DNA from: Candidatus Norongarragalina meridionalis
GTDB taxonomy: Archaea > Micrarchaeota > Micrarchaeia > Norongarragalinales > Norongarragalinaceae
Direction: 5' to 3'
Assembly: GCA_902384935.1 (NCBI GenBank)
Contig: CABMDO010000012.1
Coordinates: forward strand, 1 to 64,000
Length of the DNA: 64,000 bases
Each line of letters begins with the position of its first letter. Positions within the stretch are counted from its first letter, which is position 1. Under the pieces are notes generated by a model. That model did no database searches and was not told the origin of the DNA. It was given only the letters and a program-made list of their open reading frames with translations. Positions 1 to 64,000 of the stretch are shown here, piece after piece. A program made the position numbers and the translations under genes.

Positions 1-1030
1 GATGAAGGACTGCTAAAGGGCGGGAGTAACTCTGACTCTCTTAAGGTAGCGTAATACCTCGCCGCTTAATTGGCGGCTTGCATGAATGGCGTAACGAGCG
101 TCCCACTGTCCCTGCTTTGGACCTGGTGAACCTACTACTCAGTGAACATGCTGAGGACACTCAGAGGGAAACGAAGACCCCGTGGAGCTTAACCACAGTC
201 TGCTATTGGAACTCGGTTGACCGATCAAAGCGTAAGCAGTAGCCGCTACGTCCGCCCTTCCGGGGGCGGAATAGGCGAAAGTGTGACACTGCTATTGGTT
301 GACTGCGTTTCTTACCTGAAAGGGAACAGTGGCTGATGGGTGGTTTGACTGGGGCGGTACGCCTTCGATAAGAAAACAAAGGCGCCCAAAGTTCAACTCA
401 AGCCGGTCAGAAATCGGCTGCAGAGGGTCAAAGACAAATGTTGGACTGACTGTGATCCTAACAAAATGGGTCGCAGGCACGAAAGTGGGGCTTAACGAAC
501 AAAGGTGTCCCCCTTAATGGGGGCCCTTTCTGACAGACAAGCTACCCCGGGGGTAACAGGCTCGTCGCGTGCGAGAGTTCATATCGACCACGCGGTTTGG
601 TACATCGCTATCGGCTCAGGACATCCTGGTGGTGCAGGAGCCGCCAAGGGTTGGGTTGTTCATCCATTAAAGTCCTACGTTAGTTGGGTTCAGAACGTTG
701 CGAGACAGTTCGGTGGCATCTTCTGGGTGTGTTTTGCAGTGTGAGGGGAAGGAACTCTAAGTACGAGAGGAACGGGGTTTCGGCGCCACTGGTTTACCTG
801 CTCTCTACAGGGACGCAGGGTAGCTACGCGCCTTCGGATAAGTCCTGAAAGCATCTAAGGACGAAGCCGATCCCGAAACGACGCTGCTTAGGACGCCGGC
901 AAGCAGACCGGTTTGATAGGGCGGATGTGTAAGTACGAAGCCGCAAGGCGACGTATTCAGCTAACCGCCACTAAAGTCCAAACTTTGATTATTCCTACTG
1001 CGCGGGCGGTTTCGCCTGCGCAAGTGAATA
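1..1030 (+). rRNA. rrl: 23S rRNA, 3' ~1 kb (partial; 5' end lies outside the window)
   Basis: Conserved LSU motifs read directly: cttaaggtagcgtaatacctcgccgcttaattggcggcttgcatgaatgg, agaccccgtggagctt, ggttcagaacgttgcgagacagttcggt. The 3' end is estimated by alignment to the bacterial 23S terminus (gtgtaagtacgaagc ... gctaaccgcc), +-40 nt. Confidence 0.85.
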
Positions 1031-1105
1031 GGTTGTCTGACACCTGCACGGCCTGCGTATCGACACCGTCGGCGCACGAGCTAGTTTACTTGGTGATCGG
1101 CTTTC

Positions 1106-1453
1106 GTGTTCTCTAGTCTTTCTAACATTTTCGTTAAAATTGGACTTTTTCTAGTCAACAATCTAAAAATTTCTTCATTTTTTGCGCTAGTTCTTGCTTT
1201 TTTCACTTTTATGTTTATTCATTCCGCCGCTTTTTCTATGATCGGCTTGGGTCTAAACGCAGTCGGTTCATTTGTATTAATCAGTCCTTATCTCGAAGAT
1301 CCCAAAAAATCGGCCTATGCGTATGCTGCTCATATCGGCACAAATCCGCATGCAGAAGAACTTCAAAGGAAACAGAATCGCATCGGCATAACAGGCCTTT
1401 ATTATATTTTTATTGGTTTTCTGTTTCAATTAGCTGCATATCTGCCCCTCTGA
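1106..1453 (+). CDS. hypothetical membrane protein (low-GC island)
   Basis: 115-aa ORF with 3 hydrophobic segments. AT-rich relative to the rest of the window. First gene of a co-directional 3-gene island. Confidence 0.35.
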   Translation: MFSSLSNIFVKIGLFLVNNLKISSFFALVLAFFTFMFIHSAAFSMIGLGLNAVGSFVLISPYLEDPKKSAYAYAAHIGTNPHAEELQRKQNRIGITGLYYIFIGFLFQLAAYLPL

Positions 1454-1517
1454 CCGAGGTATCTCATTTTTTATAAGATCTGGTGGGGTTTTAAACCTAA
1501 GAAAATAAATCAAATTC

Positions 1518-2279
1518 ATGAGACTTCGAAAGATATTTTATTTTATTTATTGGATATTTCTAGTAGTTGCCGTTTTTGTGTCTGCTTTCAGTCCAGAAAA
1601 ATGTTCGCACGTAGCTGCTGTGAACTCTTGTTTGACGAGTGGCGGTCCTTTATGTCTAGCAATGCCATACTATCCTGAAGACGTCTTGCAAAATTTTGTT
1701 TCTAAAAAAGAGTTAGAACTAAATGATGCCTTTTATTACAAAATTCCCGTTTTCTATTCCGGACCGCTACCGATGGAAATTTATGTTACTGTCGTTTCTC
1801 CCAGCGGCGAAATACTTGATAACAATTCATATACTTTGAATACGACCAGTTCCGTTCTAGAACCTAGACTCATTGGAGATACCTTTTCGGCTTTTCAGAT
1901 TCAGGAATCGGGAGTCTATAAAATTATTTTAAATGGAAACTCCGCGCTGTATTTTATTAAGTTAGATAACACAACCTGCGGCTATTACAGCGGTTATGGC
2001 CAAATACTGTATAGTTTCGACGTTCTTTCTAGTTGGGAACGTAATTTCAGAAAAGCAATACGAGAAGCATCCGACACCTCCGTGGCGGCAGCTAACGAAT
2101 CTAGTAATACGCTGAAACAGGTGGCTAATATTCTAGAAAACGTAAAAAGTATTAACGAGCAAATGCTAACTTCTACCAGAAACGTGGAGTCCCTTACGAT
2201 TGTAGTAATTATTTTAACTTTATTCAATGTCCTAGTTGTCTGGATTTTAGAGCGTAGGCGGCGGAGGGGATACGAGTGA
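1518..2279 (+). CDS. hypothetical membrane-anchored extracytoplasmic protein (low-GC island)
   Basis: 253 aa with an N-terminal TM (IFYFIYWIFLVVAVFVSAF), an N-glycosylation-sequon-rich middle, and a C-terminal TM plus RRRRGYE. Low GC. Stop overlaps the next start (GTGA). Confidence 0.45.
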   Translation: MRLRKIFYFIYWIFLVVAVFVSAFSPEKCSHVAAVNSCLTSGGPLCLAMPYYPEDVLQNFVSKKELELNDAFYYKIPVFYSGPLPMEIYVTVVSPSGEILDNNSYTLNTTSSVLEPRLIGDTFSAFQIQESGVYKIILNGNSALYFIKLDNTTCGYYSGYGQILYSFDVLSSWERNFRKAIREASDTSVAAANESSNTLKQVANILENVKSINEQMLTSTRNVESLTIVVIILTLFNVLVVWILERRRRRGYE

Positions 2280-2611
2280 ACGAATTACGCGGAGTTGAAG
2301 ATGCTCTAAAAGACATCGCTAATAACACTAAGGATACTTGGCGAGATTCGGACCGTCGTAAAACGGTTTATCTTCAAGAAGAAATGATTAAACTACAGAT
2401 GGAAACGATTAAACAACAAGGAGAAACGGTTAAACTACAGGCAGAGATGGCTAAACAACAAGGAGAAACGGTTAAACTACAGGCAGAGATGGTTAAACTA
2501 CAAAACAAAACATGGCAAATATACGTTTTCTTGTGTATCCTGACTGCTATTTACGCGTTAGCCGCAGTAGCGCAAGTCTATGTAATGTTGTCTCAACCCA
2601 AAATAGTCTGA
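2276..2611 (+). CDS. coiled-coil protein with C-terminal TM anchor (contains a 14-aa tandem duplication)
   Basis: 111 aa. KQQGETVKLQAEMA/V is repeated twice (42-nt tandem repeat), followed by the hydrophobic tail IYVFLCILTAIYALAAVAQVYVML. GTG start overlapping the upstream stop. Confidence 0.45.
   Translation: MNELRGVEDALKDIANNTKDTWRDSDRRKTVYLQEEMIKLQMETIKQQGETVKLQAEMAKQQGETVKLQAEMVKLQNKTWQIYVFLCILTAIYALAAVAQVYVMLSQPKIV
2411..2494 (+). repeat. perfect 2 x 42-nt tandem repeat inside the coiled-coil ORF
   Basis: aaacaacaaggagaaacggttaaactacaggcagagatgg(c/t)t occurs twice back-to-back (1 mismatch). Coordinates +-2. Confidence 0.8.
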
Positions 2612-2752
2612 GCCTAGCTACGCAGGTTAAAGACGCAATTTGTCCTTGTGCTGGTTCAGAAAGAAGTATCAATCCATCAGCTTACCATCGCTCGTACCGT
2701 GGCGGCTCGTCCTCCTCAAGCAGCCGCTTCCTCTCCTTCTGCTTATGCCCCG

Positions 2753-3787
2753 CTATGGAAACGGACTAGGCGAGGGCGACGGACTGGGCAACGGAGATGC
2801 GCTTGGAGTCGGCGATGGAGAGGGACTCGGAACGGGCAGAATAACGCTGAATACCTCTTTCCATTCGCCCTGATTATTGCAGTAATCCTCTGCCTGAACG
2901 CCGAAGGAACAGTTTGCGCCGGCCGGAGAAAGTCCACTGAATGTGAAGTAGTTTGAAACTGCTAAGCTGTAAATTTGATTGTTTCCAGCGCATTGGTATC
3001 GTGTCCTGTACCACATTCCGCTTGGGTTCGGGCTGGGGTCTACCGCCGGCGCCCACATAAGGAAAACATAATCTTGTCCTATGTTGCTCTCGAGAATATT
3101 CCCCACGACTCCCGGCGGAGTCATGTCAACTCTGGCAATGTTCGAGTCGGGAGCTTCAAAATAACCAGAATCTCCATAATAGCAGCGTATGTTCCACAAA
3201 TAATTTGCCTCTGTAGAGAACGAGTAAGTGATGTGGTTTTCCTGGCCGTTCAGGATTTCCGAGGTGTTCCATTTGGTAACAGCCATGCTGCCCGTTTCGT
3301 TTGTAATCAATGAGCAGTTCCTAACCGTTATCCCATTGAAATAAGGAATGAACGAAAACACCTTGAACAAAGATGCGCACTCTCCGTATCCGAGTAGTGA
3401 AAGAGTGGGTTGAGCTGTGGGAGATGGGCTAATTATCGGACTAGGCGAAGGCGATGGAGACGGAATTACCGTTGGCGTAGGCGTTGGGGATGGCGACGGA
3501 CTCGATGAGGACGAAGGCGTCGGGGAAGGATTGGGTGAAGAAACTGGTAGTGGCGAGGGACTTGGTGACGAAGCGACGGATGGAGCAACAGATGCGGCGG
3601 GACTGGGAGATGCTAACGGCGCCGTTGTTGACTTGACTGTTGGTTGTACGCTAATCGTGGCTTGAAGCGAAGGTCCCGCGTCCACGGACGGAATGTCCGA
3701 AGATTCCACCACGGCTCCGGTTTTCTCGATACAACCAAAGAGCGCTAACGATAAAACGATTGTGAGAATCGCGAACTTGTTTTTCAT
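2753..3787 (-). CDS. secreted lipoprotein-type surface protein with Pro/Ser/Thr linkers
   Basis: 344 aa. N-terminus MKNKFAILTIVLSLALFGC (signal plus Cys lipobox-like). Long PSPSPSP/PTPTP linkers at both ends. Cys-containing globular core (YRTRYQCAGNN...). Confidence 0.6.
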   Translation of the reverse strand: MKNKFAILTIVLSLALFGCIEKTGAVVESSDIPSVDAGPSLQATISVQPTVKSTTAPLASPSPAASVAPSVASSPSPSPLPVSSPNPSPTPSSSSSPSPSPTPTPTVIPSPSPSPSPIISPSPTAQPTLSLLGYGECASLFKVFSFIPYFNGITVRNCSLITNETGSMAVTKWNTSEILNGQENHITYSFSTEANYLWNIRCYYGDSGYFEAPDSNIARVDMTPPGVVGNILESNIGQDYVFLMWAPAVDPSPNPSGMWYRTRYQCAGNNQIYSLAVSNYFTFSGLSPAGANCSFGVQAEDYCNNQGEWKEVFSVILPVPSPSPSPTPSASPLPSPSPSPSPFP

Positions 3788-3800
3788 TCAAATCACCGTT

Positions 3801-4358
3801 TCAATGCCTGCTTCTCGTCTTCGCAACCGTCGCGACTGGACGCGAAACCTTGTCTTTCCAAAGCGATCCCGTTAAAATCGTGTTGTTGTAAAGTATTCCC
3901 GCAGGGAACGACTGACGATAGTCACCGTATGCGTTCTGGTACGCAATGTAATGATATGCGACCCAGAGGCCGTCCATCAACCCGGTGTAGTCGCCCAAGT
4001 CCGTGAGGGTACCTGGATCCCAGTACTTGTTGCAATAATCTCCCAGCGTCATGTGGCCATAGCAGAAATCGCCAGGTTGCCACGGTCCGCAGCTTGGTCC
4101 CTTGAGGAGCTGGACGTTAATTCGGTGCAGAAGTATGAACTCCGTATAGAACTTGACGGTTTTGACGCAATAAATGCCGTTGTGAACTATGACCGCAGAG
4201 CCGCCTGCGTTAGGGATGAGATCGCTGATGGCGCAGGAATTGAAGGACATGTTTGTGGCGCTTCCCATGTTGTACGTTGCGAAGCACGGAACCGTAGTCA
4301 ACGCCGCAACACCCGCCGCAACGAACGCCAAACCAAGCAAAACAAAGCTAAATTTCAT
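3801..4358 (-). CDS. secreted Cys-rich protein
   Basis: Start taken at the internal Met MKFSFVLLGLAFVAAGVAALTT (signal peptide). The longer ORF-track N-terminus is Arg-rich junk. 6+ Cys and Tyr/Gly/Asp-rich C-terminal half. Confidence 0.5.
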   Translation of the reverse strand: MKFSFVLLGLAFVAAGVAALTTVPCFATYNMGSATNMSFNSCAISDLIPNAGGSAVIVHNGIYCVKTVKFYTEFILLHRINVQLLKGPSCGPWQPGDFCYGHMTLGDYCNKYWDPGTLTDLGDYTGLMDGLWVAYHYIAYQNAYGDYRQSFPAGILYNNTILTGSLWKDKVSRPVATVAKTRSRH

Positions 4359-4436
4359 CGAATCATCCCCAGATATTCGGGAGACTTCGGCGTTTAAATG
4401 TTGTCTGTGCGGGCGTAGTTTGGGTAGCGAGCGCAC

Positions 4437-4799
4437 CTAGGCGCCGCCCTTCCAGTGCGGCGGTTCTTCCTCCTCAAGAAGCGCCTTCCTCTCCTTCTCC
4501 TTCCGCTTCTTCCACGCCAGGTATCCTGCGACTGCGAGGACGCCAAACACCGCCGCGCCAAGGGTTATGATTTTGCCGTTCTCGCTTCGCGCGTAGGCGC
4601 CCTTCCAGACGCACATGCAGTAGTCGGGCGATTCTTTGTCAAGAACAAGCTCCATGGAACCGCATTCCTCCTGAATCTTCGGGCAGTAAAGCGAGCAGCT
4701 GGTTTCGTTGACTAAGGCGAACTCGTTCGGCGACGGAGGGCATGTCGCCGCGGCTGCGAACGAGGCGAAAAGCAGGAACGCGAAAACGCCGGCCTTCAT
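4437..4799 (-). CDS. small secreted, C-terminally membrane-anchored Cys protein
   Basis: 120 aa. Signal MKAGVFAFLLFASFAAAATC, 6 Cys, a TM (AAVFGVLAVAGYLAW), and a KKRKEKERK...EEEEPPHWKGGA tail. ATGA overlap with the upstream gene. Confidence 0.5.
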   Translation of the reverse strand: MKAGVFAFLLFASFAAAATCPPSPNEFALVNETSCSLYCPKIQEECGSMELVLDKESPDYCMCVWKGAYARSENGKIITLGAAVFGVLAVAGYLAWKKRKEKERKALLEEEEPPHWKGGA

Positions 4800-4800
4800 T

Positions 4801-5223
4801 TCATTCCCCGACGTCCTTTCTTACGGCCCTGCTGCTCGCTTCGCCGCCGAGCATTTTGGCGCCTTTTGCCCTCAGAGCATCACCGAGTTTGGCGAGTATT
4901 TTCCTGCCGTGCTCGTTCTTGGAAACGAGCGTGAAGTAAACGGGTCTGAACGAGTCGGATTCCCTGAATCCTGGCACGAAGAAGCTCATCGTTTCGATGT
5001 GGTTCTCGATTTCGAAGTGTTCCTCCAGAATCCTGTTGATTTTTGAGATCTCGTTAAGCATTCTTATTGTCTGGGCGGCGATGCGATGCCGGGGATCCGA
5101 CGTGTCCTTCGGAACGGGAAAATACATGTGGATGCCGGGGTTTTCGCCGCCAAATTCCACGAAGTGATGCAGCCCCCTCCCGATTATTTCCTTCGCGGCG
5201 GCTTCGTGGGCGTTCTCTCGCAT
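4801..5223 (-). CDS. hypothetical protein, paralog A of 6167..6640
   Basis: Aligns with the 6167..6640 product (RGLHHFVEFGG..MYFP vs RGLDHFVVEGG..LYFP; LAKLGDALRAKGAKML vs LGRLSKALEKAGVRKM). Start set at the Met where the alignment begins. Confidence 0.5.
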   Translation of the reverse strand: MRENAHEAAAKEIIGRGLHHFVEFGGENPGIHMYFPVPKDTSDPRHRIAAQTIRMLNEISKINRILEEHFEIENHIETMSFFVPGFRESDSFRPVYFTLVSKNEHGRKILAKLGDALRAKGAKMLGGEASSRAVRKDVGE

Positions 5224-5370
5224 AAGCAGACGTAATAGGCGCCGCCATATATTTGTTTTTCTAGGGATCGGGAGAGATAATATAAACAGCCCGCGGTTGC
5301 CCGTTCCGGAGCCGAGCAAACGCGTGGAAGCAATCGCAAGAAGAACGCCGAGGCGGTTTAAAAATATGCG

Positions 5371-5772
5371 TCAGTCGCGCGATTCAATCGTTATCCCGCC
5401 TTCCAGGAAGCAGATTCGGTGCTCGTCGAAGATTCCCTTCCTGCCGAGTATTACCCTGTCCAGTTTGTGCTTCGGAAGCAGGACTTCCACCTCGCAGATA
5501 ACCGGTTTTCCAACAACGTCCAGATTTACCGCGGCGGTGTAGCCGCTGATGCACTCGTCCCCGCATATTCCCGTGGAGTTCTTGGGCTCGCCGCCGAGCC
5601 GTATGCCCAGCATTTCGACAAGTTCGTACGGGAATATCGAGTTGTCCGCGCCGGAGTCGAGCAGCCCTTCGAGCTGGATTTGCCGTCCGTCCCTTCCTTC
5701 CGCCTTGAAGGCTATTACGGGGCGTTTGGTTCCATCCTCGACCCTGTACGGGAAAAAAACTTTAGCCAACAC
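5371..5772 (-). CDS. retropepsin-like aspartic protease (clan AA)
   Basis: Catalytic motif LLDSGADNSIFP with the GRKG/ILGR flap-like region. ~130-aa single domain. Probable GTG/TTG start, since the upstream part of the ORF is Arg/Gln junk. Confidence 0.55.
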   Translation of the reverse strand: MLAKVFFPYRVEDGTKRPVIAFKAEGRDGRQIQLEGLLDSGADNSIFPYELVEMLGIRLGGEPKNSTGICGDECISGYTAAVNLDVVGKPVICEVEVLLPKHKLDRVILGRKGIFDEHRICFLEGGITIESRD

Positions 5773-5780
5773 AAAGCCCC

Positions 5781-6101
5781 TCAGTAAAGGCAGACGGTGT
5801 CCATTTTTCTCGGAATCTTGGTGAGGAGCACGCTTTCCATGCCGACCTTCCCGACAAGCGAGCTCAGCTTCGCGCCGCTTTCCAAAACGCCCATTTTGCT
5901 GCCTTTCATGCCGACGGCTATCCACTTGCCCTTGTTTTGTTCCAGAAATCGGGGGTTTTCCGAGAGCCACCTGCTGGCTTCCCTGTAGTCGAATTGCCCG
6001 TTTTTGCCGTCCTTCATAACTGGTTCAGCCGGCGTCCGTATATATACGCTGCGCTCCGATTCGTCGTTTGTTGCCATGACGCCTTCATCGCGCCGCCGCA
6101 T
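5781..6101 (-). CDS. small protein with antitoxin-like signature (DUF5678-like; start possibly at 6077)
   Basis: RWLSENPRFLEQNKGKWIAV resembles the WL.EN...L...Y.GKWVA signature of small archaeal DUF5678-type proteins. Lies immediately upstream of the retropepsin-like gene. Confidence 0.4.
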   Translation of the reverse strand: MRRRDEGVMATNDESERSVYIRTPAEPVMKDGKNGQFDYREASRWLSENPRFLEQNKGKWIAVGMKGSKMGVLESGAKLSSLVGKVGMESVLLTKIPRKMDTVCLY

Positions 6102-6166
6102 TTAAGCCCGCCTAGACGCCTTCCTTCCAGTGCGGCGGTTCCTCTATGGAGCGAAAAAGCCGCGCT

Positions 6167-6640
6167 TCATCTATTTCCGCCCTTCGCCTTCCTCTTCGGC
6201 AATCCCTCGAGGAAGTCCTCGACTGCCCGCCGCCGCTCCTCGTCCCCGGCGCGCTTGATTTCCTCGTCGCGCGCTATCGCCCTGACGCCCTGCGTGGGGT
6301 TCATCTTCCGCACGCCGGCTTTCTCCAGCGCCTTGCTAAGCCGTCCGAGCAGTTCGCTTCCTCTCGGCGTAGCCGCGCTCAGCACCCCGTAAACCGGATG
6401 TTCGTCCTCCTTGTAGCCGAAGCGCACGATTCCCGCGTCGACGTGGTTGTCCGCCTCGAAGAAGCGGTCCAGCATCTCCTTGGCTTCGATTGTCATGGCG
6501 CGCGCCCGCGCCTCCTGGTCGCCGACGAGCGCGGGGAAATAGAGCTGGAGCGTGCCGCCTTCCACGACGAAGTGGTCCAAGCCGCGTTCCACGAGACGTT
6601 TGGCGACGCTTTCCATGAGAAACGTAATAAACTTCCGCAT
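6167..6640 (-). CDS. hypothetical protein, paralog B of 4801..5223
   Basis: See paralog A. The C-terminus KRKAKGGNR plus an out-of-frame tail (..EEPPHWKEGV) looks like a fused remnant of a 4437-type gene. Confidence 0.5.
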   Translation of the reverse strand: MRKFITFLMESVAKRLVERGLDHFVVEGGTLQLYFPALVGDQEARARAMTIEAKEMLDRFFEADNHVDAGIVRFGYKEDEHPVYGVLSAATPRGSELLGRLSKALEKAGVRKMNPTQGVRAIARDEEIKRAGDEERRRAVEDFLEGLPKRKAKGGNR

Positions 6641-6653
6641 ATATCTGCTTTTC

Positions 6654-7508
6654 ATGAAGATGACCGCCATCGGAAGGATACGTGACATCCCGAAATGGGC
6701 TCACCGCGGTGGTTTCGATCGTTTGTCCCCTGCCGAAAGACGGGAAGTTGTGGACGGCTACCGCATCGCGGTCGAGACGTTCGGCAGGCCGCGTTCCAAA
6801 GAGGAGGCGGCGGCGCAGGTCCGTGACCTGCTCAGCGCAACAGTGTTCCACTCCGTCTCTAAAAAACTCGTTATTTCGCCCTCGATTCCGAGGAAAAAGA
6901 CGCCGGATTTCCGCCGCAGGCTGTCCAAGGCGGTTTTCTCGCCTCGCGGCAAATTCGGTCCCGGCGGGACCGCATCGTCGAGCGGGCGAATACGGCTTTA
7001 TGATTTTACCGCGCCCACCGCCGCGCACGAGGGGGCGCACATCATCCTTCGCAACTATCTGGGCGAGCACGAGTTCCGGCCGCTTGCAACGGCAATCGAC
7101 GAGCTCGTGAGCTACCAACGGGACGAATTTTTCTCCTACCTTCCCTACGAGCTTTATTTGAAGAACAGCGTCGTCAGAAATCCCAGCAAATACGCAATAC
7201 AGCATTCGTCGGAAACCGGCAAAAAAAGAAAAGCGTACGCCGTCGGCAGGGGGATAGCGCTCGACGCCATTGAAATTCTGGAAGAACTGGGCGAGAACGG
7301 CAGGTACGCGCCCTACAATCTGGCGTACAAGTACGTCGGTTATCTGGCGAAGGGGCAGTCGCCGGCGCAGGCGCGGATCAGCGTGTTCTGGGATTTCGTA
7401 AAAGCGTTTCCCGACTCGCCGAAGGTTCGCGAGTACGTGCTGCCCGAAGTCGAACGAAGCAGCAAACTGCTCGCTGCGGTGGACCGCGAGCTGAAAAGGA
7501 AGCACTAG
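6654..7508 (+). CDS. hypothetical protein with an HEXXH zinc-peptidase-like motif
   Basis: Start at MKMTAIGRIRD, preceded by cgtaataaac/catatatc TATA-like elements. Motif AAHEGAHIILRNYLGEHEF. The opposite-strand 389-aa ORF is an Arg-rich artefact. Confidence 0.45.
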   Translation: MKMTAIGRIRDIPKWAHRGGFDRLSPAERREVVDGYRIAVETFGRPRSKEEAAAQVRDLLSATVFHSVSKKLVISPSIPRKKTPDFRRRLSKAVFSPRGKFGPGGTASSSGRIRLYDFTAPTAAHEGAHIILRNYLGEHEFRPLATAIDELVSYQRDEFFSYLPYELYLKNSVVRNPSKYAIQHSSETGKKRKAYAVGRGIALDAIEILEELGENGRYAPYNLAYKYVGYLAKGQSPAQARISVFWDFVKAFPDSPKVREYVLPEVERSSKLLAAVDRELKRKH

Positions 7509-7523
7509 TTATCCGCAAGCCTA

Positions 7524-7700
7524 TCAGCAGCGCTTGAAATCCGGCTTTCCGCAGTAGCAAACGGGTGCGCCGTTGTCGAACGCGTGCTTCGAGCAAACGG
7601 GGCGTCCGCAGGACGCGCAACGCCAGAACGCGGGCTGTTTGCAGAGTTCGCCGTCCTCGTCCTTTCCGTCGCAGTAAACGACTTTTTTATCCGATGTCAT
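7524..7700 (-). CDS. small Cys-rich zinc-ribbon protein
   Basis: MTSDKKVVYCDGKDEDGELCKQPAFWRCASCGRPVCSKHAFDNGAPVCYCGKPDFKRC (8 Cys). The upstream part of the ORF is His/Gly junk. Confidence 0.4.
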   Translation of the reverse strand: MTSDKKVVYCDGKDEDGELCKQPAFWRCASCGRPVCSKHAFDNGAPVCYCGKPDFKRC

Positions 7701-8032
7701 GAATTCTTCTCCTCCTTCGGCTTGGTCCACTTTCCTATGAAGTAAATCGCGGTGACCGCCATGACTGTAACCAGCACCGCCGCTATCATCTCGTACTGCC
7801 ATATGCCCGTAGTGGGTATGTACGTCTTTATCATGTCGCTGATGGCGCTCTGCCAAAAAAGCGCCGCAACCACTCCGAACGCCGTGGTGACAATGGTAAG
7901 CGTGCGCTCACGGAACGTGCGCTGGAATTCGGCGGCTGCCACCTTCCTCTCGCGCGCCGCATCCTCCTCGCGCGCTTTCAGGCGGCGCGCTCGCTCCCAC
8001 AATTCCCTGGGTATCGGCGGTCTCATGTTCAA
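7697..8032 (-). CDS. small membrane protein
   Basis: 111 aa with two TM helices (LTIVTTAFGVVAALFW; MIAAVLVTVMAVTAIYFIG). ATGA overlap with the downstream gene. Confidence 0.45.
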   Translation of the reverse strand: MNMRPPIPRELWERARRLKAREEDAARERKVAAAEFQRTFRERTLTIVTTAFGVVAALFWQSAISDMIKTYIPTTGIWQYEMIAAVLVTVMAVTAIYFIGKWTKPKEEKNS

Positions 8033-8070
8033 AGGAAGTGCTTGCGGGTTTATTAAATATTCAGAGTCTC

Positions 8071-8640
8071 TTACCCGCGGCTTATCTCGTACGTAAACTC
8101 GCCTTCCTCGTGCTTCGCTCCTGCGAGCTTCGCCGCCTTTCTGATTTCCCCTTCGATGGGCGCCGTTTTCGCCATGTCCTCGACCGACCTGTACGGCAGG
8201 TCGCGGATTACCGCTTTCGAAATGAATAGCTTGTATCCGTTTTCCATGACTATCGTCCTTATCAGGTGCTCCAGCGCCCGCTGCCTCCAGCCGCTGTATT
8301 TCCTCGCGAGCGTCGGGGAAAGGAATCCCGCGCCGTTCCCTTTCTTGAAGTGCGATTGGGCTATTTGCAGGACCGCCAAATCGCCCTTTGAGGTGAGCGT
8401 CACCCTGACGGTTCCGACGGCGCCGGGATAATCCTTCGAAGGTCCGCCCGGCTTCAAGCCGGTAATCGCCTTCAGGAAAGCCTCCTCGTGCTCGGGTTTC
8501 GGGTAAACGACTATGTCGAACCAGTTCCCCCTTTCGGGCGCGTACGGCATCACCACAGTCATCTTCGGGCTTTCGAGCACGCGATAGGCGGTTTTCCTGA
8601 TTCTTTCGAGGTTGGGCGCCATATTCCGATATGGGCGCAA
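8071..8640 (-). CDS. hypothetical protein
   Basis: 189-aa ORF with ordinary composition and no recognisable motif. Confidence 0.45.
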   Translation of the reverse strand: MRPYRNMAPNLERIRKTAYRVLESPKMTVVMPYAPERGNWFDIVVYPKPEHEEAFLKAITGLKPGGPSKDYPGAVGTVRVTLTSKGDLAVLQIAQSHFKKGNGAGFLSPTLARKYSGWRQRALEHLIRTIVMENGYKLFISKAVIRDLPYRSVEDMAKTAPIEGEIRKAAKLAGAKHEEGEFTYEISRG

Positions 8641-8656
8641 TGCATTAAATATATAC
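8641..8656 (+). promoter_or_regulatory. TATA/BRE-like promoter element upstream of 8673
   Basis: gcattaaatatatacg lies ~20-30 nt upstream of the ATG. Confidence 0.4.
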
Positions 8657-8672
8657 GCGCGGTTCCATTTTC

Positions 8673-10892
8673 ATGCCCGATGCCGCGAAACCGAAGCGCG
8701 ATCTGCGCACCGACGTCAAGAAAGCCGTCGGCGGACTGTACGGGCAGAAGGCGGACAAGGGCTACCACTACGAGGAGAAGAAGGAGAGCTTCGCGCCCCC
8801 GGCGTTCGTAAATATCACCTATTCGCTCGCGAAAATATTCAAGTCCTTCGGCAAGGGCGCTAAATTCACGCAGGACCAGGAGGACGCCATCGGATTCCTC
8901 GGCTGGAACATAACCGCCGAGCAGTTCTACGCCGCCTACAAGGGCTTGTTCATGGGCGGCATCGCGGTCGGAGTGCTGCTCGCCGCCCTCGTGTACATGC
9001 TGGCGCCGCTCGACGATACGCTGAAAATAGGGCTCGCCGGAGTTTTCCTTCTTGTTCCGATAGGAGTCAGCTACTTCTACCTGAAGTATCCGCACAGCGC
9101 GGTTGAGCGCGAGAAAATGCTCGCTCTTGCGTATATTCCCGAAATAGTGAACTATCTCACGATGAGCATGCGGCTCACCCCGAACCTCGAGAAGGCTGTA
9201 CAGTTCGCGGCGAACCACGGGCGCGGGAAAATCGCCGAGGACATGAAGAAAATCGTGTGGGACGTGCAAATCGGGAGATACGCGAGCATCGAGGAAGGAC
9301 TCGACGAACTCGCATACCGATGGGGTGGCTACAACGAGGACTTCAAGCACGCGCTGATGCTCATCCGCTCGTCCGTGCTGGAAGGGAACCGCGAACGCCG
9401 CGAAGAACTGCTCGAAAAAGCAGGAACCGACGTGCTCGAAGGCACCAAGGAAAAGATGGACATGTACGCGCGCAAGCTCCACCAGCCCACGGTTTATCTT
9501 TATTATTTCGGAATCCTGCTTCCGCTGCTGCTCGCCATAATTCTTCCCATCGGCGGGAGCATGAGCGGCATGCCTCTCGCGAAAGCGGAGTACATGTTCG
9601 TCGCGTACAACCTCGTGATTCCGCTCATCGTCTATTTGTTCGGCTCGAACATCGTTGCGGGCAAGCCGCCGACGTATACGCCGCCGGACATTCCGCCAGA
9701 CTTTCCCGGTTTGCCGCCGAGGGGCATTGCGAGGGTATTCGGCATCAGCATGCCTTTCCGCATATTCGCGCTGCTGATAATCACCTGCTTCATAGGCGGG
9801 GGCTATTTTACCGACCAGGGCGTTACGCAGAACGCCATCAACTCAGTCGTAGTCCCGCTGAACACGTTCATGACCGACAGCTTCGGTATGCCCATCACCG
9901 GGCCGCAGGGCATCGTGATTCCTGGAACGCTGGGGCAGATTCCGTCATACGCGGTGTTCGAGGACGAGAAGGCGAAGCTGCCGCGCATAACCTTCTTCGA
10001 CCAGTACGGCGAGATCATAGGAGAATTCACGATTTTCGGCTTCCTGCTGGGCATATCCATCTCCGTCAGCGTCTATCTGCTCGGAGAGTACGGAGAGCGG
10101 CTGCGCGTCCAGCGCGAAATAAGGGACATGGAAGGCGAGTTCAAGGATGCGATGTACGTGCTGGCGTCGCGCATGGGCGAGAATAAACCTATAGAGGAAG
10201 CATTGCGCAGCGCCGTCGTCTTCCTGCCCAAGAGCAGAATCGCCAAGGATGTGTTCAAGCGCATCCTCGAGAACATCACGACTATGGGCATGACTTTGGA
10301 CGCCGCCATATTCGACGAAACGTTCGGCGCTTTGAAGAATCTTCCGTCGAGGACTATACGGAGCGGCATGCAGTTCCTCGTAGATTCCGTGGAGTTGGGC
10401 GTTAACGTGGCGGCGAAATCGCTGATTTCGCTTTCGCTGCAGCTCAGGAACGCGCAGAAAATCGACGAGTCTTTGCGGAAGCTTCTCGAAGACGTGACAA
10501 CCATGCTCAGCACGATGTCCACGTTCGTCGCGCCCATCGTCCTCGCGGTTGTCAGCGCCATGCAGCGGCTCATCATGAATTCCATCGCAGGCTCCGCGGG
10601 CACGGAAACAACCCAGCAGAGCGCGCCGGGCGTGTCGGGATTCGGCGGGATGACGAACCTGTTCGCGAACAAGGACGTGGTGAAGAACAGCGCGGACCCC
10701 GCGACTTTCGTGCTCATCATGGGCGTCTACGTGATAGAGGTGGTGACGCTTCTCACGTATTTCAACTCGCAGATAGAGGATACGGGAAACAAGCTGCACA
10801 CGTACGTGAGCATCGCGAAGTCCCTGCCCACCGCCGTCGTTCTTTACTGCGTCGTCGTCTATTTCGCGAGCAGTTCCCTCGGGGTGTCCTGA
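8673..10892 (+). CDS. FlaJ/TadC/PilC-like polytopic membrane protein with two T2SS-F (GspF) domains
   Basis: 739 aa with multiple TM blocks. Cytoplasmic domains LEKAVQFAANHGRGKIAEDMKKIVWDVQIGRYASIEEGLDELAYRWGG and KDAMYVLASRMGENKPIEEALRSAVVFLPKS...LDAAIFDETF match the T2SSF fold repeated twice. Confidence 0.6.
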   Translation: MPDAAKPKRDLRTDVKKAVGGLYGQKADKGYHYEEKKESFAPPAFVNITYSLAKIFKSFGKGAKFTQDQEDAIGFLGWNITAEQFYAAYKGLFMGGIAVGVLLAALVYMLAPLDDTLKIGLAGVFLLVPIGVSYFYLKYPHSAVEREKMLALAYIPEIVNYLTMSMRLTPNLEKAVQFAANHGRGKIAEDMKKIVWDVQIGRYASIEEGLDELAYRWGGYNEDFKHALMLIRSSVLEGNRERREELLEKAGTDVLEGTKEKMDMYARKLHQPTVYLYYFGILLPLLLAIILPIGGSMSGMPLAKAEYMFVAYNLVIPLIVYLFGSNIVAGKPPTYTPPDIPPDFPGLPPRGIARVFGISMPFRIFALLIITCFIGGGYFTDQGVTQNAINSVVVPLNTFMTDSFGMPITGPQGIVIPGTLGQIPSYAVFEDEKAKLPRITFFDQYGEIIGEFTIFGFLLGISISVSVYLLGEYGERLRVQREIRDMEGEFKDAMYVLASRMGENKPIEEALRSAVVFLPKSRIAKDVFKRILENITTMGMTLDAAIFDETFGALKNLPSRTIRSGMQFLVDSVELGVNVAAKSLISLSLQLRNAQKIDESLRKLLEDVTTMLSTMSTFVAPIVLAVVSAMQRLIMNSIAGSAGTETTQQSAPGVSGFGGMTNLFANKDVVKNSADPATFVLIMGVYVIEVVTLLTYFNSQIEDTGNKLHTYVSIAKSLPTAVVLYCVVVYFASSSLGVS

Positions 10893-10893
10893 G

Positions 10894-11394
10894 TTGATGA
10901 AGGGTGCGGTAAAGGAAACCGCGCAGTTCCTGGCGCTCTTCCTTTTCGTTGCAATACCCGTATATTTCGTGCTGGGATTTTTCGCCGCATCCTTTTCGGA
11001 AATAGCGGCATATTCCTCGCAAGTAATGCTGAACGCGGCAGGAGTGCGCACGTCCATTACTCTCGAAAACGGCGTCGCACATGTCATTTCTCCGTCTTTC
11101 GACGCCGAAATCGGCGATTTGTGCTGGGGGCGAGTGGAAATAGCCGTGCTTGCGGGAATAGTGATGGCAAGTTGGGACAGAACCGTGCGGCGAAGAATCG
11201 AGGGCATTATTCTCGGAATCGCCGTGCTTCTGGTGCTTAATCCCGTCAGAATCGCCGTTTCTCTCGCCGTCTACGACCCGCAGAACCCGCAGGCGTCTGC
11301 GCTGTTCCACGACGTTTTGTTCAGGGCTACGCTGGTAATCGTTTTGGTAGCCTACTACGCAGTATGGTATTACTGGCTGTCGAAGCGCCGTTAA
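10894..11394 (+). CDS. 4-TM membrane protein, possible exosortase/archaeosortase-family core
   Basis: 166 aa. Cys-Arg-Asn candidates in DAEIGDLCWGRVEIAVLAG and ...LVLNPVRIAV are reminiscent of the exosortase/archaeosortase triad. Immediately follows the FlaJ-like gene with a TTG start. Lacks the GGADVK motif of A24 prepilin peptidases. Confidence 0.35.
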   Translation: MMKGAVKETAQFLALFLFVAIPVYFVLGFFAASFSEIAAYSSQVMLNAAGVRTSITLENGVAHVISPSFDAEIGDLCWGRVEIAVLAGIVMASWDRTVRRRIEGIILGIAVLLVLNPVRIAVSLAVYDPQNPQASALFHDVLFRATLVIVLVAYYAVWYYWLSKRR

Positions 11395-11789
11395 CTCGCT
11401 TTTCCCTTTTCGATGTTCAGCTTCGCGCGCGGCAGGTTTATCGGCGCGCCGATTCCGAGCGTGAACGCGAGAAGCGTTCCGACGGATGCGGCGGAATAGC
11501 TGATGGCGTTGAGCACGTCCTCGGCGAACTCGGAGGCGAGGAACTTCTTTTCCTTCCAGCCTTCGAGAATCTCCTTGCGCACCTTGGCGTCCTCCTGTAT
11601 GATGATGTCGCCCTTTATGACGAGCTCGGCGACTTCGTCCTGATAATCCGTCTTGTGAGTGTACGAGACCAGAAGCGCCCCTTCCTCCTCCTTGACGCTG
11701 GTTATGTCTATGTTCACGTTCAGCCCCTTGACCGCGCCGTCCTTGAGCCTCTTCGCGCTGGCTTCCGTGATTCTTCCGCCTAGTATCAT
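11391..11789 (-). CDS. hypothetical conserved-looking protein divergent from ftsZ
   Basis: 132 aa, alpha/beta-like composition (VKGLNVNIDITSVKEEEGALLVSYTHK...). SepF-like function is pure speculation. Confidence 0.4.
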   Translation of the reverse strand: MILGGRITEASAKRLKDGAVKGLNVNIDITSVKEEEGALLVSYTHKTDYQDEVAELVIKGDIIIQEDAKVRKEILEGWKEKKFLASEFAEDVLNAISYSAASVGTLLAFTLGIGAPINLPRAKLNIEKGKAS

Positions 11790-11991
11790 TAAACCACCCT
11801 CCTAGTGAAAGATTTTCCGAAAACGCCTTTATATTGCTTCCGAGAGAGCGTGCCTTTTATATGGCGCGCGGGTTCGGCGCGCCGTGCAGCCGCGTAAACA
11901 AAACCTTTTTAATTCGGGGGAGGGTTTTCCTTTCACTAGTGATATTCGAAGGGGAGCAGGTGATTGTGTGGAAGATTTGGTAAACGAGGCT

Positions 11992-13056
11992 ATGCGGTCT
12001 AGAAGTTCCAGGAAACAGCAGCAGGACTCCAGCGACTTCAAGTTCGAAACCCCCAAGCTTATGGTGGTGGGCGCGGGCGGCGCGGGATGCAACTCCATCA
12101 ACCGCCTCGCGAAGGCGGGCATCAAGGGCGCGGAATTAATCGCCATCAACACGGACAAGCTCCATCTTACGACGATATCCGAGAGCGCGAAGAAGGTGCT
12201 CATCGGAGCGAGCATAACGCGCGGATTGGGCGCTGGCGGCTATCCCGAGATAGGCGCGAAGGCAGCCGAAGTATCCCGCGAAGCGCTCGAGAAGATGTTC
12301 GACGGCGCGGACTTGGTGTTCCTCACCGCAGGCATGGGAGGAGGAACCGGTACGGGCTCGGCCCCGATTCTCGCGGAAATCGCGAAGAAGCAGGGCGCGA
12401 TCGTAATCTCGATAGTCACATACCCGTTCGCGCTCGAGCGCGCCCGCCTCGAAAAAGCAGACCAGGGCCTTGAGGCACTGAAGGCGCAGGCGGACACCAT
12501 AATCGTAATCGACAACAACAGGCTCGTCGAAATCGTTCCGAGCCTTCCGATAGACAAGGCGTTCAACGTCGCGGACGAGATTATAGCGCGCGCAGTTCGC
12601 GGAATCGCCGAGACCATTACTACGCCTTCACTCATCAACCTCGATTTCGCCGACGTGCGCGCCGTAATGAGCAACGGAGGCGTTTCGATGATCGCCGTCG
12701 GAGAAGCGAAGGGCACCAACCGCGCGGAGGAAGTAGTGAACAACACGCTACACCACGCGCTGCTCGACGTGGATTACACCGGCGCGACGGGAGTGCTGCT
12801 GCACATCACCGGAGGCCCGGACATGACGCTAGGCTAGTGCAACCAAATCGGCGAGGCGCTTACGGAACGCGTCGATCCGAACGCCACGGTTATATGGGGC
12901 GCCCGCGTCGATCCGACGTTCGAGGGCAAGATAGAGGCGATTGCCATATTCACGGGCATCCAGTCGCCGTACGTCCTCGGAAAAACGGTTCGCGGAGTCG
13001 GCGGCGCGCCGAACAAGAGGCGCGAGGAAGGGTTCGACGACGTCGACTTCCTTTAA
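11992..13056 (+). CDS. ftsZ: cell division GTPase FtsZ, interrupted by an in-frame TAG at 12835-12837 (readthrough, pseudogene or error)
   Basis: GAGGAGCNSINRL and the tubulin signature MGGGTGTGSAP. The ORF stops at TAG after ..HITGGPDMTLG, but the same frame continues with CNQIGEALTERVDPNATVIWGARVDPTFEGKIEAIAIFTGI...DDVDFL and ends TAA at 13054-13056, which is the conserved FtsZ C-terminal domain. Start could be GTG 11968 or ATG 11992. Confidence 0.75.
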
Positions 13057-13586
13057 GCCAAGCCGGACGTAACCAGGATTATAGAAGATAAGTTGTACAT
13101 GGCGTGCGCGAGAATGCATGCGCGCACGTCCTTGTTTTTTCTCATCTCCAGCCCCAGCAGTATTGACGCCGTGAACGCGGCGACTATTTCGGCAACCGAG
13201 CCGTAGCCGTAGTGCAGCCCCGCGAACAGCAGGCTCGTGAAAAGCACGCCGACGCGCGGCTGAAGATACGCGCGAAAAAGAAGCTCTTCGGCAATCGGGA
13301 CGAGCGTGATTGTAAGAAGAAGCATCGGCAAGCCGCTTCCGCGTATGATGTCGGCGATTTTGTGCGTGTCGAGGAAACCCAGCGCTTCGAGGCAATACCC
13401 TACGAGAAGCATGCCGAGGAAAATTGCGCCCAGCAGCTTCAGGGCGCGCAATCCAGTGAGAACCCAGTCGGTTTTCTTGTCCAGAAACAGTTCCTTGCGC
13501 CAATTCCTTTTTCCTTCGAAACGCAACAGGAGGAAAGGCGCAGCTAGCGTGGCGGAAACAACCAGCAGGGCGCTTTCAAGTCCCAT
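13053..13586 (-). CDS. CPBP (CAAX protease/Abi) family intramembrane metalloprotease
   Basis: Motifs EELLFR, FAGLHY and HAMYN in a 6-TM protein. Confidence 0.6.
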   Translation of the reverse strand: MGLESALLVVSATLAAPFLLLRFEGKRNWRKELFLDKKTDWVLTGLRALKLLGAIFLGMLLVGYCLEALGFLDTHKIADIIRGSGLPMLLLTITLVPIAEELLFRAYLQPRVGVLFTSLLFAGLHYGYGSVAEIVAAFTASILLGLEMRKNKDVRACILAHAMYNLSSIILVTSGLA

Positions 13587-13596
13587 TTCGCGGGGT

Positions 13597-13743
13597 TTAT
13601 TTCATCTCGGAATAGCCGCACTTGCCGCACGAGCGCCTGTTCTGGTGCTCGGCGAGCTTCACGCCCTCCCCGCACTTGGGGCAGGACTTCCCGCGCTCGT
13701 ATTTCTTGGGTTTCTTTGCAGCTTTTTTCTTTTCGTCAGCCAT
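13597..13743 (-). CDS. rps27ae: ribosomal protein S27ae (zinc ribbon)
   Basis: [48 protein letters not shown]. Too short for the ORF track. Confidence 0.6.
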
Positions 13744-15052
13744 TTTTTCTCAGCCTCTTCATGTGTTCGATTCTTTTATTTATAAGCGCTTGCGTGCCGA
13801 TGTCGCGGCGGTGGAAAACGGGGCCTTTGATGGCGGCAACGCCTTCTTCCGCGATTTTTTCGGCTTCGGAAAGCGAAGGCGCGACGCCGACGCTCGCGAT
13901 TGCGCGCGAACCGAGCGTCACATATTTCCCGTCTTTCTCGCTAACCGCTCCGAAATAATGCCGCGCGCGGCTTTTTTCCACTTCCAGCAAAGCTCCCCTT
14001 ATCGGTTTCGCGGGGTAGCCTTCCGGAACCGCGTATTTGCACACGGTGGCGGCGTTTTCAAAGCGCAATTCGGTTTCGTCCAGCGTTCCATTAATTATTG
14101 CCTCGCACACATCGACAAAATCGGTTTTCATCACCGGCAGCACGTTCATCGCCTCGGGGTCGCCAAAGCGGACGTTGTATTCGATGAGCTTCACGCCACG
14201 CGCGGTGCAGATGAACCCGCCGTAAAGCACGCCCTTGTACTTCTCGGAGGTGTCTTTGCGCAGCGCGTCCGCCACCTTCTGGTTTATCGCGTGCGCCGCC
14301 TCGGCGTCCTCCTTTGTCATGAACGGGAGCACGCTTCCCGAGGAATACGAGCCCATTCCGCCGGTGTTCGGGCCTTCGTCGTTTTCGAAGGCGCGTTTGT
14401 GGTCCTGAACAGGAGGGCAATCGCGCACCGTAACTCCGTCCGTGAGCGACTGCAGGCTGAATTCCTCGCCCTCGAGCTTTTCCTCGATTACCACGGACGC
14501 GTGTTTCGCGAGCACCTCTCCGCAGTAAGCAAGCGCGTCTTCCACGCCCTGCAAATGGTCGCCCAGCACCTTCACTCCCTTTCCGCCCGTGAGTCCGTCG
14601 GGTTTCACCACGAAACCCTTTTTCGCGTCAAGCAGTTCGGTCAGCCAGTTCTCGACGCCCTTCGAGGAAGAGAATATTTTGTATTCAGGGTTTCCCTCGA
14701 TGCCGTGCTTTCGCAGAAGCTCGCGTGCGAACGATTTGCTGGATTCGAGCTGCCCGAGCTTTTTGGAAGGCGCGACGCACGGAATCCCCTTCTTTTCGAG
14801 GGCGTCGGAAACCCCGTGCGCTATCGGGTCTTCGGGGTCGATGATTGAGAAATCGGGTTCAACGCGTTCGGCAAACGCGAGTATCGCCTCGGCGTCGTCG
14901 GTTTTGGCGACGCAGAATTCCTTGCTCCTGCGCATTACCCCCGGGTTTTCGGCGTCCATCGCCGCGAAAAGGACGGGCTTGCGCCTGCTGCGCACCAGCG
15001 TCTCCGCTATCACGTCTGTTCTCGCGCTTTTGCCTATGAGTAAAACGCGCAT
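13736..15052 (-). CDS. purD: phosphoribosylamine--glycine ligase (GAR synthetase)
   Basis: N-terminus [13 protein letters not shown] plus ATP-grasp [14 protein letters not shown] and ...[17 protein letters not shown]...YNVRFGDPE, ~440 aa. Confidence 0.75.
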
Positions 15053-15088
15053 TTCACTCCCCACCACTTACGTTAGCCCCGTGCAATA

Positions 15089-15985
15089 TTAAAACATTCT
15101 TTCCACGGAGGGCAGCGCCTTTGCCGCGATTTCCGGCGGAATTTCAATCTCGATTTTTTCGTCCTCCAGCGCGTAATACAAGTCGGAGAGCGTTATTTTT
15201 TTCATCGCGGTGCACGTGGCGTCTGGCAACGCGGCGTGGAATTTCTTGCCGGGGTTCTCCTTAGCGAGACGGTGAAGCATTCCGACCTCCGTTGCTACTA
15301 TGAACTCGTTTGCTTCGCTTTTTTGCGCGAAATCTATCATGCGCGACGTGCTGCATATCGCGTCCGCCATCGCCTGCACCGCGGGCACGCACTCGGGATG
15401 CGCGACTATGCGCGCGCTGGGATGCTCCGACTTCGCCTTTGCGACGTCGCGTTCTCCGATCAAGTCGTGCACGCGGCAGAACCCGTGCGACGGTATCGCT
15501 ACGACCTGCTTTTTCGTGCGGCGCTGCACGTAAAACGCAAGATTCGCGTCGGGCCCGAACAGCACGACGTCGGACGGCATCTTTCCGACGATTTCGGCTG
15601 CGTTCGCGCTCGTGCAGCAGCAGTCCGCGAGCGCCTTGCAGTCGGCGTGGGTATTCACGTAAAGCACGACGGACGCGTCGGGAAACTCCTCTTTGGCAGA
15701 AATAATGTCCGCGGGTTTCAACTGCGCCGCCATCGGGCATTTCGCGTCGAGATTCGGGAATAAAACGCGCTTCGACGGATTCAGCAGCTTCACGGTTTCA
15801 GCCATGAAGTCAACTCCGCACATCACGACGATATCCTCGGAGGCTTTTCTGGCGCGCAGCGCCAGTTCGAGAGAGTCGCCGACGAAGTCGGCGGCGTCCT
15901 GCACCTCGGGGCGCTGATAATTGTGCGCAAGCACGAGCGCGTTTTTTTCCGCCTTGAGCGCGTTTATGCGGTCCGTCATTTCCAT
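15089..15985 (-). CDS. nadA: quinolinate synthase A
   Basis: MEMTDRINALKAEKNALVLAHNYQ...DFMAETVKLLNP...VNTHADCKA...AHPECV. The real start is ~270 codons into a longer Arg-rich ORF. ~300 aa. Confidence 0.75.
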   Translation of the reverse strand: MEMTDRINALKAEKNALVLAHNYQRPEVQDAADFVGDSLELALRARKASEDIVVMCGVDFMAETVKLLNPSKRVLFPNLDAKCPMAAQLKPADIISAKEEFPDASVVLYVNTHADCKALADCCCTSANAAEIVGKMPSDVVLFGPDANLAFYVQRRTKKQVVAIPSHGFCRVHDLIGERDVAKAKSEHPSARIVAHPECVPAVQAMADAICSTSRMIDFAQKSEANEFIVATEVGMLHRLAKENPGKKFHAALPDATCTAMKKITLSDLYYALEDEKIEIEIPPEIAAKALPSVERMF

Positions 15986-17358
15986 ATGATTCTCCTCTTC
16001 CACGCCCCGCTTTTTTTCGGGAAGTCGCGGCGATAGTGGCAGCCGCGCGATTCCTCGCGGGCAAGAGCCGCTTCCGCGGCCAGTTTTGCCAGAGCAACCG
16101 AATCCCCGCGCATTTTTTTCATTTCCCGCAGCGCTATGCGCAACTGGCGGGCGTTTCTCACTATTCCCGCGTCCTTCCACATCAATTTCCTTATTTTCTC
16201 CGTTTCCGCTTTCGGCGTCGCTTCCGCGGCGGTTACCGTCGCACCGCAGTTCCGTCCCTTCTCCTTCGCGGCATTCCTCCCCGCCCTCCATCCGAAAACC
16301 AGGCATTCCAGCAGAGAGTTGCTCGCAAGGCGGTTGGCGCCGTGCACTCCGGAGCAGGCGCATTCTCCAGCGGCGTATATCCCCGGAATAGCGGTTCTTC
16401 CGTCGGTATCGGTTAAAACTCCGCCCATGCAGTAGTGCGCCGCAGGGGCGACGGGAATCAAGTCGCTGAACGCGTCGATGCGCTGCTCGCGCAAACGGCG
16501 GTATATCGACGGGAAGCGCTCGTCGAAATCGTCGACCCGCGAGACGTCTATGAAAACGCGCCTTCCCTTCCGCATCTGCCCGTCTATGGCGCGGCTGACG
16601 ACGTCGCGCGGCAGCAGCTCGTTCACGAATCTTTCGTTTTTGTCGTTTCTCAGCATCCCGCCCTCGCCGCGAACTGCTTCCGAGACGAGGAACGTCGCCC
16701 CTCCCTGGAAAACAGTGGGGTGGAACTGCACGAATTCCAAATCGGCGAGCGCAGCGCCGGCGCGCCGCGCCAGCGCGATTGTTTCGCCAGTAGCGCACGG
16801 ACTGTTCGTGGTGTGTCCGTATAACGACGCATAGCCGCCGGTTGCGAGAACGATGCCGCGGCTATTGATTGTTTTCCCGTCCGCGACTACTCCTCCGCAG
16901 CCTTTGCCGCCGACAACCAACGCCTCTACGTCCGCTTCCCTGAGTTCCACGTCCTTTTCCCCGGCAAGAAGGCGCGAGAAAAACTCCACCATTTTTTTGC
17001 CGGTTTCGTCGCCTCCCGCGTGGAGCACGCGGCTCGCGGAATGCGCGGCTTCGCGGCCGCGTTTGGAATCGAACTCCATTCCGAGCGCGGTTATGTCGCG
17101 TATGCGTTCGCGCCCTTCCTTTACGAGCGTGCGCACCGCTTTTTCGTCGCACAGCCCCTCGCCCGCGGCTAGCGTGTCGGAAACGTGTTTTTCGGCGTCC
17201 TCGTCGTTAAGGGCGCAGGCGATTCCGCCCTGCGATAAAAGCGAGTTGCTTCCGCTTGCCTTGCGCAGCACGATTGCGGACGCGCCTGCCTTGGAGGCGG
17301 CGTACGCCGCGCTCAATCCCGCGAGCCCGCTGCCTATGATTAGCACGTCGCAGTCCAT
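15976..17358 (-). CDS. nadB: L-aspartate oxidase
   Basis: N-terminal FAD fold MDCDVLIIGSGLAGLSAAYAA plus flavoprotein motifs (RHSGGGDE-like, GLYAAGE). 460 aa. Stop overlaps the nadA start region. Confidence 0.75.
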   Translation of the reverse strand: MDCDVLIIGSGLAGLSAAYAASKAGASAIVLRKASGSNSLLSQGGIACALNDEDAEKHVSDTLAAGEGLCDEKAVRTLVKEGRERIRDITALGMEFDSKRGREAAHSASRVLHAGGDETGKKMVEFFSRLLAGEKDVELREADVEALVVGGKGCGGVVADGKTINSRGIVLATGGYASLYGHTTNSPCATGETIALARRAGAALADLEFVQFHPTVFQGGATFLVSEAVRGEGGMLRNDKNERFVNELLPRDVVSRAIDGQMRKGRRVFIDVSRVDDFDERFPSIYRRLREQRIDAFSDLIPVAPAAHYCMGGVLTDTDGRTAIPGIYAAGECACSGVHGANRLASNSLLECLVFGWRAGRNAAKEKGRNCGATVTAAEATPKAETEKIRKLMWKDAGIVRNARQLRIALREMKKMRGDSVALAKLAAEAALAREESRGCHYRRDFPKKSGAWKRRIIWK

Positions 17359-17476
17359 GGTGTATTCTAACAGTTGAAAAAGCGCTGGTTTGCGTTTGCG
17401 GACGAAAAGACGCGACGCTCAACGTAGCTGCCAAAATGTCACGGCAGGAGTTGCGGCGCAGTAGCGATGCGGCGTT

Positions 17477-18181
17477 TCAGCGTCGGCTCTTCTTCCGCTT
17501 CTTCCCTTTCGCTGCCTTTTCGATTCCTACCGACGGTTTCACGTGCGTCTTCTCCTTCCTGAATTCGAAGTAGGAGTAGATGACGGGTGCGAAGCCGCAC
17601 GCGAGCGCGCCCGCGATAACGATGTAGAACGCGTAATTCATCGCGAACAGCGAGAGCATCACGACTACCGCGAACGCCTTGAACATTTTTGCGCCGAGGG
17701 CGTGCGTCTTCTTCCACACGCCTTCGCTGGAAAGAGTCCACGGCGTGCGTATTCCGACGAACCACGTGGGCTCGACGCGTTCGAGCATGTATCCGACGTA
17801 ATAGAAAAGAACCGCCATCGCGGGGATTATCACGTACGTCATGTTCAGGGCGTACCCCGCGTTTATCGCGAGCGACGCGCCGTGAATGTACGCCAGGAAC
17901 AGCGCCATGAACGAGGCGAATCCCCAGTAGACGTCCTTGAACTTCTCGATGTTCGCGCCAAGCGGGTCGATTTTGGGAATCAGGTAGAACAAGCCGACGA
18001 GCAGCGCCGTGAGCACGGGCATGAAAAGCACCGCCATGTTCTTGCTCATCCATCCGTTCGCCATGCCCTGCGCGTCCCAGTGCGTCACCATGACGTCGGG
18101 GAGCTGGAAATAAAACGCCGCGCTGAGCACGAACGACAGGGCGACGAACGCCCACGGCAGCCATTCTTCGCGGAGCTTCAT
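17477..18181 (-). CDS. SdpI/YhfL-family membrane protein (DUF1648+SdpI)
   Basis: Signature WFVGIRTPWTLSSEGVWKKTH, 6 TM, basic C-terminal tail. Confidence 0.55.
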   Translation of the reverse strand: MKLREEWLPWAFVALSFVLSAAFYFQLPDVMVTHWDAQGMANGWMSKNMAVLFMPVLTALLVGLFYLIPKIDPLGANIEKFKDVYWGFASFMALFLAYIHGASLAINAGYALNMTYVIIPAMAVLFYYVGYMLERVEPTWFVGIRTPWTLSSEGVWKKTHALGAKMFKAFAVVVMLSLFAMNYAFYIVIAGALACGFAPVIYSYFEFRKEKTHVKPSVGIEKAAKGKKRKKSRR

Positions 18182-18185
18182 TCAA

Positions 18186-18932
18186 TCAACCCGTTTCCAC
18201 GCGCGGCGCGAGGTAATACGATATCTTCGCCTTGCCCAACTCGTACGCGACGCGCACGGGCGAGTCGCTTTTGAGCTCCAAATGCACGATAGCGTCGTCG
18301 GGGCAAGCCTTCGTCATGTCGTCGAGGTATTCGAACGGGAACATCGCCGTCGCCTTCATGCCGCTCTTCAGCTCGGCGAGGTGCTTGGAGTCCTTCCGCG
18401 TCTCGACGCGCAAATCCCCGGAATCCCCGTGCGCCTCGATTACGAATTCGGAATCGTCAGCCTGAAGCACGACGTGCGATGAAAGCAGTCCCGCGTCGCG
18501 CAGCATATCCTTGAACGCGCCCGCGTTGATTTTGATGCTGGCGTCGTAAACTATCTTGGGTTCGCGCGGGAGCGCCGCGTTCGCCTCGAGCAGCGGAATC
18601 TTGAAGTGCCTCTTGGATTCCCCTACGAAATTGAGCGTGAGCTTGGAATCCTTTTCGTCGAGCTTTATGGTAAGGCTCTCGTCCGGGCGCGAGCGAGCGA
18701 GTATCTTCGCCAAATCCGCCAGATTCAGCGCTATGCTCCTCTTGTCCTCGGCTTCCACTTTCGAGAACGCTTCTTTGGGAAGCATGAAGTCCACCATCGC
18801 TATCTGCGACGGGTCCATCGTACGGAGATGCATGCCCGCGGCGCTCACCTCGAACGTGCCTTCGTTTACGATCGAAACGATAGCGTCGACGCACGACTTG
18901 AAGTATTTCGCATCCTGAATGACGAGTTCCAT
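18186..18932 (-). CDS. pcn: DNA polymerase sliding clamp PCNA
   Basis: 248 aa. MELVIQDAKYFKSCVDAIVSIVNEGTFEVSAAGMHLRTMDPSQIAMVDF matches the archaeal PCNA N-terminus. Two-domain length. Confidence 0.8.
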   Translation of the reverse strand: MELVIQDAKYFKSCVDAIVSIVNEGTFEVSAAGMHLRTMDPSQIAMVDFMLPKEAFSKVEAEDKRSIALNLADLAKILARSRPDESLTIKLDEKDSKLTLNFVGESKRHFKIPLLEANAALPREPKIVYDASIKINAGAFKDMLRDAGLLSSHVVLQADDSEFVIEAHGDSGDLRVETRKDSKHLAELKSGMKATAMFPFEYLDDMTKACPDDAIVHLELKSDSPVRVAYELGKAKISYYLAPRVETG

Positions 18933-18974
18933 CGAGAATCCCCCCTCTATCTCTTACGAGTCGATTAATTAATA

Positions 18975-20666
18975 TTACTTACTCGGCGGCGCAGGCACGA
19001 GGAAGTCCGTTTTCAAGCCCTCGTTGCCCGCGTTGTCCACCGCGCTCACCGCGTAGGACGCCGTCGGGTTCGGCGACTCTATTGTTTCCGTCCATTCCAG
19101 CGCCGTAGTTGTCGTCACGACAGCCGGCGTTCCCGCGCCGACGCGCTTGTAAACCTTGTAGTACGCCAGTCCGCTCGTAGCGTCCGAAACCGCGTCCCAT
19201 TTCAGGTAAACCGCGAATCTCGGCGCGGCAGGCGTCGGTGTAGGCGTGTCCGTGGGCGTAGGCGTCGTGTCTCCCTCCGACGCGGTATCGCCCGCCAGGC
19301 TCGCCTTCTTCATGAACACCGCCGTGAACCCCGTCGGCTTCGCCGGCGGCGTCTTGTCGAGTATTATCGTGTCGGTTGCGACGTCGCTGTTTCCGGCTGC
19401 GTTCCTGCACTGGTAATAAACCGTCTTCGTTCCGTCGGTTGAGTCGAGTCCCCAGTTCGGTATGTACGCCGTGTACGGCGCCCAGTCCGTGTAAGTGAGC
19501 CCGCTGTTGCTGTACCGCGCCTCGGCTGCGCCGACGGCGTTGAGCGAGAGCGACACCGACGTGCTTGTCGCGTACGTCGCGCCGTCGTTGATGCGCACCA
19601 TCAACCCGCCGGGCGGCGTGGTTGGCGGGGTTTCCTGCAGCATGATGTCGTCCGAAACAGTTGCGGAATATCCGTAGACGTTCCTGCACTGGTAGTATAC
19701 GCGCTTCTGCCCGGTTCCCGGCGGAAGCACCCAGTTGCGGTACGTCGAATACGCCTCCCACGAGGTGAAGAACGCCCCGTCGTCGCTGTACCTGCACGTT
19801 TCCGCGTTGGTGGCGGACATGCGCAGCACGACGTTGCGCGAATACGTGTACGGCGCGCCGTCGTTGATTGTCACGGAAAGCGCCGTCGGCGTCGTCGGGT
19901 AAATAGTCGGCGTTGCGGAGGGCGATGCGGACGGAGCAACGGTCGGCACGATAGTCGGAGTGGGCGTGACAGTTGGCCGCGGCGTGGGCGTCTCGCGCGT
20001 AATCGAATAGGAAATGCGCTCGGATTCTCCCGCGTTTCCGGTTTCGTCCGCGCACGCTATGCGCATCGAATGCTCGCCGACGCGCGAGGTAAGCGTTATG
20101 CTCTTCATCTGCCCGGACGTGACGGGCCCCGAGGCGACGTTCCTGTTGTCAAGCGTTATGCTGCAGTTCATCTTCCGTGCGAAATTATCCGTCGCAACGA
20201 ACGCAACGCCGACGTAGTTGGTGTCGTAGGAATCCCCGTCTGCGGGCGAGGATACGCTCACAACAGGCGCCTCGTCGTCGACTATGATGTCGTCCGTAGT
20301 CCTGCCGACGTATTCGCCCTTGGCGTCGTTGCATTCGTAGTATACCGTCTTAAGCCCGCTTCCCGGCGCAAGCGCCCACTTTTTAGTCGAGGCGAACCCT
20401 TCCCAGAGCGTCCAGCGCTCGCCGTCGTTGCTGTACCTGCACAGCACCGCGTCCGGCGCGTCGAGGCTCAGCGTTACCGTCCCGCCGAGTGCGTACTTGT
20501 CGCCGTTGTTTATCAGTATGTGCAGGTTGTTCGACGCTACCGCGGGCTTGGGCATGGTGGAAACATAGAATATCGCGATTGCCGCAACAGCTACGAGCGC
20601 GACCGCAACGAGCATCAGCGGCCCGCGCATTCCCTTTTCCGCCAACTCAACCGCCTCCCTTGACAA
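18975..20666 (-). CDS. membrane-anchored surface protein with 3 tandem ~95-aa domains plus a FN3-like C-terminus
   Basis: N-terminal TM LMLVAVALVAVAAIAIFYV. Repeated pattern Y(S)xxG..(T)xW(E)....W.L.pG(T)G.K.VYYqCrn.G in three copies. Thr/Pro-rich linker. Confidence 0.55.
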   Translation of the reverse strand: MSREAVELAEKGMRGPLMLVAVALVAVAAIAIFYVSTMPKPAVASNNLHILINNGDKYALGGTVTLSLDAPDAVLCRYSNDGERWTLWEGFASTKKWALAPGSGLKTVYYECNDAKGEYVGRTTDDIIVDDEAPVVSVSSPADGDSYDTNYVGVAFVATDNFARKMNCSITLDNRNVASGPVTSGQMKSITLTSRVGEHSMRIACADETGNAGESERISYSITRETPTPRPTVTPTPTIVPTVAPSASPSATPTIYPTTPTALSVTINDGAPYTYSRNVVLRMSATNAETCRYSDDGAFFTSWEAYSTYRNWVLPPGTGQKRVYYQCRNVYGYSATVSDDIMLQETPPTTPPGGLMVRINDGATYATSTSVSLSLNAVGAAEARYSNSGLTYTDWAPYTAYIPNWGLDSTDGTKTVYYQCRNAAGNSDVATDTIILDKTPPAKPTGFTAVFMKKASLAGDTASEGDTTPTPTDTPTPTPAAPRFAVYLKWDAVSDATSGLAYYKVYKRVGAGTPAVVTTTTALEWTETIESPNPTASYAVSAVDNAGNEGLKTDFLVPAPPSK

Positions 20667-21519
20667 GATAGCCGCAGCCCTGCGGCTCCTCGAACTGCAT
20701 AAAGAGGAAGAGCTTTAAGTATCCTACGTAGGGCACCCTCAGGAGCACCTTGCCTTTGACGTCCTTCTCCGCCACCAAGCGGATGCCGGACTGCTGGTCG
20801 AGGAAGCCGTTGTTGTCTCCCCGCGTGAGATAGTAGACGCCGTCGCTCGCCCTGATTTTCAGGAACGCGCGGTGGATTATCAGTCCGTAGTAGGCGGGCG
20901 TGGGTTCGTAGACGATTACGTCGTTGCTTTTGTTCAGGGCGTATGCCGTGCCCTGGAACGATACGCCATACGTGCAATACTCGTGGGAAACGCTCCCGTC
21001 GCGCGCCTGCACGTCGCAGGGCGTGATTTCATAATCGAGCAGCGGATTGCCTGCAATCGAAGGCATCGAGAACTTGTACGTGCGCGTGCCTTCGAAGGAA
21101 TTGACGAGGTAAGCCTTCTGCCCGTACGCGACGCCCGCAAGCGAGCCCGCGTACTGCGCTTCGGGAACGCGTATGTTCCCGCCCTGCAGGATTATCAGAT
21201 CCCCTCTCTCAAGAACGGGAAGCATGCTGCACGACGTGACGACGTTGATGGGCGAGGAAGTCTGCAGGACGAATCCGAGCAGGAACCATGCGGCTATGGC
21301 AGTAGCGAACGCGATTCCGAGCTCCCATGCCGATTGTTTCGCGCCTTTCGACGACTTGAACGTATCCTCGGTGAGAATCTCGAGGATTATCACCGCCACG
21401 ACGCAGGCGAACACGCCGAACGCGAACGGGACGAAGCCCGTCGCTACGTACGCCGCCAGAAAAAGAACGAGGCCGGCGAGCGCTATGTTGCTTTTAGTCC
21501 AGAGACTCTTCAGGTTCAT
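20647..21519 (-). CDS. signal peptidase I (S26B, Sec11-type)
   Basis: Ser box VVTSCSMLPVLERGDLIILQ and the conserved TRGDNNGFLD box, with N-terminal TMs. Confidence 0.6.
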   Translation of the reverse strand: MNLKSLWTKSNIALAGLVLFLAAYVATGFVPFAFGVFACVVAVIILEILTEDTFKSSKGAKQSAWELGIAFATAIAAWFLLGFVLQTSSPINVVTSCSMLPVLERGDLIILQGGNIRVPEAQYAGSLAGVAYGQKAYLVNSFEGTRTYKFSMPSIAGNPLLDYEITPCDVQARDGSVSHEYCTYGVSFQGTAYALNKSNDVIVYEPTPAYYGLIIHRAFLKIRASDGVYYLTRGDNNGFLDQQSGIRLVAEKDVKGKVLLRVPYVGYLKLFLFMQFEEPQGCGYLVKGGG

Positions 21520-21773
21520 TTGCCGAGCGCCTTGGCTGCCTTCCCGATTTCGTCGGAAACATCTGACAGCGCCTTCACGAGCTCCTTCTTCGGCTCGTCG
21601 CCCCTGATTTTGATGACGACGTTGCCCTTCAGCGGGTGGTCGTAGTCGGCGGCGGCGAACGTAACCGACTTGTTCTTGAGCAGTTTTTCGACTACCATGT
21701 TCGCGAGTCCGATGTCGAATCCCTCGAGCATCACGTGAAGCTCGCCCTTTTTGCTTTGAAGAACTTTCGCCAT
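21516..21773 (-). CDS. rpoL: DNA-directed RNA polymerase subunit L (Rpo11)
   Basis: MAKVLQSKKGELHVMLEGFDIGLANMVVEKLLKNKSVTFAAADYDHPLKGNVVIKIRGDEP matches the RpoL/Rpb11 pattern. The upstream part of the ORF is a different gene (nop10) in another frame. Confidence 0.6.
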   Translation of the reverse strand: MAKVLQSKKGELHVMLEGFDIGLANMVVEKLLKNKSVTFAAADYDHPLKGNVVIKIRGDEPKKELVKALSDVSDEIGKAAKALGK

Positions 21774-21778
21774 TCCTT

Positions 21779-21934
21779 TCACCCTCCGTACTTCATCTTG
21801 CGCCTGTATTTCGCGTACTTGTCCTCGAACGAGAACCTCGCGGGGTGGCATGTTTCCGTCGCCTCCCCGCATGAGCATTTTTCCTTCATCGTGTATTTTC
21901 CGCACGATGCGCAAGAGCGCATTTTGCCGCTCAT
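21779..21934 (-). CDS. nop10: H/ACA RNP protein Nop10
   Basis: MSGKMRSCASCGKYTMKEKCSCGEATETCHPARFSFEDKYAKYRRKMKYGG (zinc ribbon, PxRFSxEDKY). ATGA overlap with aIF2-alpha. Not in the ORF track. Confidence 0.6.
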   Translation of the reverse strand: MSGKMRSCASCGKYTMKEKCSCGEATETCHPARFSFEDKYAKYRRKMKYGG

Positions 21935-22671
21935 TTCTTAGCCCTCTCCATCGAGTATTCGATGTTCTTCACCGCCGACAGCTTCGTTTCGACCGCGTCA
22001 AGCGCCTTCTCCGCGGTTTTGTAGTCGCCCGCGGTTACCGTCAGATAATACTGCGGCGCGCCGACGTAGTGAACGGTGACGCCCGATTTCGAGATTTCGC
22101 CGAGCACCTTCTTGAGCTCGCCGATTCCGTCCGCGGCGTAGGACTGCAGATTAAGCGTGGCGCGCACCTCTACCTTCTTCGGTTTTATCTCCTGCTTCGC
22201 AACTTCTTCGAGCGCCGACGCCCAGGGCTTTCCGTGCTTCTCGAAAGCCGCTCCCTCGGCTATCGCCTCGAACGCCTCGTAAAGCGTGCCGTATTCCGCG
22301 ACGAGCGCAGCTTCGACGTCCTTGGCCTGCGCAGCGGTTTTTCCGGCTTTCAATGCGGCGCGCTCGAACAGCTTCGTCCCGCGCTTCGCGCTCTTGTAAT
22401 CCTGAAGCTTCTTCTTCCGTTCGCCCTCGCTGACGCGCTTTATGCTCGCGTCAATCTGGTTCTTCTCGGGTTCGAGGCGGATTATTTTCGCGACTACCTT
22501 CTGCCCCATCTTCAGGTGCTCGCTGACGTTGCGGCACCAGCCGCTGGATACTTCGGAGATGTGGATGAACGCGTCCGCGGTGGGGTATTCGTCGAGCGAA
22601 ATCACCGCGCCGTACGGGAAAATCCGCTTTACAGTCGCGATGACGAGTTCGTTGAGCTGCGGCGTCGGCAT
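21931..22671 (-). CDS. eif2a: translation initiation factor 2 subunit alpha
   Basis: S1 domain ELVIATVKRIFPYGAVISLDEY...ISEVSSGW plus the alpha-helical and C-terminal domains. 246 aa. Conserved eif2a-nop10 adjacency. Confidence 0.8.
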   Translation of the reverse strand: MPTPQLNELVIATVKRIFPYGAVISLDEYPTADAFIHISEVSSGWCRNVSEHLKMGQKVVAKIIRLEPEKNQIDASIKRVSEGERKKKLQDYKSAKRGTKLFERAALKAGKTAAQAKDVEAALVAEYGTLYEAFEAIAEGAAFEKHGKPWASALEEVAKQEIKPKKVEVRATLNLQSYAADGIGELKKVLGEISKSGVTVHYVGAPQYYLTVTAGDYKTAEKALDAVETKLSAVKNIEYSMERAKK

Positions 22672-23222
22672 TATTTTTTCACTTTCCGCACAATCGCGTC
22701 GGCGACGCCCTTGGCGTCGAGCCGTTCCGCGTCAATCGTTATCGTTCCCCTCGGTTTTTTCCGCACGTCTATTCCGTACAGCTTCTTGTACCGGGCGGCA
22801 TTGTTCTTGTCGCGCAAAGCCGTTTCCCTCAATGCCTGGCTGAACGGCTTTTTCTCCCGTTTCGCGACGCGCTTCGCGCGAACGCGCAGCGGAACCTCGA
22901 GCCAGAATTTCGCGTCGATTTTCACGCGCTTCTTCAGCTTTTTCGCAACCGCGCCGTCGAGCCATACCGCGAGCCTCGAGCCTACGATGCACTGCTTCGC
23001 CTTCGCGACGCGTGCAACCTGCTTCCCGTCCAGGAGCAAATCCCATTTGGGAAACTCGCGCTCGATTTTGTCGAACTGCAGTTTCGAGAACGGAATGCCC
23101 CGCTCTCGGGCGAGGTCGTGGAACGTGTAGTTTATGCGCTTGAGCCTGAGACGCCCCGCGACGATCTTCGTAACCGTCGTGGCACCGCATCCGGTCATCC
23201 CGGAGACGGCGACGCGCATCAT
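22671..23222 (-). CDS. cmk: putative cytidylate kinase (archaeal type)
   Basis: MRVAVSGMTGCGATTVTKIVAGRL... with an NMP-kinase-like layout. Start set where the upstream L34e stop overlaps (ATGA). P-loop is atypical (Ala at the Lys position). Confidence 0.45.
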   Translation of the reverse strand: MMRVAVSGMTGCGATTVTKIVAGRLRLKRINYTFHDLARERGIPFSKLQFDKIEREFPKWDLLLDGKQVARVAKAKQCIVGSRLAVWLDGAVAKKLKKRVKIDAKFWLEVPLRVRAKRVAKREKKPFSQALRETALRDKNNAARYKKLYGIDVRKKPRGTITIDAERLDAKGVADAIVRKVKK

Positions 23223-23545
23223 TTCCTCTCCAGCGCCCTTATGTAGTAAAGGTGCGTCAGCGGCACGTCCTGTTCCTTCAGGAATCCCGCCTGCATCCGC
23301 GTGCGCTCCTTCATGAGAATCATGACGCACTGCGGACAGACGACGCCTCCGAAAACGCGCTCAGGGCGCTTCTGCGTCTTCTTCGAAGCCTTCGGGTTCA
23401 TGCCGTGGAGTCCGCCTCCGCACAGCGCGCAAAGGCGCTTCGCGGGCTTCTCCTCCTTCGGCTTGAACGTAGTGCGTCCGCCCGGGCTCTTCCGCATCCT
23501 TTTCTTTATCTTGCGTTGTTTAGGTGCAACCATCTTATGCATCAA
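23219..23545 (-). CDS. rpl34e: ribosomal protein L34e
   Basis: RKSPGGRTTFKPKEEKPAKRLCALCGGGLHG...RVFGGVVCPQCV (C4 zinc ribbon, L34e pattern). Confidence 0.7.
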   Translation of the reverse strand: MMHKMVAPKQRKIKKRMRKSPGGRTTFKPKEEKPAKRLCALCGGGLHGMNPKASKKTQKRPERVFGGVVCPQCVMILMKERTRMQAGFLKEQDVPLTHLYYIRALERK

Positions 23546-23554
23546 CCCTCTCTA

Positions 23555-24049
23555 TTATTGCCCACGCGCCTTTTTAATCCATCCCTCGAGGCGCGGCTGA
23601 AGCGCCTGTATGACGAGTCCGCTGACAAGCGCGGAGTATATGAGCATGCCCCTGCCGCCTAGGTAGTTCTTCCACGGCTGCCAGAACGCTATCGAGGAAG
23701 GCACGGAGAACGGCATGTTCGCCCACAGGAAGTTCGGGTACCACGCGGGAATCACCACGTAAAGCGCGAAAAGGAACACCGGAAGCACGACTATCATGGT
23801 GCGGAACGGAAGGAACGCCATCGCCTGTATCTTCTTCATCATCTCGTCTTCGCGTTCCATCAGCTTTTTCACGCGCACCTCGTCCTTCTTCTCGTTCGCC
23901 TCCTTCAGCTCCTTCTGCCATTCGTTTACGTCCTTCTGGATTTCCTTGAGCTGCTTCTGCCCGCCGAACCTGTTGGAAAGATAGTTGGAGATGATGGACA
24001 TGACGAAGGCTAGGATGAATATCTCCAGCGCGTCGTTGCCGATGAACAT
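23555..24049 (-). CDS. DUF106 / YidC-Oxa1-like membrane insertase homolog
   Basis: 3 TM plus the coiled-coil loop KEIQKDVNEWQKELKEANEKKDEVRVKKLMEREDEMMKKIQAM, typical of archaeal DUF106 (Mj0480-like). Confidence 0.6.
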   Translation of the reverse strand: MFIGNDALEIFILAFVMSIISNYLSNRFGGQKQLKEIQKDVNEWQKELKEANEKKDEVRVKKLMEREDEMMKKIQAMAFLPFRTMIVVLPVFLFALYVVIPAWYPNFLWANMPFSVPSSIAFWQPWKNYLGGRGMLIYSALVSGLVIQALQPRLEGWIKKARGQ

Positions 24050-24204
24050 GCGACTGAATCCCCGAATAGGTTTAAGAAACGCCGCCGCGGATTATAAGCC
24101 TTCCGAACCCGCCGCGGGTGTCTAGAACCCTGCGAACTCCTTCGGAACCGCGGAGAGGGCTTCGCCCCCTCCCCAGTTCAACGGTTTTCCTGACCCTCCC
24201 CCTG

Positions 24205-25419
24205 TCAGAACCCTGCGAACTCCTTGATGCGCTTCATTCCTTCCTTCAAATCGTCCATGGAGCTCACGAGGCTGAGGCGAATGTGGTCCTTTCCCGACGG
24301 TCCAAAGGCGGGTCCCGGCAAACAAACGACTCCCTTCTCCTGCAGGAGCGCGTTGCACAAATCGAGCTCGCTCTTGAATCCGCGAGCGTCCATGATTTTG
24401 CGTATGTTCGGGTAGGCGTAGAACGAACCGCCGGGAAGCGCGCAATAGCATCCCATGTCCTTGAACGCATTCACCGCGTAGTCGCGGCGCGCCCTGTATT
24501 CGGCTTTCATCTTCGCTACTTCTCCCTGCGGGCCGCGTACCGCCTCGATGCCCGCGTACTGCGTGAATTCGGCTGTGCAGGAGGCGATGTTGCCTATCAT
24601 TTTTCCGACAGTCGGAGCGAGATGCTTCGGCAGAACCATCCACCCGAGCCTCCAGCCGGTCATCGCCCACGTCTTCGACGCGCCGTGCACCAGAACCGTG
24701 CGCTCCATCATGCCGGGGCGCGAAAGAATGCTGGTGTGCTCGCCTTCGAAAACGAAGTCGTCGTATATTTCGTCGGAAACAACCAGCATGTCGTGCTTTT
24801 TCGCGAGTTCCTCGACGACGTCCCAGTCCTCCTTCTTCAGTATCCCGCCCGTGGGGTTTGAAGGCGAAATCGTGAGCAGCACCTTGTCCATTCCGGCGGG
24901 AACGCTTTCCACGACTTGGCGCAGGACGTTGACGTCGTAGCGCCAGTCGTTCCTTTCCTCCATCGGTACGCGGTATATCTTCGCGCCGTAGTATTTCGCG
25001 TTGTCTATGTACGGCCCGTATCCCGGATCCGGCATTATCAGCGCGGTGTTCGGCTTGGTGTGGTCGATTATAACCTGGAAAAGCGCGTTGATGAGCGGCT
25101 TCGCTCCCGGGCCGATTACCACGCAATCCGGGTCTATGGTTATGCTGCGCTTCTTTCCGAGGTATTCCGCAACTGCTTCGCGAAGCTCGCGTATGCCGTT
25201 GGACGGCGTGTACTTCGTTTTCCCTGCATGAAGCGCCTTCACCGCCGCATCGACGATGTTGTCGGGAGTTCGGAAGTCGGGTTCGCCGATTTCGAAATGA
25301 ATCGCCTTCTTTCCCGTCTGGCGCTCCCATTCGCGCGCCTTGCCCAGCCAGATGAACGCTCCTTCTCCAGCGAGTTCCTTCGCACTCGGATTCGCATCAA
25401 TCATCAGAACACACCCCAC
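24205..25419 (-). CDS. aspC: class I/II PLP aminotransferase (aspartate aminotransferase-like)
   Basis: HGASKTWAMTGWRLGW (PLP Lys motif), SPSNPTGG, 404 aa. Confidence 0.8.
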   Translation of the reverse strand: MGCVLMIDANPSAKELAGEGAFIWLGKAREWERQTGKKAIHFEIGEPDFRTPDNIVDAAVKALHAGKTKYTPSNGIRELREAVAEYLGKKRSITIDPDCVVIGPGAKPLINALFQVIIDHTKPNTALIMPDPGYGPYIDNAKYYGAKIYRVPMEERNDWRYDVNVLRQVVESVPAGMDKVLLTISPSNPTGGILKKEDWDVVEELAKKHDMLVVSDEIYDDFVFEGEHTSILSRPGMMERTVLVHGASKTWAMTGWRLGWMVLPKHLAPTVGKMIGNIASCTAEFTQYAGIEAVRGPQGEVAKMKAEYRARRDYAVNAFKDMGCYCALPGGSFYAYPNIRKIMDARGFKSELDLCNALLQEKGVVCLPGPAFGPSGKDHIRLSLVSSMDDLKEGMKRIKEFAGF

Positions 25420-25535
25420 TAGACGACGCAGTCCAATTTTTTAAATCCCCGTCAATAGGACGTTTTAGCTGCCCTGTCTTTATTTTTAGAAAAAAGGGGG
25501 CGATGGCTCCGCCAAAGCAGGCGCACCTTTCCAAC

Positions 25536-26429
25536 TCAGCTTCGCTTTTCGTCGGCGCCCTGCTTCTTTTTCTGCGCTTCCTTCGCCATGGAAGCGACGC
25601 CCATAATGCCGCCCAGCCCCATGGTTTCGACCGCGGTTGACGGCACGATGACGAGCGCACCCTTCTCCTTCAAGCCCTCGTAAAGCATGTTCATCGCTCG
25701 CAAGTGCAGGGCTGCGGGGTCGCCGGCGTAGATTTTCGCCGCATCCTTGAACTTCTGCGCGATTTGCAGTTCGGACTCGCCGAGGATTACCCTGGCCTGC
25801 CTCTCGCGTTCCGCCTGCGCCTGCCTGCTCATTGCGTCCTGCAGGTCCTGCGGAATGATTACGTCGCGGATTTCCACGCTCGACACCTGGATGCCCCACG
25901 GTTCGGTGCGCATGTCGATGACCTTCTTCAGGTCCGCGTCGAGCCTGTCGCGGTTCCCGAGCATTTCCGCGAGCAGGGTCCTGCCGATGATTTCACGCAA
26001 CGCGGTTTGCGAGGACCAGTTCACCGCCTCAGCGTAATTCTCCACCTCGAGCGCGGCCTTCTGCGGGTTGACCACCTTCCAGAACAGCACCGCGTCCACA
26101 TTTACGGGCACGGTGTCCTTTGTGAGCGTCTGCTCCGCCGTGAAGGTGGTCGTGATGGTGCGCAAGTCAATCCAATAAGCCGCCGAGTCGATGATGGGAA
26201 TGATGAAGAACAGGCCCGGTCCCCTCACACCCGAGAACCTTCCCAGGCGCAGGATGATCGCGCGCTCCCATTGGTCGGCGATTTTCGCCGAGTAGGCGAC
26301 GAGCAGCGCCACGAGGACGCCGGCTGCGAGCACGCTGGAGCCGAGGACGGTGCTGGCCGCCCAGGATGCGCCCGCTATCACGCAGAACAAAAGAACTGAA
26401 ACCGCATTAACAGAAGACACGCCATCCAC
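25536..26429 (-). CDS. SPFH/band-7 (stomatin/prohibitin-like) protein
   Basis: N-terminal TM, PVNVDAVLFWKVVNPQKA, and a coiled-coil E/Q/R-rich C-terminus. Confidence 0.7.
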   Translation of the reverse strand: MDGVSSVNAVSVLLFCVIAGASWAASTVLGSSVLAAGVLVALLVAYSAKIADQWERAIILRLGRFSGVRGPGLFFIIPIIDSAAYWIDLRTITTTFTAEQTLTKDTVPVNVDAVLFWKVVNPQKAALEVENYAEAVNWSSQTALREIIGRTLLAEMLGNRDRLDADLKKVIDMRTEPWGIQVSSVEIRDVIIPQDLQDAMSRQAQAERERQARVILGESELQIAQKFKDAAKIYAGDPAALHLRAMNMLYEGLKEKGALVIVPSTAVETMGLGGIMGVASMAKEAQKKKQGADEKRS

Positions 26430-26540
26430 CCCGAATAGCCTAGGCTTTGCGCTTTAATAAATGCGCCGCAGTTGACCGTCGAATCGAGTAGGCTCGCATC
26501 TCGTGAAATCCTTTTTTAATTCCCGTGCGCTTACGTTTTC

Positions 26541-27179
26541 GTGCTCGAACTTCTCCTTAAGGTGACTGCGCTCGGCATCGCGTCAACCGCGTCGCCCGGG
26601 ATACTCGCGGTTTCGCTGTCGATTCTCGCGTCGCGGATGGAATCGGTGAGAAGGCTCGCCGCGCTTCTGGCCGGCGGAGTCCTCGCCGTGCTGCTCATAG
26701 CCCTTGCCGGTTCTCAGGCGTGGGGCGGCTCGCTGAAATTCACGGACGCGCTGATTCCCTATACGGACCTGCTGAGCATGGTGCTCGGCACGCTTTTCAT
26801 CGCAGTCGGACTTTACGAGCTCGTCCACCGCGACGCCGAAAACAAGCAGAGGTTCGCGGTGAAAAAGCTTTGGCGGCTTTTCGTTATCGGCTTCCTGATA
26901 AACATAACGAACTTCGACGCCGTGCTGCTGAACCTCGCGGCGGTGCGTCAAATCGCGTCGGCGGGACTAGGCTTCCTGCTGGAAAACGCCTACATAGTCT
27001 ACGCGGATATGTTCTACCTCGCGCCGTCGCTTTTGCCGCTTGCAGTTTACGTGATAGCGCCCGAACGCGCCGAACGCACGCTCGAACCCATCGGAATTGC
27101 GATGAGGAAATACGGCAGATTCATAGTCGCCGCCGTATTCCTCGTGTTCGGCGCGCTGATTCTGCTCAGGATGTCGTAG
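26541..27179 (+). CDS. hypothetical polytopic membrane protein
   Basis: 212 aa with ~6 hydrophobic helices. No catalytic motif recognised. Confidence 0.35.
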   Translation: MLELLLKVTALGIASTASPGILAVSLSILASRMESVRRLAALLAGGVLAVLLIALAGSQAWGGSLKFTDALIPYTDLLSMVLGTLFIAVGLYELVHRDAENKQRFAVKKLWRLFVIGFLINITNFDAVLLNLAAVRQIASAGLGFLLENAYIVYADMFYLAPSLLPLAVYVIAPERAERTLEPIGIAMRKYGRFIVAAVFLVFGALILLRMS

Positions 27180-27198
27180 CTTCCGCTGCACGGAATCG

Positions 27199-27212
27199 TT
27201 TGTTTTAAATAT
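27199..27212 (+). promoter_or_regulatory. archaeal BRE/TATA-like promoter motif GTTTTAAATATCC
   Basis: tgttttaaatatcc lies ~40 nt upstream of the ATG at 27243. The same 13-mer recurs at ~46521. Confidence 0.5.
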
Positions 27213-27242
27213 CCCCGTTGAGTGCGATTTTTGGTGGTAAAT

Positions 27243-27842
27243 ATGGCGGATCCGAAGCTGAAGTTGCTGACCGACAAGGACAGCGTGCTGTTGCTGGTCG
27301 ATTACCAGCCCGCGATGTTCAAAGGCGTGGAGTCGGGAAACAGGACTAAAATCCGGAATTGCGTCATTGCCGCGGCGAAAGCCGCGAAGATACTCGGCGT
27401 CCCCGTCGTGCTGACCACAATCGGACCGAAACTTAACGGCGATTGCATCAAGGAAGTCACCGAACTGTTTCCGGGGCAGGAAGTCTATGCGCGCACGATG
27501 CCGAGCTTCGATGCGTTCGAAGATGCGCGCGTTTTGGAAGCGGTGAAAAAAACCGGGCGCAAGCGCGTCGTAATCTCGGGATTGTGGACGAGCATGTGCT
27601 TCGCCTACACCGCGATTCACGGAATTCGCGAGGGATTCGAGGTTTACGGGCTTATCGACGCCGCGGGAGACGCCTCCAAGGACGCGCACAAATACGGGAT
27701 AAAACGCATGCTCCAGGTCGGAGTCGTGCCCATAACGCTGATTTCACTCGTATCCGAGTGGATGCACGATTGGGGAAACCCCAAGGCGGGCGAGCTCATC
27801 AAGGAAGTCTACTCGAAGTACGAAGCGATGCTGGGTATGTAA
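27243..27842 (+). CDS. isochorismatase-family cysteine hydrolase
   Basis: MADPKLKLLTDKDSVLLLVDYQPAMF...VLTT...CFAYT pattern (D-K-C triad positions) of isochorismatase/CSHase. Confidence 0.65.
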   Translation: MADPKLKLLTDKDSVLLLVDYQPAMFKGVESGNRTKIRNCVIAAAKAAKILGVPVVLTTIGPKLNGDCIKEVTELFPGQEVYARTMPSFDAFEDARVLEAVKKTGRKRVVISGLWTSMCFAYTAIHGIREGFEVYGLIDAAGDASKDAHKYGIKRMLQVGVVPITLISLVSEWMHDWGNPKAGELIKEVYSKYEAMLGM

Positions 27843-28341
27843 CGCGCGTTCCGTGCGTTTCGGCGAACGGCGTCATTCCGTGCGGCTTGGCGTTTCCTTT
27901 CCCTATTATGTCCAATACGGGAATGCCGCGTGCCAGCAGCGCGTCCGCAATCAGCGAGCGGTGGCAGCGCCACGGCACCGCCTCTGCGCACATTATCGCG
28001 GTAGTGCGCTTACGCGACATCTCAACAAGAGTTTTCAGTCCCGCTTCGAATCCGGGCGTCTGCATGTAATCCGCGTATCCTCGGAAGGACGCGTTGCGCC
28101 ATCCCGCGTTCTTCGAATCCGCCTCTGGTTTGCGCAGTCCGCCGAGCGCGGGGATATGCGCGTATGAAACGCCGTATTTTTCAAGCGACTTCGGAAGCGT
28201 TTCCCTGTTGAACTGCGGGACATGCCGGGAACGCGGGACGGTGCGCACGTCCGCTATTTGCACGACGCCGTTCTCCTTCAGGAGCGCGGCGAACTCCGCG
28301 AGCGTGCGCGTGGAATGCCCGATTGTAAAAATACGTTTCAT
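27799..28341 (-). CDS. DUF488 family protein
   Basis: MKRIFTIGHSTRTL...MCAEAVPWRCHRSLIADAL is the DUF488 signature. Confidence 0.6.
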   Translation of the reverse strand: MKRIFTIGHSTRTLAEFAALLKENGVVQIADVRTVPRSRHVPQFNRETLPKSLEKYGVSYAHIPALGGLRKPEADSKNAGWRNASFRGYADYMQTPGFEAGLKTLVEMSRKRTTAIMCAEAVPWRCHRSLIADALLARGIPVLDIIGKGNAKPHGMTPFAETHGTRVTYPASLRTSSRLP

Positions 28342-28348
28342 AAGCGCA

Positions 28349-28422
28349 AGCCTCCGATGGGATTCGAACCCACGACTTCGTGCTTACCATGCACGCACTC
28401 TACCAGGCTGAGTTACAGAGGC
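28349..28422 (-). tRNA. tRNA-Thr (anticodon GGU)
   Basis: Reverse complement gcctctgtaactcagcctggtagagtgcgtgcatggtaagcacgaagtcgtgggttcgaatcccatcggaggct. 7-bp acceptor, TTCGAAT T-loop, anticodon loop aUGGUaa. CCA not encoded. Confidence 0.8.
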
Positions 28423-28448
28423 ATCTGTAGGAAGTTTTGTTGCGAAAG

Positions 28449-28460
28449 GGTTATTATATC
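28449..28460 (+). promoter_or_regulatory. TATA-like element upstream of rpl40e
   Basis: ttattatatc lies ~30 nt upstream of the ATG at 28487. Confidence 0.35.
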
Positions 28461-28486
28461 GTTCGGATTAAATGTGTTCGATACTT

Positions 28487-28645
28487 ATGGGAAAGTTTCC
28501 GATAGCCGACAAGGCTTTCACGAACGTTCTGGTTTGCAAGAAGTGCAAGGCGCGCAACCCCAAGGGCTCGGTGCGTTGCAGGAAGTGCAACTACCCGAAC
28601 TTACGGCCGAAGCGCGCCAAGAAGAAGGAAGCGAAGGGCAAGTAA
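28487..28645 (+). CDS. rpl40e: ribosomal protein L40e
   Basis: MGKFPIADKAFTNVLVCKKCKARNPKGSVRCRKCNYPNLRPKRAKKKEAKGK. 52 aa, absent from the ORF track. Followed by the hairpin ggaggggacacatgcgtgtttcccctc. Confidence 0.6.
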   Translation: MGKFPIADKAFTNVLVCKKCKARNPKGSVRCRKCNYPNLRPKRAKKKEAKGK

Positions 28646-28749
28646 GCCGCGGAGGGGACACATGCGTGTTTCCCCTCGGTGCTTACTCCACCGACTCCCC
28701 TTCCTTCGTAAAGCGTTTTATATTTAGCGCCAAGCATAAGGCGTTTAGC

Positions 28750-28853
28750 GCAGGGGTGGCTGAGTTTGGCCAAAAGCGGGGGACTTAAGAGGCGGGAACG
28801 CCTGCGAAATCCCCTCCCTTAGGGGTTCGGGAGTTCAAATCTCTCCCCCTGCA
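28750..28853 (+). tRNA. tRNA-Leu (anticodon UAA) with a ~19-nt intron 3' of the anticodon
   Basis: Acceptor gcagggg/cccctgc, D stem gct/agc, anticodon stem gggga...tcccc with loop cUUAAga interrupted by aggcgggaacgcctgcgaa. Long variable arm (tcccttaggggttc). T arm gggag-ttcaaat-ctctc. Confidence 0.7.
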
Positions 28854-28904
28854 TTAAATCTTATTTTATATACCCCGATTCAGTAGCCGCTTAGTGATGT
28901 TTGC

Positions 28905-30524
28905 ATGGACGCCGTAAGCGGGAATCTCGTCGACGTGCGCGGGGGGTGCGTTTATCCGGCAACCGTCGAAATCGAGGCTGGGCGAATAGCGCGCATACGG
29001 CGCGAGCACGGGAAATTCGACAATTACCTCCTCCCTGGCTTCATCGACGCCCACATCCACATAGAGAGTTCCATGCTCACCCCCTCGGAGTTCGCGAGGA
29101 TAGCGACTGTGCATGGCACGGTTGCCACTGTTTCGGATCCGCACGAGATAGCCAACGTGCTCGGCGAGAAGGGCGTCGAGTTCATGATAAGCGATGGAAA
29201 GCGGACGAACTTCAAGTTTTACTTCGGCGCGCCCTCGTGCGTTCCGGCGACGACGTTCGAGACCAACGGCGCGACGCTCGGCGCGAAGGAGGTTACATCG
29301 CTCCTGCGCAAGAAGGAGATACTGTATCTCAGCGAGGTTATGAACTACCCCGGGGTAATCGCCCGCGATTCCGAGGTGATGGCGAAAATCACCGCGGCGA
29401 AAACCCTGCGCAAGAGGGTTGACGGTCATGCGCCCGGTGTGAGGGGCGCGGAACTGAAAAAATACGCGGCTGCGGGAATAACGACGGATCACGAGTCGTT
29501 CGCCTACGATGAGGCGCTGGATAAGTTGGGGAACGGGATGAAAATCCAGATACGTGAGGGAAGCGCGGCGAAGAATTTCGAGGCGCTGTATCCCCTGATT
29601 GAAAAATACCCGAAAATGTGCATGTTCTGCTCAGACGACCGGCATCCCGACGACCTGCTGGAAGGGCACATCAACCTGCTCGTGAAACGCGCGGTTGCGA
29701 AGGGCGTCGGTTTGTTCAAGATTCTCAGGTGCGCGTGCGTCAACCCCGTTGAGCATTACGGTCTGGATGTCGGGCTCCTTCGCGAGGGCGATTCCGCGGA
29801 CTTCATAGTGGTCGACAACCTGCGCGACTTCAACGTTCTTAGGACGTATGTGCGCGGGCAGATAGTCGCCGAGCGCGGGAAGCCCCTTTTGAGGCGCGTT
29901 AAGTCGTCGAAGCCTAACAAATTCCGCGCGCGGAAGAAGTCGAAATCCGAGCTCGCCGTGCACAATACGCTGAACGTGATGGCGGTAACTGACGGCCAAC
30001 TGGTGGACAAGGCGATGGTTGTGTCCATCAGGGAGCTCGTCAGGCACGAGATAAAGATAGATCCGAAGACGGACGTCCTGAAAATCGTAGTGGTAAACCG
30101 CTACGCGGATTCGAGGCCCGCGGTGGCGTTTGCGAAGAACTTCGGATTGAAAAAAGGAGCGATAGCCTCTTCGGTGGCGCACGACTCGCACAACATAATT
30201 GCAGTTGGTGTGAACGACGAACTCATCTGCAAGGCGATAAACTGCCTGATACGGCACAGGGGAGGGATATGCGCGGTTGACGAGCGTTCCGAGCACGTCC
30301 TCCCGCTGCCGATAGCCGGCGTGATGTCGGACGGCGATTTCGCCTCAGTTGCCGAAAAATACTCTGAGCTCGACGGAATAGCAAAGTCCTACGGCTCGAA
30401 ATTGCGCGCGCCCTTCATGACGCTCTCGTTCATGGCGCTGCCCGTGATCCCGCAGCTGAAGCTGACGGACAAGGGACTGTTTGACGTCACCAATTTCAGG
30501 TTCGTCAACCTGTTCAACATGTAG
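28905..30524 (+). CDS. ade: adenine deaminase
   Basis: 539 aa. Amidohydrolase metal site GFIDAHIHIESS...SDPHEIANV, full Ade architecture. TAG stop at 30522-30524. Confidence 0.75.
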   Translation: MDAVSGNLVDVRGGCVYPATVEIEAGRIARIRREHGKFDNYLLPGFIDAHIHIESSMLTPSEFARIATVHGTVATVSDPHEIANVLGEKGVEFMISDGKRTNFKFYFGAPSCVPATTFETNGATLGAKEVTSLLRKKEILYLSEVMNYPGVIARDSEVMAKITAAKTLRKRVDGHAPGVRGAELKKYAAAGITTDHESFAYDEALDKLGNGMKIQIREGSAAKNFEALYPLIEKYPKMCMFCSDDRHPDDLLEGHINLLVKRAVAKGVGLFKILRCACVNPVEHYGLDVGLLREGDSADFIVVDNLRDFNVLRTYVRGQIVAERGKPLLRRVKSSKPNKFRARKKSKSELAVHNTLNVMAVTDGQLVDKAMVVSIRELVRHEIKIDPKTDVLKIVVVNRYADSRPAVAFAKNFGLKKGAIASSVAHDSHNIIAVGVNDELICKAINCLIRHRGGICAVDERSEHVLPLPIAGVMSDGDFASVAEKYSELDGIAKSYGSKLRAPFMTLSFMALPVIPQLKLTDKGLFDVTNFRFVNLFNM

Positions 30525-30578
30525 CGCTACCGTTTCTGCGTCGCGTCCTCCTTCATTACCATCTTCACTATCAGGTAG
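30524..30578 (+). repeat. direct repeat 1 (55 bp), a duplicate of the mscL 3' end
   Basis: gcgctaccgtttctgcgtcgcgtcCtccttcattaccatcttcactatcaggtag is identical apart from 1 mismatch to 31689..31743. Encodes (minus strand) ..YLIVKMVMKEDATQKR*. Confidence 0.85.
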
Positions 30579-31688
30579 GCCTGCATAAAACTTCTTTTTA
30601 GCCCGACGGGCAGGATTGGAACGGCCCCGTCTCTTCAGTCGGATACGAGTAGTCGGTATAACTGTCATAGGGCCCGAGGCCGATCAGCCAGAGCGGGCAG
30701 AACAAGCCGCTGAGGCCATTGCCAGTGAAGCATCCGAGGTCGCAGGAACGGTGGCACAGCCCGCCAATAATCGGAATAGTCAACTCGCCATTTTCCGCGC
30801 AGGCGTCGTAGCAGGCATCGTGCGTCCTGCAGCCGCCGTTGCTTCCGCACTGCTGCACGGCGTATGTGCATTGGTAGAAGCAGCCTTGGCCGTCGTTTAC
30901 GCATTGGGTTTTCTTGGGCAGCTGCTTGCATGTCCATGGGCAGTCCGCGCCGCACGCTCCCCTGCATTCGGACCCGCTGGCGATAGTGGGGTTGCGAGGC
31001 TGGGTTCCGCTGACTGCCTGCGGGCACGGCGGACGAACATATGCGCATGTTGGAGTTGGGCTCGGGCTGACTTCAGGCGGTTCAGGAGGAGGTGCGCGCG
31101 AGGCTTCGGGAATCATCACCGGCGAGGCTTTGGGCATGGGTGTCGATGTTGGAGCGGGTATTTTTGTCGCTGTCGGAGCGGGCATTTCTGTCGGCGTCGG
31201 AGAGGAACCCGGGCATCCGTTGGCGTCGATTCTTGTTCCGCTCAGTGAGGCTGAGCCTTTACAGCATTTGTCTTGGTCGTAGTAGTCCCAGGTGTAGCTG
31301 CCCGTGAAAGAGGAGCAGTCGGACGAGAAGACCAGGTCGAAGGCGGAAAGTGTGGCCGTGCCGGTGCCGTCAGTGACGGTCCTGCCGGGCATGCTGAGAG
31401 TGTTGCCCAGGAACGTACCCCTCGCGGGGCCGTCGCCCCAGTCGCTCACGTCCGCAATCTGCATGTCGTGCTGTATGATGACCTCGCGGACATCCGTCGC
31501 GATGCCGGTTCCGCAATCGGTTTCATCGTCGCTGACGGTGACGCTCCAATGGGTTATGCCGACATAAGTCCCAAAAGTAAATGTGGATTGCGCGGTGACC
31601 ATTTGCGGCAAGAAAAGGATGAAAAGCAGGACCAGTGAGCAGACAAAAACCGTTTTCATTTCGTTCCCCATCACGATATCGCCTCTCC
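30579..31688 (-). mobile_element. single-gene cassette inserted at the mscL 3' end, flanked by 55-bp direct repeats (no recombinase)
   Basis: 1.1 kb between DR1 and DR2 carries only ORF 30598..31674. Sits between the convergent ade and mscL genes, whose stops would otherwise be 3 nt apart. Confidence 0.5.
30598..31674 (-). CDS. secreted Cys-rich protein with Pro/Thr linker (cassette cargo)
   Basis: Signal MMGNEMKTVFVCSLVLLFILFLPQMVTAQS. Linker PTPTEMPAPTATKIPAPTSTPMP. ~24 Cys in the C-terminal half (CGADCPWTCKQ...CHRSCDLGC). Confidence 0.5.
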   Translation of the reverse strand: MMGNEMKTVFVCSLVLLFILFLPQMVTAQSTFTFGTYVGITHWSVTVSDDETDCGTGIATDVREVIIQHDMQIADVSDWGDGPARGTFLGNTLSMPGRTVTDGTGTATLSAFDLVFSSDCSSFTGSYTWDYYDQDKCCKGSASLSGTRIDANGCPGSSPTPTEMPAPTATKIPAPTSTPMPKASPVMIPEASRAPPPEPPEVSPSPTPTCAYVRPPCPQAVSGTQPRNPTIASGSECRGACGADCPWTCKQLPKKTQCVNDGQGCFYQCTYAVQQCGSNGGCRTHDACYDACAENGELTIPIIGGLCHRSCDLGCFTGNGLSGLFCPLWLIGLGPYDSYTDYSYPTEETGPFQSCPSG

Positions 31689-31743
31689 GCGCTACCGTTT
31701 CTGCGTCGCGTCTTCCTTCATTACCATCTTCACTATCAGGTAG
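31689..31743 (+). repeat. direct repeat 2 (55 bp), the authentic mscL 3' end
   Basis: See DR1. Contiguous with the mscL coding sequence. Confidence 0.85.
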
Positions 31744-31997
31744 ACCACGAGCGCGATGATGAGGAAGTCGATTATCGCGCCGACGAAGTCGCCGACCATG
31801 AATTTCACGGGCCCGATGTCGAGCGTCGACACTCGCCAGTCCCCGCCCGGAACGAGCGCGCCTACAATCGGCATAACGATGTCGTTGACGAGCGCGGTGA
31901 CGAGTTTAGTCGCAGCCGCGCCGATGATGAACGCAACGACGAGCCCCAGCACCTGGTATTTCTTGAGGAATTCCTTGAACTCCGATACGAACGTCAT
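31692..31997 (-). CDS. mscL: large-conductance mechanosensitive channel
   Basis: MTFVSEFKEFLKKYQVLGLVVAFIIGAAATKLVTALVNDIVMP...GDFVGAIIDFLIIALVVYLIVK is a classic MscL. GTG-extended in the ORF track. Confidence 0.75.
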   Translation of the reverse strand: MTFVSEFKEFLKKYQVLGLVVAFIIGAAATKLVTALVNDIVMPIVGALVPGGDWRVSTLDIGPVKFMVGDFVGAIIDFLIIALVVYLIVKMVMKEDATQKR

Positions 31998-32254
31998 TGC
32001 GAACCGCTCTCCGCCGTCATCTGCTCGGCAACCATCTGCGCGTCGAGGTAGCACGTTCCCGAATAGTTCTTTCCGTCAGGGCCGTTGTACCAGCATTCGT
32101 AAGGCGTCTTTCCCTCCATGCTTTTCGTCAGATACGTTCCGCCCGCCGCCTCGCCGAAGCCGTGAGTAGCGTAATAGAAACCGAGCGCGCCGCCGACGAG
32201 AATGCAGGCGAGCGCCAAGCCGATCACGAAAAGTTCGTCGTGCTTTCCCTTCAT
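31994..32254 (-). CDS. small membrane/secreted protein
   Basis: 86 aa with one TM (LFVIGLALACILVGGALGFYY) and a Cys-containing tail. ATGA overlap with mscL. Confidence 0.4.
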   Translation of the reverse strand: MKGKHDELFVIGLALACILVGGALGFYYATHGFGEAAGGTYLTKSMEGKTPYECWYNGPDGKNYSGTCYLDAQMVAEQMTAESGSQ

Positions 32255-32264
32255 TGAATCCCCC

Positions 32265-32696
32265 CTACTTCCATCCGCGCGCGTTCACGAGCTTGTCTTT
32301 CAGCTTCGCCCTGCTGTAGAACGCGATGAGCAGGCCCGTGATTATCGCGAACGTGGTCCAGATGATGTTCGACGCGCTCGGCGCTTCGAACGAATACACG
32401 AGGTATTCCGCGAGCACTCCGAACAGCACGAGCCATACCAGGCGCAGCTCGATGAGGTATTCCGCGAAAAGCCCGTGCTCCTTGATTTCCTTCGCGGGAT
32501 AGTTCAGCATGAAGCTCGCCGCGGCGAGCAGGATAATCGCCGGATACGCGACGCGCGTCTCGTCGGGCATAACCATTTCGGAAACGAACGCGAGCACCGC
32601 GATCGCGATTATGTGCAGTACGAAGAACTGGTTCTCCCTGGACGAAATCCACTTGAGGATGCCTTCCACAAACATCACCGAAGCTATCAATCGCAC
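32265..32696 (-). CDS. hypothetical membrane protein
   Basis: 143 aa, 4 hydrophobic helices. Confidence 0.4.
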   Translation of the reverse strand: MRLIASVMFVEGILKWISSRENQFFVLHIIAIAVLAFVSEMVMPDETRVAYPAIILLAAASFMLNYPAKEIKEHGLFAEYLIELRLVWLVLFGVLAEYLVYSFEAPSASNIIWTTFAIITGLLIAFYSRAKLKDKLVNARGWK

Positions 32697-32728
32697 CTTA
32701 TTAAAAACAGTTCCGCCCAGATATCGTC

Positions 32729-33136
32729 ATGCACAAGATAGACTCCGACGTGGAGCGCGCTTTCGCGGTGAAGTTCGACTACGTTCCGACGCGGCTGAAG
32801 AAGCTCACGGAAATGCTCGATTTGATACAAGAGTTCGTTCAGTACCTCGGCTCGAACCAGTATTATTCCGATTCGCTGAACAAGCAGGTTTTCCTTCTGA
32901 ATCTCGACGCCGACGCGCTCATGCTGAAACTCGAAGCATTGTCGCTGAAAGAGCACCGCTTCCAGTCCGAGATGAAGCTCGCGCTTTTCAAGAAGAAGAA
33001 GCCGGCTTTCGAGAAAAAGGAATTCGACGAGTACAAGAAGGGATTGCTCGCGCTGGAAACCGACGTGATGGAAATGCACCGGCGCGCGCTCGTGCTCACG
33101 GAAGAGATTCGCGGCGAATACCGCAGCAAGTGTTGA
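32729..33136 (+). CDS. hypothetical protein
   Basis: 135-aa helical, charged ORF with no motif. Confidence 0.4.
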   Translation: MHKIDSDVERAFAVKFDYVPTRLKKLTEMLDLIQEFVQYLGSNQYYSDSLNKQVFLLNLDADALMLKLEALSLKEHRFQSEMKLALFKKKKPAFEKKEFDEYKKGLLALETDVMEMHRRALVLTEEIRGEYRSKC

Positions 33137-33227
33137 AACGGCGTTTCGGGCTTGCTTTGCTTCCGAAAAGGGCGCTGCGTGCTTCTTTTAGGAAACGGGG
33201 TTGTTTCCTTGCCTTTTTCGTGCCTTC

Positions 33228-33243
33228 GGGGGAAGGTTTATTA
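33228..33243 (+). promoter_or_regulatory. TATA-like element preceding rpoP and the ribosomal protein operon
   Basis: ggtttattaatatatg is preceded by two GC hairpins (ggaaacggggttgtttcc; ccttcgggggaagg). Confidence 0.4.
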
Positions 33244-33303
33244 ATATATGTCAGCGTATAATCCTTTCCTGATTCGTGAGAATCTGTGTGGGAGTAGGGT
33301 TTC

Positions 33304-33435
33304 ATGTATACGTGTCCGAACTGCGGCAAGAAATTCAAGGGCGAGGAAATCGAATCGCTCAGATGCACGTACTGCGGCAGCAAGATACTTTTCAAGGAGA
33401 CGCCGCCGGTTGCGCGCAAGGTTTCTACTGATTAA
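33304..33435 (+). CDS. rpoP: RNA polymerase subunit P (Rpo12/RpoP)
   Basis: MYTCPNCGKKFKGEEIESLRCTYCGSKILFKETPPVARKVSTD (zinc ribbon). Not in the ORF track. Confidence 0.6.
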   Translation: MYTCPNCGKKFKGEEIESLRCTYCGSKILFKETPPVARKVSTD

Positions 33436-33445
33436 GTGATTCTAA

Positions 33446-34387
33446 ATGGGTAAACGTGGTCCTAAACGCGGTTCTCGTGCCTTCTGGCACCGCGGCCGCT
33501 CGCAGCGCATGGTTCCGCGCATGCGCGACTGGGGCGCCGCCGAGAAGGGCGCCAAGGGATTCCTCGGTTACAAGGCGGGCATGCTTTCCGTAATCATGAC
33601 GGACGACCGCGAAACCCCGACAAAAGGGCAGGAAGTTGTGCGCGCGTGCACCGTGATCGAAGTCCCCCCTGTTTTCGTTTATTCAATCGTTGCTTTCAAG
33701 AACACTCCTTATGGACTGAAGACGTTCGCGGAAATTCCGGTTCAGAACTCGCCCAAGGAGCTGAAGAGGCGCATGACCGTTTCGAAAAAGGCGCGCCTCA
33801 CGGTAGAACAGCTCGGGCAGCAGCTCGCGGAAATCGTGGAAATAAGGATTACGGCGTGCACGCAGCCCAAGAAAATCGTGGGCGTAGGAAAGAAAGCGCC
33901 CGACCTCTTCGAAGTGGCGATAGGCGGCGACGTAGCCGCGCAGTTCGAGTACGCCAAGAGCGTTCTGGGAAAAGAGTTGCGCTTTACCGACGTTTTCCAG
34001 GAAGGCGAAACAGTGGACGCCGTCGCCGTCACCAAGGGCAAGGGCTGGCAGGGCGTCGTCAAGAGATACGGAGTTTCGCTGAACATACGCAAGTCGACGA
34101 AATCTCGCAGGCACGGTGGAAGCATCGGCCCCGAGAGGCAGGGCAAGGTCATGTTCACGATTCCGCGCGCGGGGCAGATGGGTTTCCAGCGCAGGACCGA
34201 CGAGCACAAGCGCATTCTCAAGCACGGCGCGGACCTCGGCACGAAGGAATTCAAGCGCTACGGTTTCGTGAAGAACGATTACGCCATCATTGACGGCAGC
34301 GTTCCGGGTCCGGCGAAGAGGGTCGTAATGCTTCACAAGCGCGTCGCGAAGACGCCTGTAAAGAAAGTCGAAGTCAAAGTGATATAG
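33446..34387 (+). CDS. rpl3: ribosomal protein L3
   Basis: FLGYKAGMLSV...KGKGWQGVVKRYG...FQRRTDEHKRI. TAG stop, followed by an in-frame TAA 4 codons later. Confidence 0.9.
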   Translation: MGKRGPKRGSRAFWHRGRSQRMVPRMRDWGAAEKGAKGFLGYKAGMLSVIMTDDRETPTKGQEVVRACTVIEVPPVFVYSIVAFKNTPYGLKTFAEIPVQNSPKELKRRMTVSKKARLTVEQLGQQLAEIVEIRITACTQPKKIVGVGKKAPDLFEVAIGGDVAAQFEYAKSVLGKELRFTDVFQEGETVDAVAVTKGKGWQGVVKRYGVSLNIRKSTKSRRHGGSIGPERQGKVMFTIPRAGQMGFQRRTDEHKRILKHGADLGTKEFKRYGFVKNDYAIIDGSVPGPAKRVVMLHKRVAKTPVKKVEVKVI

Positions 34388-34388
34388 T

Positions 34389-35195
34389 TTGAAGGCTAAC
34401 GTTATTTCATTGAACGGCACGCGCGGCGGAGACGTGGAAATGCCGAGCCAGTTCAACGACGCTTATCGTCCCGATCTTATACGCAGGGCATTCAGCGCCG
34501 AGCGCTCGCGGCTGTTCCAGCCCAAGGGCGCGTTCCCGCTCGCGGGAATGCAGAATACCGCGGAGTACTACGGAAGAAGGCATGCGTGGCGCCAGACCAT
34601 CAATACGGGACGCTCGCGTCTGCCCCGTGAGAAGCTGCCGAAAGGAAGAAGCGGACGCGTGCTGCAGGTGCCGCACGCGGTCAAGGGACGCCGCGCCCAC
34701 CCGCCGAAGCCGCAGAAAATACTTATCGAGAGGATAAACATCAAGGAGAAGAACGCAGCGATACGCAGCGCAATCGCCGCAACCGCGGACATGAAGCTCG
34801 TCAAGCTGCGCGGACACCGTTTCGACGGGGCGCTTCCTCTGGTAATCGAGGACGGTTTCGAGGGAATCAAGCGCGTGAAGGACGCGAAGGCGGTTCTCGA
34901 CAAGTGCGGACTTTCCTCGGATTTGAATCGCGCCAAGGCAGGGAGACAGATGCGCAGCGGACGTGCGCGCCTGCGCAAGGGCGGTTACAGGACGCCGTGC
35001 TCTGTCCTCGTCGTATTCGCCAAGGACGAAGGAGTCGGAAAGGCGGTTCGCAACCTTCCGGGCGTCGAAGCGGCGAGGGTGGATTCGCTGACGATGGAAG
35101 AACTCGCTCCGGGCGGAGAGGCGGGGCGTCTTACGCTGTGGACAAAGGGAGCGCTCGCGGAACTCAACAAGGGACTTTACGGGGCGATGGCATAA
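34389..35195 (+). CDS. rpl4: ribosomal protein L4
   Basis: TTG start. L4 family, 268 aa (..RLFQPKGAFPLAGMQ..RGHRFDG..). Confidence 0.85.
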   Translation: MKANVISLNGTRGGDVEMPSQFNDAYRPDLIRRAFSAERSRLFQPKGAFPLAGMQNTAEYYGRRHAWRQTINTGRSRLPREKLPKGRSGRVLQVPHAVKGRRAHPPKPQKILIERINIKEKNAAIRSAIAATADMKLVKLRGHRFDGALPLVIEDGFEGIKRVKDAKAVLDKCGLSSDLNRAKAGRQMRSGRARLRKGGYRTPCSVLVVFAKDEGVGKAVRNLPGVEAARVDSLTMEELAPGGEAGRLTLWTKGALAELNKGLYGAMA

Positions 35196-35443
35196 TGTTC
35201 GTACTTTTCCCGCTGACGTCGGAAAAATCGGTTCTGGGAATCGAGAAGGAGAACAAGATGGTTTTCGCCGTGACGATGAACGCGACGAAGCAGGACATCA
35301 GGAAGGAAATCGAGCGCGATTTCGGCGAGCGCGTCGTCAAGATAACGACTTGCATTACCACGGAAGGAAACAAGAAGGCGTTCGTTCTTTTCGAGCGCCC
35401 GGGAGCAGCCGCGGATTTGGCGGCCAAGCTCAAGGTGATTTAG
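35195..35443 (+). CDS. rpl23: ribosomal protein L23
   Basis: MFVLFPLTSEKSVLGIEKENKMVFAVTMNATKQDIRKEIERDFGERVVKITT. TAG stop, with TAA 4 codons downstream in frame. Confidence 0.85.
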   Translation: MFVLFPLTSEKSVLGIEKENKMVFAVTMNATKQDIRKEIERDFGERVVKITTCITTEGNKKAFVLFERPGAAADLAAKLKVI

Positions 35444-35447
35444 TTAA

Positions 35448-36182
35448 ATGGGTAAGCCGCTGACGCAACAGAGGCGCGGGAAGGGAAGCCCGACGTTCCT
35501 CAGCCCCGGGCATCGCTTCCTGAGCCCCGGGCGCTATCCCGCGATAACGGGCACGCAACGCGGCGAGGTAATCGAACTGATACAGGACCCGTCCAAGGAC
35601 GTCCTGCTCGCGAGGGTAATGCTCGAAGACGGCCGCAACATGTACATGCTCGCGCCCGAGGGGCTCGCCGTAGGCGCCCTGCTTCAGTTGGGCGACGACG
35701 CGCAGGCGCGCCTCGGAAACGTCGCGCCGCTGAAGAACGTGCCCGACGGCACGCCGGTATTCAACGTGGAACTCCGTCCCATGGACGGCGGAAAAATCGC
35801 ACGCTGCAGCGGCACGTACGGAACCGTGAGCAGCCACGACGAGGAAACCGGGAAAGTAGAAGTGCGCTTCGCAACCGGTTCCAAGGAAATCAAGATCATG
35901 CATCCGGAATGCCGCGCGACCATAGGCGTCGCCTGCGGCGGAGGGAGGCCCGAAAAGCCTTTCAAGAAGGCGAGCAACAAGCGCTTCAAGATGGAAGCGA
36001 TGAACCGCTACTATCCGAAGGTGCGCGGCACCGCGATGTCCGCATACGACCACCCGCACGGTGGAAAGAGTCTCGGAAAGTCCAACACGGTGTCGCGCAA
36101 CGCGCCCCCCGGCAGAAAGGTGGGGCTCGTCGCAGCACGCCGCTCCGGAAGAAGGCGCAGGAGGGAAGAGGTACGTGGCTAA
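35448..36182 (+). CDS. rpl2: ribosomal protein L2
   Basis: ..HPHGGKSLGKSNTVSRNAPPGRKVG.. is the L2 signature. Confidence 0.9.
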   Translation: MGKPLTQQRRGKGSPTFLSPGHRFLSPGRYPAITGTQRGEVIELIQDPSKDVLLARVMLEDGRNMYMLAPEGLAVGALLQLGDDAQARLGNVAPLKNVPDGTPVFNVELRPMDGGKIARCSGTYGTVSSHDEETGKVEVRFATGSKEIKIMHPECRATIGVACGGGRPEKPFKKASNKRFKMEAMNRYYPKVRGTAMSAYDHPHGGKSLGKSNTVSRNAPPGRKVGLVAARRSGRRRRREEVRG

Positions 36183-36567
36183 AAAATTCACCTATCGCGG
36201 ACTCGAAGTCGAGGAGCTGCAGAAGATGCCGCTCGACGACTTCATCAAGATAGTCCCCGCGAAAACGCGGCGCTCGCTGAAGCGCATGGGATACAAGATG
36301 AAGACGTTCATCGAGAAGCTGCGCGCCCACAAGAAGAAGAACAAGCAGAAGCCGCTGCGCACGCAGTGCCGCGAGATGGTGGTAATTCCCGAGATGATAG
36401 GCATGCGCGTGCAGGTTCACGCCGGCAACGTTTACACCGACTTGAACATATCCCCCGAAATGCTCGGGCACAGGCTCGGCGAATACGCGATAACGTGCAA
36501 GAGCGTCAGGCATTCCGGCCCGGGTATCGGAGCAACCCGCGGAAGCAAGGCGGTAGAACTCAAGTAA
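36175..36567 (+). CDS. rps19: ribosomal protein S19
   Basis: GTG start overlapping the rpl2 stop. [38 protein letters not shown].. Confidence 0.85.
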   Translation: [130 protein letters not shown]

Positions 36568-36576
36568 GGAATTCAC

Positions 36577-37053
36577 ATGGCAGTATACAAGTATTCGGTG
36601 AAAATCGGCGAAAAAAGCGCGGCATCCCAGTCGCACGACTCGGACGCGTCCTACAAGGACCTCGGCGAGATTTGCCGCGCGCTGCGCGGAAAAAGCATAG
36701 CCGCCTGCCGCAAAATCCTAGATGAAGCCATCTCGATGAAGCGCGCCATCCCCTACGTAAGGCACTCGGGGCGTTGCGGCGCTCGCAGCGAGCTCGGCGG
36801 GCAGAAGGGAAGATACCCGAAGAAGGAATGCAAACTCATGCGCGCGCTCCTGGAAAATGCGGTGGCGAACGCGAAGCACAAGGGGCTGGACGAGGCGAAG
36901 CTCGTCGTTTCTCACGCCGCGTCGTACAAGCAGAACGAGTTCCCGCGCTACCGCAGGACGTGGGCGGGTTCCAACACGCTCGGCTACGGGAAACAGGCGG
37001 TATGGGGCAACTACATGACCGCGCGCGTCGAAATAGTGGTTTCGGAGAAGTGA
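36577..37053 (+). CDS. rpl22: ribosomal protein L22
   Basis: MAVYKYSVKIGEKSAASQSHDSDASYKDLGEICRALRGKSIAACRKIL.. matches the L22 family. Confidence 0.85.
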   Translation: MAVYKYSVKIGEKSAASQSHDSDASYKDLGEICRALRGKSIAACRKILDEAISMKRAIPYVRHSGRCGARSELGGQKGRYPKKECKLMRALLENAVANAKHKGLDEAKLVVSHAASYKQNEFPRYRRTWAGSNTLGYGKQAVWGNYMTARVEIVVSEK

Positions 37054-37057
37054 TTCG

Positions 37058-37846
37058 GTGGCGATAGAGAAAAAATTCATCAAAAAGGCGCTGAGCGACC
37101 TGCAGATAGCGGGCTTCCTCGAGAAGGAGCTCGAGCGCGCGGGCGTTTCGACCATCGAGATACAGAAGACTCCGATTGCGACGCGCATTACGATTACCGT
37201 CAGAAGGCCCGGACTGGTTGTCGGAAAGAAGGGCAAGACGATAAAGGATTTGTGCGACGAGCTCACGCGCCGCTTCGGCATGGAGAACCCGCAGATTGAA
37301 GTCGTCGAAGTGGCGAACGCGTCGCTCGACGCCAAGCTCATGGCGGAGCGCGTAGGAAAGAGCATCGAAATGCGGCCGCAGGCGAAGGCCGCTATGCGCA
37401 TCTCGTTGCGCGAAATCATGGAAGCCGGCGCAATAGGCGCGGAAATCCGCGTCGCTGGCAAAATAGTCGGCAAGGGCGGAAAGGCGAAGGCGTTCAAAGT
37501 CAAAGCGGGATACATCAAGAAATCCGGCGACATGATGAACTCCGTCCGCGTCGGCACGTACGTCGCCCGCCTGAAGGCGGGATGCGTCGGAATCACGGTC
37601 AAGATAGTCCCGCCGAACACGATGTTCGCGGACCAGTACAGCGCTCCCGATAACGTCGCCGCGGCTCAGGCAGAAGCCGAGGCGGAACTTCCCCCCGAAG
37701 CGCCTGCGGAGGAATCCGCGGTGGAGCAGAAGATGGAGGAAATAAAGGCGGTCGAAGGCGAATCCAAGGAAGAGGCGGGCGCGAAGAAGAAGCCGAAGAA
37801 GAAAAAGGTAGAAAAACATGGCGATAGTGAAAAAGCAAGCTCTTAA
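37058..37846 (+). CDS. rps3: ribosomal protein S3
   Basis: KH domain TIEIQKTPIATRITITVRRPGLVVGKKGKTIKDL plus the S3 C-terminal domain. Lys/Glu-rich tail. Confidence 0.9.
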   Translation: MAIEKKFIKKALSDLQIAGFLEKELERAGVSTIEIQKTPIATRITITVRRPGLVVGKKGKTIKDLCDELTRRFGMENPQIEVVEVANASLDAKLMAERVGKSIEMRPQAKAAMRISLREIMEAGAIGAEIRVAGKIVGKGGKAKAFKVKAGYIKKSGDMMNSVRVGTYVARLKAGCVGITVKIVPPNTMFADQYSAPDNVAAAQAEAEAELPPEAPAEESAVEQKMEEIKAVEGESKEEAGAKKKPKKKKVEKHGDSEKASS

Positions 37847-38051
37847 GGAAATGGGCGACGCCGATTTGAAGGCGAAGCTCGTGGAAATCGAGAACGAGCT
37901 CCGCATGCAGCAGGGCGCGCTCCACAACACCGGCAAGCCCCAGAGCACCGGGCGCCTGCGCGCGCTGAAAAAGCTCCGCGCGAGGATACTCACGTTCCTT
38001 TCCCAGCGCGAGAAGGCAAACGCTTTAAAGCTGGAATTTAAGAAGAAATAG
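37818..38051 (+). CDS. rpl29: ribosomal protein L29
   Basis: MAIVKKQALKEMGDADLKAKLVEIENELRMQQGALHNTGKPQSTGRLRALKKLRARILT. TAG stop. Confidence 0.85.
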   Translation: MAIVKKQALKEMGDADLKAKLVEIENELRMQQGALHNTGKPQSTGRLRALKKLRARILTFLSQREKANALKLEFKKK

Positions 38052-38066
38052 GAGGTTTTCCGAAAG

Positions 38067-38372
38067 TTGTCTGAAATCTGTTCCAAATGCGGGCTCCCCA
38101 AGGAGATTTGCGCCTGCCAGACTATCGAGAAGGAAACCACCCAGAAGATCAAGGTCTACACCACCAAGAAGCGCTTCAACAAACTCGTCACCATAGTCGA
38201 AGGACTGAAGGGCGAGGAGCTGGCGGGCGCGACGAAGGAGCTGAAGCACAAGCTCGCGTGCGGCGGCTCGTGCAAGGGCGGCTACATAGTGCTTCAGGGC
38301 GACCACCTGGACAAGGCGGTGGACTTCCTCGTAAAGCTCGGCTATCCGCGGGACATCATAAAGGTGGGATGA
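38067..38372 (+). CDS. sui1: translation initiation factor SUI1 (aSUI1/YciH)
   Basis: TTG start. CGLPKEICAC zinc knuckle plus KIKVYTTKKRFNKLVTIVEGL..GGYIVLQGDHLDKAVDFL (SUI1 fold). Confidence 0.8.
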   Translation: MSEICSKCGLPKEICACQTIEKETTQKIKVYTTKKRFNKLVTIVEGLKGEELAGATKELKHKLACGGSCKGGYIVLQGDHLDKAVDFLVKLGYPRDIIKVG

Positions 38373-38375
38373 GCG

Positions 38376-38672
38376 ATGAACCCCAAACTAAGGAGGTTCA
38401 TTCTGGCGCTTTACAAGCAGCGGAGCAATACGGGCAAGCTCCCTTCTTCTAAAAAACCCGCAGGCGTAGTTTTCAAAAGCCGGGGCGGGTTTTCCGAAGA
38501 GAGCATACGGAGAAAACTCAAGGCGGAAGGACTTCCTCCGCACTACGCGCCAGAAATAGCTAGGCATTTGAAAGAGGGAAGCAGGCCGGGAAATTTGGTG
38601 GATTCGCTCCGGGTGGTTGACTGGTTAGCCGAACATCCGTCGAGGCGCAATCGCGTCGTACGCGCGCCTTAA
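38376..38672 (+). CDS. hypothetical protein inserted between sui1 and rnp1 (lower GC)
   Basis: 98-aa ORF (..RKLKAEGLPPHYAPEIARHLKEG..). Not part of the conserved L29-SUI1-Rnp1-S17 order. Codon usage is AT-shifted versus its neighbours. Confidence 0.4.
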   Translation: MNPKLRRFILALYKQRSNTGKLPSSKKPAGVVFKSRGGFSEESIRRKLKAEGLPPHYAPEIARHLKEGSRPGNLVDSLRVVDWLAEHPSRRNRVVRAP

Positions 38673-38696
38673 AAAGCAAAGCAATAAATACCGTTC

Positions 38697-39023
38697 ATGC
38701 GCATAACTAACAATCCGAAAGAGAGAAAACCCTCTCCAAAAAGGGGCCGAAGGCAGGGTTGCCACGAGCGCTTTCTCGCCGGTGAGTTCATCGGCGAACA
38801 GGTGCGCGTCGTCAACAGCTCCTGCAAAGGCCTGCTGGGTATCGAGGGAAGGATTTCGGACGAGACGTTGAATACGTTCGTTCTCGAGACTCGCGAGGGA
38901 GTGAAACGTTTGCCGAAGAAGGCATGCGTTTTCTTCTTTCCCGATGCGGGCGAAACGGTCGACGGGATGAAAATCCTGCACCGCCCCGAGGACAGGACGA
39001 AAAAAATCGCGAAGCAAAAGTGA
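38697..39023 (+). CDS. rnp1: RNase P protein component 1 (Rpp29/Pop4)
   Basis: FLAGEFIGEQVRVVNSSCKGLLGIEGRISDETLNTFVLETREGVKRLPKKACVFFF matches the Rpp29 Sm-like barrel. Confidence 0.8.
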   Translation: MRITNNPKERKPSPKRGRRQGCHERFLAGEFIGEQVRVVNSSCKGLLGIEGRISDETLNTFVLETREGVKRLPKKACVFFFPDAGETVDGMKILHRPEDRTKKIAKQK

Positions 39024-39028
39024 AAAAC

Positions 39029-39310
39029 ATGGCTGAAGAATGCAACGACGAGAACTGCCCGACGCACGGCTCGCTCAAAACAAGGGGCGCGCTCGTCGAG
39101 GGAACCGTCGTGAGCCTCAAGGCGAAGAAAACCGCCGTCATCCGCTGCGACTATTCGAAGGCGGTGCCGAAATACGAGCGCGTCGAGAAGCGCCGCGGAA
39201 AACTGCACATCCACGTGCCGCCCTGCGTCAAAATCAAGGAAGGCGACAAGGTGCGCGCGATGGAATGCCGCAAAATCAGCAAAACCAAGAGCCATGTAGT
39301 AGTAAAGTGA
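39029..39310 (+). CDS. rps17: ribosomal protein S17
   Basis: MAEECNDENCPTHGSLKTRGALVEGTVVSLKAKKTAVIRCDY..VKIKEGDKVRAMECRKISKTKS. Confidence 0.85.
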   Translation: MAEECNDENCPTHGSLKTRGALVEGTVVSLKAKKTAVIRCDYSKAVPKYERVEKRRGKLHIHVPPCVKIKEGDKVRAMECRKISKTKSHVVVK

Positions 39311-39317
39311 TTCTGAA

Positions 39318-39716
39318 ATGCCACTCGGACTTACCGCCAAGATAACGAAGCCCATCACGGTGGGCACGAGGCTTCTCTGCGACGACAACAGCGGCGCGAA
39401 AATCGTCGAGGTAATCAACGTCCTCGGCGTGAAGGCGCGCCTTCGCCGCTATCCGAGCGCGGGAATAGGCGACACCATCATGGTGGCGGTCAAGAAGGGC
39501 AAGCCCGAGATGGTGAAGAAAAAGGAGAAGGCGATCATCGTGCGCCAGAAGAAGGAATACAGGCGCGGCAAGGAGCGCGTGCGCTTCGAGGACAACGCGT
39601 GCGTGCTCATAGACGACCAGGGATTGCCGAAGGGCACCGAAATCAAGGGATGCGTAGCGCGCGAAATCGCGGAGCGCTTCCCGAAAGTAGTCGCGATAGC
39701 GAGTTCAGTGGTGTGA
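39318..39716 (+). CDS. rpl14: ribosomal protein L14
   Basis: ..LLCDDNSGAKIVEVINVLG..GDTIMVAVKKG.. is the L14 signature. Confidence 0.9.
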   Translation: MPLGLTAKITKPITVGTRLLCDDNSGAKIVEVINVLGVKARLRRYPSAGIGDTIMVAVKKGKPEMVKKKEKAIIVRQKKEYRRGKERVRFEDNACVLIDDQGLPKGTEIKGCVAREIAERFPKVVAIASSVV

Positions 39717-39720
39717 GGAA

Positions 39721-40080
39721 ATGAAGTTCAATTCATCGGTGACGAAACAGCCGCGCAAGAAGCGCAAGACGCTCGCGAATCTGGCGCTGCACTCGAAGCG
39801 CAGGCTCGTTCACGCCCATCTCTCGAAGGAATTGCGCACGCAGCTGAAGAAGCGCTCGATCGCCCTGAAGAAGGGCGACTCCGTAAGAATCGTGCGCGGC
39901 CGCTTCAAGAAGCGCAGCGGCAAAATAGTGGAAGTGGATTTGCGCAGGATGCTCGTGTTCGTGGAGGGAGTCATAATCAAGAAGCAGGGAGGCCGTGAAA
40001 AGACGGCACCGATACAGCCCTCCAACGTAGTCATAACCGCGCTGGAGAAGCGCGACGAGAAGAAAAAGCAGAAGAAGTGA
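39721..40080 (+). CDS. rpl24: ribosomal protein L24
   Basis: KOW motif LKKGDSVRIVRGRFKKRSGKIVEVD. Confidence 0.85.
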   Translation: MKFNSSVTKQPRKKRKTLANLALHSKRRLVHAHLSKELRTQLKKRSIALKKGDSVRIVRGRFKKRSGKIVEVDLRRMLVFVEGVIIKKQGGREKTAPIQPSNVVITALEKRDEKKKQKK

Positions 40081-40085
40081 AATAA

Positions 40086-40784
40086 ATGGCAAGTCACGGC
40101 AAACAACGGCACATGAAGCTCATCGCGGCGCCGACGGCGCGCGGACTTTCCCCCAAGGGAAACGTCTGGGTCACCAAGGGGATTCCCGGCCCGCACAACG
40201 CGAAGGAATCCATACCGCTCAGCGTGTTCCTCCGCGACGTGCTTAAAATCGCGGAGACGTCCAGGCAGGCGCGCTCCGTAGTGAAAAACGGCGAGCTTCT
40301 CGTGGACGGGCGCAGCATCAACGACGAGCAGTTCTGCATCGGGCTGATGGACGTCGTGAGCATACCGAAGCTCGGCACGCACTACCGCATCGTCATCAAA
40401 GCCGGTGTTTTGAAACCCATTCCGATAACCGCCGAAGAGGCGAAGCTGAAGTACTGCCGCGTGCAGGGCAAGCGCTTCGTGGCGAAGGGGAAGACGCAAC
40501 TGAACCTGCACGACGGACGCTGCGTCATTCTGGACAAGACTGACGCGAAGCCGGGCGACACGCTCGTCGTTTCCGTGCCGAAGCAGGAAATCAAGGCGCA
40601 CCTCAAGTTCGAAAAGGGCGCGCGCTGCCTCGTGTTCCGCGGCAAGCACTCGGGATTCATCGCGAACCTCGAGGGCGTCATGGAGCGCGCGGGAAGCAAG
40701 GACAGCGACGCGCGCCTTACCGGCGATATGATCACGCTCAAGAATTACCTGTTCGTAGTCGACGACAAGTTCAAGATAGAGTGA
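40086..40784 (+). CDS. rps4e: ribosomal protein S4e
   Basis: MASHGKQRHMKLIAAP..S4 and KOW domains..HYRIVIKAG matches the S4e family. Confidence 0.85.
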   Translation: MASHGKQRHMKLIAAPTARGLSPKGNVWVTKGIPGPHNAKESIPLSVFLRDVLKIAETSRQARSVVKNGELLVDGRSINDEQFCIGLMDVVSIPKLGTHYRIVIKAGVLKPIPITAEEAKLKYCRVQGKRFVAKGKTQLNLHDGRCVILDKTDAKPGDTLVVSVPKQEIKAHLKFEKGARCLVFRGKHSGFIANLEGVMERAGSKDSDARLTGDMITLKNYLFVVDDKFKIE

Positions 40785-41305
40785 AATTAATGGCTAACGT
40801 CATGCAGAGGGTCGTGCTGGAGAAGCTGACGCTCAACATAGGCGTAGGTGAGGGCGGCGACGCGCTCGAGAACGCGCGCAAACTCATCGAGAAACTGAGC
40901 GGAAGCAAGGCGGTGATAACGCTCTCGAAGGGAAGAAACCCGACGTTCAAGATAAAGAAGGGCGACCCCCTCGGCGTCAAGACGACGCTCCGCGGCGCCC
41001 CCGCCGAGGAGTTCCTGAAGAACGCCCTCGTGGCGGCGGAGCAGAAAATCAACGTGCGTTCCATGGACGGATTCGGAAACGTCGCGTTCGGCGTGAAGGA
41101 GTACATAGACTTCCCCGGCGCCAAGTACGACCCGAAAATCGGCATGATGGGATTCGACGTTTGCATTTCTTTGAGGAAGCCGGGAGCGCGCATCGCGCGG
41201 AGGCGCATCGCGACCCGTCGCCTGCCCAAGAGGCAGCGCGTTTCAAACGAGGAGGCGAAGGCCTTCCTTTCCGAGAAGTTCGGAGTCAAGTTCGTGACGG
41301 AGTGA
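40781..41305 (+). CDS. rpl5: ribosomal protein L5
   Basis: ..[54 protein letters not shown]. Confidence 0.9.
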
Positions 41306-41313
41306 GATATAGG

Positions 41314-41469
41314 ATGCAGAAAGAAGAAACCCGTTTCAAAAAGCGCGGCAAGCGCAGGTGCAGGATGTGCGGAAACGCCCGCGGGCTTATACGCAAGTAC
41401 GGAATGTACGTCTGCCGCAAGTGCTTCCGCGAGAACGCGGAGAAGATAGGGTTCAAGAAATACGGTTGA
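41314..41469 (+). CDS. rps14: ribosomal protein S14 (type Z, zinc-binding)
   Basis: [51 protein letters not shown]. Confidence 0.85.
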
Positions 41470-41473
41470 TAAA

Positions 41474-41860
41474 ATGGTTGATACGCTCGCACACTCGCTG
41501 AATTCGCTCAAGGTATCGGAGAACAAGGGGCTCCAGAGCGTCAGGCTCAAGCCCGCGTCGAAGATGCTCCGCGAGGTTCTGCTCATATTCCAGCGCACGG
41601 GATACGTCGGGGAATTCGAGTTCGTCGACGACGCGAAGAGCGGCGAGTTCGTGGTGAAGCTTACGGGGCGCGTGAACGCCTGCGGAGTCGTGAAGCCGCG
41701 CTTCCCCGTTTCCGAGGGGAAGTGGGAGCGCTTCGAGCAGAGGTATCTTCCCGCGAAGAACGTGGGATTCCTCGTAGTGTCGACGTCTAAGGGTTTGATG
41801 ACGCACAACGAGGCGAAGGAGCAGAACGTCGGCGGACGCTTGATATGTTTCGTTTATTGA
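41474..41860 (+). CDS. rps8: ribosomal protein S8
   Basis: MVDTLAHSLNSLKVSENKG..GFLVVSTSKGLMTHNEAKEQNVGGRLICFVY. Confidence 0.9.
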   Translation: MVDTLAHSLNSLKVSENKGLQSVRLKPASKMLREVLLIFQRTGYVGEFEFVDDAKSGEFVVKLTGRVNACGVVKPRFPVSEGKWERFEQRYLPAKNVGFLVVSTSKGLMTHNEAKEQNVGGRLICFVY

Positions 41861-41872
41861 GTTGAGAAAGAA

Positions 41873-42373
41873 ATGAAAATTCCCGAGGGTGTTTCGTTCG
41901 AGGTGCGCGGAAACGCGATGTCAGCGAAGGGTCCCGGCGGCGAGATATCCAAGGAGTTCAACCAGCGCCTCGTGAAAGTCGAAGTGAAGGACGGCGAGGT
42001 TTCCGTTACGCCGCTCAAGAAGGAGCGCAGCTCCATCAGGGCGGCGGTCGGAGCCGTGAAGTCGCACGTCACGAACATGCTCGCGGGCGCGAAGGGCGAG
42101 TACAGCAAGAAACTCCAGGTAGTGTTCGCGCATTTCCCCGTTTCGATGGAAGTCAAGGGAAGCGAAGTCGTGATAAAGAACTTCCTCGGCGAGAAGAGCG
42201 CGCGCAAGGCGAAGATAATCAAGGGCGCGAAGGTGGACGTAAAAGGACAGGAAATAAACGTCCACGGCCCCGACAAGGAAGCGGTGGGGCAGACGTGCTC
42301 GAACCTCATCGGCGCCACGCGCATAACCAACCGCGACGAGCGGGTTTTCCAGGATGGAATCTACTATGCTTAA
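41873..42373 (+). CDS. rpl6: ribosomal protein L6
   Basis: Two L6 alpha/beta repeats (..VKVEVKDGEVSVTPLKKE.. / ..FPVSMEVKGSEVVIKNFLGEK..). Confidence 0.85.
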   Translation: MKIPEGVSFEVRGNAMSAKGPGGEISKEFNQRLVKVEVKDGEVSVTPLKKERSSIRAAVGAVKSHVTNMLAGAKGEYSKKLQVVFAHFPVSMEVKGSEVVIKNFLGEKSARKAKIIKGAKVDVKGQEINVHGPDKEAVGQTCSNLIGATRITNRDERVFQDGIYYA

Positions 42374-42707
42374 GCGCATGAAAGTCAAATTCAAGAGGCA
42401 GGATTCGGTCACGCACAAGCGCGTGCCGAGCTCGTGGCGTGCGCCGCGCGGCATAGACAACAAGCTGCGCATCGAGCGCCGTGGAATCGGCTACGTGCCG
42501 AAAATAGGCTGGAGAGGCGAGCGCAAGACGCGCGGAATGCGCGGCGACGACAAGACGGCGGAAGTCCTTATCGAAAACATGAAGCAGCTCGAGGCTATGA
42601 AGGGCACGAAGGCGAAGGCGCGCATCGCGTCGGGCGTCGGCGAGCTGAAACGCGTGTACCTGCGCAGGCGCGCCAAGGAACTTGGAATTATTCTGGTGAA
42701 CGGCTGA
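42354..42707 (+). CDS. rpl32e: ribosomal protein L32e
   Basis: ..RQDSVTHKRVPSSWRAPRGIDNKLRIERRGIGYVPKIGWRGERKTRG.. matches L32e. Confidence 0.8.
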   Translation: MESTMLKRMKVKFKRQDSVTHKRVPSSWRAPRGIDNKLRIERRGIGYVPKIGWRGERKTRGMRGDDKTAEVLIENMKQLEAMKGTKAKARIASGVGELKRVYLRRRAKELGIILVNG

Positions 42708-43138
42708 TGTCCAAAACGCTAAAAACCATAAAACGCCTCGCGGCGAAGATACTCAACGCAGGAGAGTCCCGCATCCGCATCCTCGACCAGAAGAAGGCGA
42801 TGGACGCGCTTACGGGAGACGACGTTCGCGGTTTGATAAAAGAGGGCGTAATCGTCCTCTTGCCCAAGAAGGGCGTGGGGCGCTCGAAAGCCACGCGCAA
42901 GGCGGACCGCAAGCGCTCGGGCAGACGCCGCGGAACTGGCAGCCGCAGGGGCTCCGCGAACATCAGCAAGACGATGTGGATGCGCAAAATCCGTTCGCTC
43001 CGCCGCGTGCTGAAGCAGGTGAAGCCCACGCTCGTAAAGGGCGCGTACGGCAGGGTTTACGAGAGGATAAAGGGAAACGCGTTCAGGGACAAGAAGCACC
43101 TGCGCGAATACCTCCGCGAAAAAAAGCTGATTAAATGA
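42707..43138 (+). CDS. rpl19e: ribosomal protein L19e
   Basis: MSKTLKTIKRLAAKILNAGESRIRILD...KGVGRSKATRKADRKRSGRRRGTGSRRG.. matches L19e. Confidence 0.85.
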   Translation: MSKTLKTIKRLAAKILNAGESRIRILDQKKAMDALTGDDVRGLIKEGVIVLLPKKGVGRSKATRKADRKRSGRRRGTGSRRGSANISKTMWMRKIRSLRRVLKQVKPTLVKGAYGRVYERIKGNAFRDKKHLREYLREKKLIK

Positions 43139-43641
43139 GCAAAGCAACCGGTCCATTGTATTGCGTGCATTTCCGCAGGCGCAGGGAGAACCGCACCAAC
43201 TACAGGAAGCGCCTCGCGCTCCTGAAGTCAGGGCTTCCGCGCGCGGTTATCCGCAAGTCCAACAAATACATACTCGTGCAGGTGGCGAACTTCGAGCAGG
43301 CTGGCGACCGCGTGCTGTGCACCGCGTCGTCGAAGGAGCTCGACGCGTTCGGATTCAAGGGGGCTAAGAACAACTCGCCCGCGGCTTATCTCACGGGATT
43401 GCTCGCGGCGAGGAAATCCCTGAAAAAAGGCGTGAAGGAAGCGGTTCCCGACATCGGGCTCAACTTCGCGTCCAAGGGATGCGTGCTTTTCGCGGCGCTC
43501 AAGGGCGTCGCGGACGGAGGCGTCGCCATAGGGGTATCCGACGAAAAGGCGCCCTCGAACGAACGCATAGCCGGCAAGCACCTTTCCGAGACGGTTCAGA
43601 AGGAATTCGCCGAGGCGAAGAAAAAGATAGAGGCACTTTGA
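43135..43641 (+). CDS. rpl18: ribosomal protein L18 (L5e family)
   Basis: ..HFRRRRENRTNYRKRLALLKSGLPRAVIRKSNKYILVQV.. matches L18/L5e. Confidence 0.85.
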   Translation: MSKATGPLYCVHFRRRRENRTNYRKRLALLKSGLPRAVIRKSNKYILVQVANFEQAGDRVLCTASSKELDAFGFKGAKNNSPAAYLTGLLAARKSLKKGVKEAVPDIGLNFASKGCVLFAALKGVADGGVAIGVSDEKAPSNERIAGKHLSETVQKEFAEAKKKIEAL

Positions 43642-43642
43642 A

Positions 43643-44323
43643 ATGAAACGCAACGCTTTCAATCGCGGCGCCCGTGACAGGCGGGACGAGCAGAGCCGCA
43701 CCGCCAACTGGGTTCCGAAGACGAAGCTCGGCAGGAAGGTTCTCAACGGCGAGATAAAGTCCATAGACGAAATATTCGATTCGGGGCAGCGCATCCTCGA
43801 GAGCCAGATAGTGGACATACTCATTCCCGACATCTCCGAGGACGTCCTCGAGGTGAAGAGCACGCAGCGCATGAGCGCGTGCGGACGCAAGCAGCAGATG
43901 CGCGCCGTAGTCGTGGTGGGAAACCGCGCGGGCTACGTCGGCGTCGGCGTAGGCAAGGCGCCCGAGACGCGCGATGCGATTTCCGAGGGCATCAGCGAGG
44001 CGAAGCGCAATCTCGTCCGCGTCCGCCTGGGATGCGGCTCATGGGAGTGCGGCTGCGGAACCGAACACTCGCTCGCCCAGCAGGTTGACGGCCAGAACTC
44101 CAGCACCAGCATACTCATCAAACCCGCGCCGCGCGGCGTGGGAATAGTCGCTTCGGAGAACGTACGCAAGGTTCTCGAGCTCGCGGGAGTGCACGACGCG
44201 TGGACTTTCATGCGCGGACGCACCCGCAACGTGCTCAACGCGGTTCTCGCGACGATGCAGGCGCTCGACTCGCTGAACGTGCTGAAGAGCGGAAGATACG
44301 AGGAGGTTGCCGAAAATGCCTAA
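43643..44323 (+). CDS. rps5: ribosomal protein S5
   Basis: dsRBD plus the S5 C-terminal domain (..AVVVVGNRAGYVGVGVGKAPETRDAI..). Confidence 0.9.
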   Translation: MKRNAFNRGARDRRDEQSRTANWVPKTKLGRKVLNGEIKSIDEIFDSGQRILESQIVDILIPDISEDVLEVKSTQRMSACGRKQQMRAVVVVGNRAGYVGVGVGKAPETRDAISEGISEAKRNLVRVRLGCGSWECGCGTEHSLAQQVDGQNSSTSILIKPAPRGVGIVASENVRKVLELAGVHDAWTFMRGRTRNVLNAVLATMQALDSLNVLKSGRYEEVAENA

Positions 44324-44651
44324 GATTGCGATAATCCTCGTGCGCGGGACGACCGGCATGCGCCGCGACATAAAATACGCGCTTCACCAGCTCAAGCTCA
44401 CGCGGAAGAACCATTGCGTCCTTTACGGCGAAGCGCCGAAGGGGCTGATGATAAAAATCAAGGACTATGTGACGTGGGGAGAAATCGATGCCGCGACGGA
44501 AAAGGCGCTAACGGCAAAAGGGGACGCTCCTTACGCCCTGCACCCGCCCGTGGGCGGATTCAGGGGCGGAATAAAGAAGCCGTATCCGAAGGGAGCCCTC
44601 GGAAACCGCGGCGAGAAAATCAACGCACTTATTAAAAGCATGCTGCAGTGA
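44307..44651 (+). CDS. rpl30: ribosomal protein L30
   Basis: ..IAIILVRGTTGMRRDIKYALHQLKLTRKNHCVL.. matches the archaeal long L30. Confidence 0.85.
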   Translation: MPKMPKIAIILVRGTTGMRRDIKYALHQLKLTRKNHCVLYGEAPKGLMIKIKDYVTWGEIDAATEKALTAKGDAPYALHPPVGGFRGGIKKPYPKGALGNRGEKINALIKSMLQ

Positions 44652-45088
44652 TATTCGAAATGGCAAGACGCGTACATTCACGGAAGAGCAAACACATGGG
44701 CAACCGCACCTTCGGCGGCGGCAACACCAAGAACCGCCGCGGCAAGGGCAACCGCGGAGGCGTAGGCCGCGCGGGATACCACAAGCACCGCTGGCTTCAC
44801 ACGATAAAGTACGAAGGCACGAACAAGGTAACGCGCGGCGAGTCCGGATTCAGCAATCCGACGAGGCGCACGTTCGTTTCCGTTTCAATCGCGAATCTGG
44901 AGTCGCGCATAGCCCGCGGCGAGGCGAAGGCCGACGCGTCGGGCATCCATTCGTTCTCGCTCAGGGGATGCAAGGTCCTTTCGGGCGGCGCGATTCAGCA
45001 CAAGATGGCGGTTAAGGCATCGGCGTTCTCGGAAAAGGCGAAACAGAAGATAATCGCTGCCGGCGGGACGGCCGAGGTACTCCTATGA
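44648..45088 (+). CDS. rpl15: ribosomal protein L15
   Basis: ..FGGGNTKNRRGKGNRGGVGRAGYHKHRW.. matches L15. Confidence 0.85.
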   Translation: MIFEMARRVHSRKSKHMGNRTFGGGNTKNRRGKGNRGGVGRAGYHKHRWLHTIKYEGTNKVTRGESGFSNPTRRTFVSVSIANLESRIARGEAKADASGIHSFSLRGCKVLSGGAIQHKMAVKASAFSEKAKQKIIAAGGTAEVLL

Positions 45089-46500
45089 GCATCTTCGACA
45101 TCATCAGGCCGATAACGAACCTTCTTCCGGACGTTAAGCGGCCCGAACGCGCTCCAGGTCTGAAGGAGCGCCTGATGTGGACCGTCGCCGCTCTCCTCAT
45201 ATTTTTCTTCCTCGGACAGATTTACCCCATAGGCGTAGACCCGTCCGCGATTTCGCAGCGCTTCGAGCGCCTCGACATCCTTCTCGGAAGCAAAACGGGC
45301 ACGCTCATCACCGCGGGAATCGGGCCCATAGTGCTCGCCAGCATCTTCCTCCAGCTCGCGGTGGGCGCGAAGCTCATCTCTCTTGATTTGAGCAACCCCG
45401 AGAACAAGAAGAAGTTCCAGGGGATGCAGAAGCTCCTCGCGATACTGCTCAGTTTCTTCGAAGCCGGCATCTACACGTTCTCGGGATACATTCCCGCAGG
45501 CCACGCCGCACCGCTATTAGGTTCCCTGGCGGCTACGCAGGTTCTGGTTACGCTGCAGCTCGCGCTCGGTTCCATCATACTCCTTTACCTGGACGAAGTG
45601 GTGCAGAAATGCGGCATCGGTTCGGGTATATCGCTCTTCATCGCCGCGGGAGTGAGCCAGCAGGTGTTCATCAGCTCGTTCAGCTTCATCACCACCGCTA
45701 CGGGCGTGCCCGCGGGCTTGATACCGCAGGTGATCTACTACCTCGCAGCCGGCGACATAATAACCTCGGTGTGGGCGCTCATGCCCATCATATTCACGGT
45801 GATAGTGTTCGCCGCCGTCGTGTACGTGGAAGGCATGAAAATCGAGCTTCCGTTGGCTTACGGGCGCGCACGGGGGCTCGGCGCGCGGTATCCCATCAAG
45901 TTCCTCTACGTTTCCAATATTCCAGTGATTCTCGCGTCCGCGGTCCTCCTGAACATGCAGCTCATCGGAATGTTCGCGGCGAACGCGGGCTTCCCGATTC
46001 TCGGGAATTACCGCAGCAACCAGCCCATAGACGGGCTCGCGTATTACATAACCGCGCTGCCGTCGCCTCTCTTGGTAACCGGAGGATACGCCTCTTACCT
46101 GCAGATGATAATGCAGCCCAACGAAATACTGCACATGTTCGTATACGGCATCGCGCTCGTGCTTCTCTGCGTGGTGTTCGGATGGTTCTGGATAGAGAGC
46201 ACGGGCATGGGCGCGCACGACGTGGCGCTGCAGCTCGAGCGTACGGGGCTCATGATACCCGGGTTCCGCGCGGACCCGCGCGTCACGGAAAAAATCCTCG
46301 ACCGCTACATACCCATCATCACGATTCTGGGCTCCCTCTTCGTGGGAATACTCGCGTGGTTCGCGGACATCACCGGCGCGCTCGGCACGGGCACGGGAAT
46401 CCTCCTGACAGTCGGCATCCTCTACCGTTTCTACGAGGATTTGGCGCAGCAGCAGGTTTTCGAAATGTACCCCGTCCTGAAGAAAATCGTCAGGATGTAA
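45085..46500 (+). CDS. secY: preprotein translocase subunit SecY
   Basis: 471 aa, 10 TM. SecY motifs (..GIGPIVLASIFLQL.., ..LERTGLMIPGFRADPR..). Confidence 0.9.
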   Translation: MSIFDIIRPITNLLPDVKRPERAPGLKERLMWTVAALLIFFFLGQIYPIGVDPSAISQRFERLDILLGSKTGTLITAGIGPIVLASIFLQLAVGAKLISLDLSNPENKKKFQGMQKLLAILLSFFEAGIYTFSGYIPAGHAAPLLGSLAATQVLVTLQLALGSIILLYLDEVVQKCGIGSGISLFIAAGVSQQVFISSFSFITTATGVPAGLIPQVIYYLAAGDIITSVWALMPIIFTVIVFAAVVYVEGMKIELPLAYGRARGLGARYPIKFLYVSNIPVILASAVLLNMQLIGMFAANAGFPILGNYRSNQPIDGLAYYITALPSPLLVTGGYASYLQMIMQPNEILHMFVYGIALVLLCVVFGWFWIESTGMGAHDVALQLERTGLMIPGFRADPRVTEKILDRYIPIITILGSLFVGILAWFADITGALGTGTGILLTVGILYRFYEDLAQQQVFEMYPVLKKIVRM

Positions 46501-46520
46501 GCCGGCGGCTACGTTTTAAA

Positions 46521-46534
46521 TATCCGCATTCCTT
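46521..46534 (+). promoter_or_regulatory. BRE/TATA-like promoter motif GTTTTAAATATCC
   Basis: acgttttaaatatccg lies ~36 nt upstream of the ATG at 46559. Same 13-mer as at 27200. Confidence 0.5.
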
Positions 46535-46558
46535 TCCCTTTACCGTGAGGTGTGCTTC

Positions 46559-47047
46559 ATGAAATTCGCCCTTTTGGTTTTGCTGTCCGTTTCCGTGCTG
46601 CTGCTCGGGTGCGTGACGCAGGATACGTCGCCGGCGCCGACGGAACAGCCTACCGCCGTGCCGACGCAGGTTCCCACCGTGGCGCCTACGGCGATTCCAA
46701 CTGCGGCGCCGACTGTTGTCCCCACGCCGACCGAGATTCCGACGCCCGTCCCGACGATGGTTCCATCGCCCTCTCCCGCCAGCATCGGACCGACCGCATC
46801 CGTCCTGATACAGAATTTCGCTTTCAGCCCGCCGACGCTCAACATCGCCGTCGGAACAACGGTCACGTGGACCAACAACGACGACACCAAGCACGTCATA
46901 TCGTCGGTCCAGGGCGCTCCCTCGTCGTTCTTTTCCGAGCCACTCAACAAGGGCAGCTCGTTCTCCGTGACGTTCAACCACACGGGCTCCTACGGCTACT
47001 ATTGCACCGTCCATCCGTCGATGATGGGGAACGTCATAGTGAGCTGA
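46559..47047 (+). CDS. type-1 (blue) copper lipoprotein, plastocyanin/halocyanin-like
   Basis: Signal plus lipobox LLLGC. Pro/Thr-rich linker (TAVPTQVPTVAPTAIPTAAPTVVPTPTEIPTPVPT). Cupredoxin ligands H (..DTKHVI..) and C-x2-H-x3-M (YYCTVHPSMMGNV). Confidence 0.65.
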   Translation: MKFALLVLLSVSVLLLGCVTQDTSPAPTEQPTAVPTQVPTVAPTAIPTAAPTVVPTPTEIPTPVPTMVPSPSPASIGPTASVLIQNFAFSPPTLNIAVGTTVTWTNNDDTKHVISSVQGAPSSFFSEPLNKGSSFSVTFNHTGSYGYYCTVHPSMMGNVIVS

Positions 47048-47053
47048 GATGGA

Positions 47054-47266
47054 ATGTTCCGTGAAATAACGTATTCGCTGGTTTTCGGCAAACCCCTGAT
47101 AATGTGGATGGGCTTGCTCGTGCTGCTGTGCGTGCTCGCCACCGCGACCATGGGTTTCCTGGCGCTGAAAGGGAAGGCGTCCATCGAAACGCACAAGCGC
47201 GTCGCCATAGCGACGATAGCGCTCGCGCTACTGCACGGAACCCTCGGCATACTCGCGTACTTCTGA
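47054..47266 (+). CDS. small 2-TM membrane protein
   Basis: 70 aa with two hydrophobic helices. Co-oriented directly after the cupredoxin gene. Confidence 0.4.
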   Translation: MFREITYSLVFGKPLIMWMGLLVLLCVLATATMGFLALKGKASIETHKRVAIATIALALLHGTLGILAYF

Positions 47267-47283
47267 CGCGTACCGCCTTCGTC

Positions 47284-47297
47284 GGTTTTAAATATTG
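47284..47297 (+). promoter_or_regulatory. BRE/TATA-like motif GTTTTAAATATTG
   Basis: ggttttaaatattg lies ~40 nt upstream of the ATG at 47328. Confidence 0.45.
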
Positions 47298-47327
47298 CGG
47301 CGCCTTACAGCTAATCGGGGGAATTCT

Positions 47328-48027
47328 TATGCTGCGTATCGCCTTGATAGGCGGCGGAGGAGTGGGCAAAAGCACGCTAGCCTACGCTTTTTCCTCTTAC
47401 TGCCGCAAGCAGGGGGTTTCCGTGGCGATAGCGAACCTCGACCCCGGATGCAAGCACATCAAGTATACGCCTGCGTTCGATGTGCGCAAGTATTATTCGC
47501 TCGACAAAATCATGCGCTCCGCCGAGCTCGGGCCGAACGGCGCGCTGAAGCGTATCCACAATTCGCTCCTCTCGAACAAAAAGGCGATGAAGGAGCTCGG
47601 CGCGGTAGAGTCGGACTTCGTTTTCATCGACACCGCGGGTTCGCTGGAGCTTTTCCTCACCGAGGGCGGGGCGGATTTTCTCGAGCAATCCGCCGACTTG
47701 GTGCTTTTCGTCTGCGACAACGAAGCGGCGCAGTCCGAGGACGACATGGTGCTGCTGAAGGCGATAAACGCCATCCAGCGCCTGAAATACTGCCTTCCCA
47801 CTCTGACGGTTATAAACAAAGGCGATTTGCTGACGCGGCGAAAACAGAAAAACGGGCAGACCGTGCTCGGGGGAATGGCTGCGGTGAACGCGCATCTGCG
47901 CGCGTTGCTATCGGAAGTGGGCAAGCGCGAGCGTTTGCTCGTGGTAAGCGCGGTGGAGCGCCGCGGGTTCGGGGAGCTCTTCGACGCGATAAACGAAAGC
48001 AAATGCGAGTGCGGCGATTTGGAGTGA
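47328..48027 (+). CDS. GPN-loop GTPase (XAB1/PAB0955 family)
   Basis: P-loop GGGGVGKST, the diagnostic ELGPNGAL (GPN loop), and DTAG. ~230 aa. Confidence 0.7.
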
Positions 48028-48043
48028 CGCGAAAGAACTGTAT

Positions 48044-48406
48044 GTGGTGTGTGTGATGGACTGGGTTTTGATCGGAACGCTTTTGAGGCTGGCGTCGCTG
48101 GTGATGGCGGCCATCGTGGCGATATACGCCTTGGCTGCCGCCATGAATTATCGCCGCGGCGGACGGATGATGGCGTCGATTATAATCGTGGCATTGCTCA
48201 TCGGCATGGCGGCGTTGTTCGAGGACGGGAACGATAGGGCGACTATGTCCTACGCCGCGCACGTAGGCGCGCTCGCGCTCGCGCTGCTCGTGCTCATGTT
48301 CGCGCTCAGGGGGTACATACACCGTTCCATACGCGAGAAAATGGAGGAAGAAAAACATGGAATGCCAAACATGCGGCAAAAACGCCGTAGGCGAAGGACT
48401 GGTTGA
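48044..48406 (+). CDS. small membrane protein
   Basis: 3 hydrophobic helices and a basic tail (RQKRRRRRTG). Confidence 0.4.
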   Translation: MVCVMDWVLIGTLLRLASLVMAAIVAIYALAAAMNYRRGGRMMASIIIVALLIGMAALFEDGNDRATMSYAAHVGALALALLVLMFALRGYIHRSIREKMEEEKHGMPNMRQKRRRRRTG

Positions 48407-48815
48407 AGGCGCGCGCGTCCCGTTGTGCGAGCGTTGCTCTGGTTACGCCGACGACTTTTCGTACTACGCGCCGCCGAAAACCTCTAAGAAACAGCCGAAC
48501 ACGCTTCCAGCGAAGGCAATCCGCGTTTCGCGCGAAATAGCGTACGATTACGGCAAAATCATCGCCAAGGCGCGCGATGCGAGGGGAATGACGCGCAAGG
48601 AACTCGCCGCGAAACTGTTCATCCACGAGAACGAGCTCGCCTCGTTCGAGGAAGGCAGGATAAAGCCGTCGGAAACGCTGGCGAAGAAAATCGAGTTCGC
48701 TCTCGGCGTTAAGCTGTTCGAGGAAATAGAGGTGGATGCGGAAGCGAAAGCCGCCGCATCGAAGAAGGACGGCGGGGTTTCGCTCGCGGACGTGCTCGAA
48801 GTCAAGAAGCGCTGA
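48357..48815 (+). CDS. mbf1: multiprotein-bridging factor 1 (zinc ribbon plus XRE HTH)
   Basis: MECQTCGKNAVGEG...LCERCSG followed by an HTH (..RDARGMTRKELAAKLFIHENELASFEEG..). Confidence 0.7.
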   Translation: MECQTCGKNAVGEGLVEGARVPLCERCSGYADDFSYYAPPKTSKKQPNTLPAKAIRVSREIAYDYGKIIAKARDARGMTRKELAAKLFIHENELASFEEGRIKPSETLAKKIEFALGVKLFEEIEVDAEAKAAASKKDGGVSLADVLEVKKR

Positions 48816-49331
48816 TCACTCGACGCTTATAGTCTTCGCGCCCTTCTCGGGATTCTTCTTTTTCAGGATTACCTCGAGGATTCCGTTCTTCAGTTTCGCC
48901 TTGGCGCTCTCTTTCAGCACCCTGGCGGGCAGGGATATGCGCTTCGCGAAGCGTTGTTGCGGGTCGGTTACCTCGACGTCGAGCGCGTTTTCGGTTGTGA
49001 TGAGCTTCAGGTGCTCCTTCGCAACTCCGGGAAGCTCCACTATTACCGTGATTTCCTTCTCGCCGTTCAGCACGTCGACGAGGGGTTCGCGTTCGTCCTT
49101 GACTTTCCCGCGCTCGACGTTCCCGAACTGGGAAACCTGCGGCTTGCCGTCCTGCCCGACGCGCATGCTGAACCCGTAAACCATGGGTTTGCCGGGCTGG
49201 GGGGTGCCGCCTGTTTTCTGCATCCGCTCCATGTCCGCCAGCATCTTCTCGAAAATCTCGTCTATGTCCCCGAATCCCGGGAAGAAGTCGTCGTCAAAGG
49301 GCTGCCTCCTGCTGCGCTTCATAAGTACCAC
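48816..49331 (-). CDS. hsp20: small heat-shock protein (Hsp20/alpha-crystallin)
   Basis: ACD: ..VDVLNGEKEITVIVELPGVAKEHLKL...AKLKNGILEVILKK. Confidence 0.75.
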   Translation of the reverse strand: MVLMKRSRRQPFDDDFFPGFGDIDEIFEKMLADMERMQKTGGTPQPGKPMVYGFSMRVGQDGKPQVSQFGNVERGKVKDEREPLVDVLNGEKEITVIVELPGVAKEHLKLITTENALDVEVTDPQQRFAKRISLPARVLKESAKAKLKNGILEVILKKKNPEKGAKTISVE

Positions 49332-49384
49332 CGAAACCCCTACGCCGCAAAACTATTTAAGCGTTTGGCGGGTTCATTTCCATT

Positions 49385-49900
49385 ATGATAGAAATCACGG
49401 TTTACGGAAGGGGCGGGCAAGGCTGCGTTACCTGCGCCGAGGTACTGGCTATGGCGGGCTTCAACGACGGCAGGAAGGCGCAGGCGTTCCCCGCGTTCGG
49501 CGTGGAGCGCACCGGCGCGCCGATACGCGCGTTCTGCCGCTTCGACGACAAGCCCATACGCCTGCATCAGCACGTTTACGCGCCCGACTACGCCATAGTG
49601 CTCGACGATACGCTCTCGGGGTACTTCAACGACGTGAAGAAAGGCGGCATCGTCGTAATCGCCACCAAGAAGCCGCCGAAGCCTCCTGCAGGCATAAAAG
49701 TGGTCGCCGTGGACGCCTATGATATCGCCCGCCGCGAAATAGGGAAGCCAATCGTGAACGTGGCGGTGCTGGGCGCTTTTGCCAAGGCAACGGGCTTGGT
49801 TTCAAAGGAAGCGCTTGAGAAGGCGATTGCCCAGCGTTTCCCCAAGGAGCTTGCGGAGAAGAACGCCGCCGCGATGCGCAAGTGCTACTCGATGGTTTGA
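49385..49900 (+). CDS. porG: 2-oxoacid:ferredoxin oxidoreductase gamma subunit (PorG-like)
   Basis: MIEITVYGRGGQGCVTCAEVLAMA.. matches the POR gamma family. Confidence 0.65.
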   Translation: MIEITVYGRGGQGCVTCAEVLAMAGFNDGRKAQAFPAFGVERTGAPIRAFCRFDDKPIRLHQHVYAPDYAIVLDDTLSGYFNDVKKGGIVVIATKKPPKPPAGIKVVAVDAYDIARREIGKPIVNVAVLGAFAKATGLVSKEALEKAIAQRFPKELAEKNAAAMRKCYSMV

Positions 49901-49903
49901 GAA

Positions 49904-50650
49904 ATGGTCGCGCTTAAAAAAATCGTTTCCTTCCTCGACAAGGAGCTGCGCGTCCGCGGCATGGAGGAAGATTCGCTGAACGGACTGCAGTTCAAGGGCG
50001 CGCCGGAAGTTTCCACCGTTTCCTTCGCAGTCGACGCGTGCCTTTCCTCCTTTGAAAAAGCCCGCGGCGAGCTTCTGATAGTGCATCACGGCATGTTCTG
50101 GAAGAAAGCGATGCCGATCAAGATGGACGCGATGTGGAAGAAACGCTTCGCAACTCTGAAGAAAAAGCGGCTGTCGGTTTACGCGGCTCATCTCCCGCTT
50201 GATGCGCATCCCGTTCTCGGAAACAACGCCGAGATGGCGAGGCGGCTCGGCGTGAAAAAACTGCGTCCTTTTGCGGAATATGACGGCATAAGATGCGGTT
50301 TGACGGGAGAACTGCCCAAGGCGATTCCGCTTGCCGAACTCGCGCGAAAGGTGGAAAAGGCGGTTGGCGGAAAGGCGAGGGTGTTCGCGTTAGGAAAGAA
50401 GAACGTGAAACGCGTAGGGCTTATTACCGGCGGAGGAGGGTTCGGCGTTCTCGACGCGAAATGCGGGGACGTACTCGTTACGGGCGAGTTCGGGCATTCG
50501 AAATATCATTTCGCGAAGGAAAAGGGAATCAACGTCATAGCCGCGGGGCATTACAAGACGGAAAAGCTGGGCTTGGAAGCGCTTGAAAAGGAAATGCGCA
50601 GGCGCTTCGGCGTTAAGACGGAATTCGTTGAGTCGCCGACAGGACTTTGA
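49904..50650 (+). CDS. Nif3-family dinuclear metal centre protein (GTP cyclohydrolase 1 type 2 homolog)
   Basis: MVALKKIVSFLDKEL..DSLNGLQF...ELLIVHHGMFWK...YAAHLPLDAH. Confidence 0.7.
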   Translation: MVALKKIVSFLDKELRVRGMEEDSLNGLQFKGAPEVSTVSFAVDACLSSFEKARGELLIVHHGMFWKKAMPIKMDAMWKKRFATLKKKRLSVYAAHLPLDAHPVLGNNAEMARRLGVKKLRPFAEYDGIRCGLTGELPKAIPLAELARKVEKAVGGKARVFALGKKNVKRVGLITGGGGFGVLDAKCGDVLVTGEFGHSKYHFAKEKGINVIAAGHYKTEKLGLEALEKEMRRRFGVKTEFVESPTGL

Positions 50651-50711
50651 TTTTCGCGGGGGGAGGTTCGGTGGAGTAAGCACCGGAGGGGGCGAAGCCC
50701 CTTCCCGCGGC

Positions 50712-51941
50712 TTACTCGCCCTTCTTCTGAAGATACTTGAAGTAGGCGTAAGCGAGGACTACGAAAAGCAGGACGAGCAGGATGGGCCCGAAGTCCGTAT
50801 TCTGCTGCGCGGGCGTCGGTGTCGCGCTCGCAGCCACGCATTTCCGGTTGTACGTGCCCTGTATCGTGCTTGCGAGGGATTGCGCCTGCGGAAGCAGCTG
50901 CGCCATCTTGGAATAGGCGTCAGACGTTCCCTTCGTCCTGTAGTATTCGATGTCCGCCCAATTCCGCTTGAACGTCGTTACCTGCGAGCCGAGGTTCTTG
51001 TCGCACGCCTTCAGCACGGATTCGCTCGAGATTATGTAATTCGCCGTTTGCTGGAGCGCGTCGTACGACTCCAGCGCTTCCTTGCGGGTTTTGCGGAAGA
51101 AGAACGACGCGGTTGAGTCGTTCACCCACCTGTCCTCGTTGTTGAGAAGCGACTGCATGCCGGTGCGCGGGTCCTGAGAAGCGAATTTCGCGTAAAGCGA
51201 CGACAGCCCTATGTCGCGCATGTTTTCGAGGCTGTTGTATATGCTGTCGCTGTCGGGCGCCTTTATGCCCGAGCGGGAAACCTGGGATTGCAGTTCCGTG
51301 ATGCTCTGCGAGTACGTGTTGTAAGCGTCGAAAATCCCGAACAAGCCGTCGTACGCGGTTCCGTACGTGTCGAGGACGTAGGGAAGCTCGGAAGCCGCGT
51401 AGGAATCCTCAAAGGACTGCCACATCTGCGAACCGTCCTGCAGCGTCGGCAGCACGTCGTTCTCCAAATCCGACACGCGCTGAAGATTGGTTTCAACCGC
51501 GTCGAACGAAAGCGTCGGGTATTTCGCCTCGGTCTGCGCCCTCAAGTCCGAAAGCTTGTTCTGGTTCTGCATCACCACGCCGGCGCTTGATTGCACGACG
51601 GGCATAATCACGTCGAAGGAATACTTGTTCTTCTCCACGTATTCGTCGATTATGCGCATCTTGTAAAGCGCCGCAGCCGCGGTCGAAAGCCGCGTTTCGT
51701 CCGTTACGAGCGCGCCGTTATCGTCGTCAACCGCGATCAGCACCTTCTTCGGCGAGTATATCGAGTAGAAGTAAAGCCAGTATATTCCGCTTCCCACCTC
51801 CATGGGTTTGCTGAGCAGAAGGATGTCGCTGTCGCTGCCGATGTAAGGGGAGGCGATTGTCTGCGCCTCGTCGCTCGAAATGGCGGCGAAAACAAGCGGC
51901 GCGGAAACCACCGCCAGCATGAGCAACAGTTTTCCGTTCAT
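50712..51941 (-). CDS. secreted pilus-locus protein with signal peptide and C-terminal TM anchor
   Basis: MNGKLLLMLAVVSAPLVFAAISS signal. C-terminus ..ATPTPAQQNTDFGPILLVLLFVVLAYAYFKYLQKKGE (Thr/Pro linker, TM, basic). Last gene of the 7-gene minus-strand cluster. Confidence 0.5.
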   Translation of the reverse strand: MNGKLLLMLAVVSAPLVFAAISSDEAQTIASPYIGSDSDILLLSKPMEVGSGIYWLYFYSIYSPKKVLIAVDDDNGALVTDETRLSTAAAALYKMRIIDEYVEKNKYSFDVIMPVVQSSAGVVMQNQNKLSDLRAQTEAKYPTLSFDAVETNLQRVSDLENDVLPTLQDGSQMWQSFEDSYAASELPYVLDTYGTAYDGLFGIFDAYNTYSQSITELQSQVSRSGIKAPDSDSIYNSLENMRDIGLSSLYAKFASQDPRTGMQSLLNNEDRWVNDSTASFFFRKTRKEALESYDALQQTANYIISSESVLKACDKNLGSQVTTFKRNWADIEYYRTKGTSDAYSKMAQLLPQAQSLASTIQGTYNRKCVAASATPTPAQQNTDFGPILLVLLFVVLAYAYFKYLQKKGE

Positions 51942-51995
51942 TTTCCTTCGAGGACTCTAACTAACCGCGAATATAAAAACAAATTCCTTGAGGGA

Positions 51996-52592
51996 TTATC
52001 CGCGCTTCGGCTTCTTCGGCCGCAGGCTGGAAACGGCGCCGTCCATGGCGGAAGCCGCGGGATTCGCCGAGAGGAATGGCGCGAACGGGGTGGCTGTCCT
52101 CATGCTGGGGAACCAGAAGTTCCACGCGACGTAAATCAGCACCTCTGGCGGGGTCGTGCTGGGCTGCTGCCCGAAATTTTTGATGGGTGGGCATTCGGCA
52201 ATCGCCCAGTCGCTCGTGTTGGAGGTGAACTCGCCCGCGTTGAGCGTGACGCTCTGCTTGAAGTGCCAGCTGTACTGCGGCCCTGGCTTTACGCCGTTGC
52301 CCACGTCGGTGAACTGTTCGTAGCAGTTGAGCGTCGCGGCGTAGGGCGGCACCGGATTGAACGACTGCAGCTCCACCTTGAACATCTTCAGTTGCTGCGG
52401 GATTCCGGGCGGGGCGATGGAGTAAATCCAGCCGTGGTTCGGGCCGTCGACGCAGAGCCACGCCTGGTAGAGCCACGCGCCGTTGAGCATGTCGTGCTCC
52501 AGCGCGCACGCCGGAGTTGCGTAAACGAGCGGCAGAGCCGCGACTAGCGCGAAAACAGCCAGCAAATGCCCAGACTCCATTATATCCCCCAA
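51996..52592 (-). CDS. secreted protein (pilus locus)
   Basis: Signal LLAVFALVAALPLVYATPACA. Trp/Pro/Asn-rich. Confidence 0.45.
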   Translation of the reverse strand: MGDIMESGHLLAVFALVAALPLVYATPACALEHDMLNGAWLYQAWLCVDGPNHGWIYSIAPPGIPQQLKMFKVELQSFNPVPPYAATLNCYEQFTDVGNGVKPGPQYSWHFKQSVTLNAGEFTSNTSDWAIAECPPIKNFGQQPSTTPPEVLIYVAWNFWFPSMRTATPFAPFLSANPAASAMDGAVSSLRPKKPKRG

Positions 52593-52643
52593 TGGATGTT
52601 CGGAACTAATCTGCTATATAAAGGGCATCTCGGCTGTTCGCGC

Positions 52644-52868
52644 TCACGGTCCGAGCGTCTGGTTCGTCAGGTTGCCCGTGAGGTTGTGTATCGTGCCGCT
52701 GCCGTTGGCGATTTCGCCGCCGGCGCTCGGGAACAGCCCGCCGCGCACTATCACGAGAAGCAGGACGATGAAAAGCAGCACTCCCGCTACGAGTATGACG
52801 TATTCGAGCGCGGTCTGGCCCTTTACACGACGCATGCCGCCGCATGCGTCAAACAAGGTGCGGCGCAT
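52644..52868 (-). CDS. class III signal peptide pilin-like protein (archaeal type IV pilin / Flp-like)
   Basis: MRRVKGQ|TALEYVILVAGVLLFIVLLLVIV (KGQ cleavage motif plus conserved E+5). Start ATG 52868 or Met 52835. Confidence 0.6.
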   Translation of the reverse strand: MRRTLFDACGGMRRVKGQTALEYVILVAGVLLFIVLLLVIVRGGLFPSAGGEIANGSGTIHNLTGNLTNQTLGP

Positions 52869-52870
52869 CT

Positions 52871-52978
52871 TCAAGCAGCCATTACGTTAGTCTTTATGAG
52901 GTACGCGACGGCGCTGACAAGGACGACTGTAGCCGTTATCAGCAGCGTGTACTCCATTGCGGTTTGTCCCTTCAGCAT
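52871..52978 (-). CDS. minor class III signal peptide pilin-like protein (35 aa)
   Basis: MLKGQ|TAMEYTLLITATVVLVSAVAYLIKTNVMAA. Not in the ORF track. Overlaps the end of the upstream T2SSF gene. Coordinates +-1. Confidence 0.5.
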   Translation of the reverse strand: MLKGQTAMEYTLLITATVVLVSAVAYLIKTNVMAA

Positions 52979-53886
52979 ACCAATCCCTTCCCTCCGACTA
53001 TGGAGAGGCTAAGCCATTTTCCCATCTCGTATATCAGGAGACAGGCAAGAACCATCAGAGGAACATACAATATATACCTTGCTATCTTTCCCTCGCGGAT
53101 TATGCCTATGGCGAAGGACGCGATGAGCGTCTGGAGCACCAGGAAGACGGTAAGCAGCGTGTTCAAATCGCACATGTTCAGCTGCCCCGCGCCCGGCATG
53201 GCGCCGGAAATCCCGACGTTTATGTAATTGACGATGCTCAGCGTGAATCCGAAGATGAAGGGCGAGAGGAATACCGAGGAAACGCTGAGGAAGAGCACGT
53301 GCATCGTGGTGCGCGAGTGGCGCTCGCGCTTGATTCTGAGGACATCGCGCGCGTCCTCGGAAATCTCCGCCATCACCTGCGCTACCCCCGCGCCTGCGCG
53401 TTTCGCGTCGACCACTATGGTCGCGGTGCGCCTGAACAGCGTGGAGCCGGAATTGTTGGCGCAATCAAGAAGCACGTCGTCGAACGTTTTTCCTTCGCGT
53501 AATTGGTGGAGCGAGCGCAGCAGATCCGCGCTGAGCGGGCCGTAGTCGGCGTGCGCCACCTCGTCCAGCGCGCTTTCGACTGTTCCGCCCGCCTTCAGCA
53601 CGAGCGCCATGTGCTTCAGCGCGTCGGGCAGCGCCGCGTCGATAGCGTCTATGCGGCTGTTGCGTATGCTTATCGGAATCGTGAGAGAAAGGCTCAATAT
53701 CGCGATGAACGCCATGCCCGAAACTATCGGGTTCAGCTTCAGCATCGAAAGGAGGAGGGCAGTCGCTACCGCGACGACGAAGAACATCCCCACGAAAAGT
53801 TCGAAAGCGAACGTGAACCCCGTCGCGGCGTAGTAGCGCCTCATCTCGGCGTATTTTTCTCCGACGTACACGATGGGGTTTTTCAT
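52972..53886 (-). CDS. T2SS-F-domain membrane protein (TadB/TadC-like, single domain)
   Basis: 304 aa. One GspF-like cytoplasmic domain (..LPDALKHMALVLKAGGTVESALDEVA..) flanked by TM blocks. Confidence 0.6.
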   Translation of the reverse strand: MKNPIVYVGEKYAEMRRYYAATGFTFAFELFVGMFFVVAVATALLLSMLKLNPIVSGMAFIAILSLSLTIPISIRNSRIDAIDAALPDALKHMALVLKAGGTVESALDEVAHADYGPLSADLLRSLHQLREGKTFDDVLLDCANNSGSTLFRRTATIVVDAKRAGAGVAQVMAEISEDARDVLRIKRERHSRTTMHVLFLSVSSVFLSPFIFGFTLSIVNYINVGISGAMPGAGQLNMCDLNTLLTVFLVLQTLIASFAIGIIREGKIARYILYVPLMVLACLLIYEMGKWLSLSIVGGKGLVC

Positions 53887-53887
53887 G

Positions 53888-54970
53888 CTACCACGCGGCG
53901 GGCTCCATCCTCTTGGTTACGTAGAGGATCGCTATCATCGTGAGCAGGATTCCGAGGAACGCGAGATGTATGAAATACGGGGGAATGCCTATGGACGCGA
54001 ACATGGGTATCTGCAGTATCGCGCTCATAATCGCGACGCCGACGGGCGCTACGACCGCCACCATGATGTATATGATGTTCACGAAATTCAGGCGCTCCGT
54101 GAAGTCGCGGATGCTCATGCGCGTCTCGAAGGAAACGTCGTCCGCGATGTCCGTGATAACCTGCGAGAGCGAGCCTCCGCTCCTGAAGGAGCGTATCATC
54201 TGCGTCAGCGCCTTGCGCAATCCCTTAGATTGCGTGCGCTTCGAAAGCGCGCCGAGCGCGTCCTCGTTGCTCATTCCGTTGTCCAAGTCGCTCAGCACTT
54301 TTCCGAATTCCTCGCTGAGCACGCCGTAATTCGAGTTCGCGACCGATTCCATCGCCTTCGAGAAGCTCACTCCCGCCTTTATCTGCGTCGACAACTGCCG
54401 CAAGGCGAAAGGAAGCACGCGGTCTATGTCGCGCGCACGCGACGCCGCCCTGTTGATGGGATAGAATATCCCGGCAAGCACGACGAGTATGAAAAACGCG
54501 CCTCCCACGAGCGGCGAAATCGCGGCGAGCGTCGCGTCGTTCAGCGCTATGCCGAGTATCAGGAACAGGATGGCGCCGAAAATAGCGCCGAGCACGGCGT
54601 TCACGGCAACCGCGATGAGGTACGCTTCCGGCGGAGTTTTCAAGCCGGCGGAATCGAGCGTCCCGCGGACTTTCTGCAACGCAGGCAAGCCAGACATCGC
54701 CTGCGCCAGCTTGGTGAAGGGCCCCCTGAACGCGGTGAAAAGAGAGCCCGCGAGCCCGCCTATCTTCTCAGCATCGAGCTTCTTGAAATCAAGCGGCTTC
54801 TCTCCCGCGCCTTCCATGCGTTCGCGGAGTTCCGCGCCTTTGGTGCGGAGAGAGGATTCGCCGCGCAGGCGCGTGACTATCCTTTTCAAATCCTCCTTCT
54901 CGGCGCCGCGCTCCTCCTTTTTTGTGACAACGGCCTGCTTTAGGCGCGCGAGCCGCTCGTTCGAAGGCAT
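53888..54970 (-). CDS. T2SS-F-domain membrane protein (TadB/TadC-like, single domain)
   Basis: 360 aa. ..LPFALRQLSTQIKAGVSFSKAMESVA..YGVLSEEFGKVLSDLDNGMSNEDAL.. is the GspF fold. Confidence 0.6.
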   Translation of the reverse strand: MPSNERLARLKQAVVTKKEERGAEKEDLKRIVTRLRGESSLRTKGAELRERMEGAGEKPLDFKKLDAEKIGGLAGSLFTAFRGPFTKLAQAMSGLPALQKVRGTLDSAGLKTPPEAYLIAVAVNAVLGAIFGAILFLILGIALNDATLAAISPLVGGAFFILVVLAGIFYPINRAASRARDIDRVLPFALRQLSTQIKAGVSFSKAMESVANSNYGVLSEEFGKVLSDLDNGMSNEDALGALSKRTQSKGLRKALTQMIRSFRSGGSLSQVITDIADDVSFETRMSIRDFTERLNFVNIIYIMVAVVAPVGVAIMSAILQIPMFASIGIPPYFIHLAFLGILLTMIAILYVTKRMEPAAW

Positions 54971-55016
54971 ACGCAGCGATTACGCCAGCCGCTTTTAAAA
55001 ACAGTCGCTACGGCTG

Positions 55017-58000
55017 TTATTGGCACACGCAGTTGTCGGCTTCCAGCGCCTTTTCGTCGCCCTTTATTTCGCACGCCGCACTCCCGCCGGTGCTCATCGA
55101 CTTCTTTTCGTCGACGAGGCAGCTGTGCAGCGCGTCCGCGGACGAGCCGGTTATCGTGCAGCCCTGAAGAACGCCCTTCGTAAGTTCCGAGTACTTGTTC
55201 GCCGTGAAGCAGTTCGGGGTTCCAAGGTCGAAGCCGACGCTTCCGTCGGACTTGACGTACGGGAACGATATCGGCGGCGAGTTCGTGCTGGTGCCGCCGC
55301 CCTGTATCGAAACGAGCACGGAAGACAGCTGGGGCGTCGGAGCGGTTCCGAAGAACCCGCCGCTTACCATCACGCCGTCCCACGGCGTTCCGTCGATGTA
55401 GTCGATAATCTCGGCTTTCTCTTCCCCGCCCATAATGCCAGCTCCGCCGGCTGCGGGGTCGTACGCGAAGTCCACGAGGTGGATTCCGCCCTTGCCCTTC
55501 GCAGTCAGTCCGCCGAGCTTCATCGGCACGAGCACATGCAAGTCGTTGCTGTAGAGCGGAGTCTTCACGTTGACCGCGCCGGTAGTGGGATACATGGACG
55601 CCGTGAGGCTGTTCTTGACAGAGGGCCAGAACTGCTGCTGGGTTGCTGTTCCCGACGCGCCGAACGCGTAGTTGAGCAGCTGCGAGTTGCACGCCGCGGA
55701 ACGGAATGCGTCGCCGTAAACGTCGCCGAAATTATACGTGGGCGAATAGGATACGGGCACGTAGTTGCTGCCGTACATCGAATCCGAGTAAGAGGACATG
55801 TATCCGGGCGGCTGCGTCATCTGCTGGCTGCAGGACTCCTTCATGCTCTTCAGCGGATCCTTGCCGAGCTTCAGGCATGCTTGGTAAGTCGTCGCCTGCG
55901 CCATGTAATCCGCGATGGCGTCGTTGAGCGCCTTCTGGAACACGTCCGCCGTGCCCTTGACTATTCCCTGCGTGTCCGCCTTGGGAGTGTCCATCTGCTG
56001 CTGCGCGAACAAGCCGTTGAGTTCGTCGTTAAGCGCGCGCGACGCCGCGTCGTACTTCGCCTGGTCGCAGTAATTTGTGCCGGTGCACTCGAGCGCTTCG
56101 GCATCGGCGGGGCTTTCCCCTGCGCCCGGCTTTCCTCCGCCTTCGCCGCCGAGCTGTCCTGTCGCGGTTATCTTGCCGGACGCGGTTTCGGTCGTCGAGG
56201 CGGGCGCAGCCGGCGCTTCAGGCGCGGGCGCTTCGGTTGTCTTCAGATTTCCGATCACGTCACCCTGCATCCACGTGCCCTTCGGGTTTTCGAACCTTCC
56301 GCTGAGGTCGAAACCGATTGCGCCCGTGAACTCCTTGGTTTTAACGGTCACGGTTTTCGCCTGCTCCTTCGTAAGCGCGAGCATGCCCGCCTTCTTCGGG
56401 TCTATTGTCACGGAGCTGCCGCCGCCGGTTACGGTCATGTGCAGCGTCGGGTTGTTGTTGACGAACAGGAACGGCTCTTTGATGTTGTTGGCGTCGGTTC
56501 CGCGTCTGTATACGTTGCCCGACATCGGAACTATCATGAACGCGTAGCGCGCCGCCGTTTCATCGTCGTTTGATTCCACGCTTATTTTTATCTTCCTGGA
56601 GGCGCTGCCGAGCACCCCGCTGCTCTGGAGCGTGAGCGTGACGCTGTCCACCAGCGGTTCGATGCGAAGCTGCCCGTTCTCGTCGGGCTTGTAAACGGCG
56701 CAACCCTCCTTCGGGTTGAACAGCACCAGATAAGAGCGATACTGGTTCGCGGGCACGAGCGTTCCAGTTACCGCGTCCTGCAGCTTGTTTATCAGGGCGC
56801 TGAGCCCGAGGTCGCGCGAGAAGTCGTGCTCTATGTCGCGTATCACGAAGCATTTGTTCTTGTTGTTGTCCCAATTCACGAGGAGCTGCGTGTCCGCGCC
56901 GAGAAGGTTCTGTATCGAGAACGCGACTCCAGCGACGGGGAACAGGGAGTTGATTTTAATCGTCGCCTCGCCGCTGCTCGGCAGAGGACCGTTGCCCGTC
57001 CATCCGACTCCCGGAACGAGGACGAACTGGTCCTCCATGCTGCCCGCCACGTATCTCGAACGGGTGCTCGGGTTGAAGAGCTGCTGCGCGTGGTATTGCC
57101 CGAGCCTGCGCGCGAGCATGTTGCTGAGATCGAAGTTCGCGGGACTGCACTGGTCCTGCCTGAACGATACGCAGGACGTGAAGACGTGCGTGTTCACGTC
57201 GTAGTTGGCGTAGCACGAGCCGTTGTTCTGCAGTACGTTGCACGCGCTTTCGTTGCACAAATCGCAGCGTTTCGCCGAGCACGTGGCGTTCGGGGAAGGC
57301 GACGGAGACGGAGAAGGCGATGGTTGCGCGCACGCCAGGAACGCGTCCTTGCCGTCGGCGGTTTTCGCGTACTGGGGCAGGCAATAGCCGCCAGTCTTGT
57401 TGAGGTTGAGGCACTGCTGTTCCGTGCATTCCTTGCACGCAGCTGACGAGCATTTTTCGTTTCCAGTAGTCGTGTTCTTCTTCAGCGCCGCGCATTCCAC
57501 CTTTATCCACGCGGTTTGCGAATCCGTGGAACCCGTTGATTCGAGCGTAGTCGTGAATACCAAATAGCATTGGTCGCTGCGTATCGGCGTCATCACCACC
57601 TGCGTGCTCTTGCCGCCGGGAATAACTATAGTGTACCTGTCGTCGCCCGAGGACGTGACGCGCGAGCCCGCGAGCGAAACGCACGCGGTGCCCGAGAAAG
57701 CTGCGGAAACCGTGACGTCCGTCTTCAGCGAGTTTTCAATCGTTACCGCCTTGGCGTCGCACGTCATCGAAATCGCGGAGATGTCGGGCGCGTACGAGAG
57801 GAAGTCCGTCGCGGACACGCGTACCGTAGCGCGCGCATCCTCGTATCCCTGCTTGGACGCGACAACGTCGAACGTTCCCGGAGAAACCGGCAGCAGTCTC
57901 TTGAAAGTGTATTTGCCTTCCTTTCCTTTTCCGTCGGTGCCGTCGCCCTGGATTGCGTAGTCGCCGTTCGCTTCGCCCGAAAACGGCTCGCCTGTTCCTT

Positions 58001-60866
58001 CCTCGATGGCGACGCGCGCGTCGGTTATTGCCGAACCCGTGCTCGAGAATACGGTTGCGGTAAGGTCCGCCTTTGTTCCCGACTCCATGGTTGCGGGCTT
58101 TACCGCAACAACCATCGAACCCGTTCCTTCGACTATTACGTAGCGTTCGTCCGAAAGCAGCGTTCTTCCCGCATCGGTAAGCTCGAATTGCATGCGCGCG
58201 AAATCGCTCGGCTCCACGGCGCGGACGTCCGTCGCGACGCTGCCCTCGCCTGCGTCGTCGAGCGCAACGCCTGCGCTCCACTCGTCGGAGTTGTTCGCCT
58301 GTATGAACTGCAGCGCTCCGCCAAGCGAGCGTATGCGCACCGTGGGCACGGAAACGTCGCCGAATACCCGCACAGCCACGTTCGCGGTGAACGAGTGCCC
58401 GAGCCCGACGGTCAAACCGTTCGCGCCCTTCTCGGTTGTGGTGTTAAGTGTGATTATCATGCACGCGTTCTCCGTGCACAGGCTTCCGCCCTCGTTGACG
58501 TCGTATTTCGCGTCCGTGGTTTTCGCGCGGCATCCCTCCTTTGCCGCGGTGCTCTCCGCGTATCCCAACACCGTATCCTCGGGCGTGCGGTACCATACGT
58601 CCGCCTTCTTCGCGTAGGCGCGGTAATGGAACGATACTTTGCTTTTTCGCGTAGCGTTCGGGCTTACAAACACCTTCACCGCGAGAGTTTTCACGCCGAA
58701 CGATGAATATTCCTGCTGCACCCATTTTACGTGCGAGTCGCTCGCGTTGTCCGCCACTTCGTCGGTGCACGCGCTTTCCGCGTCGTACGTTCCGCCCCAC
58801 GTAATTTCCGCATCCTGCGGCTTGTCGAAATACGATATGTACGCCGCATCCGCGTCAAGAGTCGTGTTGTCGCCTATGCGGAGGTATGCTCCGCCGCGTT
58901 CCACGCCGCCGGGTATGTTCAAGGTAAGCAGAGCGAGATAATAGCGTCCGCGGTCGAGCGAACCCACCGCCTCGCCGCCATTGAGCGGTTCGAGCCTGAA
59001 ATCAACTACCTGCAGCTGCTTCGCCTGCGACGTCGGAAGCATGCGCAGTTCGTAATAAACGCTTCCTTCGTTGTCAACGGAAATCTGTTCGCTTTCGTAA
59101 TCCGCGAACCCTCCGGCGGTTGCCTTGAGCACTATCTTGCGGTCCGAGCGCACCTTCAGCGAGCACGTGCTGTTCAGCGGGCTCGTTCCCGTGGCGCACG
59201 TAGCGCTTGCGGAAGTCGCGCCTTCCTCGAACGCCTTCACCGTTGCGGTCAGCAGATTGCCGGTTGTCATGTCCGTCGCGTTGACGAATATCCTTCCGTA
59301 CGGCGCGGGCAGCTTCAGTTCCAGCGGCGATTCACGCGCTTCGAGCGTTATCTTCGTTATGTCGCTGTATCCGTGCACCGAGCCTGCTGTGGCATACGCC
59401 TTGATTTCCTCGAGCGGCAATCCCGCGAATGAAACGAATCCGTCGTATCCGGTTTCCTGCGAAGGCACGCCGAGCGAGAACCCGTCGCCGGTTACCAGTT
59501 CAACCGAAGCGAGCTCGACGCGCTTTCCGTCGGCGTCAAGAACGACTATGTCGAGCGTACCGCTGTTCCCCGCAACAAGCGCCTCGAGCGCTATTGTCTT
59601 GGAGTCTCCCGCCACCACGTTCTTCTCTATATGCGGAAGATAGCCTTCCGCGTAAATCGTAAGATAGCCCGCGCTTTTCGACGACACTTCCAGCACGCAC
59701 TCGCCGTGCGTGTCGGTGTTGCACGACGCGAGTTCGCGCAGAGGCGCGTCCGCCATCAGGAAGCGCACGTACGCGCCCTCGATCGACTGCCCCGCGTCCC
59801 CGGTAACCTTGACGTTGACGTTGCGCAAATCCGCCGCGGTTTTGCGCTGGAGCCTTGCCTTGAATTCCACGTAAGTTTCCGACGCCACGCCCTGCACGTC
59901 GTTCGCCGCTGCGCCGTTGTATCCCGCGTACGCATCGGACGGAGGTTCGACAACTACGTAGACGCGCGTGCCCGCTTCGGCGGCGGAATCGAAGAAAACT
60001 GTTCCCTGCGAATCAGTCACTCCCTCGGTTATGACGTTCGAGGAATCGGCGTCGTGCACTATTACGTGCGCGCCCTCGAGCTGGATTCCTCCGTCGTCTT
60101 CGACTGTAACGAGAATGCTGCCCTTGGACGGCGCGCTTCCGCCTTCGTCCTTGGGTTTCGCGCCATCGGGTGAAAGCGCGAGCGAGCACTGCTTCTGAGA
60201 CGCGAAGCACGTAACGCGGTCCGAAACGAATCCGTCGCGCGAGACGCGTATGTTGAAGATGTCGGAAACCCCTGCGAACTCGATGAAAGCGCTGCCCGTT
60301 GCGTCGGTGGCGAGTTCCTTGACGTTGCCCGCGGTGTCGGTGTATACTACGGACGCGGCTTCAAGCGGCTGGCCGTCCGCGTTCGTAACCGCGAGGGCAA
60401 TCCTGTTCGCCTCGCTTGTCGCGGGTTCGAGAAGCGCGGTAAAGCTCTGCGCGCCCGTAACCAAAACCTCGTTGCCATAGTCGGCGTAACCCGCTTCCTT
60501 TATCTGCACGAGCGCCTTTTTCCCGACGGGCAACCCCGTGAATTTCGCAACCCCGTTTTTGTCGGTTTTCAGGTCGAACGACTTGTCGTCTACCGTCAGG
60601 TGCACAAGCGCGTCCTGAATCGGCTCGTCCCCGGACATTACCGTAACCGTAAGCGCGGTTTTAGGCGACGCAACGTCCTGGAGAACGAAAAAGGCGCCTG
60701 CGCCGAGCAGGGCGACGAGCAGGACGAACACGGGCAGCGAAGGGATTCCCTTGTCCTCGATGGGGGTTACGAACCAATCCACCGCGGGCACGCCTTTCGC
60801 CTGCAGCCAGTCCATGAGCGCGTAATAGCGCTCTTCGATAGAGACGTAAATTTCCTTGAGTGCCAT
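55017..60866 (-). CDS. giant (approx. 1950 aa) N-terminally anchored surface protein / putative adhesin
   Basis: Start at MALKEIYVSIEERYY.. followed by the TM LPVFVLLVALLGAGAFFVL. Many carboxypeptidase-regulatory/Ig-like-looking repeats (VTxxDGxPLEGAxV). Cys-rich module (CSSAACKECTEQQC...PSPSPSPSPSPNATCSAKRCDLCNESAC). First gene of the pilus cluster. Confidence 0.6.
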   Translation of the reverse strand: MALKEIYVSIEERYYALMDWLQAKGVPAVDWFVTPIEDKGIPSLPVFVLLVALLGAGAFFVLQDVASPKTALTVTVMSGDEPIQDALVHLTVDDKSFDLKTDKNGVAKFTGLPVGKKALVQIKEAGYADYGNEVLVTGAQSFTALLEPATSEANRIALAVTNADGQPLEAASVVYTDTAGNVKELATDATGSAFIEFAGVSDIFNIRVSRDGFVSDRVTCFASQKQCSLALSPDGAKPKDEGGSAPSKGSILVTVEDDGGIQLEGAHVIVHDADSSNVITEGVTDSQGTVFFDSAAEAGTRVYVVVEPPSDAYAGYNGAAANDVQGVASETYVEFKARLQRKTAADLRNVNVKVTGDAGQSIEGAYVRFLMADAPLRELASCNTDTHGECVLEVSSKSAGYLTIYAEGYLPHIEKNVVAGDSKTIALEALVAGNSGTLDIVVLDADGKRVELASVELVTGDGFSLGVPSQETGYDGFVSFAGLPLEEIKAYATAGSVHGYSDITKITLEARESPLELKLPAPYGRIFVNATDMTTGNLLTATVKAFEEGATSASATCATGTSPLNSTCSLKVRSDRKIVLKATAGGFADYESEQISVDNEGSVYYELRMLPTSQAKQLQVVDFRLEPLNGGEAVGSLDRGRYYLALLTLNIPGGVERGGAYLRIGDNTTLDADAAYISYFDKPQDAEITWGGTYDAESACTDEVADNASDSHVKWVQQEYSSFGVKTLAVKVFVSPNATRKSKVSFHYRAYAKKADVWYRTPEDTVLGYAESTAAKEGCRAKTTDAKYDVNEGGSLCTENACMIITLNTTTEKGANGLTVGLGHSFTANVAVRVFGDVSVPTVRIRSLGGALQFIQANNSDEWSAGVALDDAGEGSVATDVRAVEPSDFARMQFELTDAGRTLLSDERYVIVEGTGSMVVAVKPATMESGTKADLTATVFSSTGSAITDARVAIEEGTGEPFSGEANGDYAIQGDGTDGKGKEGKYTFKRLLPVSPGTFDVVASKQGYEDARATVRVSATDFLSYAPDISAISMTCDAKAVTIENSLKTDVTVSAAFSGTACVSLAGSRVTSSGDDRYTIVIPGGKSTQVVMTPIRSDQCYLVFTTTLESTGSTDSQTAWIKVECAALKKNTTTGNEKCSSAACKECTEQQCLNLNKTGGYCLPQYAKTADGKDAFLACAQPSPSPSPSPSPNATCSAKRCDLCNESACNVLQNNGSCYANYDVNTHVFTSCVSFRQDQCSPANFDLSNMLARRLGQYHAQQLFNPSTRSRYVAGSMEDQFVLVPGVGWTGNGPLPSSGEATIKINSLFPVAGVAFSIQNLLGADTQLLVNWDNNKNKCFVIRDIEHDFSRDLGLSALINKLQDAVTGTLVPANQYRSYLVLFNPKEGCAVYKPDENGQLRIEPLVDSVTLTLQSSGVLGSASRKIKISVESNDDETAARYAFMIVPMSGNVYRRGTDANNIKEPFLFVNNNPTLHMTVTGGGSSVTIDPKKAGMLALTKEQAKTVTVKTKEFTGAIGFDLSGRFENPKGTWMQGDVIGNLKTTEAPAPEAPAAPASTTETASGKITATGQLGGEGGGKPGAGESPADAEALECTGTNYCDQAKYDAASRALNDELNGLFAQQQMDTPKADTQGIVKGTADVFQKALNDAIADYMAQATTYQACLKLGKDPLKSMKESCSQQMTQPPGYMSSYSDSMYGSNYVPVSYSPTYNFGDVYGDAFRSAACNSQLLNYAFGASGTATQQQFWPSVKNSLTASMYPTTGAVNVKTPLYSNDLHVLVPMKLGGLTAKGKGGIHLVDFAYDPAAGGAGIMGGEEKAEIIDYIDGTPWDGVMVSGGFFGTAPTPQLSSVLVSIQGGGTSTNSPPISFPYVKSDGSVGFDLGTPNCFTANKYSELTKGVLQGCTITGSSADALHSCLVDEKKSMSTGGSAACEIKGDEKALEADNCVCQ

Positions 60867-61656
60867 AATAAAAACTTGCCCGCGTATATATAAAAACGTG
60901 CTTAAAATCGCCTTCGGCGAAGCCGCCGCGAGCCTCGGAAAAACGCTCATAGTTGCGGACCTTCACCTCGGCATCGAACTCGAACTTCGAGCCCGCGGCA
61001 TAAACGCGAGGCAGCAGTGGCATCCTTGCGCGGTTCGCATAAACAAGCTGCTGAAGAAAATGAAATGCGGCAGCCTCGTGATTCTGGGCGACGCCAAGCA
61101 CGACGTCTACGGCTGCGACATCGAAGAGCGCACGATGATGAGGCGTTTCCTCGACAGCCTCGACACCAAGGACGTGCGCATCATAAAAGGAAACCATGAT
61201 TCCCTGCTCGAAGGCGTCGCGCCCATTATTCCCGCTACGGGCATGCGCATCGAAGACGGGGGCGAGTCCTACGGTCTGTTCCACGGGCATGCGTGGCCCG
61301 CCAAGGACGTGCTCGCAGCCGACATTTTTCTCATGGCGCACCAGCATCCCATGTACGAATTCAAGGACAAAGCCGGCAGATGGAGCGAGAAATGCTGGAT
61401 TTCGGCCGAAACAAAAGCCAATAAGCGGTTCGGAGTAATGGGGAAGCGCAGGGTTGTCGTCTTTCCGGCATTCGGCATTCTTTCCGGAGGCATTCGCCTA
61501 AATGCCGAAAAAGGAATCGGCCCGTTCTTCGAAAATCCGCTCCTGCGCAAGGCGACGGCATTCTCGCTCGAAGGCGCGCCCCTGGGTGCACTAAGCGTTA
61601 GCCGCCCGAAACCTTATACTGTTCTTTATACTTCTTTTCCGGAGGATATTTTTTAA
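60856..61656 (+). CDS. calcineurin-like metallophosphoesterase
   Basis: ..LIVADLHLG...ILGDAKHDVYG...IIKGNHD...GHAWP... (metallophosphatase motifs I-V). The C-terminal 22 codons run into the cassette insertion. Confidence 0.65.
   Translation: MSAIIKTCPRIYKNVLKIAFGEAAASLGKTLIVADLHLGIELELRARGINARQQWHPCAVRINKLLKKMKCGSLVILGDAKHDVYGCDIEERTMMRRFLDSLDTKDVRIIKGNHDSLLEGVAPIIPATGMRIEDGGESYGLFHGHAWPAKDVLAADIFLMAHQHPMYEFKDKAGRWSEKCWISAETKANKRFGVMGKRRVVVFPAFGILSGGIRLNAEKGIGPFFENPLLRKATAFSLEGAPLGALSVSRPKPYTVLYTSFPEDIF
61531..61588 (+). repeat. direct repeat copy 1 (~56 bp) of the phosphoesterase 3' end
   Basis: aaaatccgctcctgcgcaaggcgacggcattctcgctcgaaggcgcgcccctgggt matches the copy at 62327..62382 with 4 mismatches. 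Coordinates +-3. Confidence 0.8.
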
Positions 61657-62326
61657 TTAGTTTAGAAAGATCCTTCGTTACAAATTCGTCCTTCCGTCCG
61701 AACGGCCATATGCTCCTCTTTTTTCTAATCCACCAGTCTCCGAATCCACCTACCGGAGCCTGCCCACCGCATACCAAAAAATGCCCTTTTTTCTTCAAAA
61801 TTTTATTTATTTTTGTGTAAAAACTATCTGTACCCAGCTCCGCTTCGCCGTATTGTGCGGCGCCGGAACGAGAAAGTATCAAATCATACTGTTTGTTCTT
61901 TTTCACTAGCGAATCTATGGTTCCTATATGCAGATAGTCCAAATGATTTTTTGCATTACCGTACCTTTGCGAAGGGATGTTTGTAAGCGTCAGCCCCTCA
62001 ACTTCCGCATTTATTCCTTCATCATGAAGCAGTTTACGCAGCTCTATTGCCGCAATTCCGGCACCGCAACCTAAATCCAGTATCCTTATTGGCTTGCCTT
62101 TCTGCCGACGCATTATGCCTCTTGCCAACTCCAAAAGATTTCCGAAATCATGCATGTAGCAGACGAGATCCCTTTTCGAATTGTATGAAGCGTATGCGAA
62201 CTGAACCGGCGACTCGCGATCCTCTTTCCTTCCTTTCCAAATTGTTGATGCTAGCTCTTTCCTGTATTTCTTCTCATTTTCCGACCGCCTTTCTACCATA
62301 TAGAAATAATAATGAGCCATAACTTT
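61589..62326 (-). mobile_element. low-GC single-gene cassette (methyltransferase) flanked by ~56-bp direct repeats
   Basis: ~740 bp, AT-rich, containing only ORF 61598..62320. Lies between the convergent phosphoesterase and TraB-like genes. No recombinase. Confidence 0.5.
61598..62320 (-). CDS. class I SAM-dependent methyltransferase (cassette cargo)
   Basis: Motif I ILDLGCGAGIAAIEL. 240 aa, low GC. Confidence 0.65.
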   Translation of the reverse strand: MAHYYFYMVERRSENEKKYRKELASTIWKGRKEDRESPVQFAYASYNSKRDLVCYMHDFGNLLELARGIMRRQKGKPIRILDLGCGAGIAAIELRKLLHDEGINAEVEGLTLTNIPSQRYGNAKNHLDYLHIGTIDSLVKKNKQYDLILSRSGAAQYGEAELGTDSFYTKINKILKKKGHFLVCGGQAPVGGFGDWWIRKKRSIWPFGRKDEFVTKDLSKLIKKYPPEKKYKEQYKVSGG

Positions 62327-62382
62327 AAAACCCGCTCCTGCGCAAGGCGACGGCTTTCTCGCTCGAAGGCGCGCCGCTGGGC
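62327..62382 (+). repeat. direct repeat copy 2 (~56 bp), the probable original phosphoesterase 3' end
   Basis: aaaacccgctcctgcgcaaggcgacggctttctcgctcgaaggcgcgccgctgggc continues in frame to ..SLKL plus TAG (62395-62397), overlapping the convergent TraB-like stop (cTAg). Confidence 0.8.
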
Positions 62383-62393
62383 TCGCTCAAGCT

Positions 62394-63023
62394 CTAGCAC
62401 CCGAAATATTTCTTTAAGAGCGGTAGGTATCTCTTGTAGGCGGCAACATCGCCTTCAGCGTCGTAGGAACCAATTAGCGACTTCGCGTGTTTCGAGTACT
62501 GAACGTCCTTGCTGAACCCAAGCAACTGCATGTGCTGGGCGTGCGCGGCTCCGACTACAAGCGTGTCACAGCCTTCTTCCTTCGCCTTTCGAAACATCAG
62601 AATGCTTCTATAAACGCTCACCGCACGCGCAAAACTCTCCACGCTGAAACCCGGGACCATTCCAACCGCGTCTATAGCAATTCCTCTAAACAATTCGATT
62701 TTCTCCGGGTCATTTTTCCCCTCCGGAACCGCGCCTTTGTTCAACAGCCATCCGTGCAGGTCCGAAAGAAGGGCGTTATTGCTAGATGATTCCAAGCTAA
62801 CAAGCCTAGCGCCCTTTCGTTTCGCCCACAACCCGACCCCCTGGAAAAATCTGGAGCCCTCGACACCACTCCCCTCGATCCCTGTCTTGGAACCCTTTCT
62901 AAGGCGAGTGCTCACAAATCTCAAGTTTCCAGGTCCTGTTGGTACCACTCCGTAACCTTTGCCATTGATAAAAGCGATTTTCGGAATGACCGTCGTAACG
63001 TGCGCGACGCCTAATATTCTCAT
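62394..63023 (-). CDS. TraB/PrgY/GumN-family protein
   Basis: MRILGVAHVTT.. (GxxHV) and ..TLVVGAAHAQH.. are TraB family hallmarks. Confidence 0.45.
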   Translation of the reverse strand: MRILGVAHVTTVIPKIAFINGKGYGVVPTGPGNLRFVSTRLRKGSKTGIEGSGVEGSRFFQGVGLWAKRKGARLVSLESSSNNALLSDLHGWLLNKGAVPEGKNDPEKIELFRGIAIDAVGMVPGFSVESFARAVSVYRSILMFRKAKEEGCDTLVVGAAHAQHMQLLGFSKDVQYSKHAKSLIGSYDAEGDVAAYKRYLPLLKKYFGC

Positions 63024-63126
63024 AAGCTAATCTGCGGTCGCGGGTTAAAAACCCTATCAAAAACCTTTAAATCCCGTCGTGCGCAATATAGGTTTCCGAA
63101 TGCTTATCGTTTACAGGGGTGTTTGA

Positions 63127-63534
63127 ATGGGCAGAGGAAGGGAACGCATGGTCGTCTGCGAAAAATGCGGACGCCAGACCCGCCGCGACAAGGCGGTGTT
63201 TCTGGAAAAAGCGATATTCGTGAATCCGCTCGAGCGCAAGGACGTCATCCAGGGAGAGCCGTACGCGCCGCGCGTAACGCGCGAGGTTGCCTACTGCCCG
63301 TCCTGCGGCAAGCACGGAAGAATCTACGAGAAGAAGGCGCGCATGAACGCGCGCAACCGCGAGCGCGAGCAGTTCCGCCAGTCGCTCGGCATGGGGCAGA
63401 GCAGGCGCCCGACGCACCGCCCTCAGCACATGGGGCAGCAGTTCGGGACGGTGCAGAAGCCCGCGGAAAAGCCGGCTGAAGCGCCGGTTGCCGAAACGCC
63501 CAAGACGGAAGAAACGCCGACGGCTCCCGAATAA
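63127..63534 (+). CDS. zinc-ribbon protein resembling ribosomal protein S26e
   Basis: C-x2-C ... KDKAV ... Y.P..........YCPSCGKHGRIYEKKARMNARNRE pattern (S26e-like). Pro/Ala-rich C-terminal tail. Confidence 0.4.
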   Translation: MGRGRERMVVCEKCGRQTRRDKAVFLEKAIFVNPLERKDVIQGEPYAPRVTREVAYCPSCGKHGRIYEKKARMNARNREREQFRQSLGMGQSRRPTHRPQHMGQQFGTVQKPAEKPAEAPVAETPKTEETPTAPE

Positions 63535-63580
63535 ATTAATACTTCTTTTCCGTTTTTCGCTTCGCTTAGCGCGCCGCCCC

Positions 63581-63997
63581 TCAGATAAGGTAGTTGAACG
63601 CCAAGTGCACCGCAACGGCTGCGATGAAACCCGCAGCCAGCCACCGCTTGTCCTTTGCGCCTGCGTAAACTGCGCATCCGAGAATCGCGCCGGTGAACGC
63701 GTGCATCGCAAGCGGCGGCAGCCGAGCGGACCAGAGCGAAAGGTCGTGGTAATAGTAGACGATGAAATAATTCGCCAGTTCCGCGGCGCCGAATCCTATT
63801 CCCGCGAGCAAGCCGCACGCGGCTCCGCCGGCGAGCGTAATCCCCTTCCTTCCGCATAACGCGAACGCGCCGAATATCGCAGCCAGCTTCAGCGCCTCCT
63901 CCAGAGCCGTAGCAACGGGCATGGACAGCCCAACCAGTGAAAAAATGCCCGCAGTCGCGCCTGCGAGAACGCCCAGGAAAAGCGACGCCCCGAGCAA
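63581..63997 (-). CDS. hypothetical membrane protein (start at or beyond the window end)
   Basis: 138 aa, 4 TM, Gly/Ala-rich helices. Confidence 0.4.
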   Translation of the reverse strand: MLGASLFLGVLAGATAGIFSLVGLSMPVATALEEALKLAAIFGAFALCGRKGITLAGGAACGLLAGIGFGAAELANYFIVYYYHDLSLWSARLPPLAMHAFTGAILGCAVYAGAKDKRWLAAGFIAAVAVHLAFNYLI

Positions 63998-64000
63998 TGC

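Follow-up and report, generated by a model that had tools for sequence, protein, structure and literature searches.

An Epd-like type IV pilus locus of Micrarchaeota that was probably separated from its ATPase gene by a rearrangement

On the minus strand of the window (i.e., the whole stretch of DNA analysed, 64,000 nucleotides), seven co-directional genes located between positions 50712 and 60866 resemble a type IV pilus locus, and no motor gene lies among them. The question raised by this locus is whether a pilus platform might work here without an ATPase, or whether the ATPase gene is located elsewhere in the genome. All the seven tightly packed genes exist, as confirmed by translation, and their coordinates are reported in Table 1 together with those of the flanking genes and of the putative promoters. 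The ORF 51961-52509 is in another frame and is not the secreted-protein gene, which is sec194. The cluster is bounded on the giant side by a divergent metallophosphoesterase gene and on the p409 side by a convergent NIF3 gene, so that no outside gene can share an operon with it. The window also encodes PCNA, eIF2-alpha, SecY and a GPN-loop GTPase; the first three indicate that the host is an archaeon.

Table 1. Position of the genes of the cluster, of the two genes bounding it and of the TATA-like boxes in the window.
Feature	Position	Strand	Description
Metallophosphoesterase gene	60856-61656	+	divergent; bounds the cluster on the giant side
TATA-like box TTTTTATATATA	60885..60896	-	centred ~25 nt upstream of the giant ATG
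Giant surface protein	60866..55017	-	1949 aa
TATA-like box TTTTTAAAA	54993..55001	-	in the 46-nt gap between giant and T2SSF-A
T2SSF-A	54970..53888	-	360 aa
T2SSF-B	53886..52972	-	304 aa
Mini-pilin	52978..52871	-	35 aa
Pilin-2	52835..52644	-	63 aa
TATA-like box TTTATATA	52615..52622	-	upstream of sec194
sec194	52580..51996	-	secreted protein, 194 aa
TATA-like box TTTTTATAT	51971..51979	-	upstream of p409; weaker motif
p409	51941..50712	-	409 aa, signal peptide and C-terminal TM segment
NIF3 gene	49904-50650	+	convergent; bounds the cluster on the p409 side

The core of the locus consists of four genes, two of them coding for single-domain T2SSF proteins and two for pilins of 35 and 63 amino acids. 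The proposal of a type IV pilus-like (Tad/Epd-like) locus is borne out by profile searches, in which both the T2SSF and the class III assignments hold. T2SSF-A and T2SSF-B each contain one PF00482 (T2SSF) domain, recognized by Pfam at 1.2e-22 and 8.1e-16, respectively; thus, the assignments on which the sequence-only reading had staked its interpretation survive. T2SSF-A has a charged cytoplasmic N-terminus of ~110 aa followed by about six TM segments and shows partial NCBIfam matches to ArlJ/FlaJ, UpsF and GspF. T2SSF-B, whose start lies 1 nt past the T2SSF-A stop codon, aligns with the C-terminal half of the fused FlaJ (positions 279-550 of 555 of the NCBIfam FlaJ profile). The 128 homologues of T2SSF-A are mostly labelled Micrarchaeota; the identity is 92% with one Candidatus Micrarchaeota MAG and 40-56% with the other best homologues. 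This TadB/TadC-like split had been regarded as unusual for Archaea; however, a "system 1" with two platform genes has been described in methanogens and DPANN (Sivabalasarma & Albers 2026, bioRxiv 10.64898/2026.04.22.720090), and a split platform with short pilins defines the archaeal Epd-like clade (Denise 2019, PMC6668835).

The comparison was extended to 58 orthologous loci (designated by L numbers), fetched by scanning one genome per species, with one matching locus per genome. The platform proteins of the window and of its closest relative, L004 of the assembly JAZDNL01, share 92-93% identity, and the corresponding genes are under strong purifying selection, with a dN/dS of about 0.07 (0.075 for T2SSF-A and 0.072 for T2SSF-B, at a dS of 0.65-0.67 for both).

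Two class III signal peptide pilins had also been proposed, and both are found. The mini-pilin (MLKG/QTAMEY..., the slash marking the cleavage site) matches PF04021 (Class_IIIsignal) at 1.8e-5. Its predicted mature peptide of ~31 aa is essentially one hydrophobic helix with a Flp-like G-x4-EY motif, and its ORF overlaps the end of T2SSF-B by 7 nt. An ORF of 33-44 aa with the mini-pilin motif is present in 30 loci, generally shortly downstream of T2SSF-B, and most of these ORFs share, when read by eye, a common ...GQTAIEYLLL...YFIKT... pattern; the dN/dS of the mini-pilin between the window and L004 is 0.014. Pilin-2 (MRRVKG/QTALEY...) has no Pfam match and is recognized by its KGQTALEY motif and by homologues of 59-63 aa at the equivalent position in L001, L003 and L033. 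This short class III pilin lacks a globular domain and has an alternative start at 52868; with four N-x-S/T sequons in its tail, it is likely the major, glycosylated pilin.

On the coding (minus) strand of the cluster there are three strict TATA matches, all of which fall in intergenic gaps, namely before giant, T2SSF-A and sec194. For all four TATA-like boxes, including the weaker one preceding p409, the position ~25 nt downstream coincides with a start codon or falls just ahead of one. The position of TTTTTATATATA relative to the giant ATG implies a leaderless giant transcript, and TTTTTAAAA probably serves as promoter for the four core genes. This arrangement suggests four leaderless or short-leader units, represented by giant, the four core genes, sec194 and p409. 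Giant had been considered the first gene of a single operon, but it probably is not, given the TATA-like box in the gap separating it from T2SSF-A and its presence in the closest relative only.

The absence of an ATPase in or beside the cluster could be extended to the entire 64-kb window. No T2SSE ATPase was retrieved from it by tblastn, either with a system-1 ATPase from a related locus or with a system-2 ATPase, and a profile of 40 orthologous ATPases (run with --max) yielded only noise above E = 2. A P-loop scan of the window disclosed a single true Walker A, belonging to the GPN-loop GTPase (47104-48027); a cytidylate-kinase-like AAA protein was recognized by Pfam at 22671-23330. A prepilin peptidase is likewise lacking in and beside the cluster, and a jackhmmer search seeded with the L038 peptidase detected no A24 peptidase in the window. 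Nor does an ATPase/peptidase pair lie just beyond the edge of the operon, where divergent and convergent housekeeping genes are found. Hence, among the features of system 1, the locus has the tandem single-T2SSF platform genes, the short class III pilins and the platform orthology with complete systems; an ATPase encoded with the platform genes and a class III (A24, FlaK/EppA-type) prepilin peptidase are not found in the window.

The orthologous loci offer an explanation for this absence. In most of the 58 loci, tblastn detected a CpaF/TadA-like ATPase gene directly upstream of T2SSF-A; this is the case for most Micrarchaeota loci and for the Iainarchaeum/Diapherotrites outgroup. Only 3-65 nt separate the end of the linked ATPase gene (product of about 510 aa) from the first platform gene. 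The Walker A reads GGTASGKTT in the Micrarchaeota ATPases examined, and NCBI annotates the orthologous ATPases as "CpaF family". Moreover, an A24-like peptidase is encoded downstream of the pilins in about 29 loci (jackhmmer, L038 seed). The position of the ATPase upstream of the platform and of the peptidase after the pilins in these relatives indicates that the ancestral order was ATPase, platform A, platform B, mini-pilin, further pilins, peptidase. An ATPase is lacking at the loci of the window, L004, L006, L012, L001/L002, L008, L003/L015 and L033, with L026 and L038 representing separate cases. In a neighbour-joining tree constructed on T2SSF-A plus T2SSF-B from the loci in which both platform genes are complete, the window, L004, L006, L012, L001, L008 and L003 group together in a single clade, which arises from within the ATPase-linked loci. 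Its members have their platform and pilin genes embedded between variable surface-protein genes and p409, next to NIF3, and no A24 peptidase was found by jackhmmer in the locus of any of them.

The lack of an ATPase had been taken as a trait of the system, but it does not hold as such, since the gene is not only located upstream in the orthologous loci but also stands alone in two clade genomes. The MAG carrying the ATPase-less L033 on contig PFPF01000023 harbors an orphan ATPase (P0283) on contig PFPF01000035; similarly, a second orphan ATPase (P0345) corresponds to AUJ16_04700 of CG1_02_60_51, where T2SSF-A is AUJ16_02940. The orphan gene has been disclosed in the sister branch only (CG1_02_60_51 and CG_4_10_14_0_2_um_filter_60_11), and the stand-alone arrangement is visible in four independent contigs. 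The ATPase gene is preceded by an IMPDH-like gene, with NDK and dCTP deaminase genes further upstream in the longest contig, and is followed by a convergent gene of 211 aa and by a methionine aminopeptidase gene. The product of the orphan gene has its full length and shares 61% identity with a linked orthologue; its Walker A, Asp-box, Walker B and His-box motifs are all preserved. A synteny test between the start of the window and the neighbourhood of the orphan ATPase (L064) gave no matches. Since the orthologous loci are linked to an ATPase gene and two clade genomes keep an intact one elsewhere, the apparent absence of the motor is an effect of gene order. The ATPase gene would have been relocated at the base of one Micrarchaeota clade, and we infer the same for the window organism; the low dN/dS of the platform genes supports the presence of an ATPase elsewhere in its genome.

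A second platform gene is located in the same window, at 8673-10892 (+). It codes for a divergent, two-domain (fused) T2SSF protein of 739 aa and is followed by an exosortase/archaeosortase-family gene (10894-11394; TIGR04178, 40.9 bits vs a cut-off of 23). A T2SSE ATPase is present in half (21/42) of the metagenomic loci containing relatives of the 739-aa protein; in most of these 21, where coordinates permit the check, an ATPase ORF of ~760 aa ends just upstream of the platform gene. Neither this ATPase nor a remnant of it was found in the window and in the relatives L070-L072, which are ~81% identical at the nucleotide level. Both pilus platforms of the window lineage are thus separated from their motors. 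One stand-alone CpaF-like ATPase might serve both of them or, alternatively, one platform might be motorless and present the giant adhesin to the host; we regard this as an unlikely speculation.

The state of the second platform also bears on the idea that the split platform and the mini-pilin are an ATPase-independent or re-purposed module, that is, a scaffold or a pseudopilus-like device that presents or exports the giant adhesin. This idea accords with the lack of both ATPase and peptidase within 64 kb, with the stability of the arrangement across the whole clade, with the second platform gene being devoid of its own ATPase, and with the fact that the slot upstream of T2SSF-A is always occupied by surface-protein genes, which in relatives are translationally coupled to it. 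However, two clade members possess an intact and conserved orthologous ATPase, the conservation of the T2SSF proteins extends to their cytoplasmic parts (dN/dS 0.07), and the giant protein is not conserved and therefore cannot explain the maintenance of the module across the clade. In addition, we know of no T2SSF platform that has been demonstrated to function in the absence of a T2SSE ATPase. A module of this kind thus appears very improbable. Even less credit can be given to a decaying remnant, in which the platform and pilin genes would be non-functional after the loss of the ATPase and unrelated to the neighbouring surface proteins. Genomes of DPANN archaea are reduced and readily lose genes, and both ATPase and peptidase are missing at the locus, as such a decay would predict; but all four core ORFs are intact and are conserved in at least seven clade genomes, their dN/dS is 0.01-0.08 in the comparison with L004 (with a dS of 0.65 for the two platform genes), and a TATA-like box lies at the right distance from the T2SSF-A start.

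The explanation that best accounts for these data, to which we assign a probability of about 0.75, is that the locus encodes the platform and the pilins of an Epd-like/Tad-like type IV pilus (TFF "system 1"), whose ATPase and peptidase are encoded elsewhere after a rearrangement. In the ancestor of one Micrarchaeota clade, the rearrangement would have split the platform and pilin genes from those of the ATPase and the peptidase, placing the former between variable surface-protein genes and p409. The prepilins of 35 and 63 aa would insert into the membrane, where an A24-type prepilin peptidase encoded elsewhere would cut them after the Gly of the KG/Q motif. The two half-size T2SSF proteins would make up the membrane platform, on which a hexameric CpaF/TadA-like ATPase, also encoded elsewhere, would dock, driving the short Flp-like pilins out of the lipid bilayer and into a thin adhesion filament, which would probably be glycosylated. 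Giant, sec194 and p409 would be neighbouring surface proteins, each with its own putative promoter. Accordingly worded, the original description of a pilus-type locus without an ATPase remains valid, whereas its composition does not appear unusual as a machine, being that of a rearranged Epd/Tad-like system.

Concerning the giant protein, its description as an N-anchored protein with Ig-like repeats, a Cys-rich part and a PS linker proved correct. A cytoplasmic N-terminus of 42 aa is followed by a single TM segment (aa 43-63); a Pfam search performed with the whole protein and with 195-aa segments revealed about six prealbumin/Ig-like domains (CarboxypepD_reg, Big_1, SpaA, MG-like) at aa ~65-530 and a further one near residue 1000 (aa 980-1020). 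The region at aa ~1139-1240 comprises two Cys-rich modules connected through a (PS)n linker, and the protein contains 40 Cys and 12 N-glycosylation sequons. Pfam assigned no domain to the C-terminal region of ~700 aa, the single-sequence AF2 model of aa 1240-1949 has a pLDDT of 31.6, and a comparison of the protein with PDB sequences gave no match. Among the fetched loci, a homologue is present only in the closest relative, L004, with which the last 91 aa share 61% identity at a dN/dS of 0.61, to be compared with the 92-93% identity of the platform proteins; on the basis of the dN/dS of this stretch, the giant protein evolves fast. Judging from its distribution, it does not appear to be a conserved pilus component, and it is likely a lineage-specific adhesin in its own transcription unit. 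It was also considered whether it could be the S-layer protein of Micrarchaeota, which is known to have an N-terminal S-layer domain, few sulfur-containing residues and a mass of about 100 kDa (bioRxiv 10.1101/2021.04.28.441871); this was rejected in view of its length of 1949 aa, its 40 Cys and the absence of any S-layer Pfam domain.

The slot occupied by giant contains other genes in the other clade members, namely those for a class III pilin-like protein of 138-178 aa and for a surface protein (131-690 aa) anchored at its C-terminus by a Pro-x-Pro/[VL]P[DS] motif, a TM segment and Arg/Lys residues. A fusion of both proteins is seen in one instance, and the upstream slot genes of the relatives overlap or abut T2SSF-A. 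Since these genes code for pilin-like and anchored proteins and abut the platform, the slot seems to encode variable surface proteins tied to the pilus, with giant being the occupant in this lineage. Judged by its position, the giant protein would be the most plausible candidate for an adhesin that is species-specific and acts together with the pilus.

As regards the two remaining genes, the sec194 product carries a signal peptide at its N-terminus and lacks a TM anchor. This protein has neither Pfam nor NCBIfam matches and no homologue in any fetched locus, being known only from the window. The p409 protein is the secreted protein with a Thr/Pro linker and a C-terminal TM anchor that had been noticed in the sequence, and these features could be located: the signal peptide is followed by an alpha/beta domain (aa ~23-72), a helical bundle (aa 82-369), the Thr/Pro linker and the anchor. 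Its predicted structure (pLDDT 92) shows a small alpha/beta domain and a long helical bundle; no specific structural relative emerged from the fold comparison, nor any match from the search against PDB sequences, carried out with the protein alone and as a profile. With only 45 representatives among 1.84 billion proteins, p409 belongs to a small lineage-restricted family. Its adjacency to the locus is retained in every clade member with a long enough contig; on the other hand, two distant members of the family stand alone, beside a DRG-type GTPase gene, in other Micrarchaeota, and one of the two is found in the MAG carrying the ATPase-linked locus L005. These stand-alone members away from pilus genes weaken both the link between p409 and the pilus and the possibility that it is a dedicated pilus component, and p409 may be a bystander.

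These observations lead to the question of whether the seven genes constitute one system at all. It is conceivable that only the four core genes are pilus genes and that giant, sec194 and p409 code for independent surface proteins (e.g., S-layer-associated or host-contact proteins) in a region rich in such genes. The separate TATA-like box before each unit, the lack of counterparts of sec194 in the other loci and of giant beyond L004, and the p409 relatives alone beside the DRG-type GTPase gene, including the one in the MAG with L005, all speak for this. It must be weighed, however, against the occurrence, in the slot of the relatives, of class III pilin-like proteins that are coupled to surface proteins with an anchor or fused with them, the maintained adjacency of p409, and the fact that the giant protein is not of the known Micrarchaeota S-layer type (no S-layer domain, 40 Cys). 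A full independence of the three proteins can be considered possible, albeit rather doubtful; moreover, it overlaps the interpretation as a rearranged system 1 pilus, where they are already treated as accessory.

Among the known systems, the most similar one is the Epd pilus of Methanococcus maripaludis (system 1; clade 1 of Makarova 2016), which shares with the locus the two tandem single-domain T2SSF genes and the short class III pilins with a KG/Q cleavage motif and no globular head. Epd/system 1 pili are found in methanogens and DPANN and have a role in adhesion, with adhesin-like accessory proteins encoded in or near the locus, as here. Nevertheless, their gene set includes an ATPase (and in M. 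maripaludis also a dedicated peptidase), neither of which is present within the 64 kb; the smallest pilin is here of only 35 aa, and giant, sec194 and p409 are unrelated to the Epd accessory genes. The bacterial Tad/Flp (Cpa) pilus, which is thought to derive from an Epd-like archaeal system (Denise 2019, PMC6668835), has in common with the locus the TadB/TadC-type split platform, the Flp-like pilins with the G-x4-EY motif and the CpaF-family orthologous ATPases. Yet it is a bacterial system, whereas the window locus is archaeal; none of the cluster proteins matched the Tad secretin RcpA, TadZ, TadD or TadE/F/G in Pfam and NCBIfam; and the genes of a Tad system nearly always lie together in one locus (PMC6668835), unlike those of the split system of the window. 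The archaellum is not matched, since the platform is split, the NCBIfam ArlJ scores are 35-59 bits vs cut-offs of 400-570, and no archaellin-sized subunit is present.

Archaeal precedents for components of type IV pili working from separate loci do exist. In the haloarchaeal PilB/PilC modules the pilins are encoded in trans (Makarova 2016, PMC4858521); there, however, the split separates the ATPase/TadC module from the pilins, whereas here it separates the ATPase from the platform-plus-pilin genes. In that study, the ATPase and TadC are taken together as one evolutionary unit, while the pilins are in some cases encoded in trans. The cultured micrarchaeon Mia14 has two type IV pilus systems, which are of the Methanococci/Thermococci and of the euryarchaeal type; its only prepilin peptidase gene lies outside the pilus loci, and surface proteins are linked to these loci (Golyshina 2017, PMC5498576). 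To this extent Mia14 resembles the window lineage, which belongs to the same phylum and also has two systems; in the window lineage, both platform loci are without an adjacent ATPase. The unlinking of ATPase and platform is thus the only organisational novelty, the pilus being otherwise of a known archaeal type.

The general view of how type IV pili work is left unchanged by this locus, which provides a clean example of a motor gene split from the platform genes, a pair usually treated as one unit. Locus-based detectors of the MacSyFinder type would probably score such split systems as incomplete, and a helix-only pilin of 33-40 aa is missed by gene callers. Pili and giant surface proteins are prime candidates for mediating the contact of DPANN archaea with the host cells to which these organisms are attached; the analysis brings out, in this lineage, a fast-evolving adhesin candidate of 1949 aa.

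Class III mini-pilin ORFs of 33-44 aa were found in 30 loci, generally 3' of the second gene of the split T2SSF platform pair, most of them fitting the pattern ...GQTAIEYLLL...YFIKT...; in the public contigs inspected, these ORFs are not annotated as genes. In several of the pilus ATPase (T2SSE) genes, an intein is located directly after the His-box (…NTGHDG|C…), and the insertion site is identical across different lineages; split tblastn matches to the ATPase occur in L022-L024, L037, L047 and L053.

The window also harbors a second, divergent platform gene of two domains, followed by an exosortase/archaeosortase-family gene. In many relatives (~50-60% identity) a T2SSE ATPase of ~760 aa lies upstream of this platform gene, directly adjoining it in most of them; this ATPase is missing in the window and in the close relatives L070-L072, contigs ~81% nucleotide-identical to it. 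Surface proteins encoded upstream of the split pair in five loci carry, in this order, a Pro-rich motif (e.g., VPD, LPD, VPS), a hydrophobic helix and Arg/Lys, C-termini that are similar to exosortase/archaeosortase sorting signals. The window itself encodes an archaeosortase-family gene.

A G+C-rich hairpin (GGAGGGGGCGAAGCCCCTTCC) is located between the convergent genes of the 409-aa surface protein and NIF3, and the 64 nt around it share 92% identity with a stretch 3' of the archaeosortase gene of the related contig L071. Possible readings of this hairpin are a terminator and a small repeat element.

A fragment of a PrsW-family intramembrane protease, cut by the window end, and a Rce1-like CAAX protease are encoded in the window, and four sizeable ORFs (290-563 aa) gave no Pfam matches. 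Lastly, positions 1-4000 have a G+C content of 0.47-0.48 vs. ~0.58 elsewhere, and their ORFs, one of which is lipoprotein-like, do not show the usual codon-position GC pattern; this region may represent a foreign or fast-evolving island.

Coordinates of the features in the window and in related loci
Feature	Location	Strand	Remarks
Mini-pilin ORF	window 52871-52978; L001 12028-12123; L003 12010-12108; ~28 other loci
ATPase genes with intein	L049 6595-9915; L056 2-2521; L057 1238-4243
Split ATPase matches	L022-L024, L037, L047, L053
Two-domain T2SSF, then archaeosortase-family gene	window 8673-11394	+	739 aa; 166 aa
Surface proteins, sorting-like C-terminus	L001 9201-10037; L003 8701-9999; L006 4926-5330; L008 7926-9998; L012 2373-2768
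Hairpin	window 50685-50706
Similar sequences	window 24151-24172; L071 4399-4461
PrsW-family intramembrane protease fragment	window 63581-63997	-	PF13367, 5.5e-5
Rce1-like CAAX protease	window 13053-13586	-
ORFs without Pfam match	window 18975-20666; 20647-21519; 24122-25330; 30598-31674	-
Lipoprotein-like ORF	window 2753-3787	-	344 aa, acidic repeats

Follow-up and report, generated by a model that had tools for sequence, protein, structure and literature searches.

The 64-kb window (the whole stretch of DNA analyzed here, from Candidatus Norongarragalina meridionalis) contains a gene for an SbcD-related phosphoesterase, followed by two genes on the opposite strand, a methyltransferase gene (M) and a 209-aa ORF (T), and by the gene for ribosomal protein S26e (Table 1). 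The phosphoesterase ORF opens at 60856 and its annotated start lies at 60898; the protein is 100% identical to P0001 and 82–84% identical to its relatives, which are 234–241 aa long. Its last 22 codons form a new tail running into the DNA that carries M, and this DNA is bordered by two copies of the gene's 3' end, R1 and R2.

Table 1 Features of the methyltransferase cassette and of its mscL counterpart in the 64-kb window.
Feature	Position	Strand	Remarks
SbcD-related archaeal phosphoesterase (anchor gene)	60898..61656	+	TIGR00024, E=9.5e-30; weak Metallophos match
R1, repeat copy 1, 55-nt high-identity core	61532..61586	+	Working phosphoesterase 3' end; repeat search, BLAST
Tail 1, in-register, strongly diverged continuation of the repeat	61587..61611	+	Holds the M stop codon (TTA 61598-61600) and the last 4 codons of M
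M, orphan gene, predicted class I SAM methyltransferase	61598..62320	-	GC 0.42-0.43; Pfam Methyltransf_31
Right junction, TTTAAAACCC	62323..62332		Resembles the conserved TATA box on the left border of the region upstream of S26e; joined to R2 at AAAAnCC
R2, repeat copy 2, displaced former phosphoesterase 3' end	62327..62381	+	Non-translated; in-frame TAA 62326-62328
Tail 2, old tip ..GSLKL plus TAG	62382..62406	+	Overlaps the stop codon and last 4 codons of T
T, orphan 209-aa ORF	62394..63023	-	GC 0.52; missing from all relatives
Conserved intergenic region X	63045..63126		Homology to relatives restarts; left edge GTTAAAAACCC; S26e promoter region inside
Ribosomal protein S26e	63127..63534	+	Direct downstream neighbor of the phosphoesterase in deeper Micrarchaeota
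mscL cassette, displaced remnant of the mscL 3' end, 55 nt	30524..30578	+	Adjoins the adenine deaminase stop codon
mscL cassette cargo, Cys-rich secreted 357-aa protein	30598..31671	-	Host-like GC 0.60; same direction as mscL
mscL cassette, working mscL 3' end, 55 nt	31689..31743	+	54/55 identical to the remnant (98%)

Repeat search and BLAST align R1 with R2 at 52 of 55 positions (94.5%), whereas 20 trinucleotide shuffles of the window yielded no comparable direct repeat above 19 nt. The first-pass annotation had described a duplication of about 56 bp flanking the methyltransferase gene; this is borne out, with coordinates that agree within 1–2 nt. The mismatches occupy repeat positions 5, 29, and 50, leaving identical blocks of 20–23 nt (longest exact run, 23 nt), and all three are synonymous third positions in the phosphoesterase frame. 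The latter observation is weakly informative, as in-situ duplication combined with selection acting on the working copy would produce it with an estimated probability of roughly 0.15. Without gaps, the similarity extends in register as far as 80 nt (61532–61611 versus 62327–62406, 81%), where positions 56–80 contain 12 mismatches out of 25 (about 13 matches, p_match 0.256) versus 3 out of 55 in the core (Fisher p ~2e-4, computed on the same data split 56/24). Such uneven divergence of core and tail is easier to reconcile with two diverged alleles of a gene end than with a recent duplication of the target. Phosphoesterase tail sequences also differ among relatives, indels included.

The two copies have different fates. 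Copy 1 extends through the new tail (ALSVSRPKPYTVLYTSFPEDIF) to a TAA at 61654–61656, and the extended phosphoesterase ORF overlaps the M ORF by 59 nt. Copy 2 is directly preceded by an in-frame TAA and reads NPLLRKATAFSLEGAPLGSLKL, then TAG at 62395–62397, which overlaps the stop codon (62394–62396) of the convergent T. R2 is thus a short, untranslatable piece of a conserved gene end that has kept its old stop codon and is followed by T. Such a closed remnant, with a preceding TAA and the old stop, is the layout of a displaced tip, and the proposal that copy 2 represents the old, now dead 3' end, copy 1 having been fused to a new tail, holds on these grounds.

Between the copies lie 740 bp with a GC content of 0.42, versus 0.575 for the window, and M is the single ORF in this insert. 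Its translation matches Methyltransf_31 with 28.4 bits (cut-off 27), is matched by four related families as well, and contains LDLGCGAG, a GxGxG SAM-binding motif; by these features it is predicted to be a class I SAM-dependent methyltransferase with a Rossmann-like SAM-binding domain. The GC contrast, the single ORF, and the Pfam match agree with the earlier description of the insert as a single low-GC methyltransferase cargo, which is foreign in composition. A word-index search of 5.8e9 proteins returned M alone, a full HMMER search of 1.84e9 representatives returned generic methyltransferases alone (E>=1.8e-8), a scan of viral contigs returned no viral relative, and the sole PADLOC match was a generic methyltransferase-domain entry (mad2, 22.7 bits).

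To the right of M, the junction (CTTTAAAACCC followed by GCTCC) matches the left edge of region X, which reads GTTAAAAACCC in the window and ATTTAAAACGC in relatives, and overlaps GAAAATCC at the start of R1, a microhomology of 6–7 nt (AAAAnCC). Read in the light of general archaeal promoter features, the minus strand of the junction carries a TATA box ~28 nt upstream of ATG 62299, as does GTTAAAAACCC on the minus strand ~27 nt from the T start. A leaderless start of M at ATG 62299, corresponding to the annotated 233-aa form, is likely, and M would be expressed from the TATA box formed at the junction. The microhomology is short and coincides in part with a TATA box, an element that every archaeal gene needs, so that functional convergence could also account for it.

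For T, the word-index protein search returned no homologue but itself, the viral-contig scan no relatives, Pfam no family at E<=10, and NCBIfam, PHROG, PADLOC, and PDB no match or relative; a single-sequence AlphaFold (AF2) model reached a pLDDT of 42 and is unusable. A TraB/PrgY/GumN label was rejected on this evidence, and the name "TraB-like" given in the first-pass annotation finds no support in Pfam or in the fold model. Nor is T the ancestral convergent partner that it was taken for, because in relatives the phosphoesterase–S26e slot is empty or otherwise filled. In same-genus loci (L001–L008) it holds one 309–312-aa gene unrelated to T, in a locus of another lineage (L176) four genes, and in distant Micrarchaeota (L009, L010/11, L092-94, and L095) nothing, the phosphoesterase being directly followed by S26e. 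DNA homology to the same-genus relatives ends at 61592 and returns at 63045. Judged from these gene orders, the phosphoesterase–S26e gap is an apparent recurrent hot spot of gene gain in Micrarchaeota. None of nine other loci, the occupied slots in L001–L008 and L176 included, contains a duplicated phosphoesterase end. In Ca. Norongarragalina meridionalis, GC content increases from M (0.42) to T (0.52) to the host (0.575), so M, the cargo that adjoins the gene body, looks the most recent.

A second cassette, at mscL, has the same architecture, as the earlier annotation had claimed. In both cassettes the high-identity core is exactly 55 nt long with sharp edges (n=2); the two cores are unrelated in sequence, and similarity in the phosphoesterase repeat runs on in register as far as 80 nt. 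A core shared by the two 3'-end duplications, another suggestion of that annotation, was not found, the best matches between the mscL and phosphoesterase repeats being at chance level in shuffle tests. One candidate, CCGYTYCTGCG, was defined after seeing the repeats, reached chance level in shuffles, and was rejected. The two inserts show no mutual similarity (best match 11 nt, E=0.16). Direct repeats of >=40 nt and >=85% identity number 4 in the 64-kb window versus 12 in 1.465 Mb of other loci, where only 2 of the 12 have a spacing above 600 nt. Partial repeats at 2701–2744, 4430–4502, and 6105–6144 are remnants of a decaying paralogous gene array and do not clearly represent the phenomenon described here. 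Enrichment was seen for the motif ACTTCTTTT (5 matches versus 0.58 expected, all on the + strand); it is coding in M and lies downstream of the stop codon in the other cassette, and was therefore treated as a T-rich 3'-end feature and rejected as an element end.

Neither integrase, transposase, nor Cas1 was found among the ~55 window ORFs with Pfam matches examined, and no casposase was found in the window, in agreement with the earlier statement that the cassette has no recombinase. Both repeats lack an attC-like DNA hairpin (z -1.18 to +1.23 versus shuffles, both strands for the phosphoesterase repeat). As the flanking genes and the rest of the window also lack an IntI integrase domain, identity as an integron cassette was rejected. 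Terminal inverted repeats and common insert ends are absent from both inserts. Identity as a transposon or IS was rejected as well, since the methyltransferase is the sole ORF, the ~55 window ORFs include no transposase, the insert has no inverted ends, and the cargo genes are singletons. As expected for an integrative element, the border repeats rebuild the target 3' end, but the element contains no integrase. The region 60800–63200 contains no known RNA family.

Searches for related loci gave equally little. Exact look-ups of M and T gave no contig from a sister strain or with an empty site; all proteins subjected to an exact-sequence look-up, among them M, T, and the Cys-rich protein, form singleton clusters at 90%, and the searched collections contain no sister strain, parental haplotype, or empty site. 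For mscL, a genome scan with the adenine deaminase returned bacterial relatives only (54–61%), and a metagenome scan with mscL gave 80 loci, 0 of which share any neighbor gene; apart from a tandem repeat in L158, none of these has a second mscL 3' end. The Cys-rich cargo does not recur elsewhere in protein and viral-contig searches. The idea that the cargo genes recur beside other flanks thus failed, the protein, HMMER, and viral-contig searches having returned self-hits or generic methyltransferases only.

The explanation that we favor, with a probability of about one half, is host recombination in which the phosphoesterase 3' end supplied the sole homology, a new tip with its cargo was added, and the old tip with its own cargo was displaced downstream. 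In one version, a small circular intermediate consisting of the phosphoesterase end, the new tail, and M would be integrated by a single crossover. In another, a linear fragment from a closely related haplotype would recombine homologously inside the phosphoesterase gene, and an illegitimate joint at the AAAAnCC microhomology would attach its other end. Both versions would shift the resident tip (..GSLKL*) and its neighbor T downstream intact and bring the new tip and M next to the gene body. The parental haplotypes would have been one without M, reading ...CCTGGG(C)TCGCTCAAGCTCTAG directly on the phosphoesterase body, and one without R2 and T, in which the 5' flank of M is joined to TATCAAAAACC. 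We infer both the recombination route and a sister haplotype as the donor.

In agreement with tip displacement, relatives carry alternative tips and cargo (an empty slot, a 309–312-aa gene, or four genes, compared with M and T in the present genome), and the displaced remnant R2 (52/55) is untranslatable and is followed by the former neighbor T. The uneven divergence along the repeat, the microhomology at the right junction, the GC gradient, and the missing hallmarks of a dedicated element (hairpin, inverted repeats, shared core, and recombinase) also speak for this reading. Precedents come from bacteria, where Rhs tips are displaced through homologous recombination with circular intermediates (PMC2935791) and T6SS effector-immunity arrays have been attributed to homology-facilitated illegitimate recombination (PMC5361080). 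Against it stand the equal length of the 55-nt cores, as recombination models predict no fixed length, and the lack of a duplicated phosphoesterase end in the other occupied slots (L001–L008 and L176). Overall, the methyltransferase cassette looks like the scar of a gene gain at an insertion hot spot rather than a new mobile element. A recurring insertion mechanism is possible, but a dedicated mobile-element mechanism explains the evidence no better than host recombination does.

Among the alternatives, a true target-site duplication is unlikely. In this scenario, trans-acting integration machinery would make staggered cuts ~55 bp apart at convergent gene ends, and insert a promoter-less single gene, after which gap repair would duplicate the 55 bp. 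The two cores of exactly 55 nt with sharp edges, their unrelated targets, as expected from a transposition-like process, and the enrichment of long direct repeats in the window (4 in 64 kb versus 12 in 1.465 Mb) all speak for it. However, the window encodes no transposase, casposase, or integrase, the inserts lack conserved or inverted ends, the cargo genes are singletons without further copies, and we know of no family that makes a 55-bp target duplication. Moreover, a fresh 55-nt duplication does not predict 25 nt beyond the core that are homologous in register yet 48% diverged.

Ranked next, and quite unlikely, is a decayed integrative element (a CIME-like relic) that carried the target 3' end, the repeats being attL and attR of a tyrosine or serine integrase that was deleted or acts in trans. 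Archaeal and bacterial integrative elements typically have direct repeats, tens of bp long, by which the target 3' end is restored, and the identical blocks of 20–23 nt could serve as a crossover core. Such an element would nevertheless have shrunk to 0.74 kb and one methyltransferase gene without an integrase, no integrase occurs in the 64 kb, and the target is not a tRNA gene, the sole tRNA in the window lying at 28349–28422. The unrelated second att sequence 30 kb away would require a second integrase, and two independent decays, each to a single gene, are unparsimonious.

Improbable, in our judgment, is template switching in one cell (MMBIR/FoSTeS-like), in which a stalled 3' end would leave the phosphoesterase–T junction, copy foreign DNA, and re-enter ~55–80 nt behind. 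An insertion with a flanking duplication and junction microhomology (AAAAnCC) is the footprint expected from this process, but it requires a foreign DNA template and accounts neither for the contrast in divergence between core and tail nor for the equal 55-nt length of the two events. A more general mechanism within the genus is likewise improbable: recombinase-independent or trans-encoded cassette insertion would place single genes at 3' ends with a fixed ~55-bp duplication, perhaps set by a ruler such as a histone-tetramer-sized footprint or a Cas1-like integrase, and would build small arrays on the resident TATA box and stop codon, integron-like but without attC.

Finally, an assembly artefact, in which strain variants or a free mini-circle were joined into a chimera, is very improbable even though the MAG stems from a MEGAHIT co-assembly of four samples with k 27–127 and 2x150 reads (PMC8561730): since the longest exact run of 23 nt is below the smallest k of 27, R1 and R2 share no k-mer and cannot collapse in the graph, which makes a repeat-induced misjoin at the cassette unlikely, the junction of M with R2 must occur in real reads, and 150-nt reads are long enough to bridge the entire 55-nt core and reach unique sequence to its left and right.

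DPANN archaea, and Norongarragalinales especially, are reported to have gained many genes and much of their metabolism by horizontal transfer (PMC12892359). Their genomes are small, with few known mobile elements, and the question at stake is by which physical route foreign genes enter. Two fresh scars (94.5% and 98% identity) beside conserved genes, together with a variable slot, leave a concrete trace of gene acquisition that lends itself to testing. Should the scars stem from host recombination based on one-sided homology, the displacement seen at bacterial toxin loci would be at work in archaea too, as a general way of acquiring genes; an equal length of 55 nt throughout the genome would suggest an integration enzyme not yet known.

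Integrons have reportedly been described from archaea as well (Ghaly et al. 2022). Like the cassettes described here, integron cassettes are single promoter-poor ORFs in one orientation with a repeat on the 3' side, newer ones lying nearer to the fixed end; unlike integrons, the present locus has no attC-like hairpin and no IntI or attI, and its repeat is the coding 3' end of a neighboring gene. Integrative elements with att sites share direct repeats of ~50–80 bp that rebuild the end of the target gene, but the present cassettes differ from them by the lack of an integrase, the 0.74-kb insert, and the unrelated repeats of the two cassettes. Homology-facilitated illegitimate recombination in transformable bacteria (de Vries & Wackernagel 2002; Prudhomme et al. 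2002; Meier & Wackernagel 2003, as cited in PMC5361080) resembles the proposed route in combining one homologous anchor with a joint at a few nt of microhomology. These were bacterial experiments that usually led to deletion of recipient DNA, whereas a duplication is seen here, and both the pathway and DNA uptake are hypothetical in Micrarchaeota.

The C-terminal (3'-tip) displacement known from Rhs, CDI, and T6SS loci (PMC2935791, Jackson et al. 2009; PMC5361080, Kirchberger et al. 2017) also differs in several respects. Those systems are bacterial, whereas the present host is a DPANN archaeon; the anchors here are an SbcD-related phosphoesterase and mscL instead of polymorphic toxins; M and T face the anchor gene instead of pointing in the same direction; the tips span 5–22 codons; and only two modules are stacked. 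The cargo consists of a methyltransferase and an orphan, and neither a polymorphic toxin tip nor a cognate immunity gene was found at the locus. The likenesses concern the layout itself. In both cases a conserved gene body carries a variable 3' tip with an associated downstream gene, and the old tip, displaced downstream with a short conserved stretch, lacks a start codon and keeps its previous downstream neighbor. For the bacterial loci, two routes have been put forward, one by homologous recombination through a circular intermediate and one by one-sided homology with an illegitimate joint, neither of which involves a dedicated recombinase.

The 3' end of the SbcD-related phosphoesterase gene occurs twice, as a direct repeat in which a repeat scan and direct reading gave 52 matches over 55 positions (positions 5, 29, and 50 of the repeat differ); comparable direct repeats in the trinucleotide-shuffled window reach at most 19 nt. 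In the phosphoesterase frame, each of the three core differences falls on a third codon position and leaves the amino acid unchanged, and ungapped, in-register similarity extends to 80 nt, with 12 mismatches in positions 56-80. Copy 1 serves as the gene's working 3' end and is followed by 22 new codons, with a 59-nt overlap with the next gene. Copy 2, with an in-frame TAA directly 5' of it, reads NPLLRKATAFSLEGAPLGSLKL and closes with a TAG; this codon shares bases with the stop of T, the convergent 209-aa ORF. GC content is 0.42 in the 740 bp separating the cores, compared with 0.575 for the window, and this stretch contains one ORF only, M, encoding a class I SAM methyltransferase. The first-pass annotation had described this repeat, the old stop of copy 2, and the low-GC methyltransferase accurately.

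Coordinates of the repeats, their neighbors, and related features.
Feature	Sequence	Coordinates	Strand
Phosphoesterase gene	window	60898-61656	+
Copy 1 / copy 2 (core)	window	61532-61586 / 62327-62381	
Extended similarity	window	61532-61611 / 62327-62406	
M	window	61598-62320	-
T	window	62394-63023	-
S26e gene	window	63127-63534	+
mscL repeat (core)	window	30524-30578 / 31689-31743	
Cys-rich cargo	window	30598-31671	-
Adenine deaminase	window	28905-30524	
tRNA-Thr (GGT)	window	28349-28422	-
1977-aa protein	window	55017-60950	
T2SS-F-like genes	window	52972-54970	
9-mer ACTTCTTTT	window	11543, 30590, 55100, 61630, 63541	+
Small ORF	window	4437-4799	
Its 3'-end repeats	window	2701-2744, 4430-4502, 6105-6144	
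Paralogous ORFs	window	4801-5319, 6167-6688	
Low-GC island	window	1106-2611	
21-nt tandem repeat	window	2361-2528	
Four-gene slot region	L176	4620-10162	
mscL tandem array	L158	400-700	
Direct repeats	L023	4655-4705 / 5310-5355	

In the same-genus relatives (loci L001-L008), whose phosphoesterases are 82-84% identical to that of the window, the gene order is giant surface protein, phosphoesterase, a minus-strand membrane protein of 309-312 aa (G), S26e, and PrsW protease. G is unrelated to M and to T, and DNA homology with the window ends at 61592 and restarts at 63045. In deeper Micrarchaeota (L009, L010/11, and L092-95; 42-47% identity), S26e or an S26e-sized gene directly follows the phosphoesterase, at 3-150 bp. 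Another Micrarchaeota lineage (L176) carries four genes between them (ribonucleotide reductase, two unknowns, and a THUMP protein), which shows that this slot is a recurrent insertion site. With no slot gene in the deeper loci, and G, M plus T, or four genes elsewhere, the slot was ancestrally empty and has been filled independently several times. The 1977-aa Cys-rich surface-type protein adjoining the phosphoesterase is conserved in the same-genus relatives; two T2SS-F-like genes (pilus or archaellum assembly membrane) lie downstream of its gene.

T is not an ancestral partner of the phosphoesterase, a role contradicted by G in the same-genus relatives and by the absence of any intervening gene in the deeper ones; T is moreover an orphan of reduced GC (0.52), like M. 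Its label as "TraB-like" found no support in profile searches, in a search for PDB relatives, or in a predicted structure (pLDDT 42). M and T matched only themselves among 5.8 billion proteins, HMMER, run in full against 1.84 billion representatives, returned only generic methyltransferase matches for M, and viral contigs contained no relatives of M, T, or the Cys-rich cargo of the mscL cassette, so that recurrence of the cargo with other flanks was not seen in these collections. All proteins for which an exact sequence match was sought proved to be the sole members of their 90% clusters, and the collections searched contained no sister strain.

When both window copies were aligned with three relatives, the stops of the unrelated minus-strand genes G, M, and T fell in one column, a few bases beyond the conserved phosphoesterase end. 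On the far side of the slot, homology to the relatives starts at a sequence resembling a TATA box (GTTAAAAACCC in the window, ATTTAAAACGC in the relatives), ~27 nt from the T start. The M insert ends on the right in CTTTAAAACCC followed by GCTCC, a copy of this edge that joins copy 2 at an overlap with GAAAATCC, the start of copy 1 (microhomology). On the minus strand, this junction places a TATA box ~28 nt upstream of the annotated M ATG (62299), a spacing that would suit a leaderless archaeal transcript; going by what is generally known of archaeal promoters, the box is predicted to be the promoter of M.

We favor, with a probability of about 0.5, displacement of the 3' tip by integration with one-sided homology, through recombination between diverged alleles of the gene end. 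The locus has the corresponding layout: a working gene end with a new tip and new cargo, then a dead gene-end copy with the old tip and old cargo. M, which adjoins the gene body, would be the newer arrival, as the rise in GC from M (0.42) through T (0.52) to the host (0.575) is consistent with this order. Recombination of diverged alleles is preferred over a fresh target duplication because divergence is uneven (3/55 versus 12/25, in register), because it is this tail that varies among relatives, and because of the microhomology at the right junction. The mscL cassette fits the same scheme: its working mscL end is followed by a Cys-rich cargo that is co-directional and similar to the host in GC, and then by a dead mscL end of 55 nt directly against the stop of adenine deaminase. 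The earlier interpretation is partly right: it stands for the duplication, the foreign single cargo, and the mscL parallel, but not for T as ancestral partner, its label, or a core shared by the two repeats, for which shuffle tests gave nothing above chance. A motif common to both repeats by eye was discarded, being defined after the fact and matching at chance level.

A true ~55-bp target duplication by an enzyme of a new kind is unlikely, even though the high-identity cores of both cassettes, unrelated in sequence, are exactly 55 nt long: a ruler-type staggered cut would give a fixed length, for which recombination models offer no reason. This agreement counts against the favored reading; it comprises two cases, with outer limits that are fuzzy under looser criteria (58 and 80 nt), and may be coincidence. 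We give slightly less credence to an integrative element, once flanked by att sites, that has decayed. Among ~55 ORFs across the window none matched an integrase, transposase, or Cas1, in agreement with the earlier statement that a recombinase is absent, and the genes present are those of ordinary core chromosome (ribosomal proteins, SecY, PCNA, FtsZ, PurD, NadA). The two inserts have no common ends, inverted repeats, or similarity, and no Rfam family matches the region. An attC-like site was rejected, as the repeats fold no better than shuffled sequences. The feature is outside every known mobile-element family. Template switching during replication is quite improbable. An assembly artefact is hardly credible: the genome (MAG LFW-144_1 of Candidatus Norongarragalina meridionalis, to whose proteins the phosphoesterase, M, and T are each 100% identical) is a MEGAHIT co-assembly of 2x150 reads with k from 27 to 127 (PMC8561730), and the copies, whose longest common exact run is 23 nt, have no k-mer in common, making repeat-driven misassembly unlikely.

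Long, well-spaced direct repeats are enriched in the window (4 in 64 kb; the other loci retrieved have 12 in 1.465 Mb, only 2 of these 12 with spacing >600 nt), and a duplicated phosphoesterase end was found at none of nine other phosphoesterase loci examined. The process would accordingly be peculiar to this genome, or to events that happened in it recently. The 9-mer ACTTCTTTT has five copies in the window (0.58 expected), three of them with extra flanking similarity just beyond plus-strand gene ends, including the left ends of the two inserts.

The adenine deaminase whose stop abuts the Cys-rich cassette is bacterial-like: bacteria (Nitrospirota, Chloroflexota, Bacteroidota, and others) supply all 80 of its best relatives in species-representative genomes, at 54-61% identity, and archaea none, which suggests transfer from bacteria to archaea. 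The only tRNA in the window lies ~480 bp upstream of this gene. At a metagenomic mscL locus (L158), the last ~45 nt of mscL and a hairpin (GAAGAACGTC TGAT GACGTTCTTC) begin a tandem array of roughly three 114-nt units. In L023 (Saccharibacteria, CPR), another ultra-small organism, direct repeats of 41-47 nt, 95% identical, bound a single 178-aa minus-strand gene directly upstream of an adenine deaminase, with no tRNA there. The small ORF with the tail KEKERKALLEEEEPPHWKGGA before its stop has two partial 3'-end copies, 85-86% identical, 1.7 kb to either side, and two nearby ORFs look paralogous on inspection; the arrangement resembles a tandem array in decay, displaced 3' ends being possible. 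The low-GC island (0.37-0.40) holds three plus-strand ORFs without convincing Pfam match, the third with six copies of a 21-nt tandem repeat encoding the heptad-like ETVKLQA.

As a physical trace left by gene gain in Micrarchaeota, the cassette is of moderate interest, and would be of much greater interest if a fixed 55-nt duplication length held genome-wide. The same layout, a gene end with new tip and cargo followed by a dead end with old tip and old cargo, is found in Rhs loci, where the proposed route to this C-terminal displacement is homologous recombination involving circular intermediates (PMC2935791), and in T6SS effector-immunity arrays, for which homology-facilitated illegitimate recombination was proposed (PMC5361080). 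The present case, probably 3'-tip displacement or integration with one-sided homology, concerns a DPANN archaeon and non-toxin genes, and lies within a recurrent insertion hot spot.
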